Source: a virus (Duplodnaviria > Caudoviricetes). Taken from it: DNA of 64,000 nt. Numbering within the stretch: position 1 is the stretch's first letter; each line of letters begins with the position of its first letter. Shown here in pieces: positions 1 to 64,000 of this stretch. Position numbers and translations under genes: made by a program. A model generated the notes under the pieces. That model ran no database searches, was not told the origin of the DNA, and worked only from the letters and a program-made list of their open reading frames with translations. The DNA is taken from positions 1 through 64,000 of IMG/VR virus record IMGVR_UViG_3300017821_000056; one strand, written 5' to 3'.

Positions 1-14
1 TCACGGCTGAACAG

Positions 15-449
15 ATGGAAGCCGAAGGCCAGCGTCCCGACGCAGCTGAGGTCATGCGCCGCGCTGCGCCACCGCCGGTACTGACCCCCGTCACCGCCGA
101 CGCCATCCTCGCCGAAGCCCGCAGCGCGAACCTCCTCACCTTCGAGGGGGACACCCAGCCCAGGGCCGAGGAGCACCTTCTCGACCTCGCCGCCCGCGTG
201 GCTAATGCCCTCACCAGGAACCCTGCCAGCGGACCCATCCCCACGGGGGCGGAAGTCTTCGGCAGCGACACGCCCCAGGCCGAGTTCGAGGGACGGCGCT
301 GGGACAATCTCGTCCAACTGGGGAAAGAGCAGCCGCACCTCGCGCCGGAAGGCTTCGACCGGGGCCAGCTGCTCCAGGCGGCAGTGCTGGCTAGGCTCCA
401 CGACGACGAGCACCGGGCCGGCCGCGGCGCCGCAGCGGCAGGCAGGTAA
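15..449 (+). CDS. hypothetical protein (may start before the window)
   Basis: ORF with high-GC codon bias. Confidence 0.5.
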   Translation: MEAEGQRPDAAEVMRRAAPPPVLTPVTADAILAEARSANLLTFEGDTQPRAEEHLLDLAARVANALTRNPASGPIPTGAEVFGSDTPQAEFEGRRWDNLVQLGKEQPHLAPEGFDRGQLLQAAVLARLHDDEHRAGRGAAAAGR

Positions 450-644
450 CGCGCACCGGGCAGCGGCCGTTTCCAAGTGGGTAACGACTAGCCGCCCGCG
501 TGCACGGATGTGTTGCAGGAAACGTCTTAACTGAATCAGCTACACGGAGCGCTCTGGTGAGGCTGGGGGGCCTCGCCGGGTGCCACGATGAGCGGGGACG
601 CTCATGCGCTACGCGGCTGCGTATGACAGCCGCCGGGAGGGACG

Positions 645-1832
645 ATGAACGGAGAGGCCACCGCGCCGCAGCCGGTCATAACGGCGGCGACGGGAGAGGA
701 CCACCTGGCGTACCTGTGCGAGCAGGTGCTGTCGGCGCTGGAGGAGACGCGCAGGCTCCAGCGGATGGCCATAGCCGCGCACCCGGACGTCACCGCCCTG
801 ATGGCCAACCTCAACCGGGTGACCGACCTGCAGTACGAGTGGCAGCAGGGCATCGCGGAGATCCGGGCGGGCAGGACCGTGCGGGACGTCCGGGGCCTCA
901 TCGAAGCCGCCGGGCCGCCTCCCCTGGCCGTGGTCCCGGCGTCCCAGCCTCGGGGGCGGCGCCGGGGCGGCTCCCACCGGCAGAAGGCACCGGGAGAAGG
1001 GCAGCTGAGACTGCTCGGCACCGCCCTGGTCGCGTTCGCGGCGAAGACGCTGAGGCCGGCCGCCCCGCACGCTCACCGCGCCGTGACGGCGCTGAGAGCC
1101 CACCGCGTCATCGGGGCGGCCGCCGCCCACGCGAAGGCCGTCACCATCGCCGCCGCATCCACTGCCGGGGGCGTCGTGCTCATGACCGGTGCCGCCGTCG
1201 CCATCCACTCGGCCACGTCCCCGCACGCCGCCGCCTCCGGGGGAGCCTCCGCCTCCGGACTGCACTGGCACACCTCCGCCACCCCGCTCCTGCCATCCTC
1301 GTCGCTGATAGCCCGTGACGCCCGCCACGGCAAGACCGCAGCAGCGAGGAAGAAGGCCGTACTGTCCGCCGCTGGTGCCGCGCAGCCGCCCCTGTACTGG
1401 TACCCGGCTCAGCCGACGCCGCAGCCGTCGCCTAGCCCCTCGTCCTCGGCGCCGTCCGGGCCCGTCGAGGGCACGCTGAGCGTCCCCGACCAGGACCCCG
1501 TAGGCCTGCAGGTGGCCGACCCGACCCAGCCCGCCACGGTGGAACTGGACGCCAGCGCGTCGGGGAACGTCCCGTGGGGAATGCGGTGCTCCGCCCCGGC
1601 CGGGCCAGGGCCTACGTGCGCGGACCTGAAGTTCAGCGCCACTGACGGCGCGATAGGGGCAGGCACGAGCGAGGACGTGACGATCACCTTCGACTCGCTG
1701 GCCCAGCAGGCCGGCGGGACCGTGGTCCTGACGTTCAACGGGCACATCCAGGTCACGGTGAACTGGCAGCAGGCCCCGTCGTCCACGGCTGCCGCAACGC
1801 CATCACCCGCGCCGACGGTGTTCCCGTCCTGA
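645..1832 (+). CDS. membrane-anchored protein with Pro/Ser linker and C-terminal beta-rich (Ig-like) domain
   Basis: RBS GGGAGG; hydrophobic GGVVLMTGAAVAI; PQPSPSPSS linker; beta-rich C-terminus. Confidence 0.6.
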   Translation: MNGEATAPQPVITAATGEDHLAYLCEQVLSALEETRRLQRMAIAAHPDVTALMANLNRVTDLQYEWQQGIAEIRAGRTVRDVRGLIEAAGPPPLAVVPASQPRGRRRGGSHRQKAPGEGQLRLLGTALVAFAAKTLRPAAPHAHRAVTALRAHRVIGAAAAHAKAVTIAAASTAGGVVLMTGAAVAIHSATSPHAAASGGASASGLHWHTSATPLLPSSSLIARDARHGKTAAARKKAVLSAAGAAQPPLYWYPAQPTPQPSPSPSSSAPSGPVEGTLSVPDQDPVGLQVADPTQPATVELDASASGNVPWGMRCSAPAGPGPTCADLKFSATDGAIGAGTSEDVTITFDSLAQQAGGTVVLTFNGHIQVTVNWQQAPSSTAAATPSPAPTVFPS

Positions 1833-1908
1833 GATCGGCCCTCCGCTGCCGGGATTTTTGCCCTGCGCGAGGCTGTAATACGGGTACCGGGCCATTACGA
1901 TGCAGGAC

Positions 1909-2301
1909 GTGAGCAGCGAGGAGGAAGCGACGGCGCGGGTACGGGCCGTGATCGAGGATCACTCCCGGCTGGTGGCGTTCGTGGCCGCCCGGCTGGATGA
2001 GGATGAGGCGCTGATCGGACGCAACAGCGGCGGGCGCGGACTAGCCGACGGCTTCCCGGACTACCGGACTTACGTGGACGATGACACCGACGCCGCCGAT
2101 GAGTACATCGCGCACTTCGGGCCTGCCCGGATGCGTCGCCAAGCCGAAGCCGCCCGCGCCGTCCTGACCGCCTACGAGATGAGCGTCCGCATGCTCGGGG
2201 AAGGGCTGTCGCGGGACAAGCTGATGCTGGTCCGGGCTCACGCGGTCATCTGGGAGGACCACCCGGATTACGACCCGGCATGGCGGCCGGGAGAGGGCTA
2301 G
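1909..2301 (+). CDS. DUF6221-like protein
   Basis: LVAFVAARLDEDE...HPDYDPAWRP signature; GTG 7 nt after TACGAT (leaderless); alternative ATG at 1900. Confidence 0.75.
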   Translation: MSSEEEATARVRAVIEDHSRLVAFVAARLDEDEALIGRNSGGRGLADGFPDYRTYVDDDTDAADEYIAHFGPARMRRQAEAARAVLTAYEMSVRMLGEGLSRDKLMLVRAHAVIWEDHPDYDPAWRPGEG

Positions 2302-2528
2302 CGCCTGACCCCCGCCCGCCGGGCACGGCACTGCGCCTCCGCGACCGCCGACATCTCCCCGAGGGTGCGGAGCCTGGCCCTCGTCGTCGCCAGTTCGGCC
2401 CGCACCCGCCACGCCACGGGCAGGAGAGCGACGACGGCAGCCACGGCTACCGCCAGCCAGTCGCCCCGGTAGCCGAAGGCGACCGCGGAGCCGAGGGCGA
2501 TGAAGGCCGCCCGCGCGCGCCAGCTCAC
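2298..2528 (-). CDS. small membrane protein
   Basis: GTGA overlap with upstream methyltransferase stop; two hydrophobic segments. Confidence 0.55.
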   Translation of the reverse strand: MSWRARAAFIALGSAVAFGYRGDWLAVAVAAVVALLPVAWRVRAELATTRARLRTLGEMSAVAEAQCRARRAGVRR

Positions 2529-3328
2529 GGCTTGATCCCGACGCCGCCGAGGACTTCCCCGGGCCTCTCCTGGTCTCGCAGGACGGGCCCGACGTCCGCC
2601 CGTACCAGGCGGAGGCCCCCGGCAGCGAAGAAGGAGGCCACGGTCTCCTTGTCGTGGTTGCGCCACTGTCCAGCCCCGTTGCTGGCTGCGGCGAACAGCG
2701 CCGCCATCTCCGCCCCGAACTCCGGATCGGCGTATGAGGCGCAGGAGATGATCATGGCGCTCCCCGGCACAAGGGCTTTCGCGTAGCCTGCGACGGCTGC
2801 ACGGGCCGTCGCGGCGTCCATCGCTGACAACGTTCCGCCGAGCACGACGCAGGCAGGCCGGGTGAAGTCCAGCAGGTCCCGCACCGCCTCATCCCCGAGC
2901 ACCGAGGCCGGGTCCGCCGCGTCGGCCAGGACCGCCCCGAGTCCCGGCCCGCGCTGCAGGTGCGTGACATGGAGCATGACCACGGGATCGATGTCCACGT
3001 AGACCACCCTGGCCCCCTCGTACCCGTCCCGGGCCGCGTCGTGGACAGCGGGCTTGAGCACGTCGCCGCAGCCGACGTCGAGGAACTGCCCGATGGACAG
3101 CGCGGACGCGCACCACGTGACGCCCCGCAGGACGAACGCCCGGTTGACCTGCACCATCTCCCGGATCGAGGCGCCGTGCGACAGGGCCTGCGCCTGCAGC
3201 TTGTCGGCAGCCTCCCGGTCGGCGGCGAAACTGCCCTTGCCGTCGAGAAGGTACCGGTACATGCGGGAACCGTTCGGGACCGAGGCGTCCAGCGCCCTCT
3301 GCCCGTCGTCCGGGGCTTCCTCAGCCAC
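2525..3328 (-). CDS. actinobacterial SAM-dependent methyltransferase (Methyltransf_19-like)
   Basis: SRMYRYLLDGKGSFAADREAA, NRAFVLR, QFLDVGCG, VVYVDIDPVV, LLDFTRP motifs. Confidence 0.85.
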   Translation of the reverse strand: MAEEAPDDGQRALDASVPNGSRMYRYLLDGKGSFAADREAADKLQAQALSHGASIREMVQVNRAFVLRGVTWCASALSIGQFLDVGCGDVLKPAVHDAARDGYEGARVVYVDIDPVVMLHVTHLQRGPGLGAVLADAADPASVLGDEAVRDLLDFTRPACVVLGGTLSAMDAATARAAVAGYAKALVPGSAMIISCASYADPEFGAEMAALFAAASNGAGQWRNHDKETVASFFAAGGLRLVRADVGPVLRDQERPGEVLGGVGIKP

Positions 3329-3641
3329 TGCCGGTCCCCTCCGTCGCTGCCAGTTCCCCGTCACCCGCACCCTCCGGGCACAGTTCCGCGTTGCGGCGGA
3401 TGAGCCGGGCGTTCTGGCCGATCAGCGCCCGGCAGACCTGGGCCATCCGCCTGTTCAGCCGCAGCAGGAACACGATCAGCGCGGCAGATGCGATGCCCGC
3501 CGCCCCGGTCAGGAGGTTCCCGCCGGCGAGGTTCAGGCAAGAGACGGCGGCGAGGATGAGGATGTCAGCGACCACCACGCCCTCCGCCGTGCGGAGAGCC
3601 CGCGAAGGCCTGCCCTGGTGCCGTGCTCCAGCCACGTCCAT
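3321..3641 (-). CDS. two-TM membrane protein
   Basis: RBS GGGAGAGG; two hydrophobic helices; stop overlaps the next start. Confidence 0.55.
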   Translation of the reverse strand: MDVAGARHQGRPSRALRTAEGVVVADILILAAVSCLNLAGGNLLTGAAGIASAALIVFLLRLNRRMAQVCRALIGQNARLIRRNAELCPEGAGDGELAATEGTGSG

Positions 3642-4350
3642 CCTCTCCCTCGGTGCCGTCTTTAGACCCCTGCTGGCCGCTGGCGGCGGTGGTCTGATCC
3701 CGGCGATCTCGGACACCGGGACACCGCCGCCAGCGGGGCTCTGTGCGGGGGACCGTGACAGGCGGCCGGGCGGCCCGGGACCCGGGGGGAGTGGCCCCGC
3801 CCGCAGCGTTGCCGCCGTCACGGTCCCCCTCTTTCCGCGCTGGCGGGACTGGCGTCGTGCCTTCTGGGGGGGGCGAAGGCACAGGGCCGTGAGGAGCCCG
3901 CCGCACGCGAACCTTGAAGCTAAGGAGGCAGCGCCTCGTCCAGCTTGTCGAGCAGCGTCCCGAGGTCATGGTCTGCGAGATGCCTCTCGCTGTTGCCGTC
4001 GAGCGGGACATCGGCGTGCCAGACGTCGAACATGTCCTCATGCGCGATGCGGATCTTCGGGTGATCGCGGCGGAACGCGGCCAGGCGCAGGATCTGCTCA
4101 GGCATAACCGCACGCCCTCTGCGGTCAGGTCGCACCAGCGCGCCCAGTCGGCCTTGATTGCCGACTCGAGTTTGTCCGGCGAGGGTGCGGTGATGAGCGG
4201 TCCTCCGGTGAGACCGCGGCGCTCGGCGCGGTACTGCGGCCCGTCGGTCCAGAAGCGGTAGCAGGCGGCCCAGGTGTCCGCGAGGTCATCGAGCGCCATC
4301 TGGTCCGGTGTCGGCCACGCGGTTACTGCATGAGCAGGGTCCAAGCCCAT
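3565..4350 (-). CDS. hypothetical protein (only the first ~80 aa look genuine)
   Basis: RBS GGGAGG; N-terminus protein-like; remainder overlaps downstream genes out of frame. Confidence 0.4.
   Translation of the reverse strand: MGLDPAHAVTAWPTPDQMALDDLADTWAACYRFWTDGPQYRAERRGLTGGPLITAPSPDKLESAIKADWARWCDLTAEGVRLCLSRSCAWPRSAAITRRSASRMRTCSTSGTPMSRSTATARGISQTMTSGRCSTSWTRRCLLSFKVRVRRAPHGPVPSPPPEGTTPVPPARKEGDRDGGNAAGGATPPGSRAARPPVTVPRTEPRWRRCPGVRDRRDQTTAASGQQGSKDGTEGEDGRGWSTAPGQAFAGSPHGGGRGGR
3920..4105 (-). CDS. hypothetical protein
   Basis: Protein-like 61-aa ORF. Confidence 0.5.
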   Translation of the reverse strand: MPEQILRLAAFRRDHPKIRIAHEDMFDVWHADVPLDGNSERHLADHDLGTLLDKLDEALPP

Positions 4351-4707
4351 GATGAATGCCTCCCCGCGGCCACTCCCTTAGCCGCCCTGTCGTTCAGGTT
4401 CCGTTCGGCTAAGCCGCAGGGAAACCCTGACCGAACCGGACGCTACTCGCAGGTAAACGGCCACGCAACGGGACGCATTAATTCCGCAAATGTGTCTGCC
4501 GTGATCCGCGTACCTGACAGATTTGACTCTCCGTGGCGTTTCCGCAGCATGCGGGGCGCACGTGCAAATGCCGTGTGATTCTCAGAATGCAAGGCGTGTG
4601 ACGCATATCACAGGTCATGCCGTGCTACGGGACGGCGTGACGCACGCTGGCATACTCGGCCGCTCCCCGCGTATCCTTGCAGTTCAACGGCACCCTACGG
4701 TTACGGC

Positions 4708-4956
4708 ATGGAAGCGCCGGGATTCGAGTTGCAGGTGGGACCTGCTTACGTTTATGTCCAGGTGGCCACGCACCTTGAAGGCCGGATCAGGTCCGGCGAG
4801 CTAGCCCCCGGCTCCCGGCTGCCGAACGAACGCGAGCTCGCAGCTTCTTACGGGGTCGCCTTGGGAACTATGCGGAAAGCCATCGCGATATTGAAAGAGA
4901 AACGACTCGTAGTAGTGACGCCGCATAAAGGGGTTTTCGTCAGCAAGCCGCAGTAA
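4708..4956 (+). CDS. GntR-family winged-HTH regulator (HTH only)
   Basis: YVQVATHLEGRIRSGELAPGSRLPNERELAASYGVALGTMRKAI; TACGGT 6 nt upstream. Confidence 0.9.
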   Translation: MEAPGFELQVGPAYVYVQVATHLEGRIRSGELAPGSRLPNERELAASYGVALGTMRKAIAILKEKRLVVVTPHKGVFVSKPQ

Positions 4957-5081
4957 TCCGCTAGAATGTTCGTAGCGGCCCGGTAGCGCTGTTGCGAGCG
5001 CCGACCGGGCCTCACCCACACCCCGTAGCATGCAAGACGGCCACCCTCGGGATGAGGATGGCCGTCACTGGTGAGCGGGGG

Positions 5082-5474
5082 CTAGGCGTCCGGCACTACT
5101 ACCGTGATGATCTCCGCGTCGGGCTTCATGGCCCGCAGTTCGGTGAACGGGTCGATCCGGGTGTGGTCCTCGGCGGCGAGAGGGGCGACCTCACGGGTCT
5201 CCCCGTAGGCAGCCACCTGCTCCGCTAGCCAGCAGTCCACGGCATCCTTTCCGCCGCCGAAGTCCTCCGGTACCACGATCGCGGCGAGGTCGGGGTGCTG
5301 GGCGAGCAGCGGCCCCTGGCATTCGTCGCAGGCGCGGGGAATCTGGTGGGTGAACAGGTTGTCCCCTGTCATCCAGTTGAGGATGTCGTAGATGCCGTCC
5401 ATGTGGCGCGGCGAGAGGAGGCGGCCCGTGGTGATGCTGAGGATGTCGCCCAGGTGAAAGCTCCTGGTGCTCAT
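5082..5474 (-). CDS. conserved phage protein
   Basis: FHLGDILSITTGRLLSPRHMDGIYDILNWMTGDNLFTHQIPRA; ATGA coupling. Confidence 0.7.
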   Translation of the reverse strand: MSTRSFHLGDILSITTGRLLSPRHMDGIYDILNWMTGDNLFTHQIPRACDECQGPLLAQHPDLAAIVVPEDFGGGKDAVDCWLAEQVAAYGETREVAPLAAEDHTRIDPFTELRAMKPDAEIITVVVPDA

Positions 5475-5764
5475 CGCTGCTCTCCTGCTCTTTCTGCCTC
5501 GTCCCACTCGCGGGTCTCCCGCAGGGTCTCAAGGGCACTCAGGTGGACGCCTGCCCTCATTGCCATCTCGGCGAGGGTGCCGGCGAGGTCGGCGTCTGCG
5601 CGGTTGAACGCGACCAGCCTGTCGCGGAGGACGGTGGCCCGCTCGATCAGGTCATCCAGGGCCTTTACCGCGCGGCGCGAGTGGCTGTCGGCGGACTGGT
5701 TGCGCATCCTCTCGGGGAACGGGGTCTCCGGGGTGGCGGTCCCGGCCGGGCCGGTGGTGGTCAT
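5471..5764 (-). CDS. hypothetical protein
   Basis: ATGA-coupled operon member. Confidence 0.6.
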   Translation of the reverse strand: MTTTGPAGTATPETPFPERMRNQSADSHSRRAVKALDDLIERATVLRDRLVAFNRADADLAGTLAEMAMRAGVHLSALETLRETREWDEAERAGEQR

Positions 5765-6192
5765 GACGGGCTCCTCGGGGTCTCGACATAGGTAACGACT
5801 TCCTCGCCGAACTCGCCGTTCATCAGCTCGCCCTCATGGGTCGGGCAGCGCCACCACAAGGCGCCCGCAGCGTCCCGCACGGCGGTGTTCGCGGGATGCT
5901 GGCAGGTGTCCGATGCGGCGATGGCGTCGGGGCGCAGCGGGTAGGAGCAGCGGACGTAAAGCTCGGTGACCGGGGTCAGGGGGACGACGGTGACGGCAAA
6001 CCTGCAGCCGTCGCGCTCGACGTAACTGGTTGCGCCGGTCCCGGACTCCGTGACCTCGTAGCGGCTGCCATCCTCAGTGCGTACAGCGAAGCTTCCGTCC
6101 GGGCCGTGGGCTTGGACGTGGAGGTCGTAGCCTCGGGCAAGGATGCCTGCTAGGTCTGCCGCGGTCTTCATGCGGTCGGCGGTGGTGGTCAT
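5761..6192 (-). CDS. hypothetical protein
   Basis: ATGA-coupled; RBS GGGAGG. Confidence 0.6.
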   Translation of the reverse strand: MTTTADRMKTAADLAGILARGYDLHVQAHGPDGSFAVRTEDGSRYEVTESGTGATSYVERDGCRFAVTVVPLTPVTELYVRCSYPLRPDAIAASDTCQHPANTAVRDAAGALWWRCPTHEGELMNGEFGEEVVTYVETPRSPS

Positions 6193-6533
6193 TGCTCCCC
6201 TCCCGGGGTCTGGGCGGTCTCGCCTTCAAGCGCAGCGACGGGAATGAACGACTGGGACGCCGAGCCGCAGTAGCCGGCCTCAGCCTGCGGGCTGTAGCCG
6301 TGACCCCGGACGGGCCACACGTGGTAGCCGTCGTCCCGCAGTTCAAGCCGCATGGAACTGGTGCCCATGGGCCGTGGGGTGACCTCGTAGTCCGGGTGCA
6401 GCCACAGCAGTTCGTCATGGTCGGCCCACATCGCCCACGGGACGGTGTAGCGGGTCTGGCCGAACTTCATGGTGGCGATGGTGGGGGCGTGGAGCGCTTT
6501 CGGCAACCGCGCCTGTGGTGTCGTGCGGTTCAT
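6189..6533 (-). CDS. hypothetical protein
   Basis: ATGA-coupled; RBS AAGGAG. Confidence 0.6.
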   Translation of the reverse strand: MNRTTPQARLPKALHAPTIATMKFGQTRYTVPWAMWADHDELLWLHPDYEVTPRPMGTSSMRLELRDDGYHVWPVRGHGYSPQAEAGYCGSASQSFIPVAALEGETAQTPGGEQ

Positions 6534-6778
6534 CTCTCGCTCTCCTTCGGCGCGTCCCTCAGTTCGAGGCTGCTCAGCTCAAGGCTTGCCCGGTCCCCGT
6601 CCTTGTGGTGGACCTCCTTGCCGCGCAGATCGCAGCGGGCGAGGTACGCGGCGGCCATCTCGTCCAGCAGTTCCCGGAGGGTGATCCCCCGGCGTGCGGC
6701 CTCTGCGGCGAGACGGGGCTTGAGGTCCGGGTCTGCGGAGTGCCAGCCGATGAGGGGGGTGGCGTTCTTGCCTGTCAT
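6530..6778 (-). CDS. ribbon-helix-helix-like protein with degenerate HNH remnant
   Basis: LKPRLAAEAARRGITLRELLDEM; VHHKDGDRASLELSSLEL. Confidence 0.55.
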   Translation of the reverse strand: MTGKNATPLIGWHSADPDLKPRLAAEAARRGITLRELLDEMAAAYLARCDLRGKEVHHKDGDRASLELSSLELRDAPKESER

Positions 6779-7018
6779 CTACCAGACCCGCCAGGAGTGC
6801 TTCACGACCTCGCGGCCCTTGCCGGTGATCTCCAGGTAGCGCATGCCGTTGCGCATGACCTGGGTGAGAAGGCCGCCGGCGATCAGGCGGCCTACGGACG
6901 CCTTGCTGGTCTGCATGGCCAGCGTGGAACTAGTGAAGAACGCGTTGGCTGCCACCAGCTCAAGACCCTTGCGGTCGCGCCGCTCGGCTGCTCCCATGCG
7001 GCCTGTCAGGTACTGCAT
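6779..7018 (-). CDS. small winged-helix-like protein
   Basis: RLIAGGLL...YLEITGKGREV; first gene after the promoter at 7038-7075. Confidence 0.5.
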   Translation of the reverse strand: MQYLTGRMGAAERRDRKGLELVAANAFFTSSTLAMQTSKASVGRLIAGGLLTQVMRNGMRYLEITGKGREVVKHSWRVW

Positions 7019-7037
7019 CTCGGCGCCTCTCTATCGG

Positions 7038-7075
7038 GTAGTTACTACTCTAGCGGAGGTAGTTACTACCGTCAA
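7038..7075 (-). promoter_or_regulatory. sigma70-type promoter with two palindromic operators
   Basis: TTGACG-17 nt-TAGAGT on minus strand; GTAGTTACTAC at 7038-7048 and 7059-7069. Confidence 0.7.
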
Positions 7076-7141
7076 GAGGGAACCGGGAAAGTAAGGCGAC
7101 CGTATCGAGCAGGTCAGAACCGCGCCGACGGGAAGAGCCGC

Positions 7142-7372
7142 TCAGGCCGCCGCCCTGGTCTTCGTCCTCGCTGCGATCTCGTCCCTGGTCGCCAGCGCGA
7201 CCGCTTCCCGGTACAGGGTCAGCGCCGCGGCGACGATCTGCTGGGCTACATCCACGGAGACGGGATGGTCGTGCTCGTAGTCGTCCTGTACCTGGGCGGC
7301 CATCCGCTCGATCCGGGATGCGGTGGTCCAGGCCAGGGTCTTGTGCTGGAGGCGTGCGGTGGTGTCGGGCAT
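7142..7372 (-). CDS. hypothetical protein
   Basis: RBS AGGAG; helical 76 aa. Confidence 0.55.
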   Translation of the reverse strand: MPDTTARLQHKTLAWTTASRIERMAAQVQDDYEHDHPVSVDVAQQIVAAALTLYREAVALATRDEIAARTKTRAAA

Positions 7373-7589
7373 GGGGTGGTGCTCCTAGTCGCGGGAAAGC
7401 GCGGCCCTGGGTAGAGGACCGCGCTGTCGTTACCGTCAGCATGCGCGGCAGACGGCTGTTCGTAAAGGGAGCGTAACCGAGTCGTTACTTGCGGGTAAGC
7501 GGTTCCGTCAGGACGGCAGCGACGAGGAGAGAGGCGTCGGCTCCTGCCCGGTGCCGGATGCACGCCCTAGCCGCCGACCTGCACCTGCG

Positions 7590-7850
7590 TCAGCCGCTAC
7601 GGGCGATAACGTCGAACTGCCCGGGATCGGTGCAGCCGCCCCATTCCGGGGCTTCCTGCCGGTAGAAGTCAGGACAGGCCCCCGGCCCGTGGAGGCCATC
7701 GCAGGCGGGGGTGTAAGTGTGCTGCGCCGCGCCTTGCCAGCCGATCGGGGTGAAGTTGACCGGGCTCATGGCCGCGTTGAGCTTCAGGTGGCCGCCGCAT
7801 CCCGTCCCGGCGCACCAGCAGGCGCTGTAGAACTCAAGGCCGTTCGTCAT
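7590..7850 (-). CDS. Cys-rich hypothetical protein
   Basis: Several Cys/His; purine-rich RBS. Confidence 0.5.
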   Translation of the reverse strand: MTNGLEFYSACWCAGTGCGGHLKLNAAMSPVNFTPIGWQGAAQHTYTPACDGLHGPGACPDFYRQEAPEWGGCTDPGQFDVIARSG

Positions 7851-7946
7851 GGCAGCCCTTCCCTGTCCGGACAAGTCGCCCGGATCAGTCTAGCGCCCGG
7901 AACTGACAAAACCGCAGCGACGAGGGAGCAGGCGCATCAGCGGGCC

Positions 7947-8315
7947 TCAGTCTTCCGTGCCGATGAGCGCCACTCCTGGCGCTCTCCACTCGCCGCACGG
8001 CCGCCCCTCCGGTATCCACGGCGGCCGGCGCTGCTCGTTGTCCGCTGCCCGCGGGTTCCGGGGGTTCAGCCCGTGCGTGTACCGCCAGCCGCATTCCCCG
8101 TCGTCGTCCAGTTCCCGGATGCAGATGTACTCCACCGCAGAGTCACACGGCATGCACGCCCACCAGCGCTCTTTCCCGTCTGCGTCGGTGCCGCCGTAGG
8201 TATGGCAGGTCAGGTCGTACACCACCTGCGCGCCGCAGTCCGGGCAGGCCGGGGGCGGCAGCGGTGCGGGCTCAGGTGCCGAAGCCTTCGGCTTCCGGCT
8301 GAGGATGCGGGGCAT
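7947..8315 (-). CDS. zinc-ribbon protein
   Basis: CPDC...CMPC; TGATG coupling. Confidence 0.6.
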   Translation of the reverse strand: MPRILSRKPKASAPEPAPLPPPACPDCGAQVVYDLTCHTYGGTDADGKERWWACMPCDSAVEYICIRELDDDGECGWRYTHGLNPRNPRAADNEQRRPPWIPEGRPCGEWRAPGVALIGTED

Positions 8316-8491
8316 CAGAAGTAATCCCAGAGCGCGCCGTGGCGCGGCCGGGACGGCTCGGGCTCGACACCCCTGGCGAGATCTTCCCGCGCCTTGCGCC
8401 GGGCTCTCTTGTTGCGGGGCCGCACCCAGTCGCGGCGGAACACGCGGGACCTGCGCCACGGCCTCGGTTCCAGCCGGTCGGTGCGGCTCAT
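8315..8491 (-). CDS. small basic protein
   Basis: MSRT...RRKAREDL...WDYF; CACACT 6 nt upstream. Confidence 0.55.
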   Translation of the reverse strand: MSRTDRLEPRPWRRSRVFRRDWVRPRNKRARRKAREDLARGVEPEPSRPRHGALWDYF

Positions 8492-8514
8492 GGCCTCAGT
8501 GTGCCACGCCAGAG

Positions 8515-8763
8515 TCAGTCGGTGCCGCCCGCGACGGCCTCCCCTCGTCGCACCCGGGCTGTGAAACCTCGCCATTCCTCGCTGCTGAAGACGAGCACCG
8601 GGCCGGCCCCGCGGTCTTTGCTGTCCCGTACCCCTATCACGGCGTCACCGCAGCCGACCTCGAGGCACGCGCCGCCGTCGCAGCGGGACGACTTCCGCCA
8701 GGAGTCGATCTCGACGCAGGCGCCGTTATTGACGCTGTAGCTTGACTTCCGCCACCCGCTCAC
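8515..8763 (-). CDS. DUF397-domain protein
   Basis: WRKSSYS..GACVE repeated, VRDSKD, PVLVFSSEEWRGF; RBS GGAGG. Confidence 0.9.
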   Translation of the reverse strand: MSGWRKSSYSVNNGACVEIDSWRKSSRCDGGACLEVGCGDAVIGVRDSKDRGAGPVLVFSSEEWRGFTARVRRGEAVAGGTD

Positions 8764-8862
8764 GACGTGACCTCCTGCCCGGTATGCCTGCACGGTGCCC
8801 ATGATTGCACGCGGCAGGGACAGAACCGGGCAGGGCGCGCTCAGCCCCAGGTGGAGCCGGCC

Positions 8863-8988
8863 CTAGTCGTAGTAGTGCGTGAACGGCGATGCGGCTGCCG
8901 GGGTGGCTGCCACGGCGGGGGCTGCGGCTGCGGCTCCGGCGCAGAGCAGGGCGGCACCGAGGAAGATGGCGGCGATGAGCTTGCGCAT
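8863..8988 (-). CDS. 41-aa secreted peptide precursor (not in ORF track)
   Basis: MRKLIAAIFLGAALLCAGAAAAAPAVAATPAAASPFTHYYD*; RBS GGAGGT; Sec-type signal peptide. Confidence 0.75.
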   Translation of the reverse strand: MRKLIAAIFLGAALLCAGAAAAAPAVAATPAAASPFTHYYD

Positions 8989-9063
8989 GGCAAGGACCTC
9001 CAGGCGCACTGTGCCACGGGCGGGTCTCCGACCGCACGCTCTTACGCGGCTCAGCGCGGTTGC

Positions 9064-9164
9064 ATCGTAACTCCGTAGCCCGGAGAGTACAAGGGGTTAC
9101 TTTCTGTCACTAGACAGGATTCGGTCACGCGCATCTTGACCCTCCGTGTTGACGGAGTTACGGT
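9064..9164. promoter_or_regulatory. divergent promoter pair sharing an operator
   Basis: Plus: TTGACC(9136)-17-TACGGT(9159). Minus: TTGTAC-17-TACGAT. Both carry CTCCG-N5/6-CGGAG and ACGGAGTTACG. Confidence 0.65.
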
Positions 9165-9171
9165 GAGTCCC

Positions 9172-9702
9172 ATGCTTGCGTCATCCCTGTACGAAGGCGT
9201 AGCCGCCCGTGACGTAGCCACCGTGCTCGCCGCCTGGCTCAACGCCACACCGAAACCCCTCACGGACATCATCGGGGACATCACCGGGACCCCCGTCCGC
9301 ATCGAGGTCCTCGCCCGCGGGGAACGCGCCCTCACCTCCCGCGAGCAGTTCCGGCTCGGCGCCGAAGGACTGGTCGCCTGCCGGTGGCGCACAGGCCTCC
9401 TCATCGCCGCCGATGAGGTCGCCGCATCCACGTCGCTGCTGTGGCTCCCCGCCCGGCTGCCCGTCGAGGCCTGCCTTGCCCTGGACGCCGCCCAGGAGCC
9501 CGCAGGACGGGTCCTGGCCCCGTACGGGCTCAGGCGCACCGACCGGCAGGCAATGGCGACTACCGGGATGGAGGGAGTCGTCGGCAAGGACGTGGCAGTC
9601 AAGTCCTCAGCCGTCCTCACCGTGGGCGGGGTAGCGGCAGGGATAGCCGAGGAGGCCATCAGCCGCGCGTTCGCTCGGATGCTCGCGGGCGGCCGGCCGT
9701 GA
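9172..9702 (+). CDS. chorismate-lyase (UbiC)/UTRA-fold protein
   Basis: LTDIIGDITGTPVRIEVL, WLPARLP...LDAAQEPAGRVL pattern; leaderless. Confidence 0.6.
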   Translation: MLASSLYEGVAARDVATVLAAWLNATPKPLTDIIGDITGTPVRIEVLARGERALTSREQFRLGAEGLVACRWRTGLLIAADEVAASTSLLWLPARLPVEACLALDAAQEPAGRVLAPYGLRRTDRQAMATTGMEGVVGKDVAVKSSAVLTVGGVAAGIAEEAISRAFARMLAGGRP

Positions 9703-9820
9703 TCCGCTGGTGGCAGTCAACTGACGCCTGGATGCCGGGCGAGGATGATCGCAGCGAAGACGAAGGGCGCGACGACGGGGACGGGCGGGACGACGGGTGC
9801 GAGGCTTAACGCCGAAGCGG

Positions 9821-10225
9821 TCACGCCTCGCCGCGCTTCGCGGCAATGTGCTCATGCTTGGACTTGAGTGCTACCGCGCGGTCTGGATGGCAGTCGATGA
9901 CGAGACCTCCGCACGTCTCGCAGGTCACTTCCCAGACGTGGCGGACGGTCACCTCGTGCGGCGGCGGCGGAAGCGGCTTCAGCTCCGGGAGGTCTCCGGG
10001 CTGGATGAGCTGGGCCAGGTCCAGATTCACGGCAGCGGCCACAAGTGCAAGCCGGGAGATGCTCATATCCTGGCGGCCGGCCTCCAGGTTCGCGATCGAG
10101 GAGCGGGCCATCCCGACTCGCGCGGCGACATACTCCTGGCTCAGCCCCTCGGCCTCGCGGGCAGCTTTGATCCTCGCGCCGACCTTCCGCTGGAGCTTGG
10201 TCGCGGCCATGCTGTCCGCGGTCAT
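9821..10225 (-). CDS. XRE-family HTH regulator
   Basis: VGARIKAAREAEGLSQEYVAARVGMARSSIANLEAG; C-terminal CETC. Confidence 0.9.
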   Translation of the reverse strand: MTADSMAATKLQRKVGARIKAAREAEGLSQEYVAARVGMARSSIANLEAGRQDMSISRLALVAAAVNLDLAQLIQPGDLPELKPLPPPPHEVTVRHVWEVTCETCGGLVIDCHPDRAVALKSKHEHIAAKRGEA

Positions 10226-10473
10226 GCTGTCCGCCTTCCGTCCAGGTGCAGGATGTGCGCTAGCGCGTAGTGGCCGCGATACCCGCGCTCAGTCCAGAAC
10301 TTCCGGCCGCAGCCGCAGCACTTGCGCAGGCCGTAGAACGGCAGCGGGATAGCGGGCACCCACTCGCCCCGCTCGTTCTGAGTGGTGGTGTCGTCAGTCT
10401 CGGTCATGGTCTCCATCCTCTCCCGGTCAGGCTGCGGGGTTGGTGCCAGTGCCGGTGCCGATCTGGTACTCAC
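10222..10473 (-). CDS. C2H2-like zinc-finger protein
   Basis: CGCGRKFWTERGYRGHYALAH. Confidence 0.55.
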   Translation of the reverse strand: MSTRSAPALAPTPQPDRERMETMTETDDTTTQNERGEWVPAIPLPFYGLRKCCGCGRKFWTERGYRGHYALAHILHLDGRRTA

Positions 10474-11090
10474 GCGCGCCGAAGCTTCCTGGCTTGCTTG
10501 GCGTACTCGGCATCCGCCCGCGCCTTGATCGGGCCGAAATGGGCAGCCAACCGGTCATACTCGGTCTTCGCTGCGATGATCGCTTCCCCAAGCTTGATCA
10601 ACTCTTCTCCCGTGTGATCCTGCTTGCGGCGGTTACAGTCGTGGCAGATCACCATGACATTCCCCGGGATATAGCCGAGAGCCGCGTCGTAACAGTCAAT
10701 CGAGGGCGAGTTCTTGCTCTGCACGCCGTTCCCGCGCTCCATCGGCACGCCGCAGCAGGGGCACAAGCACGGTACGACGACATCCACTGTGGTAATGGTG
10801 CAGGGGATGCCCTTCAGCTTGGCCCGGTCTCTGGCGTGTTTCACTAGATCCAACTCGGGGCGCATGACCGATGCGGCTTTGGCTAGCGCAGTCTTCCGCG
10901 CCCGCCGTTCCGCGCTTAGGCTGGCGTAGTACTTGCGCCTGTGCGCCTGAACGCGATTGGGGTTAGCGGCCGTCCAGCCTGCTTGATAGAGCCGGTTCCG
11001 TTCCTGCCAGCACTCAGGGTTTCTCCGGCAGATGCCGACCTTGTTGTCAGACCGTATCGAGCCACCGCAGATCCTGCATGCTCGCGTCAT
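10470..11090 (-). CDS. His-Me finger (HNH/EndoVII-like) endonuclease
   Basis: ARDRAKLKGIPCTIT, CPCCG, SIDCYDAALGYIPGNVMVICHDCNRRK. Confidence 0.75.
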   Translation of the reverse strand: MTRACRICGGSIRSDNKVGICRRNPECWQERNRLYQAGWTAANPNRVQAHRRKYYASLSAERRARKTALAKAASVMRPELDLVKHARDRAKLKGIPCTITTVDVVVPCLCPCCGVPMERGNGVQSKNSPSIDCYDAALGYIPGNVMVICHDCNRRKQDHTGEELIKLGEAIIAAKTEYDRLAAHFGPIKARADAEYAKQARKLRRA

Positions 11091-11830
11091 CCCGCTTCCT
11101 CCGGTTCCCGGTTCCACCGCTCTACGGCCTCCGTGTCCACATGCTCATCGACCAGGGTCAGCGACCACGCCCCGGTGTTGACTTCCTCTGGTTCCTTGCC
11201 GAAGCCGACCCACGCCCCGGTGAACCGCCGCTCATCCTCGGTGCCGAGCAGCTGGATAGCCCCGGTGTAGACCGCGCCGCGGTAGTAGCCGTCCGCGCGG
11301 GTCTGCTCTGCCCATGTCCCGGTGGCGACCTTGCCGTTGACGCTGAGGTCCATCGACAACTGCGAGGCCGAGGCGGGCAGCGACCGGACCAGCAGCCGCG
11401 CGCCGCGCTGGAGGAGCATCACGTAGTGGGCGCTGGTGAACACCTGGTCCCGGCCGCTCGACCGATACTCGTACTCGGATCGCCAGATGCCGCTGAGGTC
11501 CCCGTAGCTCCCGGCGGGTTCGGGCAGCGGCATGTCAGAGTCGAGCCCGGATTCCGCGAGCGCGCGGGCCCGGTCCATGCCGTGGCGGAGGTCCGCGTCG
11601 AAGCCGAGGTTTTCCACCGGCTGACCGAGGACGGCTTCGAGGGCGAGAAGATAGCGGGCGTGCGGCCGGCGCGTCTCCCCGGACTCCCACCGCTGGACCA
11701 TGCGGACGCTGCACCCGGCGGTGTTGCCGAGGTTGCCGAACCTGAACCCGGCTTCGCGGATCAGGCTGGCGAGCTGGTCCTGGCTCAGGTGGGCCCGTTC
11801 CCGCGCCGCGCGCAGTGCGACGTTGGCCAT
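11087..11830 (-). CDS. XRE-HTH regulator with C-terminal beta-barrel domain
   Basis: LRAARERAHLSQDQLA...VQRWESG; DLSGIWRSEY...FTGAWVGF. Confidence 0.8.
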   Translation of the reverse strand: MANVALRAARERAHLSQDQLASLIREAGFRFGNLGNTAGCSVRMVQRWESGETRRPHARYLLALEAVLGQPVENLGFDADLRHGMDRARALAESGLDSDMPLPEPAGSYGDLSGIWRSEYEYRSSGRDQVFTSAHYVMLLQRGARLLVRSLPASASQLSMDLSVNGKVATGTWAEQTRADGYYRGAVYTGAIQLLGTEDERRFTGAWVGFGKEPEEVNTGAWSLTLVDEHVDTEAVERWNREPEEAG

Positions 11831-11902
11831 GACGCAACCGTAGCACTTTTTGACGTGCTAATGACGCTGACAGGGCAGTCGGCCTGCGCTTACGCTGCGG
11901 TC

Positions 11903-12061
11903 ATGTCCCCGCGAGAGTGCCAGCAGCTAGCCGAGATGATCCGGGACCTGACGGCCCGGCTGGATCACTTCGAGCAGCGCAAGGCGGCGCTCATTGCCCG
12001 CGGCCTTCCTGCTCCGCGATCCACGCCTCGGCCGCAGCCATCCGCTCATCCAGCAGCCTGA
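11903..12061 (+). CDS. small hypothetical protein
   Basis: TACGCT 6 nt upstream of ATG. Confidence 0.4.
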   Translation: MSPRECQQLAEMIRDLTARLDHFEQRKAALIARGLPAPRSTPRPQPSAHPAA

Positions 12062-12356
12062 TCTGGTCGGCCAGGTAGCGGTATTCCTGGGTCGGCTCAG
12101 GCTCGCCCGGCTTACGGGCGAACGTCCCCCTGCCCTGCTCGGTCACCAGCCGGCCCTCGTTGCGCAGCACGCGCAGCGCGGCGTTCATGGTCCCCAGCGC
12201 CACGTGATACTCGGCCATCAGATCGGAGACGGACGGCAGCCGCGAGTCCGGCGGGAACTCCCCTGACTCCATGCGGGCGCGCAGGTGACCGGCTATCTGC
12301 CGGTACTTCGGAGGTTCCTCGCGCGCCACAGGCACAGCGTAGAGGCTGGAAGTCAT
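11991..12356 (-). CDS. GntR-family regulator (TraR/KorSA-like position)
   Basis: KYRQIAGHLRARMESGEFPPDSRLPS...EQGRGTF; divergent from the transfer operon. Confidence 0.85.
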   Translation of the reverse strand: MTSSLYAVPVAREEPPKYRQIAGHLRARMESGEFPPDSRLPSVSDLMAEYHVALGTMNAALRVLRNEGRLVTEQGRGTFARKPGEPEPTQEYRYLADQIRLLDERMAAAEAWIAEQEGRGQ

Positions 12357-12454
12357 CTAGGTAACCCCTGGTCATCTATGCCTTGACTCTAGCACTTGAC
12401 TTGTGATTGAGTGAAACAGGCAAAGCGCTTAGACCGCGCAGAGGACGGAGACCT

Positions 12455-12658
12455 TTGGACGCCAACCCCGGCAAGGACCAGGACAGGCTGATCGAGCCCC
12501 GTGAGGCGGCCAGGCTGTTCGGCGTGTCGGCCGACACCCTGCGCCGCTGGCATAAGGCCGGCCTGATCACTGCCCGCAGGACGATGGGCAGGCAGCGCCG
12601 CTACTGGGAAAGCGAAGTCCGGGCCCGTGCCGCTGAGCTAGACGAGGCGGTGGCCTAG
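12455..12658 (+). CDS. BldC-like/excisionase MerR-type HTH protein
   Basis: LIEPREAARLFGVSADTLRRWHKAGLITARRTMGRQRRYWESEVRA. Confidence 0.8.
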   Translation: MDANPGKDQDRLIEPREAARLFGVSADTLRRWHKAGLITARRTMGRQRRYWESEVRARAAELDEAVA

Positions 12659-12755
12659 ATGCCCCGCACCCCCGTAAACGAAAGCCGTCCGGGCGCTTGG
12701 AACACCCGGACGACTGAAGGCTGCCCCACCCGTGGACTACAAGAAGGACAAACCA

Positions 12756-12965
12756 ATGACCGCCAGCGTAACAGACCACCCCGTCAACACGTCGCCCGCC
12801 GCGCCGGACCTCCTCCCCGAGCTGGCCGCGATCCTGGTCATGCTCGGCGCCTACCCGCAGGACGCGCAGTGGTGGGGGCCGAGGCTCGGCTACCCCGTCT
12901 CCGCCCTGGAAGCCGCCCTGATCGCCGCAGGCAGGCTGGCGATGGCGCAGGCGAACCTGCCGTGA
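12756..12965 (+). CDS. hypothetical protein
   Basis: RBS AAGGA; coupled to next gene. Confidence 0.55.
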   Translation: MTASVTDHPVNTSPAAPDLLPELAAILVMLGAYPQDAQWWGPRLGYPVSALEAALIAAGRLAMAQANLP

Positions 12966-13255
12966 CCAGCATCCGCGCCCTAGCCGACGCCCTGGACGCG
13001 GCTGAGGCCGAATCAGCGGCGATGAGGATGGAGGCCGACGCCCCCGCCCTCACGGCCCTGTACGACGCGCTCCGGTTCGCCAAGGACGCGCTCGGCGCGG
13101 CCCTGAGCCTGGACCGGGGCTGCCCTTCCTCGCTGCTGCTGGACGCCTCCGTAGCGGCCGGTGAGGCTTTCCCCCTCGGCACCCCGCAGTCGGAGTCCCT
13201 TGGCTGCATCCTCAGCGTCATCGCCGACGTGACCGAGGCGAGGCGAGCCGCATGA
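12962..13255 (+). CDS. hypothetical protein
   Basis: GTGA coupling. Confidence 0.55.
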   Translation: MTSIRALADALDAAEAESAAMRMEADAPALTALYDALRFAKDALGAALSLDRGCPSSLLLDASVAAGEAFPLGTPQSESLGCILSVIADVTEARRAA

Positions 13256-13482
13256 CCCGGCATCCCCTGATCACGGTGACCGCCGTCGCCGTCGCGAGCA
13301 CCGCTGCCGTCATCCTGGCATTCGTCCTGGTGATCGTGCCGCTGACACACGCCGCAGCCCGCGTCCCGGGCCAGGTCGCCCGCGGCTACTCCGCCTACTT
13401 CAACGGGGTCGGCCAGCAGTTCTACCAGGCCTGCGAGCAGACCCGCGGCCCGGACTGCGGGCAGTACCGGGGCACGCCATGA
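13252..13482 (+). CDS. small membrane/secreted protein
   Basis: N-terminal hydrophobic helix; ATGA coupling. Confidence 0.6.
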   Translation: MTRHPLITVTAVAVASTAAVILAFVLVIVPLTHAAARVPGQVARGYSAYFNGVGQQFYQACEQTRGPDCGQYRGTP

Positions 13483-13769
13483 TCACCTGCTCCCCGCCCG
13501 CCTGCGCCGTCATGGGCCAGCAGTTCCGGCACGCCGCCGCATCCGGGTGGACACCGGGCCACATCGCCGCCGTGGTGCTCGCCGCGTTCCTCGCCGCGGT
13601 CGCCGCGGGCACCGTCCTGGTCCTGATCCGGGACGCCCGGCGGCAGGCCCGTGCAGCGGCGGCGCAGGCGGTAAGCATCTACATGGACAGGAGGGCAGCC
13701 TTATGCAAGGCACCTGGAAGACGACCGGCGGCGGAGCTGACTTTTCCGGCCTGTTTCAGCTTGCGGTGA
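13479..13769 (+). CDS. small membrane protein
   Basis: One TM helix; ATGA coupling. Confidence 0.55.
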   Translation: MITCSPPACAVMGQQFRHAAASGWTPGHIAAVVLAAFLAAVAAGTVLVLIRDARRQARAAAAQAVSIYMDRRAALCKAPGRRPAAELTFPACFSLR

Positions 13770-14149
13770 TCGTCGGCCTGGCGGCCGGCATCGCGATCAT
13801 CATCGCGGAGTTCGCGTGGCTGGTCATCACCGTGGGCGTGGTCGCCGTGGCCGTCCGGCTGTACCTCCTGTACCGCAGGACCGTCATCCTGGCCGCGATC
13901 GCCGCCAAGGGCGTTGCGATGCGCGCCGAGCAGCAGGCCCAGGCCGCTGCCGCCCTGGCCGGCCGCCGCGCGCACGAGATCGAGGTCGCCCGCGCGGGGG
14001 CCACGATCATCCAGAACATCATCGACCCGGCATCTATCACCGCCGCTATCGCTGCCGCTGTCGCAGGGGCACAGCAGCAGCCCTGGGCACCGCAGCCTGT
14101 CCCCCTCCGCATGATCCCCGGCACTGCTGAGGAGGTCCGACGTGGCTGA
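13703..14149 (+). CDS. two-TM membrane protein
   Basis: RBS GGAGG; two hydrophobic helices. Confidence 0.65.
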   Translation: MQGTWKTTGGGADFSGLFQLAVIVGLAAGIAIIIAEFAWLVITVGVVAVAVRLYLLYRRTVILAAIAAKGVAMRAEQQAQAAAALAGRRAHEIEVARAGATIIQNIIDPASITAAIAAAVAGAQQQPWAPQPVPLRMIPGTAEEVRRG

Positions 14150-14450
14150 TGCCCAGCAGAAATGGCCCGGGTACCGGCAGGACCGCGAGGACGAGCGCAG
14201 GCAGCAGGAGCGGCAGCGCGAGGAGCGGATAAAGGCCGACAACCTGTCCGCCCGCATCCGCGCGACCTTCCAGGGTGACCGGATCGACCCGGCGACCGGG
14301 CGCACCTTCGGGAACGCGCGGGACAGGGGCATGTACGACGACGACCGCCGCCTCCGGGACTTCCGCGACATGAACGACCGGAACCGGCAGGACCGGGAGC
14401 GGTACCGGTGGGCGCAGGCCCGCATGCAGGGCCGGGCAGGGAGAAACTGA
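14142..14450 (+). CDS. charged hypothetical protein
   Basis: RBS GAGGAGG; coupled on both sides. Confidence 0.6.
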   Translation: MADAQQKWPGYRQDREDERRQQERQREERIKADNLSARIRATFQGDRIDPATGRTFGNARDRGMYDDDRRLRDFRDMNDRNRQDRERYRWAQARMQGRAGRN

Positions 14451-16237
14451 TGAGCGCGACCACGGCCAAGGCTAAGGACAACCCCCGCAAGAGCGCATGG
14501 CGAGGTATCGGGACTGCTGCCGCTGTCGCCGTGCTGCTGCTGGCGGTAGCCCTGCACCAGGTCCTAATCATCATCCTCGCCGCTATCGCCGCCCTGGCCG
14601 TCGGCGGGCTGGTCCTGCGGGCACGGTGGGCCCGGTACCGTTCCGGCGGCCGGCTCGCCGCATGGAAGCGCCGCCGCTACCAGGGCACCGCGACAGGGCG
14701 GGAGATCCGGGCGAAGCTGTCTCCCCGCGCGGCCCGCAAGCGCACCGCGGTCACATGCCCAGGCCTGCACCCGTCCGAGGCCCACGTCGTCATCGGCCGC
14801 GCCAGGGGTGCCCTCGGCCATCGCCGAGGCCCTGTGATCGCGGACACCTGGGCTGGCTCCCGCCTCGTCTACGCCCCGCCGCAGACTTTGAAGACGGCGC
14901 TAACGTCCTGCTGGGCCGCTGACGCGCCCGGCGCGGCCCTGCTGTTCTCCAGCCGCTGCGACCAGTGGGATCACACCTACCTTGCCCGCGCGGCGCGCGG
15001 CCGGGTCCGGGTCCTCAACGCCGACGGGGAAGGCGGCATCCCGACCGGCTTCGCCTGGTCCCCGGTGGACGGCTGCCAGGACCGGGCCACGGCGATGCGC
15101 AGGGCGGGGGACCTGATGGACGCCGCCCCGCACGACCCGTCCGGCCATGATGCCCACTGGGACGGCCTGTCCAAGCGGATGCTCCAGTTCTTCCTGAAGG
15201 CCGCCGCGCTCCTGCCCGCCGGGAACATCCTCACCGTCCAGAAGTGGGCGTCGAACCCGCTGACGGCCGGGAAAGCCGCCGAAGTCCTCCAGCGGCATGA
15301 CCCGGACTGGGGTGAGGCGCTGGTCGCCATGGTCTCCCAGTCCCTGAACGACGGGCGGTACTGGTCGGCGATCTCCGGCGGGGTCAGCCAGGCTCTCGCC
15401 TGGCTCGACGACGACCTCATGGCCGCTGCTGCCTGCCCCCCGCCCGGACAGGGCATTAACCTGCGGGAGTTCATCGAGGCCGGCACCGGCACCATCTACA
15501 TCATCGGCGCCGACCGGGAGCACGGCTCCCTGGCCCCCTACTTCGCCGCATTCGGCGCCGAGGCGTTCCACGTGGCCCGCTCCGTGGCCGAAGCCCAGCC
15601 GGGCCGCCGGCTGGCCCGCCCGTTCGTCATCGTCGCCGACGAGGCCGCGACGATCGTCCCGCTGCCCTGGCACAAGATCACCGCCGTGTCCTCCGGGTAC
15701 AACATCGGGATCACCGCCTGCGTCCAGGCTGACTCGCAGATCACCGCCCGCTGGGGCGAGCACGACGCGAACACGATCCGGACGAACTTCACCGTCAAGA
15801 TCATCGGCCCCGGTTTCACGAATCACGCCGAGCTGGAGGCCCTGTCGGCGATCTGCGGAGAAGTCGACACGTGGCATGACGGCCCGGCGGACCTGCGGAA
15901 GGAGCGGCTGTTCCCGCCGGAGCGCATCCGGCTGCTCCCCGACTGGCATGCCCTGGTCCTGCACCGCAACGCCCGCCCGGTCACGGTGAAGGTCAGGCCC
16001 GTGTGGAAGCGCCGCGGCTACCTGCGCGCGGAGCCGGGAGACTATGCCGCCCGCCTGCCCGTCCCGCGGCTGGCGCTCGAGGCCCCCCGCCGTGAGGCCA
16101 TCCCCATGCCGGGCGGTCCCGCGTTCATCCCCGGCCACCTGCTGCAGCGCCCGGCTGTCCCGGGCCGTGAGCCTGTCCCCGCCCTGACCGAAGCCCCCGA
16201 GGAGGCTCTGTGGCCCGTTCCCTCCGCGACCGCCTGA
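14450..16237 (+). CDS. VirD4/TraD/TraG-like type IV coupling protein
   Basis: N-terminal TMs; atypical Walker A APPQTLKT; WSPVDGC; Walker B IVADEAATIVPLP; QADSQITARWG. Confidence 0.85.
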   Translation: MSATTAKAKDNPRKSAWRGIGTAAAVAVLLLAVALHQVLIIILAAIAALAVGGLVLRARWARYRSGGRLAAWKRRRYQGTATGREIRAKLSPRAARKRTAVTCPGLHPSEAHVVIGRARGALGHRRGPVIADTWAGSRLVYAPPQTLKTALTSCWAADAPGAALLFSSRCDQWDHTYLARAARGRVRVLNADGEGGIPTGFAWSPVDGCQDRATAMRRAGDLMDAAPHDPSGHDAHWDGLSKRMLQFFLKAAALLPAGNILTVQKWASNPLTAGKAAEVLQRHDPDWGEALVAMVSQSLNDGRYWSAISGGVSQALAWLDDDLMAAAACPPPGQGINLREFIEAGTGTIYIIGADREHGSLAPYFAAFGAEAFHVARSVAEAQPGRRLARPFVIVADEAATIVPLPWHKITAVSSGYNIGITACVQADSQITARWGEHDANTIRTNFTVKIIGPGFTNHAELEALSAICGEVDTWHDGPADLRKERLFPPERIRLLPDWHALVLHRNARPVTVKVRPVWKRRGYLRAEPGDYAARLPVPRLALEAPRREAIPMPGGPAFIPGHLLQRPAVPGREPVPALTEAPEEALWPVPSATA

Positions 16238-16797
16238 CCCGAGGGCACACCTGCTCCTGCAGCAGCCGTGACTGCAAAGGCTCCTACCGGACGCTCCGCG
16301 AGCTGCAGGCCCACCACATAAGGCAGCTCCCCAGGTGGACCGGCGACAAGGCCCGCAAGGCGGCCCGGCGGATGGGCAAGGACGTGGACCGGATGCGCCG
16401 GCACGCCCGCAGCTGGCTTGAGGCCGCCGGGCTGATCGACCACCGCGGCAACCGCACCGCGAAAGGCCGGGCCCGCCCCGAGGTCCGCGGCAATGCCCCC
16501 GTCCGGCAGCTGCGGGAGGCGCACCGCCACGACCGGGACGCTGACCGCACCGACCGCCGCGCGAGCAGGCATGAGCGCCGCGCGACCCGCGCCGACACCC
16601 GCGCCGACCGGGCCGCCCAGCGCGCCGACACCGCCAAGGCCCGCGGCCGGGACAGCGCAGCCGCCCGGCAGCAGGAACAGGCCACCCGGCACCGGGGCAG
16701 GGCCGCCGCCAGCCGGGAACGGGTCGCGGACACCCGGATGGCCCACCACCAGCGCTGGCCCGAGAGGACCCCCGAGAGGACAGGGAGAACCCGGTGA
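16210..16797 (+). CDS. Arg-rich protein with N-terminal zinc-finger-like motif
   Basis: CSSRDC...LQAHH; RBS GAGGAGG. Confidence 0.55.
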   Translation: MARSLRDRLTRGHTCSCSSRDCKGSYRTLRELQAHHIRQLPRWTGDKARKAARRMGKDVDRMRRHARSWLEAAGLIDHRGNRTAKGRARPEVRGNAPVRQLREAHRHDRDADRTDRRASRHERRATRADTRADRAAQRADTAKARGRDSAAARQQEQATRHRGRAAASRERVADTRMAHHQRWPERTPERTGRTR

Positions 16798-16887
16798 CCG
16801 CCGACCCGTGCCCCCACGTCCTGCCCTGCGGGGCGTGTACCGACTGCTGCGAGCGGGACCACGACCACGGGAAGGAGGCGAGCGCCG

Positions 16888-17460
16888 ATGACGGCAGCCG
16901 GGACCGGGTGCCCTGAGACCTGGGAACGGCACCCTATCTACCCGCACGAGGGCTCCAGCCTCGGCCGGGCACGCACCCTCGACGGGAAGATCCTCCGCCA
17001 GCGGCCGGGCAACCGGCCCCGCGACGTCCCTCCGGAGCAGCGGTACCGGCTGATGGACGTGTGGATACCCGGCGAGGACGGGGAGAAGGGCAGGAGAGTC
17101 ACCGTCTCCGTCCACGTGTTCATCACCGAATGCCACTGGGGGCTGAAGAAGTACCGCCGCCAGGTCGCGCGTCACCGCGTCAGCGCAGGCGGCGGCGCGG
17201 CCGATAACCGGTGGGAGAACCTGCTCGGATGGGGTTTCCCCGAGGACAACGAGGCCGACAAGCCGCCTGCGGTCCGGGCCGCTGCCGCCCGGGCGGCCAG
17301 GGCCGCGCAGCTTGCCGCCCTGCCCCGGCGCAAGAGGCGCCGGCGGTTGCGGAGGGTGACCTTGAAGGTGACCTTCCGCCTGCCGTGGCCCCAGCGGAAG
17401 CGTCGCGTAACCGCAGGCGGCAAGCCTGTTTCGAAACCTGTAACGAAGGGGCGCCTGTGA
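16888..17460 (+). CDS. hypothetical protein
   Basis: RBS AGGAGG. Confidence 0.5.
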   Translation: MTAAGTGCPETWERHPIYPHEGSSLGRARTLDGKILRQRPGNRPRDVPPEQRYRLMDVWIPGEDGEKGRRVTVSVHVFITECHWGLKKYRRQVARHRVSAGGGAADNRWENLLGWGFPEDNEADKPPAVRAAAARAARAAQLAALPRRKRRRRLRRVTLKVTFRLPWPQRKRRVTAGGKPVSKPVTKGRL

Positions 17461-17578
17461 CAGGGCTGGTTATAGCGCGAAAGTGCGGCTGCGGCTCGGA
17501 CCGTACCCCGGGCGGCTTTCGCACTGGTGTTCGGACGCTGGCGGCTACGCTGCGTGACATGGGAGCTGGTGACGGGCG

Positions 17579-20539
17579 GTGACGACGGCGGGCGGCATCC
17601 TGCCGGTGACCGGCGGGCTGATCCTGGCCGTGCTGGCGGTCCACGAGGCGGTGTTCGCGGTGCGGCACCTGACCTGCAAGCCCGACCACTGCTCGTGCCC
17701 GCTGACGCACAAGCTCCTCGCGGGGACGCCGCTGCACGGCCACACCGTCACCGACGCCACGTACTGGCGCAAGGCGAACAACGACCTGACGCGGGCGAAG
17801 ACCACGGGCCCGTGGCTGAAGCTGCCGGGGTGGAAGCGGCGGCTCATCCGGACGGGGCCGCTCGTGGCGGCGGCGGGCGTGCTGGTCAACTGGTGGCTGG
17901 CCGCGGCCGTGCTGGCGGTCCTGGCGCCGTTCCTGGCTGCCGCGTTCTCGGGCCGGGTGAGGCGCCTGCTGCGCCGTGCTGCCAGCCGGGTGCCGGGCCG
18001 CCTGTGGGGCCGGCTGCGGCACCGCGACCGGGTGCAGACGATGGGGATGCTGCTCGCGTCGATCACCGGCACCGCCGCGTCCGCCGCCGAGTCCGGGATC
18101 ACGTGGAACCCCGGCTACGCCACGGCGGAGCCGGGCGACGAGGTGGCCCGGTGGGTGCTGCCGCGCGGGTTCAAGGCCCTCGGCAAGGAGAAGGCCCTGG
18201 CGGAGGAAGTGTGGCAGTCCCGCGTCGGGTTCCAGCTCACCTTCTCCTGGGAGACCCAGGACACCGACGAGCCGGTCCTGGTGATGAGGCGGGCCCGCGA
18301 GATGCCGTCCGTCGTGTACTTGCACGAGGTGCTGGACCGCGTTGAGGCGCTGCCGGATCACAAGACCGCGATCGGGCTGGATGACCAGGGGAATCTCGTC
18401 TGCTGGGACTGGCTCGCCGAGAATCCGCACGGCATGGTCGTGGCCGGGTCGCGGCACGGGAAAGCACTGGCGCTGGACACGCCTATACCGACTCCGGCGG
18501 GCTGGACGGCGATGGGTGAGCTAACTGATGGCGACCTGGTGTTCGATGAGACGGGCCGCCCATGCCGGGTGATCCGGGCATGGGCGGTGCGATACGACCG
18601 CCCGTGCTATGAGGTCGAGTTCAGCGACGGGTCCGTAGTCACGGCCGACGCTGAGCATCTGTGGCAGGTGGAGGACGCTGCGGCCCGCAAGTGGTTCGGC
18701 CGGGTAAAGAATCCCCCGGATAGGTGCCCGGTCAGGGTCGTGACTACCGAGGTCATGGCCCAGTCGCTGCGCGCACGCCGTAGCGACAAGTGCGATGTGG
18801 CCAATTACAGCGTGAGGGTCGCGCGTCCGCTGCAGTGCCCTGATGCGGACTTGCCGGTTCCGCCGTACACCCTTGGCGCATGGCTGGGGGACGGCACCTC
18901 GCAGAACGGCAGCATCACTACCGTCGACCAGGAAGTTCTTTCCGCGATTGAAGCTGAGGGCTGCGTCGTCACCCCGGGAAAGACCTATCCGGACAGGACG
19001 CCCGTGTACCGGGTGGCCGGGTTGAGTCGCATGCTCGCTGAGGCGGGAGTACGGAACAGTGCCTGGCGCCGACGGGGGCTGCGTCCCGCTGATAAGCACA
19101 TCCCCGTGGCCTACCTGCGGGCATCGGAGGCCCAGCGCCGGGCGCTGCTAGCGGGCCTGCTCGACACGGACGGCACATGCACCAAGAAGAAAGGGACGGT
19201 TGAGTTCTACAGCACGCATGAGCGGCTGGCCCGGGATGTGCACCACCTGATTTGCACTCTTGGCTACAAGGCAACCTTGCGCAGCAATCCTGCCCGGTTG
19301 CGCGGAAAGGACTGCGGCACGGCCTGGATCGTCGTGTTTACCCCGCCGGACAAGGTGTTCTTGCTGCCGAGGAAGGCGGCCCGGCAGGTGACCGCGGTCC
19401 GGGAGACGGCTTCACGTCTGTACATCACGGCGATTCGGCCGGTCGCCTCGGTGCCCGTCCGGTGCATCACCGTAGACAGTCCGTCCGCGCTTTACCTAGC
19501 TGGGTCATCTTGTATCCCGACACACAACACGGAGCTGAACCGGTCGCTGACGGCGCAGGTGGTACGGAAGGGCGGCCGGGTCGGCGGCGTCGACTGCAAG
19601 CGGATCTCGTTTCAGGGCCTGGAAGGCGTCCCGGGGTTCGATCTCCGCAACAACCCCCGGAATATCCGGGAGATGTGGGAACTGGTCGGCGAGTTCTACG
19701 GCGAGATGGAGCGCCGCTCCGAGGAGCGGGCGAAGAACCCGACGGCCGAGTTCCCCCGCTGGCTGCTGATCTTCGAGGAGGTCAACCAGTTCTCGGCGAT
19801 GACTGATGACTGGTGGGAGGAGATGGAGGCGGAGAATCCCGCGGATGAGGGCACGCTGTTCTGGAAGCCGAAGCGCGGCAAGAAAACCCCCCGGGTGTGG
19901 CGGTGGGTCAAGTCGCTGTGCTGGGAGGGCGCCGAGTTCGGCATGCACGTGATCGTGGACGGGCAGGACGGGGAGTTCCAGGCTCTCAAGGGCGTCCGGA
20001 ACGTGCTGGGGATGCGGCTGCTGGGCGGGTTCCAGCCGCAGCAGTGGAAGAACTGCGTCGGCACGACCCCGGTCCCGGAGGCCCCGTCGCAGAAGGGCCG
20101 GTTCTGCCTCGTGTCCGGCGGCCAGACCTGGGTTCAGGCGCTGTGCGGGCATAAGGACAAGAACGAGTCCGCGGCGATCTGGCGTGACTTCGCGCGGGCC
20201 GGGCGCCGCATGGACGGGACGCTGCCGCCTGTCACCGAAGCCTCCGTGACATACCACGTGGACTCAGATGGGCAGGTCAGCGCGGTGAACGGTGCGACAC
20301 CGGGACATGTCACAGCGTCCGGGCCGATGGGCCTGTCGGACATCGTGGCGGCCGGTCTCGTGCAGGGGACCGTGAAGGCGCTCCGCATGGACCGGCACCG
20401 GTCCGACCTCGGAGAACTGCCCGACGGGCTGAAGTTCCCCGAGCCCGTCGGGCAGGAAGGGCAGAAGGAGTTGTTCGACGTGGCCGAGGTCCGGGCGTTC
20501 GACGCAGCCCGGCGTGGCGGCGTCTCTGACGTGCACTGA
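17579..20539 (+). CDS. FtsK/SpoIIIE-like (TraB-type) membrane DNA translocase, intein-containing
   Basis: TMs; Walker A AGSRHGK|T split by intein; VDCK; Walker B LLIFEE; C-terminal HTH-like domain. Confidence 0.8.
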   Translation: MTTAGGILPVTGGLILAVLAVHEAVFAVRHLTCKPDHCSCPLTHKLLAGTPLHGHTVTDATYWRKANNDLTRAKTTGPWLKLPGWKRRLIRTGPLVAAAGVLVNWWLAAAVLAVLAPFLAAAFSGRVRRLLRRAASRVPGRLWGRLRHRDRVQTMGMLLASITGTAASAAESGITWNPGYATAEPGDEVARWVLPRGFKALGKEKALAEEVWQSRVGFQLTFSWETQDTDEPVLVMRRAREMPSVVYLHEVLDRVEALPDHKTAIGLDDQGNLVCWDWLAENPHGMVVAGSRHGKALALDTPIPTPAGWTAMGELTDGDLVFDETGRPCRVIRAWAVRYDRPCYEVEFSDGSVVTADAEHLWQVEDAAARKWFGRVKNPPDRCPVRVVTTEVMAQSLRARRSDKCDVANYSVRVARPLQCPDADLPVPPYTLGAWLGDGTSQNGSITTVDQEVLSAIEAEGCVVTPGKTYPDRTPVYRVAGLSRMLAEAGVRNSAWRRRGLRPADKHIPVAYLRASEAQRRALLAGLLDTDGTCTKKKGTVEFYSTHERLARDVHHLICTLGYKATLRSNPARLRGKDCGTAWIVVFTPPDKVFLLPRKAARQVTAVRETASRLYITAIRPVASVPVRCITVDSPSALYLAGSSCIPTHNTELNRSLTAQVVRKGGRVGGVDCKRISFQGLEGVPGFDLRNNPRNIREMWELVGEFYGEMERRSEERAKNPTAEFPRWLLIFEEVNQFSAMTDDWWEEMEAENPADEGTLFWKPKRGKKTPRVWRWVKSLCWEGAEFGMHVIVDGQDGEFQALKGVRNVLGMRLLGGFQPQQWKNCVGTTPVPEAPSQKGRFCLVSGGQTWVQALCGHKDKNESAAIWRDFARAGRRMDGTLPPVTEASVTYHVDSDGQVSAVNGATPGHVTASGPMGLSDIVAAGLVQGTVKALRMDRHRSDLGELPDGLKFPEPVGQEGQKELFDVAEVRAFDAARRGGVSDVH
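18464..19528 (+). mobile_element. intein (355 aa) with LAGLIDADG endonuclease, class-3 type
   Basis: Starts ALALDTPIPT; ADAEHLW; LGAWLGDG and LAGLLDTDG; VRCITVD; ends PTHN|T. Confidence 0.9.
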
Positions 20540-20588
20540 AGGAAGATACCCGCAGGAACCGTCCTGCACGAACAGAAAGGAAACGATC

Positions 20589-20918
20589 ATGGCGCCCCTG
20601 CCGCCTCTCACCCCCGAGCAGCGCCGCGAAGCGCTGGACAAGGCCGCGGAAGCCCGCAAGGTCCGTGCCGAGGTCAAGTCCCGCCTCAAGCGGCGCGTCA
20701 CGACCCTGCACGCCGTCCTCGAGGAGGCCGACGCCGAACCCGGGGACTATCAGATGATCGGCAAGATGAAGGTCTCGAACCTGCTGGAGGCCATGCCGGG
20801 GATCGGCAAGGTGCGGGCGAAGCTGATCATGGAGCGACTCCAGATCGCGGACAACAGGCGCATCCGCAGCCTGGGCTCGAACCAGCGCGCGAATCTGGAA
20901 CGCGAGTTCGCCGCCTAG
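20589..20918 (+). CDS. mihF: actinobacterial integration host factor
   Basis: LPPLTPEQRREALDKAAEARKVRAEVK...IGKMKVSNLLEAMPGIGKVRAKLIMERLQIADNRRIRSLGSNQR. Confidence 0.93.
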   Translation: MAPLPPLTPEQRREALDKAAEARKVRAEVKSRLKRRVTTLHAVLEEADAEPGDYQMIGKMKVSNLLEAMPGIGKVRAKLIMERLQIADNRRIRSLGSNQRANLEREFAA

Positions 20919-21014
20919 CACATGCGTCCCGTCAGCCGCAGTCATCAGCCGGTCTGCGGCTGGCGGGCAACATCTCCGCAACGACAAGCAAAATGGTCAG
21001 CAGCGAGGAGCAGC

Positions 21015-22010
21015 ATGAGCCAGATGGGCAAGCACTCCACTCCCCTTGACGGCGTGGTCGCCAACGGCCACGCGCCGACGCTCGCGCCGTTCACCGTCGC
21101 GCCGATTCAGGTACGCCAGGGCGGCCCCGTGCTGCCGTGGCCGCAGCCTGACCGCTGGCAGCGCGTCACGTCAGCCGCCCGCCGCGTGGCGGCGCACCGC
21201 GGCTGGCTGGCCGCCATCCCCGTCGTCCTGGTCAACGCCGTGGCGTTCTACGGCCAGCTGGCGTTCCTGCGCGTGCACCTCCCGGCACCGTCCGCCGTCC
21301 AGGCGCTCGTCGCTGTCGCGCTGGAGTCGATCGCCGTCTACTTGGCGTGGCAGGCGCACCTGGCCCAGCTGGCGGACGACAGCGCGCTGCGGCTGCGCCT
21401 CGCCGCGTACGGCATGGCCCTTCTCATCGCCGCCATGAACTACTCCCATTACGCGGCGGCGCACTGGCGGCCGACGTTCGCCGCGCTGGCGTTCGGCCTG
21501 TGCTCGGCTATCTCCCCGTGGCTGTGGTCGGTGCATTCCCGCCGCGAGTCCAGGGACATCCTGAAGGCGAAGGGCCTGATCGAGCCGCACGCGGTCAGGC
21601 TCGGCGTGACCCGGTGGGTGTGGCATCCGCTGCGGTCGCCTGTCGTCATGTGGCACGCCACGTGGGCCGGGGAGAACGACCCCGCCAAGGCGATTGCGCT
21701 GGCGGAAGCGAAGGCGGCGGATGGCGGCAGCGGGCCCGCCACGGATGACACGCTACCGGACCCGCCAGACGCGCCCGAAGACGACAGCGAGAGCGACAAG
21801 GAAGACGACAAGATCCCGCCACCGCCGTCGCCACCGGACCCGCCGAGAATGACGCCCGCCATCGCCAAGGCCGTCGCCGCTATCAAGCGCAATCCGGGGC
21901 TGACGGACAAGGATCTGGCGAAGAAGGCCCGCGTGTCAGAGCGCACCATCCAGCGCGCCCGCCCGCTCGTCCCCGCCACCCGCGCCCGTACTGTGATCGG
22001 AGCACCGTGA
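21015..22010 (+). CDS. SpdB/DUF2637-like multi-TM spread protein with C-terminal HTH
   Basis: Four hydrophobic helices; Pro/Asp linker; LTDKDLAKKARVSERTIQRAR. Confidence 0.65.
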   Translation: MSQMGKHSTPLDGVVANGHAPTLAPFTVAPIQVRQGGPVLPWPQPDRWQRVTSAARRVAAHRGWLAAIPVVLVNAVAFYGQLAFLRVHLPAPSAVQALVAVALESIAVYLAWQAHLAQLADDSALRLRLAAYGMALLIAAMNYSHYAAAHWRPTFAALAFGLCSAISPWLWSVHSRRESRDILKAKGLIEPHAVRLGVTRWVWHPLRSPVVMWHATWAGENDPAKAIALAEAKAADGGSGPATDDTLPDPPDAPEDDSESDKEDDKIPPPPSPPDPPRMTPAIAKAVAAIKRNPGLTDKDLAKKARVSERTIQRARPLVPATRARTVIGAP

Positions 22011-22276
22011 CCGACTACCTGGAAGACGCCGCAACCGAGCTCCGCCATGCCCGCAGCGCCAACGAGGCGCGAGTGGGCGCGGTGCACGCCATGCACAGCG
22101 GGCAGCAGGCGGAAGCCGCGCAGATCATCCGCGAGGTGAACGACCGCCGCATGGAGATCGCCGCCGCCTTCACCCGCCTCGCCGAGTGCCAGGCCGCCAT
22201 GCTCGATGCGGCACGGATGCCGGGCCTTTCCTCTTGCTGCCATCATGCCCCGCCAGGACAGGAGCCGCAGCCGTGA
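22007..22276 (+). CDS. hypothetical protein
   Basis: GTGA coupling. Confidence 0.55.
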   Translation: MTDYLEDAATELRHARSANEARVGAVHAMHSGQQAEAAQIIREVNDRRMEIAAAFTRLAECQAAMLDAARMPGLSSCCHHAPPGQEPQP

Positions 22277-22728
22277 ACGATGACCTGGCCTCTGAGGCCC
22301 GCATCCAGGTCCGCCGGGCCCTCCGCGAGATGGCCATGCACCCGGGCATCATGGATGAGCCGGACCCGCTGGAGGCTCTGGCCGCGCTGCAGCAGCTGCG
22401 GGGAGCGCTCGCCCACGCCGAACGGGACGCCGCCCGCCGCGCCCGCGAATCCGGGAAGTCCTGGGCGCAGATCGGCGACGCGACGGTCCCGGACCCGGCG
22501 GGGAGCCTCTACCCTGCGGCTGAGGCGTTCGGGCGGGTCGCCTCCGACATCGGCAATGGCCCCTCGTTCCCGTGGACGTGCCCGTCGTGCGGGAATCTGG
22601 TCACCGACTACGGCCCTTATTCCGGGCCGCACGACGGGGAGCGGGGGCACAGTATCGGGTGCGAGAGGTTCGCGGCCACGGTACAGGCATGGGACGCGCA
22701 GTGGAGAGAAGGCGGCGAGGATGGCTGA
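22273..22728 (+). CDS. HTH/zinc-ribbon protein
   Basis: ARRARESGKSWAQIG; CPSC...H..GC. Confidence 0.6.
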   Translation: MNDDLASEARIQVRRALREMAMHPGIMDEPDPLEALAALQQLRGALAHAERDAARRARESGKSWAQIGDATVPDPAGSLYPAAEAFGRVASDIGNGPSFPWTCPSCGNLVTDYGPYSGPHDGERGHSIGCERFAATVQAWDAQWREGGEDG

Positions 22729-22921
22729 GATCCTGACTCCGGACTGCCCGCAATGCGGCCAGTCCCCGTACATGGTGATGGGCGGCGGCTCGCAGGCGTT
22801 CTGCGGCAACCGCCAGTGCTCCACCCTGTGCTGGAACCCGGCGAAAAGCCTGGACGCCAATCTCCTCGATACGAGGTTCGTCGAGCTCCGGTTGCGGGAG
22901 GAAGGCGGCGAGGATGGGTGA
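22721..22921 (+). CDS. small zinc-ribbon protein
   Basis: CPQC...CGNRQC. Confidence 0.6.
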   Translation: MAEILTPDCPQCGQSPYMVMGGGSQAFCGNRQCSTLCWNPAKSLDANLLDTRFVELRLREEGGEDG

Positions 22922-23096
22922 CGGACGCTGGGCCTGCGCGAAGTGCGGACGCCGGGTCGCCCTGGATACTGCCGGGACGTGGCGTCACGCGGCAGGGCGC
23001 AGCGGTGTCGTCTGGAGGGGCCCGGAACACCGTCCGGTACCAGTGCCAGCCGGGGGAGATAGCAGCGAGGAGAGGAGCGGGGATGGCGCGACGTAA
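22914..23096 (+). CDS. small hypothetical protein
   Basis: CAKC; coupled start. Confidence 0.5.
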   Translation: MGDGRWACAKCGRRVALDTAGTWRHAAGRSGVVWRGPEHRPVPVPAGGDSSEERSGDGAT

Positions 23097-23454
23097 GCCG
23101 AACATCCCGGCTGACGCCATACTGGGCTACTTTCCGCCCGAGCCTGACGACCCGCTGTGGTGGCTGTCATTCTGCGACCCGGATAAGGCACCCCCGCCCG
23201 AGCTTCAGCGGCCTGGAGGCCCTTCCTTCCTCGGTGCCGTCATAACCCAGGCCCCGACGCTGGCTGCAGCTATCACCCGCAGTCACGTGCTGAAGGTGAA
23301 CCCGGGCGGCCAGGTCAAGATCCTCGGGCCCCTGGATCCGGCGTGGATCGCCGGCGAGTGGCGCGACCGGCTGCTGTCCGCCGCCGAGATCGAGGCCATC
23401 CCGGAACCGGAAGAACCCAGCGATGAGGGGAGCGAGCATGACGGTACCGCGTGA
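23083..23454 (+). CDS. conserved phage protein
   Basis: WWLSFCD...FLGAVI...NPGGQV; RBS GAGGAG. Confidence 0.65.
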   Translation: MARRKPNIPADAILGYFPPEPDDPLWWLSFCDPDKAPPPELQRPGGPSFLGAVITQAPTLAAAITRSHVLKVNPGGQVKILGPLDPAWIAGEWRDRLLSAAEIEAIPEPEEPSDEGSEHDGTA

Positions 23455-23710
23455 GGTGATAGACGCCGAGGTCCGCAAGGTCATCGCCATGGCCCGCGAA
23501 CTGGCCGCCCTGAAGGCGAGCGACCTGGCCGTGCACACCGGGTCTGATCCGGCCGATGTCCTCGGCGCTTACGCTGCCGCGTTCGGGGAGGCGAAGGTAC
23601 TGCTGCGGGCGCTGGCAGACATCGCGGAACGGCTTGAGCGCGCCCAGTGGCGCGCATCCCTCCGTGGCGGGTCCTCAGACGCGGCACCGGGTAAGAGGAT
23701 GCCGGGGTGA
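23438..23710 (+). CDS. hypothetical protein
   Basis: RBS GGGAG. Confidence 0.5.
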   Translation: MTVPREVIDAEVRKVIAMARELAALKASDLAVHTGSDPADVLGAYAAAFGEAKVLLRALADIAERLERAQWRASLRGGSSDAAPGKRMPG

Positions 23711-24033
23711 CGCTCCCGATCCGCATCACGGTCCGCGTCGACTTCGACGACGGCAGCCAGCACGACTACGAGGTCCGCACCGCTGACGCCGTGCCCGCCC
23801 CGGCCGGATTCTGGCCGGAAGCGGTCGTCACTTCCGATACGGCGCAGCGGATCGAGTACGCCAGCAAGCGCGCAGACGAGATAGAGAAGCTACGCGCCGA
23901 CCTTGACGTCCTGCTGGGCGTGGCCACGATCTACCTGGACGCCTTCGAGCAGGACGAGATGATGACGCTCCCGGAGAAGCTGAGGCTCCAGGAGGTCGAG
24001 GAAGTGGTGGCCCGGCGCGGCAAGCGGTACTGA
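23707..24033 (+). CDS. hypothetical protein
   Basis: GTGA coupling. Confidence 0.55.
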   Translation: MTLPIRITVRVDFDDGSQHDYEVRTADAVPAPAGFWPEAVVTSDTAQRIEYASKRADEIEKLRADLDVLLGVATIYLDAFEQDEMMTLPEKLRLQEVEEVVARRGKRY

Positions 24034-24357
24034 CCGCGCTGCACCAGCCGCCGCACCGATAGGATAGACGCAGGCCACAGGGCCTTTCCCGTCGCTGCAA
24101 ACCACCTTCCTGAGATCGGTGCGTTACTTCCGTGCTGCCACTTTGGGCCGACGTCCTGGTCCTCCTCGCCCTCCCCGTTATCGTCCTGGCCGCCGTCTGG
24201 CTGTTCGCCGAGGGCGACGACCCTGGCACTGGCATGGTCTGCCACTCAGCGGAGGACGACGAGCCGCCCGATACCGACGAAGGGGCGGATGACGTGCTGC
24301 TGGCAGCATGAGCGCGCCGGGTTGGCAACATGCGCCACGGTGCTCCAATATTGCGCC

Positions 24358-25080
24358 ATGAGCGGCGGCGAGGTGGCCTGCAACGGCCCGTGCAATTCGA
24401 GATACCGCAAGGCCCGCGCCGAGTACGAGCAGGCTCTGGCCGGCTACGATCCGATGGACGCGGCGCAGTCACGGCCTGACCCGCCCGAGGTGTACCCCGT
24501 CTACGGCGACCCGTGGTGCCCCCGCTGCAAAGCCCAGATCCACGAGCAGCTCGCCCAGATCGACGACGCCGCCGCGATCCTCGCCGCCCTGCCGCCGAGC
24601 CCGAACGACCGCAGCGACGACAAGGCCGGGAAGGTATCCGGCAGCAAGGCCGCGCCGTCCCCGTCCAGCCGCATGGACGACCTGGAAGAACTAGGCGAAT
24701 GGCTGCGCGCCTGGGAGTCCTCCTACCGCCCGGTCGTCCTCGAGGCGGCCGGGCTCCGCGAGGACCCCAAACCGCACCGCGGCTACCTCGCCACGGAGAT
24801 CACCACCATCACGGCGTGGCTGGTGTTCCACTTCGACAAGTGCATCACCCACCCGGACCTCGCCGTGGACTTCGGCCGGGAGGTCCGCCGCTGGCACCGG
24901 GAACTGGCCGAGAAGGCCCGCGCCGGCCAGGTGGACAAGCACGTGAAACGCCCGTGTCCTCGCTGCTGTCTCTACACCTTGTGGGTCCGCGACGGCGAGG
25001 ACTACGTGAGGTGCATTAATGACTCCTGCAACCGGCGGATGACCCGCGAGGAACTGGCGGCGCTGGACGCCGCGGCGTAA
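24358..25080 (+). CDS. zinc-ribbon phage protein, probable late-gene regulator
   Basis: CNGPC, CPRC, C-terminal CPRC...CINDSC; position upstream of packaging genes. Confidence 0.6.
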   Translation: MSGGEVACNGPCNSRYRKARAEYEQALAGYDPMDAAQSRPDPPEVYPVYGDPWCPRCKAQIHEQLAQIDDAAAILAALPPSPNDRSDDKAGKVSGSKAAPSPSSRMDDLEELGEWLRAWESSYRPVVLEAAGLREDPKPHRGYLATEITTITAWLVFHFDKCITHPDLAVDFGREVRRWHRELAEKARAGQVDKHVKRPCPRCCLYTLWVRDGEDYVRCINDSCNRRMTREELAALDAAA

Positions 25081-25128
25081 CTAGCCAAGCCCGGGGTGGA
25101 CATGTACCCTCTTGACACAAGGAGAACC

Positions 25129-25164
25129 ATGTCCTCTGCCCGGATGCGGCGGAGGGCATTTTTT
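25129..25164 (+). terminator. intrinsic terminator
   Basis: 12-bp stem ATGTCCTCTGCC/GGCGGAGGGCAT (with G-U pairs) followed by a T run. Confidence 0.65.
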
Positions 25165-25175
25165 CATGTCCGGAG

Positions 25176-25400
25176 GTGTCTCCCCTGGTCGTCATCACGA
25201 GCCCGGACATGCTCCTCACCCGCCGCGAGGCAGCCGAGGTCGCGGACGTGGACGTGGAGCGGCTGCGCCAGTGGGAACGCCGCGGCCACCTGGAGCGCGC
25301 CGGCCTGAACGACAAGGGCTGGCCGGTGTACCGGGCCCTGGACGTGGCCAAGTGCAAGCACCGGTTCCAGGGGTACGGGCGCGGCGAGGAAGCCGCCTGA
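25176..25400 (+). CDS. MerR-type HTH protein
   Basis: LLTRREAAEVADVDVERLRQWERRGHL...VYRALDV; RBS GGAGG. Confidence 0.75.
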   Translation: MSPLVVITSPDMLLTRREAAEVADVDVERLRQWERRGHLERAGLNDKGWPVYRALDVAKCKHRFQGYGRGEEAA

Positions 25401-25561
25401 TGGCACCGGTCACCCAGACGATCGAGGTCAGGCTCGACACGCGCTGGCTGACGGCTTTCGCCGAACTGCTGGAGAAGCACGCGGCGGCGATCCGGGCGGA
25501 CCTCGAAGCGTTCATGGCCGCGCAGGAACAGGACACTGGCAGCGAGGGAGAGCGGATGTAG
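25400..25561 (+). CDS. hypothetical protein
   Basis: TGATG coupling. Confidence 0.5.
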   Translation: MAPVTQTIEVRLDTRWLTAFAELLEKHAAAIRADLEAFMAAQEQDTGSEGERM

Positions 25562-25882
25562 ATGGCCGACGCCAAGGTGACCCGCGCGGAACTAGCCGAG
25601 GCTGTCCGCGAGCTGCGGGAGGAAGTGGCCCGGCTCCGCGCCGAACGGGCTGCGCACGCCTGCCACGGTCATGGCCTGTGCTGCTCGCACGTCCATTGCA
25701 ACTGGGGCCACTGCTGGTGCTCCACTTTCCACAGCTACACGTACCCGCTGACGGGCGGCTCGGTCCCGTGGTACGGAACCGTAACCGTCTCCTGCGGAGA
25801 GACCGTTGGCGGGGGTACGTACGCGAGCAGCGCTGTCGGCTGCGCCGTCCCGCAGGCCCGGCCCCTCAGCCTCAGCAACTAG
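25562..25882 (+). CDS. Cys/His-rich hypothetical protein
   Basis: Coiled coil then HACHGHGLCCSHVHC. Confidence 0.55.
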   Translation: MADAKVTRAELAEAVRELREEVARLRAERAAHACHGHGLCCSHVHCNWGHCWCSTFHSYTYPLTGGSVPWYGTVTVSCGETVGGGTYASSAVGCAVPQARPLSLSN

Positions 25883-26020
25883 GAGCGCAGATGGCCCGCG
25901 TCCGCGTGTGCGGTGCCTGCCTCCAGCCGGTCGCAGCGTGTATCTGCGACGACGAGCCGGACCCGGAAGACAGCAGCGAGGATGAGGACGCGGCGTGACC
26001 GCGGCAGTAGGGTAACGGCC

Positions 26021-26266
26021 ATGACGGACATCAGCGCGCAGCCGGGGAACGCCCGGTGGGTCCTGGCCATCGCCGGCCGCGACGAGCAGGTCTCGGTCGA
26101 GGCCGCGACGATCACCCAGCACCGTGCCGCGGGGAGCGATGAGGTGATCCTGACGACGCTGCACGACGCGGACGGGGAGATCGTCTTCCAGGCCCCCGCC
26201 CTGTCAGTCGCCTACGTCCGCCGCTGCGGGCCGCCGAACCATGTCATCCCCCGCCCCGCCCCCTGA
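26021..26266 (+). CDS. hypothetical protein
   Basis: TAGGGT 7 nt upstream of ATG. Confidence 0.55.
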   Translation: MTDISAQPGNARWVLAIAGRDEQVSVEAATITQHRAAGSDEVILTTLHDADGEIVFQAPALSVAYVRRCGPPNHVIPRPAP

Positions 26267-26423
26267 CTGGGCCGTCTCCACTGACGACGGCTACCGGCTC
26301 GTGATCGAGGACGGCGTGATCATCGGCCTGGCCTATGACGAGTGGCCATGGCCCTGGGGTGACCCCCGGTACGGCCTGTACGAGACCGTCTCGGTAGCCG
26401 TCTGGGACGGCCGCGAGGTGTAA
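26241..26423 (+). CDS. hypothetical protein
   Basis: Protein-like 60 aa. Confidence 0.45.
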   Translation: MSSPAPPPDWAVSTDDGYRLVIEDGVIIGLAYDEWPWPWGDPRYGLYETVSVAVWDGREV

Positions 26424-26956
26424 CGCGGGAGGACTGGAGGCGGGCGGCATCGTGACCGGCCCGCCTGAGAAGGATTCTTCCCTCGCTGCCATGACCGGCA
26501 CCACGCCGGGCCCGCTCCTCGTGGCCTGGCGTGCCGACGCCACGGTCTGGTGCAGCCGGTGCGGCACCCTCGCCGGGGGCATTGCCGGGCCGGAGTCCCG
26601 TCCCCTGGAACTGCGGCATCTCCTCGCTCACGGGTTCCGGGCTGCCGCCCTGGCCGGCGAGGGGATCGAAGCCTCCCCGTGGCCGGGCTAGGCTATCCGC
26701 GTGATCCTGCTCGACCTCGGCGGCGACGATCCCGAACCTCACCCTGACCTGGTAGCCTCCCAGCGGCCTGCCCCGGCTCAGGTCGTCATGGCGACGATGG
26801 AGACGGGATGGCTCAGCGACGGGCGGTACCTGACTGCCGCAGTGCCGTGGCAGCGAACCGCCTCCGCACCCTAACGCACCCCTTGCGCACCAGGACTATC
26901 CTGCTGTTACAGCGCCCCGGAAGGGGGGCGTTCCCGCGAGGCCGCCGGGAGGTGCC

Positions 26957-27493
26957 GTGGCAAGAACCCGGAGCCCGGCCGTGGCCAAGCGGAACGAGAC
27001 GATCTACTCGCAGTGGCGGCGCGGCGCGTCCCTGACCGCCCTCGGCGCCGAGCACGGGATCTCCCGGCAGGTCGTGGCCCGCATCGTCGCCAGCTTCCAC
27101 CCGGAGCTCGAGGACTCCGAGGACCGCGCCCTGTACCGGGGCGTGCTGTGGCGGCTGTTCGACGAGGTGGAGGCGATCGCCCAGGCGCCGGGCTACAAGA
27201 TGAGCCCGAACGGCGCGGCGGCAAAACTCCCGGACGGCAGCCCGGCGACCGATACCGGCGTAGCCCTCCAGGCCCGGGAATTGCAGGCGAAAATCGTCAC
27301 GGAGATGCGGAAGATGGACGGGGTGGACCGGCCCAGCCAGAAGCAGGTGCACGTCGAGTACAGCATTGCCGAGCAGGCGGCCCAGGCTGACATCGCCCGC
27401 CGTGAGGCCGAGCTCAACCGGAAGCTGAAGCTCATCCAGGGCCACGCTGAGCCGGCAGAACGCCCGGAACTGCCGCCTGCGGCTGAGGGCTAG
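26957..27493 (+). CDS. probable terminase small subunit
   Basis: HTH (WRRGASLTALGAEHGISRQVV), RKMDGVDRP...VHVE tail; RBS GGAGG. Confidence 0.65.
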   Translation: MARTRSPAVAKRNETIYSQWRRGASLTALGAEHGISRQVVARIVASFHPELEDSEDRALYRGVLWRLFDEVEAIAQAPGYKMSPNGAAAKLPDGSPATDTGVALQARELQAKIVTEMRKMDGVDRPSQKQVHVEYSIAEQAAQADIARREAELNRKLKLIQGHAEPAERPELPPAAEG

Positions 27494-27882
27494 CTGAACT
27501 CGTAATCGACGGCGCTCTGCGTCCCCATCCTACCGATCATCTTCGCTGCCGTCCGCACGCTGATGACGCATCCGTACTCATCGGCCACCCACGGCTTGCT
27601 GTAGTCCCGCAGCGTCCCCCACGGCCGGCCGAGAGCCTTGAGGTAGGCGACCAGCCCGGCGGTACCGGCCCAGCCTTCGGCGCCGTTGCTGTAGCGGTAC
27701 CGGCTCGCGTCGGTCGTCCACAGCGCCCCGGCCGCCTTGCCGATATGCACCGACTCGGGGAAGTCGGTGCAGTGCAGGTAGTAGTTGGTGCTCACGGTCG
27801 CATCCTCCCACGGCGGTTCGCACGTCCCGCTCAGGTAGTCCAGGCTGCGCCGCACCCACTCGTCCAGTTCCACGGGGCTCAC
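27490..27882 (-). CDS. hypothetical protein
   Basis: Directly follows the DUF3631-like gene. Confidence 0.55.
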   Translation of the reverse strand: MSPVELDEWVRRSLDYLSGTCEPPWEDATVSTNYYLHCTDFPESVHIGKAAGALWTTDASRYRYSNGAEGWAGTAGLVAYLKALGRPWGTLRDYSKPWVADEYGCVISVRTAAKMIGRMGTQSAVDYEFS

Positions 27883-27884
27883 CG

Positions 27885-28808
27885 TTACGCCCCGATCTCC
27901 GCGGCGAGAGCGGCGAGCTCACCGGCCGGGCTGATCTCCCCGGCTGCGGGCATGGCCAGGGCAAGCTCCAGGCAGGCAGCCCTAGCCCGGTCAGGCCAGA
28001 AACCGCCCGCAGCGTCGGCGCAGGCCAGCAGCGGGGCCCATATCTCCTCGTCGCGCCCCTCGATCCCCTCGGGTACTTCAGGCTCGGCATCTTCCAGCGC
28101 GGCCCGCTCCTGCGCTGCCCACATCTCGAGGAACACCTTGAGCCGTGCTGCCTGGTCCCCGGTCTTGCGGCTGACCTTGGCCGGCATCATGCCCGCTGCC
28201 TTGCGCATCCTGACCTTGACGCCGCGTTCGAGCAGGGCCTTGAGGGTGTCCCCGGTCTGGGTCTCCAGCACGTCCAGGCCGGCGAGGGCCATCGCGCCGA
28301 AGACGGGAATGCGGGTGGCCTTGCTGCCGGAGACGTACAGGTAGCTGCCGTGACGCTGGTAGCCGGCGTTGACGATGGCGCGGACGGCCTCACGGCGACG
28401 CCCGGAGCCGAACAGGACGTCTGACTCGTCGATGAAGACGGTGGCCCGCTCGGTGCCGATCGTCTTGACCAGGCCGGGCGCGGTCGGCTCGATCGTCAGG
28501 CCGAACGCTGCCGGGCAGACGAGGTTGAGCAGTTCCAGCACCTTGCTCTTACCCGAGCCGGGCTCGGAGCTGAGCAGGTACAGGCGGGGCGTGGCCCGGA
28601 ACACGAGCACGCCGTCCTCATCACGGCACCAGGAGTGCGCCACCCAGAGCGTCACGGCGTCCAGGGCGGCAGGCGACGGGAACACGGCGTAGCAGGCCAG
28701 CCAGTCCCGCAGCGTGTCCAGGAGCTGGTCTCCGGGGACGTGCGGCTGGCCGGGCCGGGTGACGACGACGCCCTCTTTGACTGCTACTTCGGCGGCCGGC
28801 GCGGTCAC
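27885..28808 (-). CDS. DUF3631-like P-loop protein (replication-associated in actinomycete elements)
   Basis: AVTLWVAHSW, TPRLYLLSSEPGSGKS, TVFIDESD; GTG overlaps stop of 28805-29035; ORF is open back to 29480. Confidence 0.75.
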   Translation of the reverse strand: MTAPAAEVAVKEGVVVTRPGQPHVPGDQLLDTLRDWLACYAVFPSPAALDAVTLWVAHSWCRDEDGVLVFRATPRLYLLSSEPGSGKSKVLELLNLVCPAAFGLTIEPTAPGLVKTIGTERATVFIDESDVLFGSGRRREAVRAIVNAGYQRHGSYLYVSGSKATRIPVFGAMALAGLDVLETQTGDTLKALLERGVKVRMRKAAGMMPAKVSRKTGDQAARLKVFLEMWAAQERAALEDAEPEVPEGIEGRDEEIWAPLLACADAAGGFWPDRARAACLELALAMPAAGEISPAGELAALAAEIGA

Positions 28809-29480
28809 TCGCTGCCGGTGAACATATCCATCTGGCCGGACACCTGCGGGGCGTGCTTCGGTGCTGTCTTCGGCAGCGACGGGGCAATATCCGCCACGCT
28901 GAACAAGCCCTCGGCTTCCGGCTTGCGGTGCTTGCGGGGCAGTTTGTCCCGGTCGAAGTGCCCCGGCCTCATCTCGAGCCAGTTCCGGCCGTTCCCGTCG
29001 GCGTGTCCCGTTATCACGGTGAATGTGCTGCTCATCGGTGCTTGCCTCCTCGATCGGGTCACGGTCCCGCCACTGCTCCCGCTGGATCCGGCCGGCCTCG
29101 TGGCGCTGCCGCTTGTACTCGGCCAGGGTGAGGCGGGGCCAGCGCTGGAAGAACGCGAGTAGTTCCTCGGATCCGTACCGCTGCACCATCCACGCCGGCC
29201 CGGTCCACAGCATCCACTCGCTGATCGCCCGCCGCTTGCCTTCGGGATTGAGGAGCCAGCCGCGGCAGTAGTCTTCGGCTTCGGTGCGCTGGGCGTGCAT
29301 GGCGTCGTACCATTCGGCTTTCAGCGCGTCTTCTGCCCGGTCCTGCCGTCCGGCCCGGTCCCGTCTCGCCGCTTCGGCGAGCACCGCGCGCCAGTCGCTC
29401 TCGTCGTCGGCGCTGTTGTAGGCGGCAAGGAGAGACGTGTCGTCCAGTTCCCGGACGTCGCTCTCAAGTACGCTGGTCAT
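27885..29480 (-). CDS. N-terminal phage domain (~145 aa) reading in frame into the DUF3631-like gene
   Basis: AEDYCRGWLLNPEG...LWTGP...YGSEELLAFFQRWPRLTLAEY; RBS GGGAG. Confidence 0.55.
   Translation of the reverse strand: MTSVLESDVRELDDTSLLAAYNSADDESDWRAVLAEAARRDRAGRQDRAEDALKAEWYDAMHAQRTEAEDYCRGWLLNPEGKRRAISEWMLWTGPAWMVQRYGSEELLAFFQRWPRLTLAEYKRQRHEAGRIQREQWRDRDPIEEASTDEQHIHRDNGTRRRERPELARDEAGALRPGQTAPQAPQAGSRGLVQRGGYCPVAAEDSTEARPAGVRPDGYVHRQRVTAPAAEVAVKEGVVVTRPGQPHVPGDQLLDTLRDWLACYAVFPSPAALDAVTLWVAHSWCRDEDGVLVFRATPRLYLLSSEPGSGKSKVLELLNLVCPAAFGLTIEPTAPGLVKTIGTERATVFIDESDVLFGSGRRREAVRAIVNAGYQRHGSYLYVSGSKATRIPVFGAMALAGLDVLETQTGDTLKALLERGVKVRMRKAAGMMPAKVSRKTGDQAARLKVFLEMWAAQERAALEDAEPEVPEGIEGRDEEIWAPLLACADAAGGFWPDRARAACLELALAMPAAGEISPAGELAALAAEIGA
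28805..29035 (-). CDS. 76-aa protein nested out of frame, ending in QMDMF
   Basis: RBS GAGGAGG; GTGA coupling to the downstream gene. Confidence 0.6.
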   Translation of the reverse strand: MSSTFTVITGHADGNGRNWLEMRPGHFDRDKLPRKHRKPEAEGLFSVADIAPSLPKTAPKHAPQVSGQMDMFTGSE

Positions 29481-29570
29481 GGCTGGCGCTCCCGTGTGAG
29501 TCTCATCGTGCGGTGCTGCTGGTCGCGGGCTTCCGGCCGGCTGTGACCCGTGCCGGGAGCCCGGATACGT

Positions 29571-29852
29571 CTAGGCGCTGGTGTAGGCCCTGGCGATGGC
29601 CAGGTCGGTAACGGTCGTGATCACGTCCAGCGGTGTGGCGTCTGAGAGTTTCACGTCCCAGAGCGTCACGCCGTTACCCGTCATCACGTAGACGGCGGTC
29701 ACGGTGTCATCAGCGGCGACCCTGACCTTTGCGCGGGGGACGGAGAGCGGGCCGGTGCCGCCTATGGGAAGGTCGGCCCAGTCGCCGCCGTCCTCGTCGG
29801 GGATGAAACCGCGTTCCCGCAGTTCCTCTAGCAGTTGCAGCTGGCCGACCAT
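29571..29852 (-). CDS. hypothetical protein
   Basis: RBS GGGAGG; first gene after promoter P1. Confidence 0.65.
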   Translation of the reverse strand: MVGQLQLLEELRERGFIPDEDGGDWADLPIGGTGPLSVPRAKVRVAADDTVTAVYVMTGNGVTLWDVKLSDATPLDVITTVTDLAIARAYTSA

Positions 29853-29870
29853 CGTTTCCTCCCGGTGTTG

Positions 29871-29911
29871 CCGATACCGCTATCATAGCGGATAGGTAGC
29901 GGACATTGCAA
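29871..29911 (-). promoter_or_regulatory. promoter P1 with TCCGCTA operator repeats
   Basis: TTGCAA-18-TATGAT; 33 bp (29871-29903) identical to 32810-32842. Confidence 0.75.
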
Positions 29912-29920
29912 GAGCCTTGG

Positions 29921-29965
29921 CCCGGCACGGCAGCCCGCCCCATCATGGTGCTCTGCCGTGCCGGG
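29921..29965 (-). terminator. stem-loop after methyltransferase gene
   Basis: Perfect 13-bp inverted repeat CCCGGCACGGCAG/CTGCCGTGCCGGG. Confidence 0.55.
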
Positions 29966-29976
29966 GGCCTTCGGGG

Positions 29977-31566
29977 CTAGCTGGCAGCAGCGAGGCGAGA
30001 AGCGGCTTCCGCTGCGGGGATCACGGCCAGGACAGCATTAACGCCGGTCCCTGACTCCTTGAACGCGCCTTCGGGCAGCGGCTCGATCAGGCCGCCGGCC
30101 TCATCGACCAGCTCGCGGAACCCGGCCGTGGCCCGGTCCTCGCGGAACGTCACGCCACCAGCCATGACCGCGATGAGCAGTCCGCCGGGACGCAGGAAGC
30201 CGAGCGCGTGCCGGACATGCGCGATGTCGGCCTTATCCGCAAACGGCGGGTTCATCATCACCCGGTCATAGGCGGCCCGCTGCGGCACGGCCAGGAAGTC
30301 GGCCATTGTCACGGTACGGGCGTAGCCTGCCGTGCAGAGCGCCCCGGCCCGCTTCGGGTTGAGCTCGATGCAGTCGACGGCGCAGCCGAGGCCGGCCACG
30401 GTGCGCGCTATCGCCCCGTCACCCGCCGACGGCTCGAGCACTTCCATTCCCGGCTCGAGGTCGGCCAGGGCGATCATGCCGGCCGCCACATCGGCCGGGG
30501 TCGGGAAGTATCCCTCATCCTGGGGCCTGACCACGCTGCCATCGGCCTGCAGTGCGGCGAGGACAGCCGCGGCGTCCTCGGGGAACAGGTGAGCCTGCGC
30601 CTTGCGGTTCCACTTGCCGCCCGCCGCTGCCAGTACCTCGTTAACCGCGACGTAGGTAGCGCGGTCTAGCCGGTCGCTGATCCTGACGGCGTTACCTTCG
30701 GCGGTGGCGCGGCTGAGGATGTCCATAACGTCCCCGCTGATCGCGGTACTGCGGCGAGGCCGCGCCGGCTGACTTGCGGTGTGCTCGGTCTCGGCAGGCG
30801 CAGGCGGGGCTTCGGGTATCGCGTCCTCGGTCAGGGTCACCCAGCCACACGGAAGGTCACGGCTCTTGATGAGCCACCCGGTACCCGCCCCGGCCCAGCC
30901 GTGATCACTGAGGTAGTTCCCGGCGCCCATGCTGTGATTGTCGCGGTGCTCGGTGAACTCCACGCCGGCGGTCTCGGTGAACTGCGCGGCGGCGGCGTGC
31001 AGCGCCCGGAAGTCCTCGCGGGAACTGAAACGGAAGCCGATGGCCACCGTCCGCCGGGTGTGGCTGGCAAAGTAGTCAGTCATCGGGTCGGATGCGTCCG
31101 CGTGATACTCCGCGATGATGAGGGCCTTAGCGCCGTGCGGTGCCTTGGCGATGACCTGCTTGAGCAGGGCATTCTGCGTGTTTCGCTCTGCTTCGATCGC
31201 GGCTTCACGTTCGGCCATCTGGGCGCGAAGCTCGGCGTCTTCCTCGGCGCTGCGCCGCTTGTCCTCAACCGGCCGCGACTTGCGCGCCTCCGGCAGTGCC
31301 GTCTCGTAGTCCGCGATGACGGCCCGCACGTTCTCCCGGGTGATCTGGTGTCCGTACTTGGCGCGGATAGCCTCATCCAGCGCGGTCACCTCGGCCCGCA
31401 CCTGGCCAAACGGGCTGGTCATGGTCGAGCGGTGCTCCTCGCCGCCGACGACGCCGGTAACTTCGGTGAAGGTCTTGCCCTCCCACTGGAGCGCGCCTAT
31501 CGCCTTCTGCAGGTCTTTGACCTGCCGGGGGCCTGCGCTGACGTTCTGCCACTTCTCGCTAGCCAT
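29977..31566 (-). CDS. multidomain protein with C-terminal N6-adenine DNA methyltransferase
   Basis: YFPTP, VLEPSAGDG, MNPPF, FKESGTGVNA; N-terminal SDPMTDYF domain; RBS GAGGAG. Confidence 0.85.
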   Translation of the reverse strand: MASEKWQNVSAGPRQVKDLQKAIGALQWEGKTFTEVTGVVGGEEHRSTMTSPFGQVRAEVTALDEAIRAKYGHQITRENVRAVIADYETALPEARKSRPVEDKRRSAEEDAELRAQMAEREAAIEAERNTQNALLKQVIAKAPHGAKALIIAEYHADASDPMTDYFASHTRRTVAIGFRFSSREDFRALHAAAAQFTETAGVEFTEHRDNHSMGAGNYLSDHGWAGAGTGWLIKSRDLPCGWVTLTEDAIPEAPPAPAETEHTASQPARPRRSTAISGDVMDILSRATAEGNAVRISDRLDRATYVAVNEVLAAAGGKWNRKAQAHLFPEDAAAVLAALQADGSVVRPQDEGYFPTPADVAAGMIALADLEPGMEVLEPSAGDGAIARTVAGLGCAVDCIELNPKRAGALCTAGYARTVTMADFLAVPQRAAYDRVMMNPPFADKADIAHVRHALGFLRPGGLLIAVMAGGVTFREDRATAGFRELVDEAGGLIEPLPEGAFKESGTGVNAVLAVIPAAEAASRLAAAS

Positions 31567-31604
31567 TGCTCTATCTCCTCGCTGCCGATCTTGGTTCTTG
31601 CCGC

Positions 31605-31647
31605 GCCCGTGGCCCGAATCGAACGGGCCCGCTGCACCATGACGGGC
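31605..31647 (-). ncRNA. tRNA-like minihelix (acceptor + T arm, no anticodon arm)
   Basis: GCCCGT-CATGGTGCAGCG-GGCCCG-TTCGATT-CGGGCC-ACGGGC. Confidence 0.45.
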
Positions 31648-31753
31648 TAACCACCTGCTTAGGGCCTCACCTCCTCCCGTAGGGTCCGGTAGGCCAGGAG
31701 GACCGCTGCGAGCCACCGGGGAGCGAACCCCGACAGCAGGAACACGGCCCGGC

Positions 31754-32113
31754 TCACGATGCGCGCTCCAGGCTGCGTACCGTCCACGACCCGACATGGC
31801 CCTCGCCGTCGAACCGCACCATGACCTCCGGGCCCATGTCGGTAGCGAGCCAGGTAACCCCGTGCTCGTCCGCGGTCACGGTGCCGAGCTGCGAACCCCA
31901 CCACTTGCGGTTATGCGCGATCACCACGCGGCAGCCGGACGGGAAACGCTCCTCGGCGTACTTCGCGCCGTCGAACACCGTCACGCCGGTGATGCCGTCC
32001 TCAGCCATCCAGGCCACCATCTGCGCGGCCTCTTCCGCCGAGTAACCGCCCTGCTCGTAGTCGCGTCCCTCGAAGGTGTAGCGCAGCACCATCGGCCCGC
32101 TCATCGTCTTCAC
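31754..32113 (-). CDS. hypothetical protein
   Basis: GTGA coupling; beta-rich C-terminus. Confidence 0.6.
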   Translation of the reverse strand: MKTMSGPMVLRYTFEGRDYEQGGYSAEEAAQMVAWMAEDGITGVTVFDGAKYAEERFPSGCRVVIAHNRKWWGSQLGTVTADEHGVTWLATDMGPEVMVRFDGEGHVGSWTVRSLERAS

Positions 32114-32451
32114 AGCCCCTCATCCGGGTTGCAGTCGTACCGCACCAGCGACCAGCCGCGGCGGGTCCGCAGCCAGCGGTGTATGTCGCGGCGCATCTCA
32201 GGGTCGGCGTACTGCGCTGCGTGCCATGCGTGCAGCCATGCCCGCTCCCAGGGGCCGTGCTGCGCCCGGCCGGCGTCGCGCAGCACGTCCATGTGATGCA
32301 TGCGGTACACCGCGGAGCACGCCCCCGCCTCCTGGCCCGGTGTCACGGTGACCGCGGCATGGGCGGGCATCACGCCCAGGTTCGCCAGGATCGCCCCGGC
32401 CGTGCAGCCCAGCGTGAACGCCACGGCAACGCGCCGGGTCAGCGTCCGCAC
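32110..32451 (-). CDS. secreted protein
   Basis: Signal peptide ending PAHAA. Confidence 0.55.
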   Translation of the reverse strand: MRTLTRRVAVAFTLGCTAGAILANLGVMPAHAAVTVTPGQEAGACSAVYRMHHMDVLRDAGRAQHGPWERAWLHAWHAAQYADPEMRRDIHRWLRTRRGWSLVRYDCNPDEGL

Positions 32452-32590
32452 CGCGCCGCCTCTTCCCCTTACTGCTGATCTGTGCTTACCCTTGACCCTG
32501 GTCATGGCTTCCAGCTCCCTCAAGCTCGCCTGTCCGTGGCCTCCCGGTCCCGCGAGACTCTGACCTCCCGCGGGACCGTCATGCTTTTCC

Positions 32591-32791
32591 CTACGCGATG
32601 CCGAGCAGCTGCAGCAGCATGCCCCGCATGTTCGCCGTCAGGCCCAGCGAAACCCGGCCCCCGGTAGCGTCAGCCACCATCTGCCGGACATTGCCCGCCT
32701 GGCCTTCGTCGAGCTCGACGTCGGTCACGTCCTGGCCGTCCACGCGGACAGTCCACGTGTTCAGGGTGATGTCCTCGGTCCTGGTCCTCAT
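32591..32791 (-). CDS. hypothetical protein
   Basis: RBS GGAGGT; first gene after promoter P2. Confidence 0.6.
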   Translation of the reverse strand: MRTRTEDITLNTWTVRVDGQDVTDVELDEGQAGNVRQMVADATGGRVSLGLTANMRGMLLQLLGIA

Positions 32792-32809
32792 TGCTGTCAC
32801 CTCCCTTGC

Positions 32810-32850
32810 CCGATACCGCTATCATAGCGGATAGGTAGCGGATGCGTCAA
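32810..32850 (-). promoter_or_regulatory. promoter P2 with TCCGCTA operator repeats
   Basis: TTGACG-18-TATGAT. Confidence 0.75.
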
Positions 32851-33038
32851 CAGGGTACGAGCAGGGACTTCACCCCAAACCAAGCAGAGCCAAGAGCAGG
32901 AATACGACCAGCCAAGAGCAGGAAAGCGACCAGACCAACAGCGCAAGCCAACAGCAGGAATGTTGTGCGCACCCGAACCCTGTAGGTACAGGTCGCGCGG
33001 TCCCTGGTGGGCCTGTAGTCGCGCCGGGAGGTGCAGCG

Positions 33039-33455
33039 TTGGCGGTTGCTAAGCGCCAGGTGATGTTCCGGGCGGCGTGTGACCTGCATGACCGTGCGGC
33101 GGAGCTGGCGAGCAGGCAGGGTGAGGCGCTGAACGAGGTGCTTACCCGGGCGCTGGAGGTGTACGTGGCGGGGGGGCTGCGGAGGGGCGCACCTGATATC
33201 ACCCCTGATATCACCCTGGAGCCTGCTAGCACCCCTGATATCACCCCTGGCCCTGATATCACCCCCGTAGAGGTGCTAGCACCCCCGGACGTGATATCAC
33301 CCCCGGACGCGGCGGCTAGGCCGCGGAGGCAGCGACGGGAGAAGGCCGTCACGGTTCCGGCCGCGTCTCCGTGGGCCGCAGTGCGCCGTGAGGACTGCCC
33401 GCACCGCGGGCTGCGCGGCGCCTACTGCAAACTCTGCCGCGCCACGGTCTGCTGA
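33039..33455 (+). CDS. RHH-like protein with internal PDITP repeats
   Basis: RBS GGAGGT; QVMFR...LHDRAAELASRQGEALNEVLTRALE; C-terminal CPH...CKLC. Confidence 0.6.
   Translation: MAVAKRQVMFRAACDLHDRAAELASRQGEALNEVLTRALEVYVAGGLRRGAPDITPDITLEPASTPDITPGPDITPVEVLAPPDVISPPDAAARPRRQRREKAVTVPAASPWAAVRREDCPHRGLRGAYCKLCRATVC
33192..33302. repeat. array of palindromic octamers
   Basis: TGATATCA x5 and TGCTAGCA x2, each followed by CCC. Confidence 0.85.
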
Positions 33456-33841
33456 CCGGCCGCCTGGCGCGTCTCAGCGGGCCTCACAGCGGACGTGACG
33501 ACGGTCCTCCCCTCTCCTCGCTGCCAATGGTCCCGGCCTGTTACGGTGGCGCAGGATCGCAGCGACAGGGGGAAGAGAGGCGCCCCGCACCGTTACGCTC
33601 GACGCGTGGTTCTCTACATCTGGAATGATCGCAACCGCGCCACAGAGCCGGCGAAGGTGCTTGACCTGCCTGCGGTCCCCCGCGAGGGAGACACGGTGGC
33701 GCTGGAGGACATGGCGCGCGGGCGCGTGACACACGTGCACTGGGATTTCGCTAACGGCATCGTGCACGTGCATGCCAGCTAGCCGGCATGCATTAGCGCC
33801 CCGCCGGCTCTGGGCCGTACGGGGCGCGAGGTTGGTCCGGC

Positions 33842-34207
33842 CTAGGCCGTGAGCCGTTCGATGTGCTGCGGCAGCCAGCCGTCACAGATGCCCCCGGTAG
33901 TCGTCTCGGGGCACTCGCGCGCCACCGTGGCGACCAGCGCGCACACCTGGTACGGGGACATGAACCGCAGCTTCATCGCGTACGTGGCGCGCATCCTGGC
34001 CGTGACGAGCGACTTCCGTACCGCGTAGGCCACGGTGTGAACATCGGCGGGCAGGTCCGACTTGTCAGGCCTCGAGAGCGCGGCGAGGATGAGCTCCGTC
34101 CTCGAGCCGTCGTAGGCGATCCCGTCACGGTCCCGCAGCACGAAACGCTTGGTCCGCGGGCCGATCCCGACCGAACGCGCCACTTGGGCCGCTGTGATCT
34201 GTGGCAT
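33842..34207 (-). CDS. hypothetical protein
   Basis: RBS AAGGAGGAG. Confidence 0.65.
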   Translation of the reverse strand: MPQITAAQVARSVGIGPRTKRFVLRDRDGIAYDGSRTELILAALSRPDKSDLPADVHTVAYAVRKSLVTARMRATYAMKLRFMSPYQVCALVATVARECPETTTGGICDGWLPQHIERLTA

Positions 34208-34234
34208 CGCTCCTCCTTCTTCGCCGCCTAGTCC

Positions 34235-34300
34235 CTCTAGGCGCCTGCCACGGGATCACTGCATGCAGCGTCCCGTGACCAGCGTCTAGCCGGATTCAGT
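34235..34300 (-). repeat. intergenic structured repeat, copy A
   Basis: CTCTAGGCRCCTGCCAC...TGACCAGCGTCTAGCCGG(A)TTCAGT shared with 34500-34561. Confidence 0.75.
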
Positions 34301-34460
34301 AGCCGACGCGGATCTGTACGCGCGGTTCGCGCCACGCGATGACGGCCGCCGTCTCGCGGTGCGCGTCCACGTACCGCACCGCGGCGTCTACGCCATCCGC
34401 GCCCGTCCACGTGACCACGCTGCCATCTGCCAGCTTGAGCTCGTACTGCTGCTGCGCCAT
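34296..34460 (-). CDS. small hypothetical protein
   Basis: RBS AGAGAGG. Confidence 0.6.
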   Translation of the reverse strand: MAQQQYELKLADGSVVTWTGADGVDAAVRYVDAHRETAAVIAWREPRVQIRVGY

Positions 34461-34499
34461 CGCTGGGCCTCTCTTTCCCTCGGTGCGGTTTTCCAGGTC

Positions 34500-34561
34500 C
34501 TCTAGGCACCTGCCACAGTCCCGCCGTAGCGGGACCATGACCAGCGTCTAGCCGGTTCAGT
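34500..34561 (-). repeat. intergenic structured repeat, copy B
   Basis: Same arms as copy A, different inner hairpin. Confidence 0.75.
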
Positions 34562-34724
34562 GGGTCAGGTAGCAGAACACTTCGCCGTCGTCCCAGTCCA
34601 TCGCCGCGTTGCCGTGGACCGGGCAGCCGATCGCGAGGGCGAAGATCTGCGCGTCGGTGAGGCCGTCCTCACGGGCCCGGGCCTCGGTCTGCGCGAACTG
34701 GGCCTCGGTCTGCATCCTGGTCAT
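34557..34724 (-). CDS. 55-aa hypothetical protein (not in ORF track)
   Basis: MTRMQTEAQF...GCPVHG...FCYLTH*; RBS GAGGAG; first gene after promoter P3. Confidence 0.6.
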   Translation of the reverse strand: MTRMQTEAQFAQTEARAREDGLTDAQIFALAIGCPVHGNAAMDWDDGEVFCYLTH

Positions 34725-34742
34725 TGCTGCTCCTCTGTCGTG

Positions 34743-34782
34743 CCGATACCTACATCATAGCGGACACATAGCGGATACGCAA
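34743..34782 (-). promoter_or_regulatory. promoter P3 with TCCGCTA operator repeats
   Basis: TTGCGT-17-TATGAT. Confidence 0.7.
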
Positions 34783-35150
34783 GAGGCAGCCCCATACGTG
34801 CACGCACGCATGCGGCCAGGCCAGGACAGAGCTGGCAAGCAACGAGAAGGCAGGGCACAGCTCGGTACGCGAGCAGACGGCCGCGGGCACAGCTCGACCG
34901 GGCAGGGCACAAGCCAGCACTGGACCATGCCCGACCACGCCAGACAACCCTAGACCACGCTAGAGTGGATGATTCGGTCTAAACCAGGACAAAACGGGAA
35001 AGACCGTCAAGCTCTCTCTCGTGTTTCTCAGCAAAATCGCCCGGGGTGGGCCTGTTCCGTTGTCCCTGGTCAGGGCACTGGGTCCTGAAAATTGGGGTCG
35101 TGCGCGTACGCGAGGCTGTAACACGGCCTTTGGCCTGAGATGATGGCGCG

Positions 35151-35960
35151 GTGAAGGACCTGATCGCGTTCCTGGGTGCCCGGCTGGATGAGACTGCGGC
35201 GCGGGCGTGGGCTGTCCATGACGTGGAGCGGTGCGATGCCCTCTTGTACGAGGAGGATATGGGGGCTGCTGCCGCGCGCACCCCGGAGTGCGATTGCGGC
35301 TGCTCGGCCCGCGTGCTCCGTGGGGTGGGGGCTATGCGGGAGCTGATCACTTACGCTCTGGAGAACGCCGCGATGATCGACGGCGAGTGGGGCGACTGCC
35401 ATGAGGCTGCGGAGATCGCTAGCGGGCTGTGCGCGGATCATGGCGTGAAGGCTGCGGGCAGGGGCCTGGGGCTGCTCGCCGCGATCTGGCGGGATCATCC
35501 GGATTTCCGCCAGGAGTGGGCTCCCTCGGGCGGGGCTGTGTTACGGTCCCGCTTGCCACCCCGCTACCTGTCCGCTACACTGTCCGCTATGAACTCTGTG
35601 AAGCTGCCCCCCACCTCCGTAAATCTGGCCCCGGAGGAGAAAGCCAGGGTGAAGGCCCTGGGCGTGCCGCTGCGTACCGTGATCCTGACGGGGCTGGATG
35701 TCCTGGAAAGGGAACGGGCCGGTTCCGGTGAGGCTGCCGCGTCCGTTTACGCGGATCAGGCGGCGATGGTGCGGGCGATGGTCGCGGCGGAAGTGGACCG
35801 CAGGCTCCGGGAATGTGAGAGCGGCGCCGGGGGGGAGAAGGGGCTGCGGACTGCGCGGAAGCGGGCCGCCGCCCCGGTGAGGCACGCGGTGCCCGCGGCG
35901 GCATCCTCCGGTGATCCTGTTCCCGTCAGGTTCCAGCCGGGTACGGAGCCGGCGAGATGA
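35151..35960 (+). CDS. DUF6221-like protein reading through into an RHH-like gene
   Basis: LIAFLGARLDE...HPDFRQEWAP with no stop before ATG 35589. Confidence 0.6.
   Translation: MKDLIAFLGARLDETAARAWAVHDVERCDALLYEEDMGAAAARTPECDCGCSARVLRGVGAMRELITYALENAAMIDGEWGDCHEAAEIASGLCADHGVKAAGRGLGLLAAIWRDHPDFRQEWAPSGGAVLRSRLPPRYLSATLSAMNSVKLPPTSVNLAPEEKARVKALGVPLRTVILTGLDVLERERAGSGEAAASVYADQAAMVRAMVAAEVDRRLRECESGAGGEKGLRTARKRAAAPVRHAVPAAASSGDPVPVRFQPGTEPAR
35553..35589 (+). promoter_or_regulatory. promoter P4 (leaderless) with three (T/C)CCGCTA repeats
   Basis: TTGCCA-17-TACACT-7-ATG. Confidence 0.7.
35589..35960 (+). CDS. RHH-like DNA-binding protein
   Basis: PTSVNLAPEEKARVKALGVPLRTVILTGLDVLE; own promoter. 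Confidence 0.55.
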   Translation: MNSVKLPPTSVNLAPEEKARVKALGVPLRTVILTGLDVLERERAGSGEAAASVYADQAAMVRAMVAAEVDRRLRECESGAGGEKGLRTARKRAAAPVRHAVPAAASSGDPVPVRFQPGTEPAR

Positions 35961-36163
35961 GAGCGCCGGGCATGTACGCCTCCGAGGTGTGGCGCGACTA
36001 CCGCCGTGGCGCGAACGCCGTCGAGGCGGCGCTGATCGATCTCCAGGGGCAGCATGGCCTCACCGACCTGGAGATGGTCACGGCCCTGGAGGACTACCAG
36101 CGGACGCTTCTCGGGCACATGCTGAAGAAGCAGCACGCGCGCAAGCAGGGCCGGGCGTCATGA
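35957..36163 (+). CDS. hypothetical protein
   Basis: ATGA coupling. Confidence 0.55.
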   Translation: MRAPGMYASEVWRDYRRGANAVEAALIDLQGQHGLTDLEMVTALEDYQRTLLGHMLKKQHARKQGRAS

Positions 36164-36429
36164 ACGACTACCTCGCGGTCGCGCAGTACTTCAACGACCG
36201 CCGCACTGCCCATGAGTTCGCCGTTGCCGCTAACTGGCGCTGTGCCATCTGCGGACGGAAGATCAGAACCGGGCAGCCCTGGACGAGCCTCCTCCCGTCG
36301 TGGGCTCCTGCTCACGGTTCCTGCGTCCCGTCCTCGTCGATGCACGACCTCCGGGAAACCTGGGGCGAGCCTGCATACGACCGGTGGCTGTGGTCCCCGT
36401 TCCTGCCCGACCTGCGGGCGGCGTCATGA
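36160..36429 (+). CDS. zinc-binding hypothetical protein
   Basis: CAIC...HGSC; ATGA coupling. Confidence 0.55.
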   Translation: MNDYLAVAQYFNDRRTAHEFAVAANWRCAICGRKIRTGQPWTSLLPSWAPAHGSCVPSSSMHDLRETWGEPAYDRWLWSPFLPDLRAAS

Positions 36430-36556
36430 GCGGCGAGGACCCCAGCTTCCCGGTGCCGGAGGACGAGCAGCCTGCGCTGTTCCCGGAGGGGTTCTCCCCT
36501 GCGGAGGAACTCGCCGTGCTCCGGGCTGAGATACGGCTGGGCAGGCAGGGAACGCC

Positions 36557-37153
36557 GTGAGGTGCCCCTGCTGCGGTTCTCCCGGCCCCTGCTACTGCTA
36601 CCGGAACCGTCCCGCACGGAACCGTGACACGGGGTACCGGCCGGCGCGGCGCGCGCAGCCGGGGACGCCGGCGGGCAATGGCGGCCCGGTTTTCCTCATC
36701 TGCCTCATGATCCTGGTCGCCGGGTTCTGGCCCGCGATGGTGTGGCACGGGTACGGCGGTCCCGAGGGGACGTCGTGGCGGTGGGACATCCACTCCACGA
36801 TCGCCTGCCTGATCTGGTGGGGGCTCACCATCGTGCCGCTCACGGTGGCGGCCGTCATCAGCGCGGGCAGGAAGCGGAAGCTGGGCAGGGCCGCCCCGGA
36901 AGCCGCGCGGGCAGTTACCGGGGCGCGGGCACTCACAGCCGAGGCGGCGAAAGTCCCGGAACCTCCCGTGTGCCGGCATCTGAACGCCGTCCGGGTGGAC
37001 TCGGTGCTCGACCCGAAACTTGTCTGGCAATGCTGGTGCCCCGACTGCGACCCTGACTGCGAGACCCCGCTGCCGGCGGATTTCAGGCGGCCCTGCTGCG
37101 GCACCGAACCCGAAGCGCCCCACCTGTACAACTGCCCGGAAACGCGGCAGTGA
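36557..37153 (+). CDS. two-TM Cys-rich membrane protein
   Basis: Two hydrophobic helices; CPDC; GTGA coupling. Confidence 0.6.
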   Translation: MRCPCCGSPGPCYCYRNRPARNRDTGYRPARRAQPGTPAGNGGPVFLICLMILVAGFWPAMVWHGYGGPEGTSWRWDIHSTIACLIWWGLTIVPLTVAAVISAGRKRKLGRAAPEAARAVTGARALTAEAAKVPEPPVCRHLNAVRVDSVLDPKLVWQCWCPDCDPDCETPLPADFRRPCCGTEPEAPHLYNCPETRQ

Positions 37154-37713
37154 ACCGGAGTCTCCTCCTCGCTGCCGCCCTTGCCTGCATGATGCTGGCG
37201 GCCTGCTCCCCGGCTGCCGCCGCCCCTCAGGATGCTGTTGCCGTCACGCACGGGCTGAAGCAGGTCCACGACCCCGGGCGGGTCACGGGAACCATCACCG
37301 GCCGCTGCGCCTACCGGGACCGCGGCCTCCTCCCCGACCCGCGCTGCACCCCCGGCAGCATTGATCCGGCCGTCACCCAGGCGGACATCGGCTCCACCAT
37401 CTGCAGGGAAGGCTGGACCCGGACAGCGCGGCCCCCGGAATCACAGACGGAAACGTTCAAGTTTCAGGTGGCCTACCCCGCCTACGGAGCATCGGGGCGG
37501 ACCGAGCTCGACCACCTGGTCCCCCTGGAACTGGGCGGCAGCAACGACGCCAGCAACCTGTGGCCTGAGTACCCGCCGACGCCCAACCCGAAGGATGACG
37601 TGGAGTACGCGCTGAACCGGGCGGTCTGCGACGGCAAGGTCACGCTCACAGCAGCGCAGAACGCAATCGCCTCGGACTGGCCCACGGCCGAGAAGAAACT
37701 GGGGGTCGGGTGA
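37150..37713 (+). CDS. lipoprotein with HNH-type nuclease domain
   Basis: Lipobox LAAC; ELDHLVPLELGGSNDASNLWPE...NPKD. Confidence 0.8.
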   Translation: MNRSLLLAAALACMMLAACSPAAAAPQDAVAVTHGLKQVHDPGRVTGTITGRCAYRDRGLLPDPRCTPGSIDPAVTQADIGSTICREGWTRTARPPESQTETFKFQVAYPAYGASGRTELDHLVPLELGGSNDASNLWPEYPPTPNPKDDVEYALNRAVCDGKVTLTAAQNAIASDWPTAEKKLGVG

Positions 37714-38029
37714 GCGGCAGCCTTGACTCCGACCTAGCCCGCCTTCAGCTCATCGCTGAGGCCAAGGGCCGGCGGGGCATCCTGGGCTGTCATCGGACGT
37801 ACCCTCGGCCAGCCCCCGAAGGTAGCCAAGCGGGACGCCAAGAGGCTGGCGCGCAAGACGAGCCGGGCAGCGTGGCAGCAGGAGAACGCCACGCGCGAGG
37901 CTGTGTCACAGGCTGGAGGCCGCGATTACCGCTGACGGCTGGTGCCCCGCCCACCACTGCTTCCGCACCGAATGCTCCGGGCGGACCCACGTCCGCACCG
38001 TCCGCTGCCTGGACGCCCTATGGGACAAG

Positions 38030-38353
38030 GTGGCCGCTAAAGCAGCGGCGAAGGGGATGGATACTAACGCCGGGGTCATGGCGGCACTGGAAGCGTGGGC
38101 TGGCGGGGAGACGAGACGCTGGCGGGACACGAAGCACGCCGCCGCAGTGCAGTGGGCCGCCGTCCTCGATGATGACGGCTTCTCCGAGTTCGTCACCGAG
38201 ATCACCGAAGCGGCGGCCGGGGGCGACCCCGCCGCGATCCGGGCATGCCTGCGGGAATGGCGGGTCACCGCCGGGGCCCTGTCCGGCCCGGGCCGGGCCG
38301 TGCTGACCGGGACGCCTGCGGACGGGGACTTCACCGAAGCGGCGGGGCCGTGA
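38030..38353 (+). CDS. RHH-like hypothetical protein (start uncertain)
   Basis: Upstream in-frame RTVRCLDALWDKVAAKA; no clear start codon. Confidence 0.4.
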   Translation: MAAKAAAKGMDTNAGVMAALEAWAGGETRRWRDTKHAAAVQWAAVLDDDGFSEFVTEITEAAAGGDPAAIRACLREWRVTAGALSGPGRAVLTGTPADGDFTEAAGP

Positions 38354-38559
38354 AGAAGCTGCGGGACTGGCGGGCGATCCGGCAGGCAGCGGCAGGTGAG
38401 CGGCTGGCGGCTTTCCGCGGCGGACCCAGGGAACGCTTCCATGCCTCGCTGGCGATGGCGGTGCGCAGCTCAGTGATCACCGGCAGCCCAGTCCCTGTCG
38501 ATAAGTGCCTGCGACGATGGTCCGCCGTGGTCGCGGAGATCCTGTCGGAACCGCGCTAG
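38350..38559 (+). CDS. hypothetical protein
   Basis: GTGA coupling. Confidence 0.45.
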   Translation: MKKLRDWRAIRQAAAGERLAAFRGGPRERFHASLAMAVRSSVITGSPVPVDKCLRRWSAVVAEILSEPR

Positions 38560-38602
38560 GACCATTGCAGCACCCGCGACCACCGCAGCACGACTTCCTT
38601 GC

Positions 38603-38809
38603 TCACCGGGCAATCTCCCGCCGCGCCTCTTCCGGCAGCCAGCCCTCCAGCCGGGGCAGGTCGCACGTGAAGATCCGCTCGTGGACGATGCTGTCGGTCT
38701 CGAGCCCTTCGTCGATCACCTGCCGCATCCGGGCGACGGCGCTGGCGAGGTCAATGAGCCTGACGGGGATCATGTCGTCGCCATGCTCAGCGAAGTAGTC
38801 AGGCTCCAT
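38603..38809 (-). CDS. hypothetical protein
   Basis: TGATG coupling. Confidence 0.5.
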   Translation of the reverse strand: MEPDYFAEHGDDMIPVRLIDLASAVARMRQVIDEGLETDSIVHERIFTCDLPRLEGWLPEEARREIAR

Positions 38810-38988
38810 CAGGTGTGCTCCCACTCCACTTCGCACGGGCACAGCGCGCACCCCTCGTGATCCCGCCAGTCACCCCAGCACGCCTTGTGCTCGGTAGCGT
38901 CGTGGCCGCAACCGCAGCCGGGAAACATCTGCACTGACGAGTAGTCCTCCCAGGCGTGCGGGCCGTCGTCTTCCTCGCTGCTGCTCAT
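38809..38988 (-). CDS. small Cys/His protein
   Basis: CGCGH...H...CALCPC. Confidence 0.55.
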   Translation of the reverse strand: MSSSEEDDGPHAWEDYSSVQMFPGCGCGHDATEHKACWGDWRDHEGCALCPCEVEWEHT

Positions 38989-39023
38989 AGCCCCCCATCC
39001 TGCCCGATCCGGGGAGGCGTCAC

Positions 39024-40823
39024 GTGGCCGGCGAGATCCAGTTCCCCGACGGCTACGAGAACTGGCCCCCCGAGATCCGCAAGCGGTGGCTCGAGGACTA
39101 CCACGCCCTGTACTTCCCCAAGCTCCGCTGGTGGGACAAGCCCGAAAGCGACGACGAGGACACCAGCGGCCCCCGCCCGAAACAGCTCCCCCCCGATCAC
39201 CCCCGCCACGGAGACCCGGACATGCGGGGCTACCGGTGCGGGTGCGTCCACAAGCTCCCGAACTGCCCTGACTGTCCCCCATGCCCCGGTAACCCGGACT
39301 GGTCAATCTGGCTCCAGCTCACGGCCCGGGGGACAGGGAAAACCAAGGCCGGAAGCAACTGGGTGCTCGAGATGGCCCTGTCCAAGCCCGGACTGTACGT
39401 CGGGCTGTGCGCCCCCACCCACGACGACATCCGCTCCATATGCATCGAGGGGGATAGCGGAATCCTCGCCGAGGCGCGCAGGAACGGCATCGATATCCCC
39501 GAGAAGTCGTACAACAAGAACCGGCAGGAGATCGAGCTTTCCAACGGGTCGAAGATCCGCGGGTTCTCCGCCGAGAAACCCGAATCGATCCGCGGCGAGA
39601 ACCTGAGTTACGTCTGGTTCGACGAGCTGGCGATGATCCGGTACTTCAGCTTCTACCATGAGGGCTTGCAGCCGGCGATGCGCAAGGGCGACAACCCCCG
39701 GCTGATGATCACTACCACCCCGAAACGGGTCCGGCTGATCCGCGACCTGATCGACGAGGCGAAGTTCGAGTTCGCCGGGGAAGACGGCGGCCCTGGGACC
39801 GGGGTCCACCTGACCGAGGCGATCACGGCGGAGAACATCCACTTCTCCCGTAAGCAGCGGGAACGGCTGGAACGCAAGTACGCCGGGAACCCGGTCATGC
39901 TCGCCCAGGAACTCCGCGGCGAGATGCTCGCCGAAGTCGACGGGACCCTGTTCCCGATCGGCCAGTTCAACGAGACCCGCGTGTTCCCCGGTGATGCGCT
40001 GCCGAAGTGGCGGCAGGTTGTGGTGGCGATCGACCCGGCCACCACCAGCCGGGATTCCAGCGACGAGACCGGGATCGTGGTCGCGACCGAGGGGGAGGAC
40101 GGGGAGTTCTACTGCCTGGAGGACTGCTCCGGGAAGTTCCCCCCCGACCAGCAGATGCGCGTCGTCGCCGAGGCGTTCCACCGCCACGACGCCGACTGCG
40201 TGGTCGGCGAAGTGAACATGACCGGCGACTACATGCGGTCCCTGCTGAACACCGTGGACCCGAACATCCCGCTCCGGTCCGTCCACGGGATGCGCGGCAA
40301 GGTGTCCCGCGCGCAAGGCCCGTCGTCGCTTTTCATGCAGGGCCGGATCCACATGGTCGGGGATCACTTCGCCAAGCTTGAGGACCAGCTCTCCGCGATG
40401 GCCGAGGGTGATGACCGGTCGAGGATGAAGGACGACCGGGCCGACGCTTTCGTCTGGGCGATGATCCACCTGTCCGGCGCAGGGCAGGGTGACTGGGGCA
40501 TGGTCTACGGGTTTGATGACTGCGGGTCCTGCGGTGCCAGGGTGAACGTCGACAAGGACGAGCGGTGCCGCAACTGCGGTGCCCCGGTAGCCAAGTTCGC
40601 CCCCAAGCACCCCGGCGGCTCAAAGGCCCGGGAACCCTGGTCGGCTGCCTACCTGAACACGTGCCCGAAGTGCGAGAAAACCTACCCGAGGCATGAGCGG
40701 ACCTGCCCCCATTGCAGCCTGAGCCCTGAGAGTTACATGCGCAGGGCGCTGGCGATCAGCGGGGGGAACGCCGGAGGGCTGGGGTACTCAGGGAAAGACA
40801 TCCTGCGGGGGCGGCGGTTCTGA
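39024..40823 (+). CDS. terminase large subunit with C-terminal zinc ribbons
   Basis: TARGTGKT, IRGENLSYVWFDE, ITTTP, VAIDPA...DETG, DDRADA; four CxxC at C-terminus. Confidence 0.93.
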   Translation: MAGEIQFPDGYENWPPEIRKRWLEDYHALYFPKLRWWDKPESDDEDTSGPRPKQLPPDHPRHGDPDMRGYRCGCVHKLPNCPDCPPCPGNPDWSIWLQLTARGTGKTKAGSNWVLEMALSKPGLYVGLCAPTHDDIRSICIEGDSGILAEARRNGIDIPEKSYNKNRQEIELSNGSKIRGFSAEKPESIRGENLSYVWFDELAMIRYFSFYHEGLQPAMRKGDNPRLMITTTPKRVRLIRDLIDEAKFEFAGEDGGPGTGVHLTEAITAENIHFSRKQRERLERKYAGNPVMLAQELRGEMLAEVDGTLFPIGQFNETRVFPGDALPKWRQVVVAIDPATTSRDSSDETGIVVATEGEDGEFYCLEDCSGKFPPDQQMRVVAEAFHRHDADCVVGEVNMTGDYMRSLLNTVDPNIPLRSVHGMRGKVSRAQGPSSLFMQGRIHMVGDHFAKLEDQLSAMAEGDDRSRMKDDRADAFVWAMIHLSGAGQGDWGMVYGFDDCGSCGARVNVDKDERCRNCGAPVAKFAPKHPGGSKAREPWSAAYLNTCPKCEKTYPRHERTCPHCSLSPESYMRRALAISGGNAGGLGYSGKDILRGRRF

Positions 40824-41025
40824 GGGGGGCGACGATTACGAGCGATCTCCTGGCCTGCGCCTCGCCGACGCTATCCACGGGGCTCTGCGGGGCACTGCGG
40901 GAAGACGATCCCGACAGCGGCTGCCACAGATGCGCGCTGGACGATGAGCACATGCTGGAAAGCGGCCCTCGCCGCCTCTGCAAATGCCGCTGCGGGGACG
41001 AATGTGACTGGGGAGCGCCAAGGCG

Positions 41026-41253
41026 ATGACTGATTTCCTGACCTGCTATCAGTGCGACGCGTCCTGGGGTCCCCGCTCAGAACGGGCCCGGGAAGACGCC
41101 GCCGACTGCCCTGACTGCGGCACCAGGCTGCACGCGGGACTTTTGTCAGTGCCGTTGCGACACCTGCGGGTGAGAATGCTGGGGCGAGACGAGCGCCGCC
41201 GGTCGCTGGCGCTGCTCGGCGATCTAGCGGAGAGCATCCGCGCCGCAGGCTAG
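41026..41253 (+). CDS. zinc-ribbon protein
   Basis: CYQC...CPDC. Confidence 0.5.
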   Translation: MTDFLTCYQCDASWGPRSERAREDAADCPDCGTRLHAGLLSVPLRHLRVRMLGRDERRRSLALLGDLAESIRAAG

Positions 41254-41564
41254 GCAGCCCGGCGTTCCTGCTCTGCGCGTCTTAGCTCCGCTTTCGTGCG
41301 GGGCCGCCAGCCAGGGCCGGTGCAGCCGCAGGAATCGTAGTCGTTTCCCGAGTTGAGCACTGCCGCGACGGCGTTCCACTCTGAGCGGTTCCCTTTGCGC
41401 GGGGCCTGGAAGTCGCGGCCCGCGTGCAGCATGGGCTCGCGGCACAGCGGACAGACAGGCCACCTTGCCTGCGGCAGGACGGACGGGTGCGGATACTGGG
41501 CCACATGACGGCAGGGGATGCACGCCCATGAGGTCTTGTAGTTGCTGAATGCGTAGCGGCACAT
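41250..41564 (-). CDS. zinc-ribbon protein
   Basis: YKTSWACIPCR...CPLCREPM..AGRDFQAPRK. Confidence 0.65.
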   Translation of the reverse strand: MCRYAFSNYKTSWACIPCRHVAQYPHPSVLPQARWPVCPLCREPMLHAGRDFQAPRKGNRSEWNAVAAVLNSGNDYDSCGCTGPGWRPRTKAELRRAEQERRAA

Positions 41565-41565
41565 C

Positions 41566-41913
41566 TCAGGCCGCCGCCTTCTGGAGCCGCGAGCGGACGA
41601 TCATCTTGAGCGTCTCGGCTGACGCTGTGCGTCCCTGCTCGGTGCACATGACGATGAGGTCGAGCGCCAGCCGGTCGGACAGGTGGAACCACTCGGTCTT
41701 GCCGATGCGCTCGGCGGCATACTTGCCGTGGTAGTAGTCCTCGACGCTCCTGCCGCCGCGAACGTTGCATAGTTCGGCAAAGTGCATCTCGCCGCCGCGC
41801 CGACCGCTGGGGCGGCTCGTGGTCCCGATCTTGATCTGGAAGTTCTCGCCGAGTCCGAAATAGACGCGCCGGGCATCGAGGATGACGAGTTCGGGGAAAA
41901 GGGTTTCGGTCAT
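41566..41913 (-). CDS. GIY-YIG (T5orf172/MUG113-like) protein
   Basis: VYF...IKIGTTSRP...E..YH...TEWF. Confidence 0.7.
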   Translation of the reverse strand: MTETLFPELVILDARRVYFGLGENFQIKIGTTSRPSGRRGGEMHFAELCNVRGGRSVEDYYHGKYAAERIGKTEWFHLSDRLALDLIVMCTEQGRTASAETLKMIVRSRLQKAAA

Positions 41914-42014
41914 AGGTCGCGCCTCTCTGCTGGTACAGCCTCCCTCGCGGAGTGCCGTCCTAGCGGCAGTATGGAGTCAGGCAAATGCGCAGGTCAAATG
42001 AGCGCTGTGAGCGA

Positions 42015-42134
42015 TAACCGCGACTAACCGCGACTAACCTAGGCCCAGTTGCGTCCAGTTGCGTCCAGTTGCGTCCAGTGCCCATTTCAGTCTCCCGGAG
42101 TCTCCCGGAACTCGTTATTGAACTGTTATTGAGC
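42015..42134. repeat. cluster of four different 10-11-bp tandem repeats
   Basis: TAACCGCGAC x2.5; CCAGTTGCGT x3.5; AGTCTCCCGG x2; GTTATTGA(A/G)C x2. Confidence 0.85.
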
Positions 42135-42198
42135 GGCTCGCCGCTAAACGGGCGCAAGCCTCCATTCTCTCGCTGCGCTCTTGAACTTGGAGGCCCCG

Positions 42199-42706
42199 GT
42201 GTCCCATCACGAGTGCGATGTCGGCGGCGTCCCCCGTCCGCACCGTCCCCGGATCCGCCGCTGCTCGTGCGGGGAATGGTTCATCTACGGCCACGGCTGG
42301 ACGGGCATCGGACTGGCCCGGTGGCGTCCCATGGGCACGTGGTCCATGTGGCTGCACCGCAGGGAGATCGCCAGGATGCCGGGCGGCCTCATCAACTTGG
42401 CGCGGGAAGAGCACCCTGGACGTGGTGCTCCGCAACGACGCCCGGATCAAGGGCTTCTCCGCGGAGTCGCCTGATCGTATCCGCGGCCACCGGCTCGCCG
42501 GGGCATGGTTCGATGACGCCGAACTGCTGCGGGACTACTCGTTCTACAGCTGCGGGCTCCTGCCCGCCCTGAGGGCGGGATCATGCCGCCTGCTGGTCAC
42601 GGCCACCGTCCCTGAACGTCCCCGCCTGATCGCCGAGATCGAGGCACGGGCCATGGCCGGGGAGAGCGGCGTCGGCTTCATGGGGGCGTGGCGCTCTCGT
42701 TGCTAG
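42199..42706 (+). pseudogene. frameshifted gene ending in a terminase-ATPase fragment
   Basis: RBS GGAGG + GTG 42199; frame change near 42397; IKGFSAESPDRIRG...AWFDD. Confidence 0.6.
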
Positions 42707-42775
42707 CCGTCTTCCTCCTGGGCGTCATCACCGGCCTGGTCGCGCACGCCGCGCTGACGAAGAAATGAGGGCCGC

Positions 42776-43075
42776 TTGCCCCTGACCCGCGCTGAGAAAG
42801 CCGACGCGCAGGCCGTCTTCCGCGGCGAGGTCCCCGGCAAGGAACCCTGCCAGTGGTGCGGCGGCATCCACGTCCGCGCGATCGTCCTCCCCAAGCTCCC
42901 CGAAGCCCTGCGGCCCGGCGAGGTCCACGAGGCCCGCTGCCCCCGGATCAGGCGCCTGGAGTTCCACCCCAACGGGAACCTCGTCGCGGTGGAGTTCTGG
43001 AAGGAATGGGACGAGAGCGCCGTGATCTGGCCTGAAGACGCGTTCGACCCGGAGGAGGCGGCGGGCAGTGGATGA
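42776..43075 (+). CDS. hypothetical protein
   Basis: CQWCGGIH...CPR. Confidence 0.6.
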   Translation: MPLTRAEKADAQAVFRGEVPGKEPCQWCGGIHVRAIVLPKLPEALRPGEVHEARCPRIRRLEFHPNGNLVAVEFWKEWDESAVIWPEDAFDPEEAAGSG

Positions 43076-43283
43076 CGCCCCTCCCGACGCCCCGGACCAG
43101 CCTCACGCCCCCTTCGCCCCCGAGGACGGCTACTACGCCGCCATCGTGTCCGAGTACGCGGGCCTCCAGCGCGGCGGCGCCGACCCCGTGAGCGCCGCCC
43201 TGATCACCGCCGCTCACCTGCTGCTCCTCGGAATGGCCAACGGGGCGGCAGCCGACCGGGCCGGCACGGAAGAGATCACCTGA
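43068..43283 (+). CDS. hypothetical protein
   Basis: RBS GGAGGAGG; coupled. Confidence 0.55.
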   Translation: MDDAPPDAPDQPHAPFAPEDGYYAAIVSEYAGLQRGGADPVSAALITAAHLLLLGMANGAAADRAGTEEIT

Positions 43284-43296
43284 GGGGAGTGGTCTC

Positions 43297-46200
43297 GTGA
43301 GCCGCACCTCCGGCGCTCTCGCCGCCCTCAAGGCCGTTCCCGGCGGTGCCCGGTACACCCCGGCCCCCCAGTCCGGCGGGTGGGGCGCGATCAGCCCGGT
43401 AGCGGCCAACGCCCAGTTCGGCAACCCGTACGCGGCGCAGTACGGCTACGGCCCGTTCCTGCCGCGGCCCTCCAGGACGTTCACCGACGGCGCGTTCGGG
43501 CCGATGGCACCGATCCAGCCCGCGCCCGTCGACGAGCCGCCACCCGGCGGCCAGTTCCCCGACCCCCGCTGGTGGCAGTACCCCGTCGGCTGGAACCTGC
43601 CCACCCAGCCCGGTGCCGAAGGCCTGAAACTGGCGTCCTTCCAGCAGCTTTACACGCTGGCCAGCAAGTACAGCGTGGCACGGGCCTGCATCGAGCTCCG
43701 CAAGGAGGAGATCCGCAGCCTGGAATGGGAGATCCAGCTCACCACCCAGGCCGCCAAGGCATACCAGGGCGATGCCAAGGCCATGCGGGACTTCGGGGAA
43801 CGCGCCGCTGAGGCGACGAGGTTCTTCAGGAACCCGGACCCGGACTTCTGGAACTTCGGCAGCTTCATCGATGCCGTCCTCGAAGAGATCTTCGTGTACG
43901 ACGCGCTCGCGCTGGTGTTCCGGCCCAAGTACGGGAAGGGACTCGGCCGGGGGCTGCTCGGCTCCGACCTGGACTCCATCCGCCTGGTTTCAGGTCCGAC
44001 CGTGAGACCTTTGCTCGACATGCACGGCGGCAGGCCCCGCCCCCCGGCGCCGGCTTACCAGCAGTTCCTGTTCGGGGTTCCCCGCAGCGACTACCAGGCC
44101 ATCATCGCGGGCACGGACATCGACGACTACGGCCTCGCCGGGGCTGAGGTCAACACTTTCCGCGCGGACACGATGCTGTACGCGCCGCTGCTGGCACGCC
44201 GGGAAAGCCCCTACGGCTTCCCTCCCGTGGAACGGGCCCTCCTGCCGATCATCTCCGGGCTGCAGAAGCAGGAGTTCCAGCTCAGCTACTTCACCGAGGG
44301 CACCGTCCCGGCGGTGTACATCTCGCCGGGCGACGCGAACATGACCCCGACGCAGATCCGCGAGCTCCAGGACGCCCTGAACGGGGTAGCCTCGGACCCG
44401 GCCTACCACCTGAAGGTCATCGTCCTGCCGCCGGGCAGCAAGGTTGACCCGCAGCGGCCTGTGGACCTGTCGGACGGCTTCGACCTGCTCGTTCAGACGC
44501 AGGTCGCCATGGAGTTCGACGTGATGCCCGATGAGATCGGCCTCCTGCCGAACATCGCCGGGGCGGGCCCGTCCGCCGGCGCGTCCTCGTCGGGGGTGCG
44601 GCTGGGCTCGGCGGCGGCACGGAACATCAAGGACCGCAAGTCGTCCAAGCCTCTGCTGATGATGCTGTGCGACATCGCGGACTACGCCTTGCAGGGGATC
44701 TGCGGGCAGCAGGACATGCAGTTCCGGTTCGAGGGGCTGCAGGCCGAGGACGACAAGCAGGCCCTCGTGGACCGGGGCGTGCAGGGCATCCAGAACGGCC
44801 TGTACTCCATCGACGAGGTGCGCGGCTGGCTGGACCTGCCCCCGTGGGGACTCCCGGAGACATCGGAGCCGGTGGTGTTCACCGCGCAGGGCCCGGTGCC
44901 GTTCAGCATGGCCCCGGAGCTGATCCGCGCCGCGATCACGGGGAGTACGCCGCCGGGGCAAGGGACGAACTCGGGGCAGCGGTCGCCGTCGTCGCGGTCG
45001 AGGACGAGCCAGCCGAGCGTGCGGCGCGGCGGCCAGACCAAGCCGAACGGCAGTCACCCCGCGCCGGTAGCGGACCACCGGGAGGCCCCGCTCACGCCGG
45101 GGCACGCCGCCGCGGCCGGGGCCATCCAGTCCCCGACGCCCCGCACGGGCGGCACGACAAGCCGCTCGAGCGTGGCGGGGTCACGGAAGAAGGCTGTCGA
45201 CGCGGAACTCGGCGCCCTCGCCCGGCACCTGCGCAAGGGCCGGCTCATCTCCACGTGGGTCGCCGAGCACATCCCGGAACGGGCACTGGGGATGATCGCC
45301 GAGGACATCGCCAAGGGCGTGCTCATCGACACGGCGGTGGAACGAGCCGGGGATGTCTGCCTGAAGGATGATTGGGCGCATGGTTCATCCCGCGACAGCG
45401 CTCATGATCCCGATAGCGGTACTTGGGTCTCAGGCGCTGATCCTGCTGGTGCGGCTTGGCTTGTGGCTGCTGAAGAGGCGCAGGTCCACAAGGCGAGCGT
45501 TACGCACTGGCCCGGCTGGGAGCGGGACCTCGGCCTCGTCGGCGCCTACAAGAACCTCATCGGGCAGGCTTTCCATGACGCTGAGGCTAGAGGCTCAGCG
45601 TTGCGCAGGAAAGCCGCCACGGGGGCCATGTTCGTCTCCAACGGCACCTTGCGGGACCTGATCTCCGGTGAGGTGCGGGACGTGTTCAGCACCGTCCTCA
45701 CGCCCATGTGGACTGAGGCGTGGCACCTCGGCTACACCGCAGCGAAATCCCTCGTCACCGGGGAACCTGCCGACTTCGCGGCCAGGACGGACTCCGATCA
45801 CCTGCGCGGATTCATCGGCAGCGAGGAGGAGCACTGGCTCGGGCAGATCTCCCGCACCGGGCTGGGGAACAACTCCGCGCGGTCAGAAATGATCGCCCGG
45901 ACCGAGGTCGCGCGGGCCATCAACTCGGCGGCGATCCAGTGCTACCGGGATCACGGGGTGCAGTACAAGCACCTGCTCCTGTCGCCGGGAGCGTGTGACA
46001 TCTGCGAGGATGTGGCGGACGACGGGGATATTGCCCTGGACGCCCCGTTCTCAAACGGCGGCGTGCTGGGCCTCCAGCATCCGGGCTGCAGGTGCGTGCC
46101 CGCAGCGGCCGGGATCAACGTCGAGCCGCCCCTAGCGGACCTCGGCAAGTCGGCAGCCGCCGAGGACGACTCGCGCCTGTGCTGGCTGCTGCTGCGCGCC

Positions 46201-47862
46201 CGCGACGAGGACGGCAAGTACAGGTTCCTGCTGCAGCAGCGCCCCGACGGCACGTGGGGGATGCCCGGCGGCAAGCCCCACGTAGGCGAGGACTCGTGGG
46301 CCGGGGCTCTGCGGGAGACAGCCGAGGAGATCGGGCAGTTCCCCGCGCCCCGGATCGCCGGCACGTTCCACCACGTGGAGGACGACGGCACGACGCGGGT
46401 GTACCTGTGGCTGTGCGACGTCCCGTACTTCCATCCGGCGCTGGACGGGTCCACCCCGGAGGAAACCCGGGGGGCGGCCTGGTTCCGCCGCAAGGAGATC
46501 GCCGGCCTGGACCTGGCCCCGAAGTTCCGCGATGACTGGGAGCACGGGATCAGCCTGCGGGAGCACGTCACCAAGGCGCTCCAGCGGATGGTGAACGAGA
46601 ACGGGGAGGAACTGGTCCTCACGGACGCCTCACAGCGCCTCCAGGCGGTCGGCAGCCGCTGGCCATATCCGCACCGGGCCGACGGGACGGAATGGCCTGA
46701 CGCCGGCCCTGGGGCCGTTCCCGGAGCATCTGCGGGTGATGAGCCCCCCGGCCATATAAACGACATGGCCGCGCCGGAACCCCACGGCCCCGTAGAGCCG
46801 CGCGGCGGCGATGACGGGAAGTACCCGCGCAGGCGGGTGAGGAACCGGCCCGCGTCCCGGTTCCCGGACCAGGGCGGCCAGGATGATGAGGCGTGGCCGC
46901 AGCCGCAGGCCACGCTCACGCCCGGCATGACCACTGTCGGGGCACCCAAGAGCGGCGGGAACGACTCCGGCCATCCTGTCGTCGGTGCCTATCAGCCACA
47001 GCCGCTGAAGCCCATGAAGCCTCACGCGGTCGAGCCTGAGACGGTCGATCCTGCTGATGAGGTCGAGCGGTGGTCACCGGGCGATGACTCGGATGTCGCC
47101 CCGGCAGTCAAGGGCGCGCAGCACGTCACAGACGCGAACCCGGTCGAGTGGCGGCATGTGTATGCCCAGCTGGAAGCCAACTTCCCGGACTCGGCGCTGG
47201 AATGGGTGAAGCACTCGACGTGGGTCGGCCCGGTGAACGTGCCGTGGTCCCGCATTGATGATGATGACATCGGTTCGTGGGCTGCGAGTCACCAGCCCGA
47301 GGCAGTGACCCGGTTCGCCCGTGAGATCGCCAGGGGCGGTGCGCATACCAACCCGTCCATCCTGTTCCACCAGGCGAACCACTCCGACGGCCGGGAGAAG
47401 ATCGCCGACGGCCATCACCGGGCCATGGCCCGGCATTTCAAGCTCGGCAAGCCGGTCCTCGCCTACGTGGGCACGGTCCCGGCGCGGTGGATGCCGCGGG
47501 CGCTCGAGACGCACAGCAGTCAATTGCATTCGGGCGAGGACCCCGCCAACAAGTCCGCGCAGACCCCCGTCGTCAGCACCGTGCACCACCCGCTCGGCAG
47601 CGAAGGATTGTGGCACACCCCGTCCAAGAAGGTGCCCGAGCTGCAGCAATTGCCGGCCTACGTGCAGAACACGGCACGGGCGCTCATGCGCGATCAGGGC
47701 ATGGAGGAGTCGCAGGCCATCGCCACGGCGGTCAACGCGGTCAAGGAGTGGGCCGCCGGGCACGCCTTCGGCGGGAAGGTCCCCGTCACGCCAGAAGTCC
47801 AGCAGGCAGCGCAGCGCGCCTTGGATGAGTGGGAGCACCTGAAGGAGACGCACCACCCGTGA
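43297..47862 (+). CDS. portal protein fused to MuF-like, NUDIX and ParB-like domains
   Basis: ARACIELRK, YGFPPVE, YFTEG.VP, SIDEVR..LDLPP; IARTE...CDIC...HPGCRC; Nudix box GKPHVGEDSWAGALRETAEEIG; IADGHHR. Confidence 0.88.
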   Translation: MSRTSGALAALKAVPGGARYTPAPQSGGWGAISPVAANAQFGNPYAAQYGYGPFLPRPSRTFTDGAFGPMAPIQPAPVDEPPPGGQFPDPRWWQYPVGWNLPTQPGAEGLKLASFQQLYTLASKYSVARACIELRKEEIRSLEWEIQLTTQAAKAYQGDAKAMRDFGERAAEATRFFRNPDPDFWNFGSFIDAVLEEIFVYDALALVFRPKYGKGLGRGLLGSDLDSIRLVSGPTVRPLLDMHGGRPRPPAPAYQQFLFGVPRSDYQAIIAGTDIDDYGLAGAEVNTFRADTMLYAPLLARRESPYGFPPVERALLPIISGLQKQEFQLSYFTEGTVPAVYISPGDANMTPTQIRELQDALNGVASDPAYHLKVIVLPPGSKVDPQRPVDLSDGFDLLVQTQVAMEFDVMPDEIGLLPNIAGAGPSAGASSSGVRLGSAAARNIKDRKSSKPLLMMLCDIADYALQGICGQQDMQFRFEGLQAEDDKQALVDRGVQGIQNGLYSIDEVRGWLDLPPWGLPETSEPVVFTAQGPVPFSMAPELIRAAITGSTPPGQGTNSGQRSPSSRSRTSQPSVRRGGQTKPNGSHPAPVADHREAPLTPGHAAAAGAIQSPTPRTGGTTSRSSVAGSRKKAVDAELGALARHLRKGRLISTWVAEHIPERALGMIAEDIAKGVLIDTAVERAGDVCLKDDWAHGSSRDSAHDPDSGTWVSGADPAGAAWLVAAEEAQVHKASVTHWPGWERDLGLVGAYKNLIGQAFHDAEARGSALRRKAATGAMFVSNGTLRDLISGEVRDVFSTVLTPMWTEAWHLGYTAAKSLVTGEPADFAARTDSDHLRGFIGSEEEHWLGQISRTGLGNNSARSEMIARTEVARAINSAAIQCYRDHGVQYKHLLLSPGACDICEDVADDGDIALDAPFSNGGVLGLQHPGCRCVPAAAGINVEPPLADLGKSAAAEDDSRLCWLLLRARDEDGKYRFLLQQRPDGTWGMPGGKPHVGEDSWAGALRETAEEIGQFPAPRIAGTFHHVEDDGTTRVYLWLCDVPYFHPALDGSTPEETRGAAWFRRKEIAGLDLAPKFRDDWEHGISLREHVTKALQRMVNENGEELVLTDASQRLQAVGSRWPYPHRADGTEWPDAGPGAVPGASAGDEPPGHINDMAAPEPHGPVEPRGGDDGKYPRRRVRNRPASRFPDQGGQDDEAWPQPQATLTPGMTTVGAPKSGGNDSGHPVVGAYQPQPLKPMKPHAVEPETVDPADEVERWSPGDDSDVAPAVKGAQHVTDANPVEWRHVYAQLEANFPDSALEWVKHSTWVGPVNVPWSRIDDDDIGSWAASHQPEAVTRFAREIARGGAHTNPSILFHQANHSDGREKIADGHHRAMARHFKLGKPVLAYVGTVPARWMPRALETHSSQLHSGEDPANKSAQTPVVSTVHHPLGSEGLWHTPSKKVPELQQLPAYVQNTARALMRDQGMEESQAIATAVNAVKEWAAGHAFGGKVPVTPEVQQAAQRALDEWEHLKETHHP

Positions 47863-48218
47863 CGATGATGGATGAGTACAACCGGCTGTACCGCGAACGC
47901 CAGGAGAACCCGTACAGGCCTGAGAACGACAACGACAAGGCTCCTGACTACCTCAAGGAACTGTTCGGCAAGAGGGTCAAGGTCTCGAGCGCCAAGGATT
48001 CCTCGCGCTGGTTCGGCTGGCTCGCCGGCTACTTCGAGCGCCCGGTCATCGTCGTCGCCAACAGCAGCGGCAGCAGGAATCACGGTGGCCTGTTCTCCTC
48101 GGGGACGATCCTTCCCGCGAGTTACCCGGTCGAGGAGTACGTGCCGCCGGCCCCAAGATCGTGCCCTACCTGCGGCCATACGGAACCGCTGATCGGAACT
48201 GACCCGATCATCTGGTGA
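47859..48218 (+). CDS. hypothetical protein
   Basis: GTGA coupling. Confidence 0.55.
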   Translation: MTMMDEYNRLYRERQENPYRPENDNDKAPDYLKELFGKRVKVSSAKDSSRWFGWLAGYFERPVIVVANSSGSRNHGGLFSSGTILPASYPVEEYVPPAPRSCPTCGHTEPLIGTDPIIW

Positions 48219-48225
48219 GAATCCT

Positions 48226-48567
48226 TCACCTGTAGGTGATCCCCTCGAACTCCTCCGGCGCTGTCGCCTCGGTCCTGATGTGCAGGTTCCACCTCGGGTG
48301 AGCGGTGAACGACAACCGCAGCGAGGAGACTGCCTGCGTCAGCGGGACGAAGATTCCCCCGGCGGAGAACCTGCCCTTGCTCTGCCGCATCGTCATCCCG
48401 TCGCTCATCTGGAAGTCCTGCGGCTCTTTCGCCTGGTACTCGCGGATGCGGCCGTCGGCGTACTCGACGCGGATGAACACGCGGGCCACGGTGTCGTCCT
48501 CGTACCGCATCTCTGCCGCGGCCGGGGCCTTGACGATCTCGCCGGAGACCGGCTCTAGTTCGCTCAT
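48226..48567 (-). CDS. hypothetical protein (paralog of 49420-49638)
   Basis: RVFIRVEYADGRIREY; CATCAT 6 nt upstream. Confidence 0.6.
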   Translation of the reverse strand: MSELEPVSGEIVKAPAAAEMRYEDDTVARVFIRVEYADGRIREYQAKEPQDFQMSDGMTMRQSKGRFSAGGIFVPLTQAVSSLRLSFTAHPRWNLHIRTEATAPEEFEGITYR

Positions 48568-48590
48568 CCGCCCATGATGGCAGGAGGCTC

Positions 48591-49142
48591 GTGAAGCTCG
48601 CCGAGTTCAAGGCCCTCTGCGACCGGGAATGGGCGAAGGATCGCCACGGCGACGTGCAGGCGCTGCACCTGACCGACCGCAGCCTCCTGGAGTTCAGTAC
48701 CGAGATACTCCTCGCAGGCGCCGAGGATCAGCCCTTCCTGTTCCCCCTGATCCCGCTCGTTGGCACCGAGGATATCCCGGGCATCCGTGCTGGCAAGGTC
48801 TTCAGCAAGGTCCTGAACCCGATCACTCGCAGCGTGGTCAGCATTTCAGGCGGCTCCGACCAGGATCTAGCCGAGGTCTACTCGGCACCGGACGGGCTGA
48901 CCGAAGTCGCCATCCCTCCCGATCCTGCCGTGAAGCTGGCCGACTTGAGTTCCCTCGCCCGCTGCCAGCGCAAGAACGCAGAGGATCTCCGCGAGGCGAT
49001 CACCGCCGCACGGGACGCGGGCGCCACCTGGGCGCAGATCGGCCAAGCTCTGGACATGCCGCGCGAGACGGCATTCCGCCAGCACCGGGCGGGCTCGCCC
49101 ATCGTGGTCGTGAAGGCGTACCAGTCCAAGCCGCGCCCGTGA
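48591..49142 (+). CDS. protein with C-terminal HTH
   Basis: ARDAGATWAQIGQALDMPRETAFRQH; RBS GGAGG. Confidence 0.65.
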   Translation: MKLAEFKALCDREWAKDRHGDVQALHLTDRSLLEFSTEILLAGAEDQPFLFPLIPLVGTEDIPGIRAGKVFSKVLNPITRSVVSISGGSDQDLAEVYSAPDGLTEVAIPPDPAVKLADLSSLARCQRKNAEDLREAITAARDAGATWAQIGQALDMPRETAFRQHRAGSPIVVVKAYQSKPRP

Positions 49143-49423
49143 CGCGCCGCCAGCCCGACAAGGCCGTCAAAGCGGTCCTCGCCGGGACCTGGCGCACCCC
49201 ACCAGCCGGACAGAACGCGCAGGACGCCCAGAAACTCCTGGCCTCCATCGCTGATGCCCTGAACGCCTGCGACCGGGCCGGGTTCACCGTGAAGCTCGCC
49301 CACGGGGCCGTGATCACCAGGGCCGGTTATGTCCTCCCGGTGTACCCGGATCCGGGGGAACGGTACGCAGTACGGACGATGGCGCTGACAGAGTTCCCGG
49401 TAGCTGGCGAGGACGAAGACTAA
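49139..49423 (+). CDS. hypothetical protein
   Basis: GTGA coupling. Confidence 0.55.
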   Translation: MTRRQPDKAVKAVLAGTWRTPPAGQNAQDAQKLLASIADALNACDRAGFTVKLAHGAVITRAGYVLPVYPDPGERYAVRTMALTEFPVAGEDED

Positions 49424-49638
49424 GGCTCAGCCAGAACAAAGGATGTTCCTTCCGCCGTCATCCCGGCCGGGATCTCCAGCACGTCCATCACCAGACGTGA
49501 CCCTGAAGGCGCCTGCGCCACGATGCCGCCCTCGTCGGCGAATCTCAGGACTAGGCCAGCCGGGTTAAGCGCCCGGTACTCGCGCACAGACCCGTCAGCA
49601 TGCTCAGCGCGGATCACCACGCGCGTTATGACGCTCAT
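49420..49638 (-). CDS. hypothetical protein
   Basis: RVVIRAEHADGSVREY; CACGAT 6 nt upstream. Confidence 0.55.
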   Translation of the reverse strand: MSVITRVVIRAEHADGSVREYRALNPAGLVLRFADEGGIVAQAPSGSRLVMDVLEIPAGMTAEGTSFVLAEP

Positions 49639-49701
49639 TTCCTCATCGTGGCACGCCTGAGCGGCGGTCACCTGTCACGAATCCCCAGAGATCGGAGCCG
49701 T

Positions 49702-52700
49702 GTGGCCGCAACTCTCACCGATGAACTGACCAGGGTCTCGGTCGCGGACATCGAGAAATGGGAGGAAGCGGACGGCACCGTCTACGTCTACGGCCGCTGC
49801 ACGACACCCGAGATCGACACCGATGACCAGCGGGTTTCCGCCGAGTGGAGCGGGCCGGCGCTCAAGGAGTGGATGGCCACCGCCCCGACAGTCCGCGTAC
49901 AGCACAACCCGCAGCGTGACCCGGCCGGCTCCGGGGTCAAGGTCGACGTCAACCGCGACGGCGACGGCGCCCACTGGCTGAAGGCCGCCGTGGACGAGCC
50001 GGTCGCCCAGCGTCTGGTGAAGAAGGGCCACCTGCGGGCGTTCAGCGTCGGCATCGCCCGCCCCGTCATCGAACGGGACGTCACCGGGAAGGCGCGCGGC
50101 GGGATCATCAGCGGCGGCAAGATCGTCGAGGTCTCCCTGGTGGATTCCCCGGCGAACCGGTCGTGCTTCCTGGAGATCGCCAAGTCCGCTGCGGACGGCA
50201 CCTGCGAGTTCACCGGCAAGGTCTATGGCGACGATGAGGTTATCCGGAAGGCCATCGGCGGGGACCTGCTCGCCAAGGCCGTCGCCCCCGCAAGCCTGGA
50301 CACGTGGTCGCCCCCCGCAGACCTGAGCATCACCTTTACCCCGGCGGACATGGCGAAGCTGTTCCAGGGCAAGATCATCGAGCAGCACTACGACGACCTC
50401 GCCCTCAAGGCGGTCATCGAGGCCGAGGCGGCCGTCTACAAGCGGGACATCGACACCGCGACCCGCCGCCGGCTCAGGGCTGAGGGGAACGCGCTCCCGA
50501 ACCTGTCCTACCCGATCGAGAACGCCGGGGACCTGGACAACGCCGCCCGCCTGGCGCGTTCGGGTCACGGTGACGTCGCGGCTGCGCGCCGCCTTATCGC
50601 CCGCAGGGCAAGGGAGCTGGGTGTGGCCAATCCGCTCGATGAGGGCGATGCCGAGAAGGCCATCAGCGAGGAGGAGGCGGTGGCCAAGGCCCTGACGGCG
50701 CTGGACGCCTTCGCCGGGGCCGGCAGCAAGGAAGAAGCGGTAGCCGCCCTGGAGGCTGTCGCTGCGGCGGTGAAGGAAGCCGAGCCTGAGATCACCAAGG
50801 ACCCGGAGCCCGAGGCCAAGGACAAGCCCAAGCCTGTCAAGAAGGCGAAGAAGAAGCCGAAGAAGCTGCCCCCGTGGCTGAACAAGCCCAAGGACGGCGA
50901 CGGCGACGGCGACTCGGATGACGACGGGGCGTGCAAGCAGGACCACGCCCACACGGAGAAGTGCCACACCACCCCGGCTGAGGCTGCCGGGGTCTCCGGC
51001 TCCCACCCGATGCAGGCCGCCCCCGTCCCCGAGCTCCAGGAGACCCCGCCGGTCGCGGCGATGAAAGCCGGCCCCACCCCCGCCTCCGCCGGCCACGTCT
51101 CCGACGCCGCCCCGATGACCCCGGTCGCCGCCCACCGTGAGCCCGACGGCGCCCTCAACGACCCGATGGAGGCCGATGCGGGCCTGTCCGACGGCGACTC
51201 CGAGAAGCCGACCAGGCTGGAAGCGCCGATGATGAAGGGCCAGCCTGAGGTGTCCGCGATGCTGCGGTTCAAGGCCGCCGGCATCGACCCGGACCTGGGC
51301 CGCCTCCACGACCTGACCTGCCCCGCCTACCACCCGGACGAGGTGGCCAAGTACCACCCGTTCGCGGACTTCACGACGCTGATCGACGAGCGGGCGTGGA
51401 TGCGCAAGGCCCTCGCCGCCGCCTGCGGGCCGGCGGAGGAAGCCAAGGCGATGGCGCAGATGTGGAACTCGGTGACCATCCTGCGCGCGGCTGACCCGGC
51501 GATGCTGAACGACTTCCGCCTGCAGGCGCATAAGGCGTTCCGCGACGCGAACCCGGGCCCGTCCACGTACCCGGCGCCGGGGTCCATGTCGCCGCAGCGG
51601 TATAACCGGCCGCTGGTGACCGACGGGCATGAGGCCAGTTCCCCCGGCCACTCCGGACCCGGCACCTCCCCGGAAGTGGCAGGTTCCGCACCGAACGCGC
51701 ACTCGTTCGACCGGCCCCCGCTCGCCGCGGGCCACCAGTCACCGTCCCCGTCCCACATGAAGCAGGGCGGCGGCGAATACCCCGCCATGCAAGGCCAGCC
51801 CGTCCAGCTGTCCTACGCCCACATGGAGAAGGACCAGGCCCGCATGGCGCTGGTCCGGGTCCACGACCAGCTCGGCCGCCAGTTCCCCGAAGTCTGCCCC
51901 CTCGACACGCCCACGTCCCGGCCGCTGCGCGCCCAGCAGCCCGAGGGCCACCCGGTCCCGGCCATCGCGGGCATCGGGAAGACCGCCGCGATCCTGCCTG
52001 TGCCCGTGGATGAGCCCGCCCCCGTCGCCGTCGTCAAGGCCCAGCCTGAGTCGGACGGCCAGTTCATGGACGCCGACGTCTACAAGGGCTTCAAGAAGAT
52101 GCGCAAGAAGCTCGGCAAGAAGGTCCTGTCCGGGAAGATGACCGTGGATGAGGCCCGCTCCAGGATGGGCCGCCAGTTCGCCCAGAAGGGCGCGGAGCCG
52201 CAGGAGCCGGTGCAGAAGGGCTTCCTGCCCAGGCCGCGCGAGGGCTGGACCGGGTTCGAGGGGGGCACTGACCCGAACGGCGTCCCGCGGGTCCCGGTGG
52301 ACAGCCCGCTCCTGACCCCCGACCTGATCAAGGCCGCTGTCGCCGAAGCCCTCCGCGCGGAGTCCGTCCCGCTGGAGCCCGCCACGGTCGCGTCCTTCGA
52401 CCCGTCACCCGCCATCGAGGCTGCGGTGACCAAGGCCACCTCGGAACTGAAGGACCTGCTCGTCAAGCAGCAGGCCACCTTCGAGACCAAGCTTGCTGAG
52501 CAGCAGAAGGTGATCGACGCCATCGCTGACCAGCCCGACCCGTCCACGGCCGCTTTCAGCGGCCTGGCATTCCGTCCCGCCATGACCAAGGCGGCACGCC
52601 CGGCGGGCGTGACCGAGATAGCCGAGAGCCATGCGGCGCAGGCCCGGCTCCTGGTCCGGCAGGAACTCGAGAACACCTACTACAACCACAGCACCCCGGC

Positions 52701-52764
52701 TGTCCGCGAAGCGGCGGCACAGGCCATCGCGCGGCTGGGCAGCGGGAGGCAGGACATGACTTAG
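49702..52764 (+). CDS. prohead protease fused to a long scaffold region
   Basis: VYG...DTDDQ, VRVQH, AFSVG, EVSLVDSPAN; inserted SYPIENAGDLDNA domain; C-terminal coiled coil. Confidence 0.85.
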   Translation: MAATLTDELTRVSVADIEKWEEADGTVYVYGRCTTPEIDTDDQRVSAEWSGPALKEWMATAPTVRVQHNPQRDPAGSGVKVDVNRDGDGAHWLKAAVDEPVAQRLVKKGHLRAFSVGIARPVIERDVTGKARGGIISGGKIVEVSLVDSPANRSCFLEIAKSAADGTCEFTGKVYGDDEVIRKAIGGDLLAKAVAPASLDTWSPPADLSITFTPADMAKLFQGKIIEQHYDDLALKAVIEAEAAVYKRDIDTATRRRLRAEGNALPNLSYPIENAGDLDNAARLARSGHGDVAAARRLIARRARELGVANPLDEGDAEKAISEEEAVAKALTALDAFAGAGSKEEAVAALEAVAAAVKEAEPEITKDPEPEAKDKPKPVKKAKKKPKKLPPWLNKPKDGDGDGDSDDDGACKQDHAHTEKCHTTPAEAAGVSGSHPMQAAPVPELQETPPVAAMKAGPTPASAGHVSDAAPMTPVAAHREPDGALNDPMEADAGLSDGDSEKPTRLEAPMMKGQPEVSAMLRFKAAGIDPDLGRLHDLTCPAYHPDEVAKYHPFADFTTLIDERAWMRKALAAACGPAEEAKAMAQMWNSVTILRAADPAMLNDFRLQAHKAFRDANPGPSTYPAPGSMSPQRYNRPLVTDGHEASSPGHSGPGTSPEVAGSAPNAHSFDRPPLAAGHQSPSPSHMKQGGGEYPAMQGQPVQLSYAHMEKDQARMALVRVHDQLGRQFPEVCPLDTPTSRPLRAQQPEGHPVPAIAGIGKTAAILPVPVDEPAPVAVVKAQPESDGQFMDADVYKGFKKMRKKLGKKVLSGKMTVDEARSRMGRQFAQKGAEPQEPVQKGFLPRPREGWTGFEGGTDPNGVPRVPVDSPLLTPDLIKAAVAEALRAESVPLEPATVASFDPSPAIEAAVTKATSELKDLLVKQQATFETKLAEQQKVIDAIADQPDPSTAAFSGLAFRPAMTKAARPAGVTEIAESHAAQARLLVRQELENTYYNHSTPAVREAAAQAIARLGSGRQDMT

Positions 52765-52776
52765 TTAGGAGAACGT

Positions 52777-54690
52777 GTGGCAGCAATCCTCAGCGATGAG
52801 GAAGTCGCCGCCCCCGCGATGGGAGCGGGAGGGGCACCCAGGGTCAGCCAGATCGAGCCGTCCGGCCGGAACCTGGCAGAGAAGGCCGCCGGCGTTGCCG
52901 CCGGCCTGGTCAAGGGCGCCGGGCAGGTCCGCGGCAAGCGCGGCGCGACCGGCTACAACCTGGACGAAACCCAGCACGGCGCTGAGATCTTCACCAAGGC
53001 CCACGACACCATCACCCTCGGCAAGGCGGCTGCGATCGCCGGCTGGAACGACGGTGATGGCGTCGCGGATACTTTCAACCGGGACTTCGCGTCCCACCGG
53101 GAGTTCATCGCCCGGACCGGCGGCGTGTCGCGTCTGAAGCAGGACGCGATGGTCCGCAAGGCGTTCACCGCCACCAACCAGGGCCTCGCGGGCGTCCCGT
53201 ACGGCCTGGTCCCGTTCGACCTGCTCGCCCCGAGCAGGCTGATCTACCCGGTTTACACGTTGTTCCGCAACAAGTTCCCCCGCCCGGCCGGGCAGGGTGC
53301 CAGCCGCCAGGTCTACGGCCTGCTCGGCATCTCCGGCTCCCAGACCGGCGGCCAGGGCGTCATCGACATCTCCATCCCCGAGCTCGTCAAGACGTCCAGC
53401 AACACCATCAGCGGCTCGTCCGCGAACTGGCCGATCAACCTCCCTCAGACTGGCTCCCAGACCGAGTACAAGCTCAACGTGCCCTACCGGTTCTTCGGCC
53501 TCACTGAATCCCTTTCCTGGCTGGCCCAGTTCGAGGGTCAGGGCTTCGAGGACATCTCGGCCCTGGCAAACCTCGTGCTGCTCCAGGAGATGATGCTGGG
53601 CGAGGAATACCAGATGATCGCGGGTTCCTCGCAGAACCTGCCGGCCCCCGCAGCCCCGACCCTGACCCTGCGCACCGCGGGCTCCAACGAGACGGCGCTG
53701 GGCACCACGACCGGTTCCACCTACGTGAAGATCACCGCCCTGAACTACTTCGGGGAGACCACGGCGAGCGCCTCCGCGAACGTGGCGAACGCGGCGTCCT
53801 CGGTGATCGACGTGACGTGGGCCGGAGTTCCCGGAGCGCAGCAGTACAACATCTACGTCGGGTCCGCGAGCACCGCCAACCAGCAGTACATCCATGCGGG
53901 CACGACAGTCCAGTCCGGTGTGGCCTACGCCGGGAAGCAGACCGCCAACGCGGTCGGCGGGGTCAAGTTCACCATCCAGGGAGCCCAGGCCACCTCCGCG
54001 CAGCAGGCGTACCCGACCGCAGACACCGGGACGGGCGGGAACAACCGGATGGAAGGCCTCATCCCCACCCTGTCGGGCCTGTCCTCAACGGGTTCCGGGC
54101 CGTACGCGAACGTCGGCTTCGAGTCGTCGGGCGTCTGGCAGGGCGGCTACATCAACCAGTCCGTCGGCACCCACCTGTCAACCAACGCCATCTTCACGGC
54201 GCTCGACGCGCTGTGGGAGAACAACGGGCTGAACAACGTCACGCCGGGCGTGTACAAGGCGGACCCGTCCGAGATCGTCGCCGACGGCGGCGACCTGATG
54301 CGGCTCGCCAACGACATGCTCACCCAGGGGGCAGGCCTCAACTATCTGCTCAACATCCAGCAGAACGAGATCTCCGGCATCAGGGCGGGCGCCGCAGTCG
54401 CGGAGTTCGTCAACCCGGTCACCAGGAGCACCGTGAAGCTCACGGTGCATCCCTGGATGAGCCAGGGCACCGCGCTGCTCATGAGCTACCAGCTGCCTCA
54501 AACCTGGTCGCACGTGGACAACGCCTGGGAGATGACCTGCGTCCAGGACTACGTGAGCGTCGCGTGGCCCGTCATCGACGCCAGCTTCAGGTACAGCATC
54601 TTCCTCCTCGGGACCCTGGTGGCTCACGCCCCGTTCTACTCGGGCATCCTCCAGGGACTCCAGGTCTCCGACGTCACGCCTTACTCGTGA
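52777..54690 (+). CDS. major capsid protein with Ser/Thr-rich beta insertion
   Basis: Follows protease; GLVPFDLLAPSRLIYPVYTLFRNKFPR, MLGEE, VHPWM, GILQGL; RBS AGGAG. Confidence 0.8.
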   Translation: MAAILSDEEVAAPAMGAGGAPRVSQIEPSGRNLAEKAAGVAAGLVKGAGQVRGKRGATGYNLDETQHGAEIFTKAHDTITLGKAAAIAGWNDGDGVADTFNRDFASHREFIARTGGVSRLKQDAMVRKAFTATNQGLAGVPYGLVPFDLLAPSRLIYPVYTLFRNKFPRPAGQGASRQVYGLLGISGSQTGGQGVIDISIPELVKTSSNTISGSSANWPINLPQTGSQTEYKLNVPYRFFGLTESLSWLAQFEGQGFEDISALANLVLLQEMMLGEEYQMIAGSSQNLPAPAAPTLTLRTAGSNETALGTTTGSTYVKITALNYFGETTASASANVANAASSVIDVTWAGVPGAQQYNIYVGSASTANQQYIHAGTTVQSGVAYAGKQTANAVGGVKFTIQGAQATSAQQAYPTADTGTGGNNRMEGLIPTLSGLSSTGSGPYANVGFESSGVWQGGYINQSVGTHLSTNAIFTALDALWENNGLNNVTPGVYKADPSEIVADGGDLMRLANDMLTQGAGLNYLLNIQQNEISGIRAGAAVAEFVNPVTRSTVKLTVHPWMSQGTALLMSYQLPQTWSHVDNAWEMTCVQDYVSVAWPVIDASFRYSIFLLGTLVAHAPFYSGILQGLQVSDVTPYS

Positions 54691-54725
54691 CGATCAGCCA
54701 CCAGTCCGACTGCTCGTAGCACCCA

Positions 54726-54760
54726 AGGAAGGCCCGGATGCGCGCTGTCCGGGCCTTCCT
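54726..54760. terminator. stem-loop between convergent genes
   Basis: Perfect 13-bp inverted repeat AGGAAGGCCCGGA/TCCGGGCCTTCCT. Confidence 0.7.
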
Positions 54761-54772
54761 GCCCTACCTGCC

Positions 54773-55201
54773 CTACCTGCACCTGCATCCGGGCTTGACG
54801 TGGACCATCGAACCGCTAGGCGTCTTGTAGCAGCGAGAGGACGGCTGGATCCGGTTGCGGAACGGCGTCCACGGCTCGGGCTTGTGCCTCGGCGCGCTGT
54901 CTATCCGGTCACCGAGTACCAAGTCCCACGTCCGCCGCGTGGCGCCGATGCCCTGGCCGCACTCGCCGCAGGTTTCCTCTTCCTCGCCTGCCGTCCAGAT
55001 GGTGCCGCAGTCCGGGCAGGTCCACGACTCGCCAGTGGCCAGTTCCGGGCGCTTGGTGCAGCGGTGCCGGGTGACTACCTCGTCGCAGGTCTTGCAGCCG
55101 GTCAGGTTTCCCGGCCACAGCCGGTAACTCTTGGCCCGGCCGCATTCCTCGCAGAAGTACCCGGCGGCGAGGTCGCCGAGGAAGATGCCGTGCTCGCTCA
55201 C
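54773..55201 (-). CDS. multi-CxxC protein
   Basis: CEEC, CKTC, CPDC, CGEC. Confidence 0.6.
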   Translation of the reverse strand: MSEHGIFLGDLAAGYFCEECGRAKSYRLWPGNLTGCKTCDEVVTRHRCTKRPELATGESWTCPDCGTIWTAGEEEETCGECGQGIGATRRTWDLVLGDRIDSAPRHKPEPWTPFRNRIQPSSRCYKTPSGSMVHVKPGCRCR

Positions 55202-55494
55202 CAGCGGTACTCCTCATCCGGCGGGGCCGGCACTTCCGCTACGGCCTTCTTGATCGCCATGATGTGCTCGCGGAGCAGCGCCGCCTCAGCCTCGGCTTTC
55301 CCTGCGCGGACAAGGGCAGCTTCCAGCTTCGCGGTCAGTTCGGTGTCGGCCCTGGCCTTCCTCGCTGCCTCGACCTCGCGGATGACGTTGCCGGGCAGGC
55401 CGCAGGACGGGCAGGCCGCCCGGACCCCTTCCATCGCGTCGTAGACGCCCGACAGCCATGCCTTGCAGGCCGGGCACTCGGCTTTCATGCTCAT
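55198..55494 (-). CDS. zinc-ribbon/coiled-coil protein
   Basis: CPAC...CPSC; CATCAT 6 nt upstream. Confidence 0.6.
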   Translation of the reverse strand: MSMKAECPACKAWLSGVYDAMEGVRAACPSCGLPGNVIREVEAARKARADTELTAKLEAALVRAGKAEAEAALLREHIMAIKKAVAEVPAPPDEEYRW

Positions 55495-55526
55495 GCCCCG
55501 ATGATGCCACCAGGAAGGCGGACGCC

Positions 55527-55721
55527 ATGCCAGCCACGGCAACCGTAGAGGTCAGGGTCGCGGATGCCAAGCCTGTCGCGGCGCTGCTCGATGCCGTGGC
55601 GCAGGCCGTAGCCGAGTTCGTCAAGCTCGGCAGCGAGGAGAAAGCGGCGCTCCCGGAACCCGCGCGGGCCGGGATCGGCATCCTGCTTGCTGCTGCCAGG
55701 GACTTCACCCCTCACAACTGA
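55527..55721 (+). CDS. hypothetical protein
   Basis: RBS AGGAAGG. Confidence 0.5.
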   Translation: MPATATVEVRVADAKPVAALLDAVAQAVAEFVKLGSEEKAALPEPARAGIGILLAAARDFTPHN

Positions 55722-55784
55722 ATACGGCGGCGCGAGCCGCGCCCCCTTCTCACCCATTCACCGCGTACCAGAGAAAGGTCCCGT

Positions 55785-56123
55785 GTGGCTCTTGCAACCG
55801 GCTCCCTCACGACCACCGCCGTCGCCGCTGGCGGCACCGCCGCCATCTACACCGTCTCGACCACCGTGTACTCCCGTGACCTGGTGATCATGAACCAGTC
55901 CACGGCCGCGTCGAACTCGACCGCGTTCACAATGTTCATCGGCACCGGGGCGAGCTCGGTGTCGACGGGCACCGGCCTCCCGGTGCCGCCCGGCGGGCAG
56001 GTCACCATCCAGGGGCAGTGCGGCGGCGGCGCATTCGGCTCCAGCAACAACATCATCTACGCCTCCGCCGCGTCGGCGGTCACCGCCGTCGTCGGCCTCG
56101 GCTCCGTCGTCTCGGTCATCTAG
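55785..56123 (+). CDS. probable virion (head decoration) protein
   Basis: Ser/Thr/Ala/Gly-rich, beta-strand pattern; after capsid gene. Confidence 0.55.
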   Translation: MALATGSLTTTAVAAGGTAAIYTVSTTVYSRDLVIMNQSTAASNSTAFTMFIGTGASSVSTGTGLPVPPGGQVTIQGQCGGGAFGSSNNIIYASAASAVTAVVGLGSVVSVI

Positions 56124-56153
56124 CGGTCCCTACGCGACCAGGAAGGGGGCCCT

Positions 56154-56693
56154 GTGCCTTCGGTCAACACGACGCCGCTGCCGTCGCAGGTTTTCGTGGC
56201 GAACACCACCGCCGGGGTGACCTCGGTGGTGAACCTGCAGAACCAGGGGCCGCAGACCATGTTCGTCGGCCTGGCGGCGTGCACCCCGAACACGGGGCTG
56301 CCGCTCGGGCCCGGGGAGCGGATCCGGCTGAACAACGTCACCAAGTCGCTGTACGCCTGCTCCAACTGGGTGGCGGGCACCGCGGCGGCCACCCTGTCGA
56401 CGTCGGCGTCGGCGACGGTGGGCACCACGTCGTTCACCGTGGCGGCCGGGGGGATGCCGAACATCCCCGTCGGCACCTATTTCACGATCGGCGCGGGGAC
56501 CGGGCAGGAGGTCCTGAATGTGGCCACGTCGGCGTCGACGACGACGATCACGACGACGACCGGGTGCCTGTTCGAGCATTACGCCTCGGAGGTGCTGAAC
56601 TCGGTGACGTGGACGCCGGCGCCGCTGAACGTGCAGCGGGGCACGTCGCTGCCGGCGCAGATCGGCGGGGCCCTGGCCCCGTCAGGGCAGTAA
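56154..56693 (+). CDS. probable virion protein
   Basis: Thr-rich; LQNQG...GLPLGPG pattern similar to the preceding gene. Confidence 0.55.
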   Translation: MPSVNTTPLPSQVFVANTTAGVTSVVNLQNQGPQTMFVGLAACTPNTGLPLGPGERIRLNNVTKSLYACSNWVAGTAAATLSTSASATVGTTSFTVAAGGMPNIPVGTYFTIGAGTGQEVLNVATSASTTTITTTTGCLFEHYASEVLNSVTWTPAPLNVQRGTSLPAQIGGALAPSGQ

Positions 56694-56735
56694 GGGACGG
56701 GCGCGCGCTCGAGGGCGCTCCGGGGAAAGGGTGAA

Positions 56736-57719
56736 TTGACCGCAACGCTGATCACCGGCGGCGCCGGGTTCCTCGGCGCCGCCGTGGCCCGCCGCCTCGC
56801 CGCGGAAGGCCGCGAAGTCACGGTCCTGGACGACATGTCCCGGGGCCGGCCGGGACGCCTCGCGGGAACCGGGTGCCGGGTCGCGTACGGGGACGTGCGG
56901 GACGCCGGCGCGGTCCGGCGGGCCATGCAAGGCTGCGGGCGGGTCGTCCACATGGCCGCGGTGAACGGCACCGCCACGTTCTACGCCGAGCCGCGGCACG
57001 TCCTGGACGTGGCCCTGAACGGCATCCTGAACGTCCTGGACGCCTGCGAGCGGACCGGGTGCGGGGACCTGCTGCTCGTGTCGTCCTCCGAGGTGTACCA
57101 GTCCCCCCCGGTCGTCCCGGCGCCGGAGACGGTGCCGCTGTCGGTGCCGGACCCGCTGAACCCCCGGTACTCCTACGGCGGCGGGAAGATCGCCTCCGAG
57201 CTCGCCGCGCTGGCATGGCAGCGGACCGGGGTCCTGGACCGGCTGGTCATCGCCCGCGTGCACAACGCCTACGGCCCGGACGCCGGCTGGAAGCACGTCA
57301 TCCCCGAGCTGGCCGCCCGGATGGCCCGGCTGGCCGTAGAGCATCCGTCCGGGCCGGTGCCGTTCCCCGTCCAGGGGAGCGGGGAGGAGACCCGCGCGTT
57401 CTGCCACGTCAGCGACTGCACTGCCGCGTTCATGCTGCTGCTCGGCGAGGGCACGCCGGGCGGCATCTACAACGTCGGCAGCGACGAGGAAGTGACGATC
57501 GCGCATCTCGCCGCCCTGATCGGGGGGCACTACGGCCGTGAGGTGAAGATCATCCCGGGGGTGCTGGCGAAGGGTTCCCCGCCGCGGCGGTGCCCGGACA
57601 TCTCGAAACTGCGGGCCCTCGGCTACGAGCCGGGGATCCCGCTGGCGCAGGGCCTCGGCCCGGTCCTGGACTGGTACCGGGATCACCCGCAGCCCGGGAC
57701 GCGGGACCGTGCCGCCTAG
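56736..57719 (+). CDS. NAD-dependent nucleotide-sugar epimerase/dehydratase
   Basis: ITGGAGFLG, SSSEVY, YGGGK (YxxxK), HNAYGP, TRAFCHVSD. Confidence 0.92.
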   Translation: MTATLITGGAGFLGAAVARRLAAEGREVTVLDDMSRGRPGRLAGTGCRVAYGDVRDAGAVRRAMQGCGRVVHMAAVNGTATFYAEPRHVLDVALNGILNVLDACERTGCGDLLLVSSSEVYQSPPVVPAPETVPLSVPDPLNPRYSYGGGKIASELAALAWQRTGVLDRLVIARVHNAYGPDAGWKHVIPELAARMARLAVEHPSGPVPFPVQGSGEETRAFCHVSDCTAAFMLLLGEGTPGGIYNVGSDEEVTIAHLAALIGGHYGREVKIIPGVLAKGSPPRRCPDISKLRALGYEPGIPLAQGLGPVLDWYRDHPQPGTRDRAA

Positions 57720-58485
57720 CCGGATCCTGGTCACCGGGGCCAGCCGCGGCGGCATCGGCGGGGCGATCTGCCGCAGGCTCGCCGCCGATGCGGTCACCCG
57801 CCACGGCGCCGCGGCGATCACGGTCACGGCGTCACGCGGCGGCCCGGACCTGAAGCTCCTCGCCGCGGAACTGGAAGACTCCGGCGCGTCGGTGCTCACC
57901 GTGGCCGGGGACCTGTCGGACCCGGATTTCCCCGCTGATCTGGTGACGGAAGCCGCCCGGCACGGGGGAGGCCTGGACGCGGTGGTCAGCAACGCGGGCC
58001 GGTCCCAGCACGGCCCGCTCGCCGGCCTGCGCCCTGCGGAGTGGGATCACGCACTGGCCGTCCACGCCCGCGCCGCATGGCTGCTCGCCAGGGCCGCGTT
58101 CGGCCACCTGGAGGAGTCCCGCGGGTCGTTCACCGCCACCGGCTCAGTGTCCGGGACCGTCCCGCATGCCGGCCGGGGCGCGTATGCGGTGGCGAAAGCC
58201 GCGCTGATCGCCCTCTGCCAGCAGCTCGCCCTCGAATGGGCACCCTCGGGGGTGCGGGTGAACGTGGTCTCCCCGGGGCTGGTCAGCACCCTGGCGAAAC
58301 CGAAGCCGTACGCGGCGGGGATCGTCCCGGCGGGACGCGCCGGGCTGCCGGAGGACATCGCCGCGGCGGTCGCGTTCCTGGCATCCCCGGAAGCCTCCTA
58401 CATCACCGGGCAGAACCTGGTCATCGACGGCGGCCTCGCAGCGGCGGGCCTCGGGGCCGCCCTGGAAAGCGGCCGGCGTGGCTGA
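57709..58485 (+). CDS. classical SDR oxidoreductase
   Basis: VTGASRGGIG, SNAG, YAVAK, VNVVSPG, YITGQNLVIDGG. Confidence 0.9.
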   Translation: MPPSRILVTGASRGGIGGAICRRLAADAVTRHGAAAITVTASRGGPDLKLLAAELEDSGASVLTVAGDLSDPDFPADLVTEAARHGGGLDAVVSNAGRSQHGPLAGLRPAEWDHALAVHARAAWLLARAAFGHLEESRGSFTATGSVSGTVPHAGRGAYAVAKAALIALCQQLALEWAPSGVRVNVVSPGLVSTLAKPKPYAAGIVPAGRAGLPEDIAAAVAFLASPEASYITGQNLVIDGGLAAAGLGAALESGRRG

Positions 58486-59605
58486 GGCCGCCGGGGTAAC
58501 CCGGTGCGGGTCATGCGGGGATAGCCGGCTGAGCCCGGTCCTGGACCTGGGCGTGCAGCCGCTGGCCGAGCGGGACAGCGGGGAACGGTACCCGCTGCGG
58601 CTGATCCAGTGCGCGAACTGCACCCTCGTGCAGCTGTCGCACATCCCGGATCAGCGGGAAGTGTTCCCCCCGGACCACCCGTACACCACCGGGACCACGC
58701 GGGCGATGCGGGAGCACTTCGCCGCGCTCGCCGCCAGGCTGAACAGCAGCCTCAAGTTCGGTGATCTCATCGTGGACATCGGCGCCAACGACGGGACACT
58801 GCTGGCCGCCTGCGGTGAGAAAGCCCGGTGCGTGGCGGTCGAGCCCACTGACCAGGCCGCCAAATGCCGGGCCCAGGGTTTCCGTACCTGGCAGCAGTTT
58901 TTCACCGCCAGCACTGCCCGCGACATCCTGCACGTCTGCGGCCCCGCGAAGGTCATCACTGCCTGCAACGTGTTCGCCCATGTCCCGGACCCTCACGACT
59001 TCCTGGAGGGCGTCCTGGCCCTGCTGGGGGATGACGGCACCCTGATCATCGAGACGCACGACTGGGCAAGCCTCGCCAACGGGCTCCAGGTCGACACCGT
59101 GTACCACGAGCACGCCCGTTTCTACTCTGTTGCCAGCCTGTCTTACCTGCTGGCCCGGCATGGCCTACTGGTGCGGGAGGCCGTGCCGATCCCGGTCCAT
59201 GGCGGCTCGTTCCGGGCGTTCGCCGTCCGCGAGCAGCAGCACCTGCAGGCCCGCGCGGCGAAGGCAGCCGACCACCTGTACGCCCTCATCCGTCACGCCG
59301 CAGCCGAAGGACCCGTCTACGGCATCGGCGCAACCACCAGGGCAACACCGCTGATCCACTACGCGGGCATCAAGGCGCACATCGCCTGCGTCTGCGAGGT
59401 CCCCGGCAGCGAGAAGACCGGGCAGAACATCCCCGGCACCTCGATCCCCGTCGTGGACGAGGCGAAGCTGATCGCAGACCAGCCGCCGCACGCGCTGCTG
59501 CTGTCCTGGCACCTGGCGGACAGCATCGTCCCCTCGCTGCGGGCCAAGGGCTACCAGGGCCGTTTCATCGTGCCGCTGCCGGAGGCGAGGTTCCTGGATG
59601 CCTGA
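58478..59605 (+). CDS. NDP-hexose C-methyltransferase
   Basis: CGSC..LDLGVQPLA..YPL..CANCTLVQL; DIGANDG; NVFAHVPD; YHEH; HGGSFR; FIVPLP. Confidence 0.9.
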   Translation: MAEAAGVTRCGSCGDSRLSPVLDLGVQPLAERDSGERYPLRLIQCANCTLVQLSHIPDQREVFPPDHPYTTGTTRAMREHFAALAARLNSSLKFGDLIVDIGANDGTLLAACGEKARCVAVEPTDQAAKCRAQGFRTWQQFFTASTARDILHVCGPAKVITACNVFAHVPDPHDFLEGVLALLGDDGTLIIETHDWASLANGLQVDTVYHEHARFYSVASLSYLLARHGLLVREAVPIPVHGGSFRAFAVREQQHLQARAAKAADHLYALIRHAAAEGPVYGIGATTRATPLIHYAGIKAHIACVCEVPGSEKTGQNIPGTSIPVVDEAKLIADQPPHALLLSWHLADSIVPSLRAKGYQGRFIVPLPEARFLDA

Positions 59606-59951
59606 CCGATTCGAGGACGCTAGGGGCCATATTCAGGACCTCCTGGGGCCCGTCGATGCCGTGACGGAGATCTACACGCGCCAGGGTTCGGTGCGCGGGA
59701 ACCACGTTCACATGGCCACGACGCAGTACACCTACGTCGCCTGGGGCGAGCTGCTGGCCGCCTGGACCGAGGACGACGGGCCGCACGAGAAGGCCTACGG
59801 CCCCGGCTCGCTGATCACCGAGCCGGCCGGCGTCCCCCACGCATGGAAGGCGCTCAAGGACACCCTCGTCCTCGTCTTCACCAGGGGACCGAGATCCGGC
59901 GATGCCTACGAATCCGACACTCACCGGCTCGAGGTGCCGATCCTGCGATGA
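59598..59951 (+). CDS. cupin (sugar epimerase/ketoisomerase-like)
   Basis: FEDARG, RGNHVH, PAGVPHAW. Confidence 0.8.
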   Translation: MPDRFEDARGHIQDLLGPVDAVTEIYTRQGSVRGNHVHMATTQYTYVAWGELLAAWTEDDGPHEKAYGPGSLITEPAGVPHAWKALKDTLVLVFTRGPRSGDAYESDTHRLEVPILR

Positions 59952-61225
59952 CCGACCTGTGCGTCTTCCTCCCCACCCGCAACCGCCCCGCGAAAGCCCG
60001 GGAGTGCATCACCTCGTTCCGGGAAACCGTCAAAGGCGACGCGGACCTGATCCTCATACTCGACGACGACGACGGCTCATACGCTGACGGCTTCGAGGAC
60101 GTCGACAAGATCACCGTCACCCGGGGCACCCTCGTCACGGCCATAAACTCGGCCGCAGCGGTCCTCGCGGGCACCTATGACGCGCTGATGCTCGCCTCAG
60201 ACGACCTGGTGTTCGTCACCCCCGGGTGGGATGAGATCCTGCTGGCGAAACTCGCAGCGATGGGCGGCACGGGGATCATCGGGTGGGATTCGCGGCGCCG
60301 CTACGACCTGCTCGAGCACGTCCTCATGTCCAGCGGCATCGTCAAAGCGCTCGGCTATTTCGCGCTGCCGTGCTGCGGTCACTTTTACGTCGACAACGCC
60401 TGGACGGAGCTCGGGAAGCGGGCCGGCCTGCTCGGCTACTGCCCTGATGTCCTCATCGAGCACAGGCACTACTCGGTGACGCCCGGGGTGGAGCATGACG
60501 CGACGTACCGGGAGGCGGAGAAGAAGCACGGGGCCGCCGACCTTGCCGCGTTCCAGCAGTGGCGGGCGGAGCAGATAGCCAACGAGGTGTCAGTGCTGCG
60601 GAGGAAGTTCTCGCCTGATGTCCGCTGGGTATTGAGCCGCGTCTTATCCCGCCTGCCAGTCCTCCTCCCGGTAGCCGGGCCGGTGCTTGTAGCCGCTGGC
60701 GAGCAGGCGGACAGTGCGGCAGATGCCGTACCCGTTGACGCCGCCCCGGCTGGCGTAATGGCAGGTGACGCACCCGTTGACGCCGCCCCGGCTGGCGTAA
60801 TGGCAGGTGACGCACCCGCAGTCCTTCGGCGGGAACGGGGGGCTGATGATGCTGTACTGCTCGTACAGCGGATTCCGGTCACTGTCGGTCAGGATGTAGT
60901 GCTCGTCCAGGATGGCCAGTTCCGCCTCGCACCGGGCAATGGTGTCCTGCGGGTCGTTCAGGGCCATGTGCTGCCCGTTTGCCACCTGCCGGTGCCGGGT
61001 CCACGCCACGGTCACGCCTACGAGGTCGACTATGCCGTCGTGGACGGAGTAAAGCTCGTCGTCGGCCGGGTCGTCTCCCTCGAACTCCCACGGGCCGGGC
61101 GTAGCCGCCTGCGCTGCCGCCTTGCGCGCCTCGATCTGCGCCCGCAGCCACGCAACAGGCCCTTCTTCCTCGCTGCTCATAGCCCGTCATGCTCTCATAC
61201 GGAAAGGGGCAGCACATGGCTCTGA
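59948..61225 (+). CDS. GT-A fold (family 2-like) glycosyltransferase; real domain ends near 60645
   Basis: LPTRNRP, LDDDD, ASDD, HFYVD; tail is antisense to the DUF6221-like gene. Confidence 0.8.
   Translation: MTDLCVFLPTRNRPAKARECITSFRETVKGDADLILILDDDDGSYADGFEDVDKITVTRGTLVTAINSAAAVLAGTYDALMLASDDLVFVTPGWDEILLAKLAAMGGTGIIGWDSRRRYDLLEHVLMSSGIVKALGYFALPCCGHFYVDNAWTELGKRAGLLGYCPDVLIEHRHYSVTPGVEHDATYREAEKKHGAADLAAFQQWRAEQIANEVSVLRRKFSPDVRWVLSRVLSRLPVLLPVAGPVLVAAGEQADSAADAVPVDAAPAGVMAGDAPVDAAPAGVMAGDAPAVLRRERGADDAVLLVQRIPVTVGQDVVLVQDGQFRLAPGNGVLRVVQGHVLPVCHLPVPGPRHGHAYEVDYAVVDGVKLVVGRVVSLELPRAGRSRLRCRLARLDLRPQPRNRPFFLAAHSPSCSHTERGSTWL
60644..61180 (-). CDS. DUF6221-like protein
   Basis: AWLRAQIE...ATPGPW...DPQDTIARCEAELAIL...CRTVRLLASGYKHRPGYREEDW. 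Confidence 0.8.
   Translation of the reverse strand: MSSEEEGPVAWLRAQIEARKAAAQAATPGPWEFEGDDPADDELYSVHDGIVDLVGVTVAWTRHRQVANGQHMALNDPQDTIARCEAELAILDEHYILTDSDRNPLYEQYSIISPPFPPKDCGCVTCHYASRGGVNGCVTCHYASRGGVNGYGICRTVRLLASGYKHRPGYREEDWQAG
60730..60818. repeat. 42-bp perfect tandem duplication
   Basis: ACCCGTTGACGCCGCCCCGGCTGGCGTAATGGCAGGTGACGC x2. Confidence 0.9.
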
Positions 61226-61491
61226 ATATGGGACAGGCGGCCATAGCCGGCACGGCGATCGCGTTCATCGTCCCTCCCGGCGCCTGCTCTGTCACCGTCT
61301 GGTCCGGTGCCGCCACCACCATCTACCTGGGGACGAACAAGGCCGGCCTCACCGCGTCCAACGGGTACGCCGTGAGCACCTACCCGACGGCTTTCGCCGC
61401 GTACGGCTCCAGTGCCGGAGCGACCGTGTACGGGCTGAACACCGCAGCGACGACCCTGGCCGTCAACTACATCGTGTCTTCGGAGGCGTAG
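61216..61491 (+). CDS. probable small virion protein
   Basis: Ala/Thr-rich beta pattern like 55785-56123. Confidence 0.5.
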   Translation: MALNMGQAAIAGTAIAFIVPPGACSVTVWSGAATTIYLGTNKAGLTASNGYAVSTYPTAFAAYGSSAGATVYGLNTAATTLAVNYIVSSEA

Positions 61492-61495
61492 CCGG

Positions 61496-61861
61496 ATGCC
61501 CAGGGTTCAGTTGCCAAATGGTTGTGCCGGCTTCGCCGACGGCGACACGAAGTACATGGCCGTGAACGGCCCCGGAAGCTACGTCAACATCGACGACACC
61601 GACCCGGCAGGGCAGAGGGCGCTCGCGAAGCTCCGCGCTCAGGATTACGCCTCAGCCGGGCTGGTCGATGCCGGGCCGGAGAAGTTCTACGTCCGCAAGG
61701 GTCCTGAGGGCCGCTGGTGCCCGTCCTGCCCGTCCAACACGATCTGGCACTCATGGACGAAGCACTGCCCGGAATGCGGTGCTGAGACGGTCCCCGAGTC
61801 GGAGATGACCTGCGTGAAGCCTGAGGGGCAGTACATGCCCTACGGGCCCGTATACGCCTAA
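61496..61861 (+). CDS. zinc-ribbon protein
   Basis: CPSC...CPEC; RBS GGAGG. Confidence 0.65.
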   Translation: MPRVQLPNGCAGFADGDTKYMAVNGPGSYVNIDDTDPAGQRALAKLRAQDYASAGLVDAGPEKFYVRKGPEGRWCPSCPSNTIWHSWTKHCPECGAETVPESEMTCVKPEGQYMPYGPVYA

Positions 61862-61873
61862 CCCAGCGAGAAG

Positions 61874-62545
61874 GTGAGTCCCATAACGCTCTACGCACGC
61901 GGTGATCTCCTCGCCGTCAGTGCCGTCCCCGGCTGCGAAGCGGGCCACGTGCGCCCCGTAGACGAGCGCACCGGCAAGCCCGTCCCCGTCTGGAGCCTGA
62001 CCTGCGACGCCCACGAGAAGTACTACAGGGGCGACGGGAAGCCGAAGATCCTCAAGTACCAGGTCGACAAGAACACGGGCCGGGTCCTGCGCCAGGAGCG
62101 CGTGGCGGACTCCTCGCCGATGTTCTCCAGCACCCCGGACACCGTGCCGCTCACCCCGGATGAGGAGGCCACGAATGCGATCCGCCAGGAGCGGGGCCGG
62201 ATGCAGATCGAGATGCTCCAGGCTCTCGCGGCGCTCCGCGCGACCGGCATCGAGGTGCCCCCGGAGGCGATGTGGCTGCTGGAGCGGGAGCTTCCCGAGA
62301 AGGTGCTCAAGGGCACCGTGGTGTGCGTCAACGGGCATGACGTCCCGGCGGGGAACCAGTTCTGCGGTTCCTGCGGGGCCTCCATGACCACGCGGGCCGC
62401 AGTGACGGCCGCGCCCGCGCCTGAGCCTGAGATCGACCTGGCCGTCCTGCACCCGCAGAGCCTGAAGAAGCTCCTCCGCGACCGGGGCCTTCCCGACAAG
62501 GGCACCAAGGAGCAGATGATCCGGCGTCTCCGCGAAGCCGCCTAG
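61874..62545 (+). CDS. protein with zinc ribbon and C-terminal SAP-like motif
   Basis: CVNGH...FCGSCG; SLKKLLRDRGLPDKGTKEQMIRRL. Confidence 0.7.
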   Translation: MSPITLYARGDLLAVSAVPGCEAGHVRPVDERTGKPVPVWSLTCDAHEKYYRGDGKPKILKYQVDKNTGRVLRQERVADSSPMFSSTPDTVPLTPDEEATNAIRQERGRMQIEMLQALAALRATGIEVPPEAMWLLERELPEKVLKGTVVCVNGHDVPAGNQFCGSCGASMTTRAAVTAAPAPEPEIDLAVLHPQSLKKLLRDRGLPDKGTKEQMIRRLREAA

Positions 62546-62551
62546 GAGCCT

Positions 62552-62743
62552 GTGAGCCGGGGCGCCGGGCTGTGCAAGCGCTGCGGGGGCCCTAAGCGGG
62601 GCCGGAGCGGGCGGGTGGCGTGGCCGGTCGCCCAGTGCTCCCAGTGCGGTGATGAGGTCTGCGCCCGGCATTGCATCTGGGACACCGACCGGTACCTGTG
62701 CACCAAGTGCGCCAAGGCGGCAGGGATCAAGCCTCCGCCGTGA
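62552..62743 (+). CDS. small zinc-finger protein
   Basis: CKRC, CSQC..CARH, CTKC; RBS AGGAG. Confidence 0.55.
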   Translation: MSRGAGLCKRCGGPKRGRSGRVAWPVAQCSQCGDEVCARHCIWDTDRYLCTKCAKAAGIKPPP

Positions 62744-62912
62744 CGGGGAAAGGTGCGCCCCGTTCACCAGCTGTTGTAGAAGCGGATCGTCTTGACCTGC
62801 GGGGGGATGGCACGGTCACTCCTGCCGCCTTGCAGGCATTCCAGACTGCCCACATGTCCTGCCATCTTTCATCCGGGGGGACGAACCCGATGACGTGCGT
62901 GGACATGCTCAC
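62727..62912 (-). CDS. hypothetical protein (possibly truncated)
   Basis: MSTHVIGFVPPDERWQ...ACKAAGV; GTGA coupling. Confidence 0.5.
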   Translation of the reverse strand: MSMSTHVIGFVPPDERWQDMWAVWNACKAAGVTVPSPRRSRRSASTTAGERGAPFPVTAEA

Positions 62913-63103
62913 GACTGCTCCTTCCCGATCCGGTCGACAGTGGTACGCGCCAGCCCTGTGGACTGGTGGATCTCCTCGATGCTGATGTCCGCCTCAAGGG
63001 CGGCCCGCACTAGCGAGTCACGCTCGGCCTCAAGGCCACGGCGGCGGCGGCCCCAGGAACGGAGCGCGGCCCGCAAGATGGCTGGCTGGTCGGTTGCTTC
63101 CAT
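62909..63103 (-). CDS. small HTH protein
   Basis: RDSLVRAALEADISIEEIHQSTGLARTTVDRI. Confidence 0.65.
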   Translation of the reverse strand: MEATDQPAILRAALRSWGRRRRGLEAERDSLVRAALEADISIEEIHQSTGLARTTVDRIGKEQS

Positions 63104-63150
63104 GCAGTAGAGCATACAGCATACGATGCACGGTGCGCTATACTTGAGGC

Positions 63151-64000
63151 ATGAAGACGTGCCTGCTGTGCGCGGAACCGGCCTACGGTCGCGGCTGGTG
63201 CAAGAAGCACTACATGAACTGGTACCGGCACGGAGACCCGGCCTTCGTCACGCCCGAGCGCACCCGTGCGACCTGCACCGAATGCGGAGATCCAGCGATC
63301 GGACGCGGACTGTGCCGCAAGCATTACCTCCGCTGGTACAAGCACGGCGACCCGTCCGTAGTGCTGGACCGCCACCGCAAGCGCGGTCCTGAGACATGCA
63401 GCGAATGCGAACGCCCTGCCGTGTCCTTCGGCTACTGCACCAAGCACTACCGCCGCTTCAAGGTCCACGGCGACCCGTCTGTAGTGGGCAAGGCCGGCAA
63501 CAACGGCAGCCAGCGGAAGTACTCGGTGAACCACGACTACTTTCGGGAGATCGACACCCCCGAGAAGGCTTACTGGCTGGGGTTCATCACCGCTAATGGC
63601 AGCGTGAACGAAGGCCCGAAAAGCTACTGCCTCACGCTGGAACTGAAAAGATCCGACGCAGGCCACCTGCTCAAGTTCGCGGAAGCCATCGGGTCGGACG
63701 CTCCGGTCAGGGAGACCGGCCAGAACTGCTCGGCCACACGGATCCACTCCTGGAGGCTCGTTGAGAGCCTCGTCAGCCTGGGCGTGACCGCGCGCAAGAG
63801 CCTCGTTGTCGAGCCGCCGCTGGCGAGGCTGGCCGGGCTGGAGCGCTACTACTGGCGCGGCCTGTGGGACGGCGACGGCTACATCTCTGATAGGGCCGCG
63901 CGTTCCCGATGGCATATCGGCATCGTAGGCAGCCTCGCCTGCGCAGAGGGATTCGCCGCATGGGCGCGCGCCGCATGCGGCAGCTCAGCCAAGCTCTATA
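63151..64000 (+). CDS. zinc-finger-repeat LAGLIDADG endonuclease (runs off window; not in ORF track)
   Basis: 3x CxxC...CxKHY....HGDP; FREIDTPEKAYWLGFITANG; YWRGLWDGDG; TATACT 6 nt upstream. Confidence 0.85.
   Translation, partial: MKTCLLCAEPAYGRGWCKKHYMNWYRHGDPAFVTPERTRATCTECGDPAIGRGLCRKHYLRWYKHGDPSVVLDRHRKRGPETCSECERPAVSFGYCTKHYRRFKVHGDPSVVGKAGNNGSQRKYSVNHDYFREIDTPEKAYWLGFITANGSVNEGPKSYCLTLELKRSDAGHLLKFAEAIGSDAPVRETGQNCSATRIHSWRLVESLVSLGVTARKSLVVEPPLARLAGLERYYWRGLWDGDGYISDRAARSRWHIGIVGSLACAEGFAAWARAACGSSAKLY

Follow-up and report, generated by a model that had tools for sequence, protein, structure and literature searches.

The evidence supports the presence, in a complete phage genome, of two ATPases of conjugation type, one with the fold of a coupling protein (T4CP) and the other with that of FtsK, in a single operon-like block under a divergent GntR regulator. 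We think that this block may be a conserved, repressor-controlled DNA-translocation module, whose pump would drive the capsid-free spread of a temperate phage genome and in which the T4CP would be an accessory. This reading is argued by analogy with known transfer systems, and we give it a probability of about 0.45.

The phage and its transfer-type block

The window analysed here is a stretch of 64,000 nucleotides, positions 1 to 64,000 of the virus record IMGVR_UViG_3300017821_000056, which is 128,210 bp long and is listed as a complete virus genome by IMG/VR and CheckV. On the point of circularity, an exact 123-bp terminal repeat closes the contig (a DTR virus record). The juxtaposition of a transfer-type block with a terminase and other phage genes, which was central to the original prediction, is real, and the following genes lie outside the block:

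39024-40823: terminase, a verified phage gene
43297-47862: portal-MuF-NUDIX fusion gene, a verified phage gene
101086-102387 of the genome: tyrosine integrase, the sole integrase of the genome, about 80 kb from the block

The terminase is only distantly related to that of any isolate, the putative tail genes gave almost no matches when scanned against PHROG, and nucleotide searches with the block found no match among isolated phages and plasmids. A scan of genome contigs gave one match, a contig of 7 kb from the bin of a Streptosporangiaceae MAG; as this is a single short MAG contig, the host stays uncertain. The lineage would be one of large temperate phages whose hosts are high-GC, probably filamentous, Actinomycetota.

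The record being a metagenomic assembly, one may ask whether a conjugative element was fused to a phage by misassembly. The exact terminal repeat and the completeness of the record in both IMG/VR and CheckV argue against this, as does the same juxtaposition with phage genes in four independent assemblies (the related contigs L001, L012, L008 and L009), and we regard the chance of such an artefact as next to negligible.

All the genes named in the original prediction are found where it placed them, between positions 11991 and 22010:

11991-12356, minus strand: short GntR-family regulator of 121 aa, with a winged HTH only and without the UTRA effector domain (Pfam GntR 1.7e-14)
12357-12406, no strand: divergent control region, the 50 bp between the GntR and MerR-like genes, with two TTGAC words read from the sequence
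12407-12658, plus strand: MerR/HTH_17 (excisionase/Xis-type) small DNA-binding protein (Pfam MerR 2.4e-13, HTH_17 7e-8)
12683-12715: hairpin after the MerR-like gene, with a 15-bp stem
12732-12965, plus strand: 77-aa ORF (GC3 0.91) with no family match and no hydrophobic segment
13252-14149, plus strand: two or three small single-pass membrane proteins (ORFs 13252-13482, 13479-13769 and 13547-14149; exact starts uncertain)
14142-14450, plus strand: 102-aa highly charged protein, rich in Arg, Asp and Glu, overlapping the start of the T4CP gene (GC3 0.92; no family match)
14408-16237, plus strand: VirD4/TrwB-type coupling protein (T4CP), likely start ATG at 14450 (595 aa in the database version)
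16210-16916, plus strand: strongly basic protein of 195 aa whose N-terminus has a Cys/His cluster, then a 40-aa Cys-rich ORF (GC3 0.92; no family match)
16888-17460, plus strand: 190-aa protein with weak matches to HNH-endonuclease PHROGs at 1.5e-3 and nothing else
17579-18463, plus strand: N-extein of the FtsK/TcpA-like ATPase, which contains membrane helices and a conserved cluster (H/C-x-C-x-C) and breaks off within the P-loop, at G-S-R-H-G-K
18464-19528, plus strand: predicted class-3 intein of 355 aa with a LAGLIDADG homing endonuclease (LAGLIDADG_3 3.7e-10), between the Walker A Lys and Thr
19529-20539, plus strand: C-extein of the FtsK/TcpA-like ATPase, which comprises Walker B (L-L-I-F-E-E), the core of the motor and, at the C-terminus, a small domain
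20514-20918, plus strand: homologue of the actinobacterial integration host factor (mIHF/sIHF), likely start ATG at 20589
20922-22010, plus strand: DUF2637-like membrane protein with a C-terminal HTH, called 'SpdB-like' in the original prediction (DUF2637 sub-threshold)

The divergent GntR gene, clear from its Pfam match, has homologues at the same position in contigs L002, L008 and L012. The MerR/HTH_17 gene heads the plus-strand array and is 95% identical over 64 aa to the first array gene of L001. A scan for sigma-70 consensus promoters found none, and terminator matches were at chance level. The small membrane proteins that had been predicted are indeed there, each with one strong hydrophobic 19-mer (Kyte-Doolittle 2.6-2.8; GC3 0.78-0.91), and searches of family profiles gave no match for them. 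Two of the other small genes have counterparts in relatives: the 195-aa basic protein is 50% identical to the product of the gene that comes next after the T4CP gene of L012, the identity in L017 being 59% over 37 aa, and a homologue 37% identical to the 190-aa protein lies 5' of the FtsK-like gene in L001.

The gene at 20514 is an mIHF homologue, as had been proposed, scoring above the cut-off of NF041260 (5.8e-36, 123 bits against 60) and matching H2TH_5 (5.6e-26, 90.8 bits; cut-off 27); an mIHF gene also follows the ATPase region in L001, L012 and L014. The SpdB-like gene is a more qualified case. The gene is present and its product resembles DUF2637, at 18-18.5 bits against a cut-off of 22.8; it is 69% identical to the neighbouring protein in L001 and 29% identical (2e-9) to a Pfam-positive DUF2637 protein of the Streptomyces plasmid NZ_CP109008, a transitive link. 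It has, however, no similarity to SpdB of pIJ101, which is itself not a DUF2637 protein. The nearest Atlas clusters carry DUF2637 or SpdB_N with an HTH, an observation that we treat as a lead only.

Two ATPases and an intein

The coupling protein was correctly recognised as VirD4/TraD-like. It matches PF12696 (TraG-D_C) at 45.6 bits (E 8.4e-12; cut-off 22), and falls under the cut-offs of NF045973 (VirD4-like, 2e-8) and of PF02534 (16.4 bits against 20.1); homologues at 40-55% identity do carry PF02534, and PF10412 is also seen in homologues. In Foldseek, its AF2 model (pLDDT 82) is closest to Cag-beta/VirD4 (8dol, 1.4e-16) and TrwB (1e9s, 7e-15), with TM scores by target of 0.6-0.7. A hydrophobic segment (residues 52-70) lies within a long helix (32-80), an N-terminal membrane anchor, so that the protein is, as modelled, a membrane-anchored member of the TrwB/VirD4 fold. 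Its Walker B (V-I-V-A-D-E) is intact. Its Walker A, A-P-P-Q-T-L-K-T, is deviant: the Lys and Thr are retained, but the Gly before the Lys has become Leu. According to the alignment, this replacement characterises the whole T4CP subclade, and sister clades have G-P-P-G-x-G-K-T. A tblastn search with the T4CP against 50,697 phage records gave no match. The T4CP and VirB4-like proteins of the plasmids NZ_CP109008 and pFRL3 likewise have no tblastn counterpart in the phage.

The second ATPase had been proposed to be an FtsK/TraB-like translocase, on the basis of an ORF of 986 aa (17579-20539). This ORF corresponds to an FtsK-like protein of about 631 aa interrupted by the 355-aa intein, which the original prediction had not recognised. 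The N-extein was characterised from its translation, from mapping of the junction, from the columns invariant in 27 homologues and from its hydrophobic segments; the C-extein has 65 homologues at 43-85% identity and matches the TcpA profile 6o1w at E 0.005. For P0003, a homologue without the intein that is 81% identical overall and 85% identical in the C-extein, the structural model has TcpA (2e-14), the FtsK motor 2ius (1e-13) and EccC (6e-11) as matches, which points to an FtsK-type motor fold in the phage protein, as read from the model of this homologue and not of the window protein itself. Pfam gives no such indication: FtsK_SpoIIIE (PF01580) has no match in the genome or in the exteins searched separately, the separate exteins match no Pfam family at all, and relatives give sub-threshold matches to PF01580 (13-19 bits against 24). 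The FtsK gamma DNA-recognition domain occurs in three longer relatives, and the window protein is without it. The FtsK part of the prediction stands, through the model of the homologue, but the kinship with TraB is weakened: apart from the P-loop there is no detectable homology to Tra of pIJ101 (hhalign probability 4%), nor is there any to pZL12.71c (0.1%). The protein is 25-29% identical to uncharacterised proteins of Streptomyces plasmids annotated as FtsK, DUF87 or pRL2-11. The full ORF has 754 phage matches, every one of them to the intein, and an intein-free homologue searched by tblastn against the same 50,697 phage records has none.

The intein lies exactly where intein-free homologues (about 630 aa) join, at GK|T. 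Class 3 is defined by the lack of an N-terminal nucleophile, Trp at B:12, Cys at F:4, Thr at G:5, a terminal His-Asn and Ser or Thr at +1. Here we find Ala1 in place of a nucleophile, H-L-W, R-C-I and T-H-N|T, i.e. the WCT signature (Tori 2010). In addition, R-C-I is accompanied by Asp at +4 and Tyr at +10, T-H-N falls at +19 to +21 from the Cys, with the spacing of the Bethlehem DnaB intein, and Thr is at +1. Judged by its sequence, then, this is a class-3 intein. The DnaB-like helicase of Brevibacterium phage Rousseau has an intein at this site too, to which ours is 44% identical, and the GC3 of our intein is 0.78 against 0.90-0.97 in the exteins. The active P-loop of the FtsK-like protein, G-S-R-H-G-K-T, can be formed only once the intein has spliced out, as it is predicted to do. 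Known class-3 P-loop inteins of actinobacteriophages, such as those of Bethlehem DnaB and of TerL1-a at the 'classic' P-loop site (PMC2807308, PMC5050341), share Ala1, the WCT triplet, Thr+1 and the LAGLIDADG endonuclease, and they too are inserted between Lys and Thr of Walker A. The difference lies in the host protein, here an FtsK-like ATPase of a transfer-type module; the mycobacteriophage survey does not list such a host and mentions 'FtsK' 0 times.

Limits of the block and its conservation

It had been claimed that neither relaxase nor VirB4 accompanies the two ATPases, and this holds for the complete 128-kb genome: profiles for seven relaxase families and VirB4 (PF03432, PF08751, PF03389, PF01076, PF02486, PF13814, PF07514, PF12846, PF03135) gave no match at E<=1. 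The claim that the block runs without an evident boundary into phage genes is equally well founded. Its flanks show no convincing att-like repeats (17 bp being the length of the best exact match), it has neither an integrase nor a replication gene as a neighbour, and the flanking genes are syntenic in relatives. An AICE is defined by its own integrase, a replication gene and Tra in an att-bounded unit (PMC3429521), and we rejected this identity for the block, which has no adjoining integrase or replication gene and no att repeats. In translocases of the FtsK/SpoIIIE-TraB type, a winged-helix domain at the C-terminus recognises an 8-bp site that occurs in repeats (clt/KOPS). We found no array of clt-like 8-mers in or adjoining the block, from within-block repeats, tandem repeats and genome-wide 8-mer clusters with Markov controls. 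The sole 8-mer cluster of the genome, TGATATCA x5 at 33194-33299, lies 11 kb from the block and looks more like iterons or an operator than like clt.

The order GntR, (WhiB), T4CP, two small genes, FtsK-like gene, mIHF, DUF2637 is repeated in a 134-kb contig from another sample, and parts of it recur in L001, L002, L008 and L009; WhiB genes occur within the array in relatives, and L001 has a portal 10 kb downstream. Contigs keep this order even though the identity between their proteins is only 35-80%, which speaks for selection. The presence of this order in independent metagenomic phage-like contigs, from samples other than ours, indicates that we are dealing with a module of the phage, and neither with a separate AICE carrying its own att sites nor with a misassembly, the two outcomes that would have overturned the original prediction.

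On a related view, the phage has captured a piece of an AICE, ICE or plasmid, and the block is cargo or is decaying, without function for the phage. Homologues on Streptomyces plasmids, the mosaic gene content of relatives (with a T4CP that is fragmented in L017) and a GC content slightly raised at 13-18 kb could be cited in its favour. Nevertheless, the ORFs of the block are all intact and have a high GC3, the att repeats, integrase and replication gene of such an element are missing, and the family, with its conserved order, is nearly confined to phage-like metagenomic contigs. We consider this view very unlikely.

Conservation is less strict for the pairing of the two ATPases. The FtsK-like gene occurs without a T4CP in L001, L008 and L018 and with a fragmented one in L017, and L014 has a T4CP without a nearby FtsK-like gene. 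That either ATPase can be found without the other weakens the idea of an obligate hybrid machine.

Known transfer systems and the possible role of the block

Streptomyces plasmids have adjacent genes for homologues of the FtsK-like and DUF2637-like proteins, 25-30% identical, with a GntR/UTRA regulator gene in divergent orientation, which is the korA / tra-spd layout of pIJ101; these plasmids also carry genes for a T4CP, a VirB4-like ATPase and a 'conjugal transfer protein'. With the TraB-Spd loci of Streptomyces plasmids and AICEs (korA / tra-spdA-spdB of pIJ101, TraB of pSVH1) the phage block shares the divergent GntR, a membrane-anchored FtsK-like ATPase followed by membrane-protein genes, and the absence of a relaxase. 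It differs from them in having no clt array, in a GntR without UTRA and in proteins with no detectable homology to Tra of pIJ101 (beyond the P-loop) or to SpdB, as well as in its additional T4CP, mIHF and intein and in its residence in a phage.

Two phages offer parallels in setting. The Streptomyces plasmid-phage pZL12 is transferred by conjugation through one main tra gene together with two genes next to it (PMC3583192). Besides its genes for phage particles, pZL12 (phage ZL12, GQ919031) has a GntR-divergent layout like that of our phage, there with a GntR/UTRA regulator on one side and, on the other, small genes followed by those for a membrane protein, for a protein of 766 aa and for one that is FtsK-like; it differs in being a plasmid prophage with ParAB, where ours has a tyrosine integrase. 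The proteins pZL12.71c and pZL12.72c (Tra and its 766-aa neighbour) were considered as kin of our two ATPase families and rejected, having no detectable homology. The DNA translocation operon of Bacillus phage 0305phi8-36, which encodes a VirD4-like ATPase and membrane anchors, was proposed to serve intercellular DNA movement and is dispensable in the laboratory (PMC3357382). A conjugation-like operon in a large phage genome, the VirD4-like ATPase and the membrane anchors are common to both; however, the Bacillus operon includes a relaxase of MobC type, and its AAA_10 ATPase has no membrane domain, and our block has no relaxase, a membrane-anchored T4CP and a second, FtsK-like motor. By analogy with pZL12 and 0305phi8-36, capsid-independent spread of the phage genome is plausible.

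We imagine the following course of events. Upon derepression, the spliced FtsK-like protein would form a ring in the membrane and would pump the double-stranded DNA of the phage through cross-walls at septa or through contacts between hyphae, as in the TraB/Spd route of Streptomyces plasmids. The DUF2637-like protein and the small membrane proteins would make the passage, mIHF might bend or compact the DNA, and the T4CP homologue could be an accessory second motor or a docking ATPase and not an obligatory partner. In this way the temperate phage genome would spread without a capsid.

The module could instead work inside the infected or lysogenic cell, where the pump and mIHF would clear, segregate or condense phage DNA at septa, during sporulation septation or the handling of replicated concatemers, with the membrane proteins merely as anchors and no transfer between cells. 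FtsK and SpoIIIE do have such roles, the FtsK motor is among the best structural matches, FtsK gamma is present in three relatives, mIHF belongs to the nucleoid proteins, relatives have WhiB genes in their arrays, and the search for a clt array was negative. What makes us think this explanation unlikely is that the nearest cellular and plasmid homologues are found in tra/spd-type loci of plasmids, beside DUF2637 and under GntR, and not in chromosome-segregation loci; moreover, it leaves the T4CP without a role.

A T4CP ordinarily requires a relaxase and a T4SS, and the genome has neither. The original prediction made it part of a hybrid two-ATPase machine. Both ATPases do belong to one block, but each occurs without the other in relatives, the Walker A of the T4CP is deviant, and there is no clt array. 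A strict version of this idea, in which the T4CP and the FtsK-like pump jointly form a relaxase-free, T4SS-free two-motor exporter that would send the double-stranded phage genome through cross-walls or contacts between hyphae and so provide a tailed phage with a second route of infection, independent of the capsid, with the P-loop intein as a post-translational gate, appears to us decidedly doubtful. Another way of giving the T4CP a partner is to suppose that it, perhaps with the whole block, engages conjugative elements resident in the host, either docking the phage genome on a T4SS-type ICE or plasmid so that it is mobilised, or blocking rival conjugation or superinfection. T4SS-type ICEs of Actinobacteria combine Int, a TrwC relaxase, VirD4 and VirB4 (PMC3429521); the phage shares the T4CP family with them and is without the relaxase (seven families) and VirB4. 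A true TrwB/VirD4-fold protein in a genome lacking these partners would fit such a role, and so would its 32%-identical cellular cousin, which lies on a Pseudonocardia chromosome with a TrwC relaxase beside an integrase, behind a similar HTH_17/WhiB leader, as well as the T4CP and VirB4-like ATPase of the Streptomyces plasmids that carry FtsK-like and DUF2637 relatives. Yet we identified no oriT or relaxase on which a helper system could act, and the deviant Walker A and the loss or fragmentation of the T4CP in several relatives speak against this role too, so that we find it quite improbable.

If capsid-free spread by an FtsK-like pump is the correct reading, temperate phages of filamentous actinomycetes would be able to spread without a virion, a receptor or lysis, the way in which gene flow in soil actinomycetes and the host range of phages are modelled would change, and the line between phage and conjugative element would be blurred beyond the case of pZL12. 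The retention of a T4CP in a phage lineage without relaxase or T4SS raises the question of what such a protein does alone or beside an FtsK-like pump. Finally, with the FtsK-like ATPase, P-loop class-3 inteins gain a new host protein, and the intein adds a testable layer of regulation to the module.

A complete temperate phage

The record whose first half is the window (128,210 bp, 68.7% GC) repeats its first 123 bases exactly at its end, is listed in IMG/VR among viruses that have direct terminal repeats, and has a CheckV completeness of 100%. The main genes that identify its nature, and one mobile-element gene, are the following.

39024-40823: large terminase, T4-type (Terminase_6N/6C), with a C-terminal double zinc-ribbon extension
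43297-47862: portal-MuF-NUDIX fusion, a single 1521-aa ORF (Phage_portal, Mu F-like and NUDIX domains)
genome 101086-102387: tyrosine integrase
genome 107906-109144, minus strand, outside the window: TnpB/IS605 OrfB-type gene with a Cas12f-like TNB domain

Major-head and tail-completion genes gave only weak matches in the genome. Because of the terminal repeat, the completeness, the phage genes, the integrase and a terminase that shares no more than 36% identity with those of isolated phages, we conclude that this is a complete temperate phage of an uncultured Caudoviricetes lineage, and reject a chromosomal island.

Several other features deserve mention. The fusion of NUDIX to a portal/MuF protein is unusual. 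Three short tandem arrays of 10-bp units adjoin at 42011-42132 (GCGACTAACC x3, CCAGTTGCGT x3.5, AGTCTCCCGG x2), in a gap upstream of the small genes ahead of the portal gene. A divergent area, intergenic or 5', at 32888-33309 holds further repeats, which may be iterons, an operator or a centromere-like site: a 22-bp unit (x2.5, 32888-32942) and a unit of about 14 bp, CCTGATATCACCCC, in five exact and two variant copies (33194-33309), whose palindromic core TGATATCA is absent elsewhere in the 128-kb genome. Sugar-modification genes (a nucleotide-sugar epimerase, a FabG-like reductase and several glycosyltransferases) are scattered among the late genes (window 56736-61225, genome 71221-72435 and 87072-88505), and a 42-bp tandem repeat (2.4 copies, 94% matches, 60718-60818) lies within a glycosyltransferase-like gene region. 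There are several free-standing HNH endonuclease genes, e.g. 63151-64236 and 65236-66018, and two DUF6221 paralogues (window 1900-2301 and 35151-35960); DUF6221 also flanks the module in the related contigs L001 and L002.

A conserved module within the phage

The original prediction was of a conjugation-type operon with two different DNA-transfer ATPases inside a tailed-phage genome. Gene calling by GC3 gives the following order for the block at 11991-22010.

minus strand: GntR regulator, 121 aa (Pfam, 1.7e-14), followed by a divergent region of 50 bp
MerR/HTH_17 protein, 83 aa
ORF of 77 aa
two or three single-pass membrane proteins
charged protein, 102 aa
14408-16237: coupling-protein homologue of VirD4/TrwB type (T4CP)
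basic Cys/His protein of 195 aa, Cys-rich ORF of 40 aa, then a 190-aa protein without assigned function
17579-20539: FtsK-like gene, a 986-aa ORF interrupted by an intein (18464-19528)
mIHF
membrane protein, 362 aa, with a C-terminal HTH, last in the block

Most adjacent genes overlap or abut, which fits a single transcription unit; consensus promoter and terminator scans of the block gave no informative signal.

Could the block be a separate element? No integrase or replication gene adjoins it, and no convincing direct repeats flank it. Its arrangement recurs in independent contigs, which rules out both misassembly and a recent AICE insertion. Contig L012 (134 kb, from another sample) carries GntR, WhiB, T4CP and two small genes, of which one is 50% identical to 16210-16797; its FtsK-like protein is divergent and full-length (hhalign 98%), and it also has homing-endonuclease genes, mIHF and DUF2637. 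L001 (61 kb) has a MerR 95% identical, the FtsK-like gene, mIHF and a membrane-HTH protein at 69%, with a portal gene 10 kb downstream. Parts of the arrangement are found in three more contigs (L002, L008, L009), and at least six further contigs, matched by their lengths between the two homologue lists, appear to carry both ATPases. Searches for seven relaxase families and for VirB4-type ATPases found none anywhere in the complete genome, so the absence of both, first noted from the sequence, now holds genome-wide. The genes originally seen are confirmed, and their interpretation is supported in part.

Two predicted ATPases and inteins in the family

The T4CP has a TraG-D_C match above threshold and more than 100 metagenomic homologues, many carrying PF02534 and PF10412. 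Its AF2 model (pLDDT 82) best matches Cag-beta, the VirD4 of H. pylori, and TrwB (1e-16 to 1e-14). Walker B is intact; the alignment shows a Walker A of A-P-P-Q-T-L-K-T for the window's protein and close relatives and of G-P-P-G-x-G-K-T for sister clades.

The FtsK-like ORF has a single Pfam match, to a LAGLIDADG domain, and its exteins match no Pfam family. Its 65 homologues, mostly of about 630 aa, join exactly at G-K|T, so that splicing is predicted to restore a normal Walker A; Walker B reads L-L-I-F-E-E. The label "FtsK/TraB-like" holds for fold and architecture, since a profile of 27 intein-free homologues matches TcpA of pCW3, an FtsK-like coupling protein (E 0.005), the model of homologue P0003 (AF2, pLDDT 77) matches TcpA, the FtsK motor and EccC (2e-14 to 6e-11), and the C-terminus of three longer relatives is an FtsK gamma domain. 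Membership in the characterised TraB family was not borne out, homology to pIJ101 Tra and to pZL12 proteins being undetectable.

The precursor reads G-S-R-H-G-K, then A-L-A-L-D-T-P and, 355 residues on, I-P-T-H-N, then T-E-L-N. The intein begins with Ala1 in place of a nucleophile, has a Trp two residues past the block-B His, a block F of R-C-I with Asp at +4 and an aromatic residue at +10, T-H-N 19-21 residues past the block-F Cys, Thr at +1, and both LAGLIDADG motifs. This is the class-3 signature, at the positions set out for the Bethlehem DnaB intein (PMC2807308; PMC5050341). The intein shares 44% identity with one that occupies the corresponding G-K|T position in a DnaB-like helicase of Brevibacterium phage Rousseau. 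GC3 is 0.78 in the intein versus 0.90-0.97 in the exteins. Judged from their sequences, the ATPases of the module are intein hot spots. Two FtsK-like relatives (P0005, P0010) have a different, Cys-initiated intein, whose site precedes the one in the P-loop by 12 residues, and at least two T4CP relatives (P0165, and L014 at 9923-11494) contain LAGLIDADG inteins, one resembling that of the window.

One machine or two, and for what purpose

A hybrid two-ATPase machine had been proposed. Both ATPases do lie in one block; the evidence from relatives leans against an obligate pair. T4CP is absent within 10 kb of the FtsK-like gene in L001, L008 and L018, and persists only as fragments beside an intact FtsK-like gene in L017, while L014 has T4CP and mIHF with no FtsK-like gene nearby. 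A T4CP 32% identical follows a similar HTH_17/WhiB leader in an integrase-flanked element of the Pseudonocardia sp. CA-142604 chromosome (CP192045.1, 475244-497061), where two genes without assigned function and a 1424-aa TrwC relaxase complete the set; no VirB4 was seen there within 22 kb. (This element adjoins a Gabija-like pair, an OLD-family ATPase/TOPRIM gene and a UvrD-helicase gene.) Since either ATPase can occur with the other missing nearby, and this cousin accompanies TrwC, the T4CP looks like an accessory that the lineage took over from elements of the relaxase type and retained. A rival explanation is that the module interplays with resident conjugative elements.

FtsK-like homologues 25-29% identical occur on 58 actinomycete plasmids, mostly of Streptomyces. 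On NZ_CP109008, a 34-kb linear plasmid, and on pFRL3, the gene lies immediately downstream of a DUF2637 gene; on the former, whose DUF2637 protein is 29% identical to the 362-aa protein, the pair stands opposite GntR/UTRA regulators, as in the korA / tra-spd layout of pIJ101. Elsewhere, both plasmids also encode a T4CP, a VirB4-like ATPase and "conjugal transfer protein" products, so the phage is not the only replicon to combine an FtsK-like motor with a T4CP. Of the phage precedents, the Streptomyces plasmid-phage pZL12 transfers by conjugation, for which it uses a major tra gene and the two genes beside it (PMC3583192). Its GntR-divergent array closes with genes for a membrane protein, a 766-aa protein and an FtsK-like protein, without detectable homology to those of the window. 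In Bacillus phage 0305phi8-36, a "DNA translocation operon" that the phage can dispense with includes a relaxase and a VirD4-like ATPase (PMC3357382).

Intracellular segregation and decaying cargo are two further rivals. The main weaknesses of the translocation reading are the deviant P-loop of the T4CP, the lack of a clt-like site in the block and the uncertain host, the only genome match being a short contig from the bin of a Streptosporangiaceae MAG.

Two points are new: a conserved module of the phage pairs a T4CP with an FtsK-like motor but has no relaxase, and the pump carries a class-3 intein in its P-loop. The analysis establishes what the parts are and how they fold, that the phage lineage conserves them, and that relaxase and T4SS are absent; substrate, direction and benefit are inferred. 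On the most likely reading, at slightly less than even odds (about 0.45), the module would be a TraB/Spd-like system translocating double-stranded DNA, by which the phage would spread through a mycelium or between contacting hyphae.

Follow-up and report, generated by a model that had tools for sequence, protein, structure and literature searches.

The window analyzed here, a 64,000-nt stretch, belongs to the 128-kb complete genome of an uncultured soil phage whose host is a high-GC actinomycete. Five genes, all on one strand, form an island at 56736–60646 and encode, 5′ to 3′, an extended SDR, a classical SDR, a C-methyltransferase, a cupin, and a GT-A transferase. Successive genes overlap by 11, 8, 8, and 4 nt and are therefore translationally coupled. 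Domain calls with Pfam, PHROGs, and NCBIfam bear out the original prediction, made from the sequence alone, of five co-oriented, overlapping genes of these families. Terminase, portal, and probable capsid genes lie upstream, and a placement of the island among the late genes is supported.

Enzymes of the Island

The extended SDR (56736–57719, plus strand; PF01370, E 1e-40) has human UXS1 (1e-32) and then DesIV (2e-27) as its closest solved relatives. Its GxxGxxG motif, Asp32, S116-S-S-E119, Y147-GGG-K151, and N177 are at least 95% conserved in 41 phage sequences. Residues of the Asp32 type are typical of NAD+ binders, and the enzyme probably binds NAD+. The S-S-E and YGGGK motifs are as in UXS (T-S-E) and unlike RmlB (T-D-E); S-S-E instead of T-D-E, together with UXS1 as the best solved match, speaks against a dTDP-glucose 4,6-dehydratase. 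The protein resembles a UDP-glucuronate decarboxylase and is a probable maker of a 4-keto sugar nucleotide, although the S-S-E motif is also compatible with GDP-mannose-dehydratase-like chemistry, which counts against the UDP-glucuronate route. The classical SDR (57709–58485, plus strand; adh_short_C2, E 2e-47) carries TGxxxGxG, NAG, Ser, and YxxxK motifs, with Ser-Arg following strand β2, and is probably an NADPH-dependent ketoreductase accessory to the cassette. It is absent from every IMG/VR locus fetched; homologues at 61–72% identity occur on metagenome contigs of the same lengths as contigs with C-methyltransferase matches.

The third gene (58478–59605, plus strand; Methyltransf_13, _23, and _14) encodes a SAM-dependent NDP-sugar C-methyltransferase with an N-terminal four-Cys zinc domain and has KijD1 (9e-46), TcaB9, and MtmC as solved relatives. 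Across 19 homologues, C45/C48, H168, and Y209-x-E211-H212 never vary, and conservation of C10/C13 and Y69 is 90% or higher. The presence of both zinc cysteines and catalytic residues agrees with the predicted zinc-containing NDP-hexose C-methyltransferase and places the enzyme in the TylC3/TcaB9/KijD1 family. Like the C-3 methyltransferases TylC3, TcaB9, KijD1, and MtmC (PDB 3NDI, 5T64, 4RV9), the phage enzyme has a three-domain architecture, a four-Cys zinc site, a SAM motif, and the catalytic residues, and all of these enzymes require a 4-keto sugar nucleotide; it is ∼25–30% identical to them and falls in an essentially phage-only clade. The 117-aa cupin (59598–59951, plus strand) shares DxRG, RGNHxH, Q43, H81, and Y104 as invariant residues with its aligned relatives, 21 of 22 members matching PF14667 (CapF-type cupin) and 10 of 22 matching FdtA. 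Its profile matches WxcM-like proteins, RmlC, and Cap5F weakly and oxalate decarboxylase cupins best. It is probably an epimerase or keto-isomerase acting on a 4-keto sugar nucleotide.

The last gene starts at the ATG at 59948 and encodes a soluble GT-A glycosyltransferase of ∼232 aa with a DDDD motif (59948–60646, plus strand; phrog_14945, E 1e-27; weak match to PF00535), belonging to ESM Atlas clusters that are 85–92% viral. A 460-aa open reading frame at 59843–61225 was rejected as the transferase gene; the GC3 coding signal is limited to 59948–∼60646, and beyond this point the frame runs antisense to a genuine DUF6221 gene inserted on the opposite strand (60644–61180, minus strand; PF19730, E 2e-19; GC3 0.89). 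At 60644–60646 the transferase has TTA where its orthologues carry a stop codon, and this TTA is the complement of the TAA stop of the DUF6221 gene. Aligned orthologues from six group-A kin loci end there or one residue later; in one relative (L177) with the same DUF6221 insertion, the transferase continues for 17 codons. Because there is no stop codon at the natural end, the transferase product in this phage is uncertain.

Two absences noted in the original prediction hold up. None of the five island proteins has a hydrophobic N-terminus that would indicate an evident signal peptide, and no flippase is encoded, every predicted protein of the 128-kb genome having at most three TM-like segments.

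The Probable Capsid Gene and Ser/Thr-Rich Flanks

The probable major capsid protein (637 aa; 52777–54690, plus strand; phrog_13692, E 2e-48) matches, by tblastn, the major head protein of Alicyclobacillus phage MMB025 across 80% of its length. It carries a Ser/Thr-rich surface insertion at about residues 285–410, with windows of 0.30–0.37 Ser+Thr, which an alignment shows to be retained yet variable among kin. The island had been placed just after a capsid gene. A probable capsid gene does lie upstream, but two minus-strand Cys-rich genes and a small plus-strand ORF intervene. The two Cys-rich genes (54773–55542, minus strand), called from GC3 and their sequences, are small and zinc-ribbon-like; L002 carries a homologue of the first at 59% identity, and a Pfam search with that first gene gave no match.

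Against a genome baseline of 0.118 (sd 0.047) for the Ser/Thr fraction of 163 predicted proteins, the two top-ranked proteins adjoin the island upstream, consistent with the Ser/Thr-rich flanks described originally. The first is a 112-aa all-beta protein (55785–56123, plus strand; 0.277, the highest in the genome), which has homologues at the equivalent position in kin, aligns with the p100 family, and gave no match in Pfam or PHROG searches. The second is a 179-aa protein (56154–56693, plus strand; 0.251) that is kept immediately upstream of the sugar slot in kin and has a poor AlphaFold model (pLDDT 49.5). Downstream lies a 100-aa Ser/Thr-rich protein (61189–61491, plus strand), modeled as a small eight-stranded jelly roll (pLDDT 84.7) and kept 3′ of the transferase in kin. 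Its model resembles many small uncharacterized phage proteins (TM 0.62–0.77) and gives generic jelly-roll matches in the PDB, with Z up to 7.9. We note that AlphaFold models and structure searches yielded no head-protein identity for the flanking proteins, which counts against a virion role.

Distribution of the Cassette and the Variable Slot

A synteny survey of phage genomes, a check suggested with the original prediction, showed that the core SDR, C-methyltransferase, and cupin genes keep this order in ∼50 contigs of uncultured viruses, spread over at least three phage backbones and always accompanied by transferases. On two of the backbones the cassette lies within the head-to-tail gene block and is followed by one to four transferases; this phage and ∼40 others have it in the virion block. 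In three contigs the core genes instead adjoin a clamp loader and a radical SAM gene, which counts against a virion function.

Close kin, defined by capsid proteins of 66% identity or more, differ in what lies in the slot bounded by the 179-aa protein and the transferase. Eight of their loci carry this cassette there; the others carry further SDRs, a DegT aminotransferase, an acyltransferase, methyltransferases, GT17, an RGP-type mutase, or a dehydrogenase. The slot is therefore a hypervariable sugar island. Kin that lack the C-methyl genes still have the transferase, so it may not be specific for a branched sugar. Transferase genes adjoin Ser/Thr-rich proteins of the virion region at two to three places in the genome.

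Proposed Pathway and Acceptor

Most likely, the operon converts a sugar nucleotide of the host to a rare methyl-branched sugar, which is then transferred, probably to the phage particle. In the route we propose, the substrate, the methylated carbon, the order of steps, and the acceptor are inferred. A host sugar nucleotide, most likely UDP-glucuronate, would be taken, since the phage has no sugar-activating enzyme; the extended SDR would oxidize and decarboxylate it to a 4-keto sugar nucleotide; the TcaB9/TylC3-type methyltransferase would move the methyl group of SAM to a carbon adjoining the keto group; the cupin would epimerize or isomerize a neighboring center; and the classical SDR, probably with NADPH, would reduce the keto group to give a C-methyl-branched sugar nucleotide. 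The soluble GT-A enzyme, or another phage transferase, would then act late in infection, transferring sugar within the cytoplasm; the likeliest acceptors are Ser/Thr-rich virion proteins encoded next to transferase genes. Neither this genome nor any of 16 further virus records with this C-methyltransferase clade showed a sugar nucleotidyltransferase, so donors would be drawn from host sugar nucleotides, and, with no flippase found, transfer would be cytoplasmic. The claim that the phage makes its own C-methyl-branched sugar thus reads as a tailoring pathway ending in a soluble transferase, not as synthesis from scratch.

Several observations weigh on this route. The phage has no dehydrogenase of its own, and the dehydrogenase-like gene of ten cassette-bearing contigs is truncated, both of which count against the route; in its favor, a relative (L166) has a full dehydrogenase beside an SDR, and the nearest bacterial locus, described below, has a full-length UDP-sugar dehydrogenase directly upstream of its SDR. 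Most relatives lack a second reductase, which bears on the final step there and counts against the pathway as drawn. The methyltransferase family is the one linked originally to mycarose, but the entry enzyme resembles UDP-glucuronate decarboxylase and departs from the dTDP-hexose route to that sugar. In contrast to actinomycete deoxysugar pathways, there is no dTDP-glucose 4,6-dehydratase motif, and neither a 2,3-dehydratase nor a nucleotidyltransferase turned up. Given a partner SDR of UDP-glucuronate decarboxylase type, a UDP-4-keto-pentose may be the substrate; as the original prediction had cautioned, the genes do not allow the exact sugar to be deduced.

Genomic context points to virion glycosylation as the best-supported target, within which position makes the capsid a candidate. 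In mycobacteriophages such as Che8 and its relatives, capsid and tail-tube subunits are glycosylated by phage transferases (Freeman et al. 2023, Cell Host Microbe 31:1216, as relayed in PMC12619734, PMC11256854, and PMC10877033). As in that system, so far as those accounts describe it, an actinobacterial phage here would use soluble, cytoplasmic glycosyltransferases without a flippase. Unlike there, tblastn found no similarity between the transferases here and Mycobacterium phage genes, transferase genes included, which counts against a virion acceptor, and the island adds a tailoring pathway with a C-methyltransferase, directly after the capsid gene and with contents that vary from one close relative to another; the cluster F1 phage Maravista has its transferases close to the 3′ terminus of its genome (PMC11256854). 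Chloroviruses and Megavirinae, according to the abstracts of PMC5408694, PMC9614988, and PMC10117803, encode sugar pathways and glycosylate capsids or fibrils. There, too, tailoring enzymes and transferases are both virus-encoded, serve the virus's own particle, and yield sugars that vary by clade; unlike this phage, those viruses infect eukaryotes and have unrelated capsids, and the abstracts mention no C-methyl-branched sugar.

Alternatively, the sugar could be destined for a glycopolymer of the host envelope, or for a lipid-linked precursor on the inner side of the membrane, and leave the cell through the host's export system, for example to block superinfection or mask a receptor, a reading we consider improbable. 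The nearest cellular relative of the phage SDR and C-methyltransferase pair, on Gaiellaceae MAG contig DAISLG010000001.1, does sit in a cell-surface polymer locus, where a full-length UDP-sugar dehydrogenase, the SDR (43% identical to that of the phage), the C-methyltransferase (39%), GT4, Wzt, and Wzm follow in order; that locus thus has its own dehydrogenase and Wzm/Wzt exporter, unlike the phage, and no cupin was detected in it, though in both the pair is adjacent with transferases flanking. Soluble transferases are able to act on polyprenyl-linked intermediates, O-antigen-locus-like variation suits a cell-surface antigen too, and one of the records with the cassette is classified as a provirus. 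Set against these, the genome lacks a flippase, a Gtr-type or any other polytopic membrane protein, the island lies in the head-to-tail block on two unrelated backbones, away from lysogeny genes, and tail genes are interleaved with further transferases.

We regard it as very unlikely that the product is a small glycoconjugate or modified metabolite, such as a host or competitor natural product, or that the cassette is a decaying passenger without a phage role. The methyltransferase family is best known through antibiotic sugars and the transferase of this phage has lost its stop codon, but catalytic residues are invariant or nearly so over 19–41 phage sequences per enzyme, the recurrence in ∼50 contigs is always with transferases, and no aglycone pathway lies nearby. 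Also very improbable is glycosylation of phage DNA at hydroxymethylated pyrimidines to evade restriction, DNA modification being an alternative in the original prediction. Phage GT-A enzymes with R...DDD motifs, sometimes with an adjoining epimerase, do hypermodify DNA (Pyle et al., bioRxiv 10.1101/2023.12.21.572611), and three contigs have the clamp loader. Cultured Streptomyces and Arthrobacter phages, moreover, encode ∼30% identical homologues of the transferase within their replication regions, in most cases with a nucleotidyltransferase gene alongside, which also counts against a virion acceptor. But the hypermodifying clusters adjoin either a thymidylate-synthase homologue or 5mYOX paired with a C5-methylase, and in this complete genome we found no thymidylate-synthase-like gene, no Tet/JBP match (in a search that control genomes were unable to validate), and a sole C5-methylase match of 15 bits, under the cut-off, in an ORF without a solved methylase relative, so that, with the cassette in the virion block, DNA glycosylation is unlikely.

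Virion glycosylation accordingly remains our preferred reading, starting from the observed gene set, conserved catalytic residues, the repeated occurrence of the core genes in many phages, the changing content of the slot, and absence of rival-route enzymes. Our best overall explanation, to which we give about an even chance, is that this lineage maintains an exchangeable sugar island a short way 3′ of its capsid gene, that the present cassette is one version of it, and that the branched-sugar pathway of this version would end in cytoplasmic transfer to Ser/Thr-rich virion proteins.

Genes of the sugar cassette and their setting

GC3-based gene calling combined with domain searches bore out the run of five co-oriented, overlapping genes of the original prediction, all on the plus strand: an extended SDR (56736-57719), a classical SDR (57709-58485), a C-methyltransferase (58478-59605), a cupin (59598-59951), and a GT-A transferase beginning at the ATG at 59948, with successive overlaps of 11, 8, 8, and 4 nt. 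The five genes are preceded, across gaps of at most 63 nt, by two all-beta proteins, one of 112 and one of 179 aa. A scan of the island for promoters and terminators found none, and the hairpin ahead of 55785 does not stand out against shuffled sequence (z -0.36), so it is the shared orientation and the short gaps that argue for co-transcription. A small ORF (55458 or 55527 to 55721) also lies upstream of the island genes, and two small Cys-rich, zinc-ribbon-like genes on the minus strand (54773-55542) stand between the capsid gene and the island block; the first of these has a homologue, 59% identical, in the related locus L002.

Downstream of the transferase lie a DUF6221 gene on the minus strand (60644-61180) and p100, a Ser/Thr-rich protein of 100 aa (61189-61491). 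The flanking proteins had been described as Ser/Thr-rich, putative head proteins. The first part of that description holds, as the 112- and 179-aa proteins have the highest Ser/Thr content among the 163 predicted proteins; the head role of p100 stays putative. Its confident model is a small jelly roll of eight strands, and the structural matches (Foldseek, VIA-align; Z up to 7.9) are generic jelly rolls only, among them phage cement proteins, the PM2 spike, and Ena pilins, so that we withhold an identity as a head protein. The AlphaFold model of the 179-aa protein has a pLDDT of 49.5. Farther on, a 223-aa protein (61874-62545) ends in a SAP DNA-binding motif (E 3e-7) and has a weaker zinc-ribbon match under the Pfam cut-off (E 2e-3); it is kept among kin, the contigs with a related capsid protein, within the head-to-tail block, an unusual site for a SAP domain.

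The parent record is complete, with 128,210 bp, direct terminal repeats, and a GC content of ~0.69, and no tRNA genes were found in it. The large terminase (39024-40823, plus strand) is at most 35% identical to that of any cultured phage, and the island itself drew no megablast match among 50,697 phage records, so there is no close cultured phage. On the same strand follow a portal-MuF-NUDIX fusion (43297-47862), a 1054-aa protein (49600-52764), and the probable capsid protein (52777-54690, 637 aa), with matches to phrog_13692 and to the major head protein of Alicyclobacillus phage MMB025. The insertion in the capsid protein (53630-54000, residues ~285-410, ...VTWAGVPGAQQYNIYVG...) reads as an Ig/FN3-like beta domain, and its Ser/Thr/Gly-rich loops differ in length between kin. 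The host is probably an actinomycete, to judge from the richness in GC, the scarcity of TTA (18 in 33,402 codons), the DUF6221 gene, and the kinships of the classical SDR, which has relatives in Rhodococcus and Nocardioides, and of the transferase, which has relatives in Streptomyces and Arthrobacter phages.

Enzymes and the proposed route to a branched sugar

The C-methyltransferase has the TylC3/TcaB9 three-domain set, in agreement with the zinc-containing NDP-sugar C-methyltransferase that had been predicted. The N-terminal four-Cys zinc domain (Methyltransf_13, PF08421, E 1.5e-10) is followed by a class I SAM domain (PF13489, E 3e-15) with a conserved SAM motif and a C-terminal Methyltransf_14 domain (PF08484, E 7e-22), the latter two both aligning to 5T64. 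Matches to the solved enzymes KijD1, TcaB9, and MtmC range from E 1e-44 to 1e-46. Across 19 homologues, the zinc cysteines do not vary at C45/C48 and are at least 90% conserved at C10/C13, and they line up with those of KijD1; likewise invariant are H168 and Y209-H-E211-H212, which align with CHIP and YDEH of KijD1 and which we take to be the catalytic residues (His and Tyr-x-Glu-His), following the TcaB9 literature. The putative site of action is a carbon adjoining the 4-keto group of a sugar nucleotide, and the sequence does not distinguish C3 from C5 as the carbon methylated. The protein matches no PHROG family; its matches among phages are only 24-30% identical and come from huge uncultured phages and one Synechococcus phage, and our literature search found no paper on a phage sugar C-methyltransferase.

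The best solved match of the extended SDR is human UXS1, a UDP-glucuronate decarboxylase (1e-32, 117 bits), followed by dTDP-glucose 4,6-dehydratases, with DesIV at 100 bits; the NCBIfam models all score far under their own cut-offs. In the alignment with hUXS1, S117-S118-E119 stands opposite T118-S119-E120, together with Y147/K151, N177, and an Arg at the R277 position. The protein thus has GxxGxxG, an Asp following strand beta-2 (a usual mark of enzymes that hold NAD+), S-S-E, YGGGK, the Asn, and the Arg, and these UXS-like residues are kept in at least 93% of 41 distinct phage sequences. On these grounds, we read the extended SDR as the creator of the 4-keto group, while GDP-mannose-dehydratase-like chemistry may also be what it performs. 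An RmlB-type dTDP-glucose 4,6-dehydratase is ruled out by the Ser-Ser-Glu motif, found in 98% of the 41 sequences where DesIV and RmlB have Thr-Asp-Glu.

No sugar-1-phosphate nucleotidyltransferase was found in this genome or in 16 other records with this C-methyltransferase clade (4 of the 17 records are at least 90% complete), and for want of one the pathway must begin from a host sugar nucleotide. This phage also encodes no UDP-sugar dehydrogenase. A full-length one lies directly upstream of the SDR and C-methyltransferase in the Gaiellaceae contig L083, the nearest bacterial locus, where a GT4 and a Wzt/Wzm exporter follow, and in the phage relative L166 a full dehydrogenase is paired with an SDR. 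These neighbors, taken with the UXS-like active site of the extended SDR, make UDP-glucuronate the likeliest substrate and UDP-4-keto-pentose the likeliest intermediate, an assignment to which we give roughly even chances. A dehydrogenase-like gene (C16) in ten cassette-bearing contigs was rejected as a true dehydrogenase, since it covers only residues 85-290 of the full enzyme. Genes of this type (~255 aa) follow the cupin in loci L020, L025, L030, L042, L044-L047, L049, and L051; the family is missing the beginning of the NAD domain and has no UDP-binding domain at all, and may be a new reductase derived from the UDP-glucose dehydrogenase fold.

Among 22 members of the cupin family, DxRG, RGNHxH, Gln, His, and Tyr are invariant. 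PF14667, the CapF cupin domain, matches 21 of the 22 and PF05523 (FdtA) 10 of the 22, with E values down to 1e-5, and against solved proteins the family profile matches oxalate decarboxylase at 3e-11, a WxcM-like protein at 1e-3, RmlC at 7e-3, and Cap5F at 0.04. An epimerase or keto-isomerase is likely, if not secure, given how weak the matches to solved sugar epimerases are. In the classical SDR the catalytic set is complete and strand beta-2 is followed by Ser-Arg, features that suggest the use of NADPH and a role as reductase. This enzyme is missing from all of the cassette contigs fetched from IMG/VR. We dropped the idea that it is unique to this phage, given database homologues 61-72% identical; these sit on contigs equal in size to those of the methyltransferase hits, so the four-enzyme form of the cassette probably exists elsewhere. 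In the widespread version, the UXS-like SDR would act first, the TcaB9-type C-methyltransferase would then modify UDP-4-keto-pentose, and the cupin would follow, to give a C-methyl-branched sugar. Substrate, product, and acceptor are all inferred from sequence and context.

Distribution of the cassette and the variable slot

Searching IMG/VR with a methyltransferase profile turned up 134 relatives. Among the best 80 of the 134, which were fetched as loci, ~57 are at least 45% identical, and all but one of these have a GC content of 0.59-0.71. In prokaryotes (one genome for each of 185,579 species, in a search limited to two sequence patterns), the best two matches are 53% identical, on a 6.6-kb MAG contig itself bearing phage gene clusters, and 39% identical, in a Gaiellaceae MAG. 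Surveyed for synteny, as originally suggested, the core order SDR, C-methyltransferase, cupin recurs in ~50 contigs, representing 28-41 distinct sequences (tblastn and clustering), and no cultured phage has the three together. In the lineage of this phage, the cassette stands behind the capsid gene and the genes of the small Ser/Thr-rich proteins. A second, larger group has an unrelated portal, protease, and capsid and carries the cassette between the head-tail connector and later virion genes, with up to four transferases after it. In three contigs the cassette adjoins a radical SAM gene and a clamp loader.

A capsid protein profile retrieved 80 kin contigs. Where the capsid is at least 66% identical, the order capsid, 112-aa protein, 179-aa protein, transferase, p100, and next genes is conserved, and the slot enclosed by the 179-aa protein and the transferase varies in content; the C-methyl cassette occupies it in eight loci. 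In a 135-kb kin phage (L125:12974-19956), the slot holds a different cassette of ten genes, comprising two Methyltransf_24 proteins, a hexapeptide acyltransferase, a DegT aminotransferase, a low-molecular-weight phosphatase, a SIS isomerase, a GT17, an epimerase/dehydratase, an uncharacterized gene, and the transferase, a content that suggests an acetamido-sugar version of the island. Among 82 further slot proteins, from kin with capsids 51-75% identical, the commonest are epimerase/dehydratases, GT2, GT4, GT17, methyltransferases, and aminotransferases, and an RGP-type mutase and a dehydrogenase also occur. One slot protein in alignment A6 matches the plant-type Reversibly Glycosylated Polypeptide family of UDP-arabinopyranose mutases (E 1.5e-40), and two others there match eukaryote-type GT17. 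Some kin slots hold the transferase and one or two uncharacterized genes only. The slot varies in the manner of a locus under diversifying selection, as O-antigen loci do. With the slot genes beside it differing among kin, it does not follow that the conserved transferase is specific for the branched sugar.

The transferase is a small soluble GT-A enzyme with a DDDD motif, and its clusters are 85-92% viral. In the orthologues aligned from six kin loci of group A, the protein closes with W-V/I-L-x-x-V/I or extends one residue beyond it. Where these orthologues stop, this phage has a TTA (60644-60646); from there the reading frame continues on the plus strand for 193 codons and runs antisense across the DUF6221 gene (region 60620-61225). 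The TAA stop of the DUF6221 gene is the complement of this TTA triplet. In the kin locus L177, which has the same DUF6221 insertion, the run-on of the transferase is 17 codons.

Acceptor of the sugar and significance

We lean slightly toward virion proteins as the acceptor. The island lies inside a virion gene block on two unrelated backbones, and further sugar genes are found among the tail genes of this genome: two GT4 transferases (genome positions 71221-72435 and 87072-88505), both co-oriented with the virion genes, a co-oriented Methyltransf_24 gene (88657-89391) whose weak match is of the rhamnosyl O-methyltransferase/CmcI kind, and a GH16 glycoside hydrolase (91956-93050). Ser/Thr-rich proteins of the virion region adjoin transferase genes at two to three sites in the genome. 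A 463-aa Ser/Thr-rich protein (68938-70329) lies a short way upstream of the first GT4. One GT4 has its best cultured match in Microcystis phage Mae-JY09, one small ORF downstream of the capsid gene. In mycobacteriophages, capsid and tail-tube subunits are documented to be glycosylated by enzymes of the phage (Freeman et al. 2023, as cited in PMC12619734, PMC11256854, and PMC10877033). Like the Che8-type mycobacteriophages, this phage encodes soluble glycosyltransferases; their genes are co-oriented with virion genes and may be expressed with them. No homology to the mycobacteriophage enzymes emerged, as tblastn of GT-A and GT4a against the 50,697 phage records (E limits 1e-3 and 1e-5) gave no match in a Mycobacterium phage.

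Against a virion target stands the position of the GT-A homologues of cultured Streptomyces phages, which sit among replication genes. In the cultured phages Jada (L108, 58151-59875) and Annadreamy (L109), of 125-133 kb, the replication module contains a pair of adjoining GT-A genes along with a small nucleotidyltransferase, and one of these GT-A proteins is ~30% identical to that of our phage. The sugar may instead go to the host envelope by way of host exporters. Here the genome speaks against the rival, as none of the predicted proteins exceeds three TM-like segments; the phage therefore encodes no flippase, polymerase, or membrane transferase, which confirms the absence of a flippase in the original prediction and contrasts with Gtr-type serotype conversion, where a GtrA flippase, GtrB, and a polytopic transferase are used. 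Glycosylation of phage DNA via a hydroxymethyl-pyrimidine, named from the outset as an alternative, is unlikely, since the complete genome has no thymidylate-synthase homologue (PF00303), no Tet/JBP (PF12851, in a search run without a positive control), and no credible C5-methylase (PF00145 reaches 15 bits, below its cut-off, in an ORF without a solved relative), the enzymes by which known DNA-glycosylating phages produce their hydroxymethyl handle (bioRxiv 10.1101/2023.12.21.572611).

With virion proteins as the favored acceptor, we propose tentatively, as a joint reading that we regard as possible rather than probable, that a capsid-side locus with O-antigen-like variation gives each lineage of these uncultured soil phages, whose hosts are high in GC, its own virion sugar type, the C-methyl version included, and that the route through a UXS-like SDR, a TcaB9-type methyltransferase, and a cupin is a phage-specific branch of branched-sugar biosynthesis not described before. 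To our knowledge, glycosylated phage particles have been documented for a few mycobacteriophages only, and we know of virus-encoded pathways for particle sugars mainly from giant viruses. The island genes are compact, soluble, and easily expressed, which makes them useful for glycoengineering, and the route, if true, would be a new enzymatic one to branched-chain sugars. The joint reading, if right, would also mean that rare sugars are made by many uncultured soil phages on their own, with the sugar genes passing between near relatives in the way that bacteria trade O-antigen genes, and it would point to selection on how the phage surface appears in soil, for example, through adhesion, stability, or recognition by hosts or predators.
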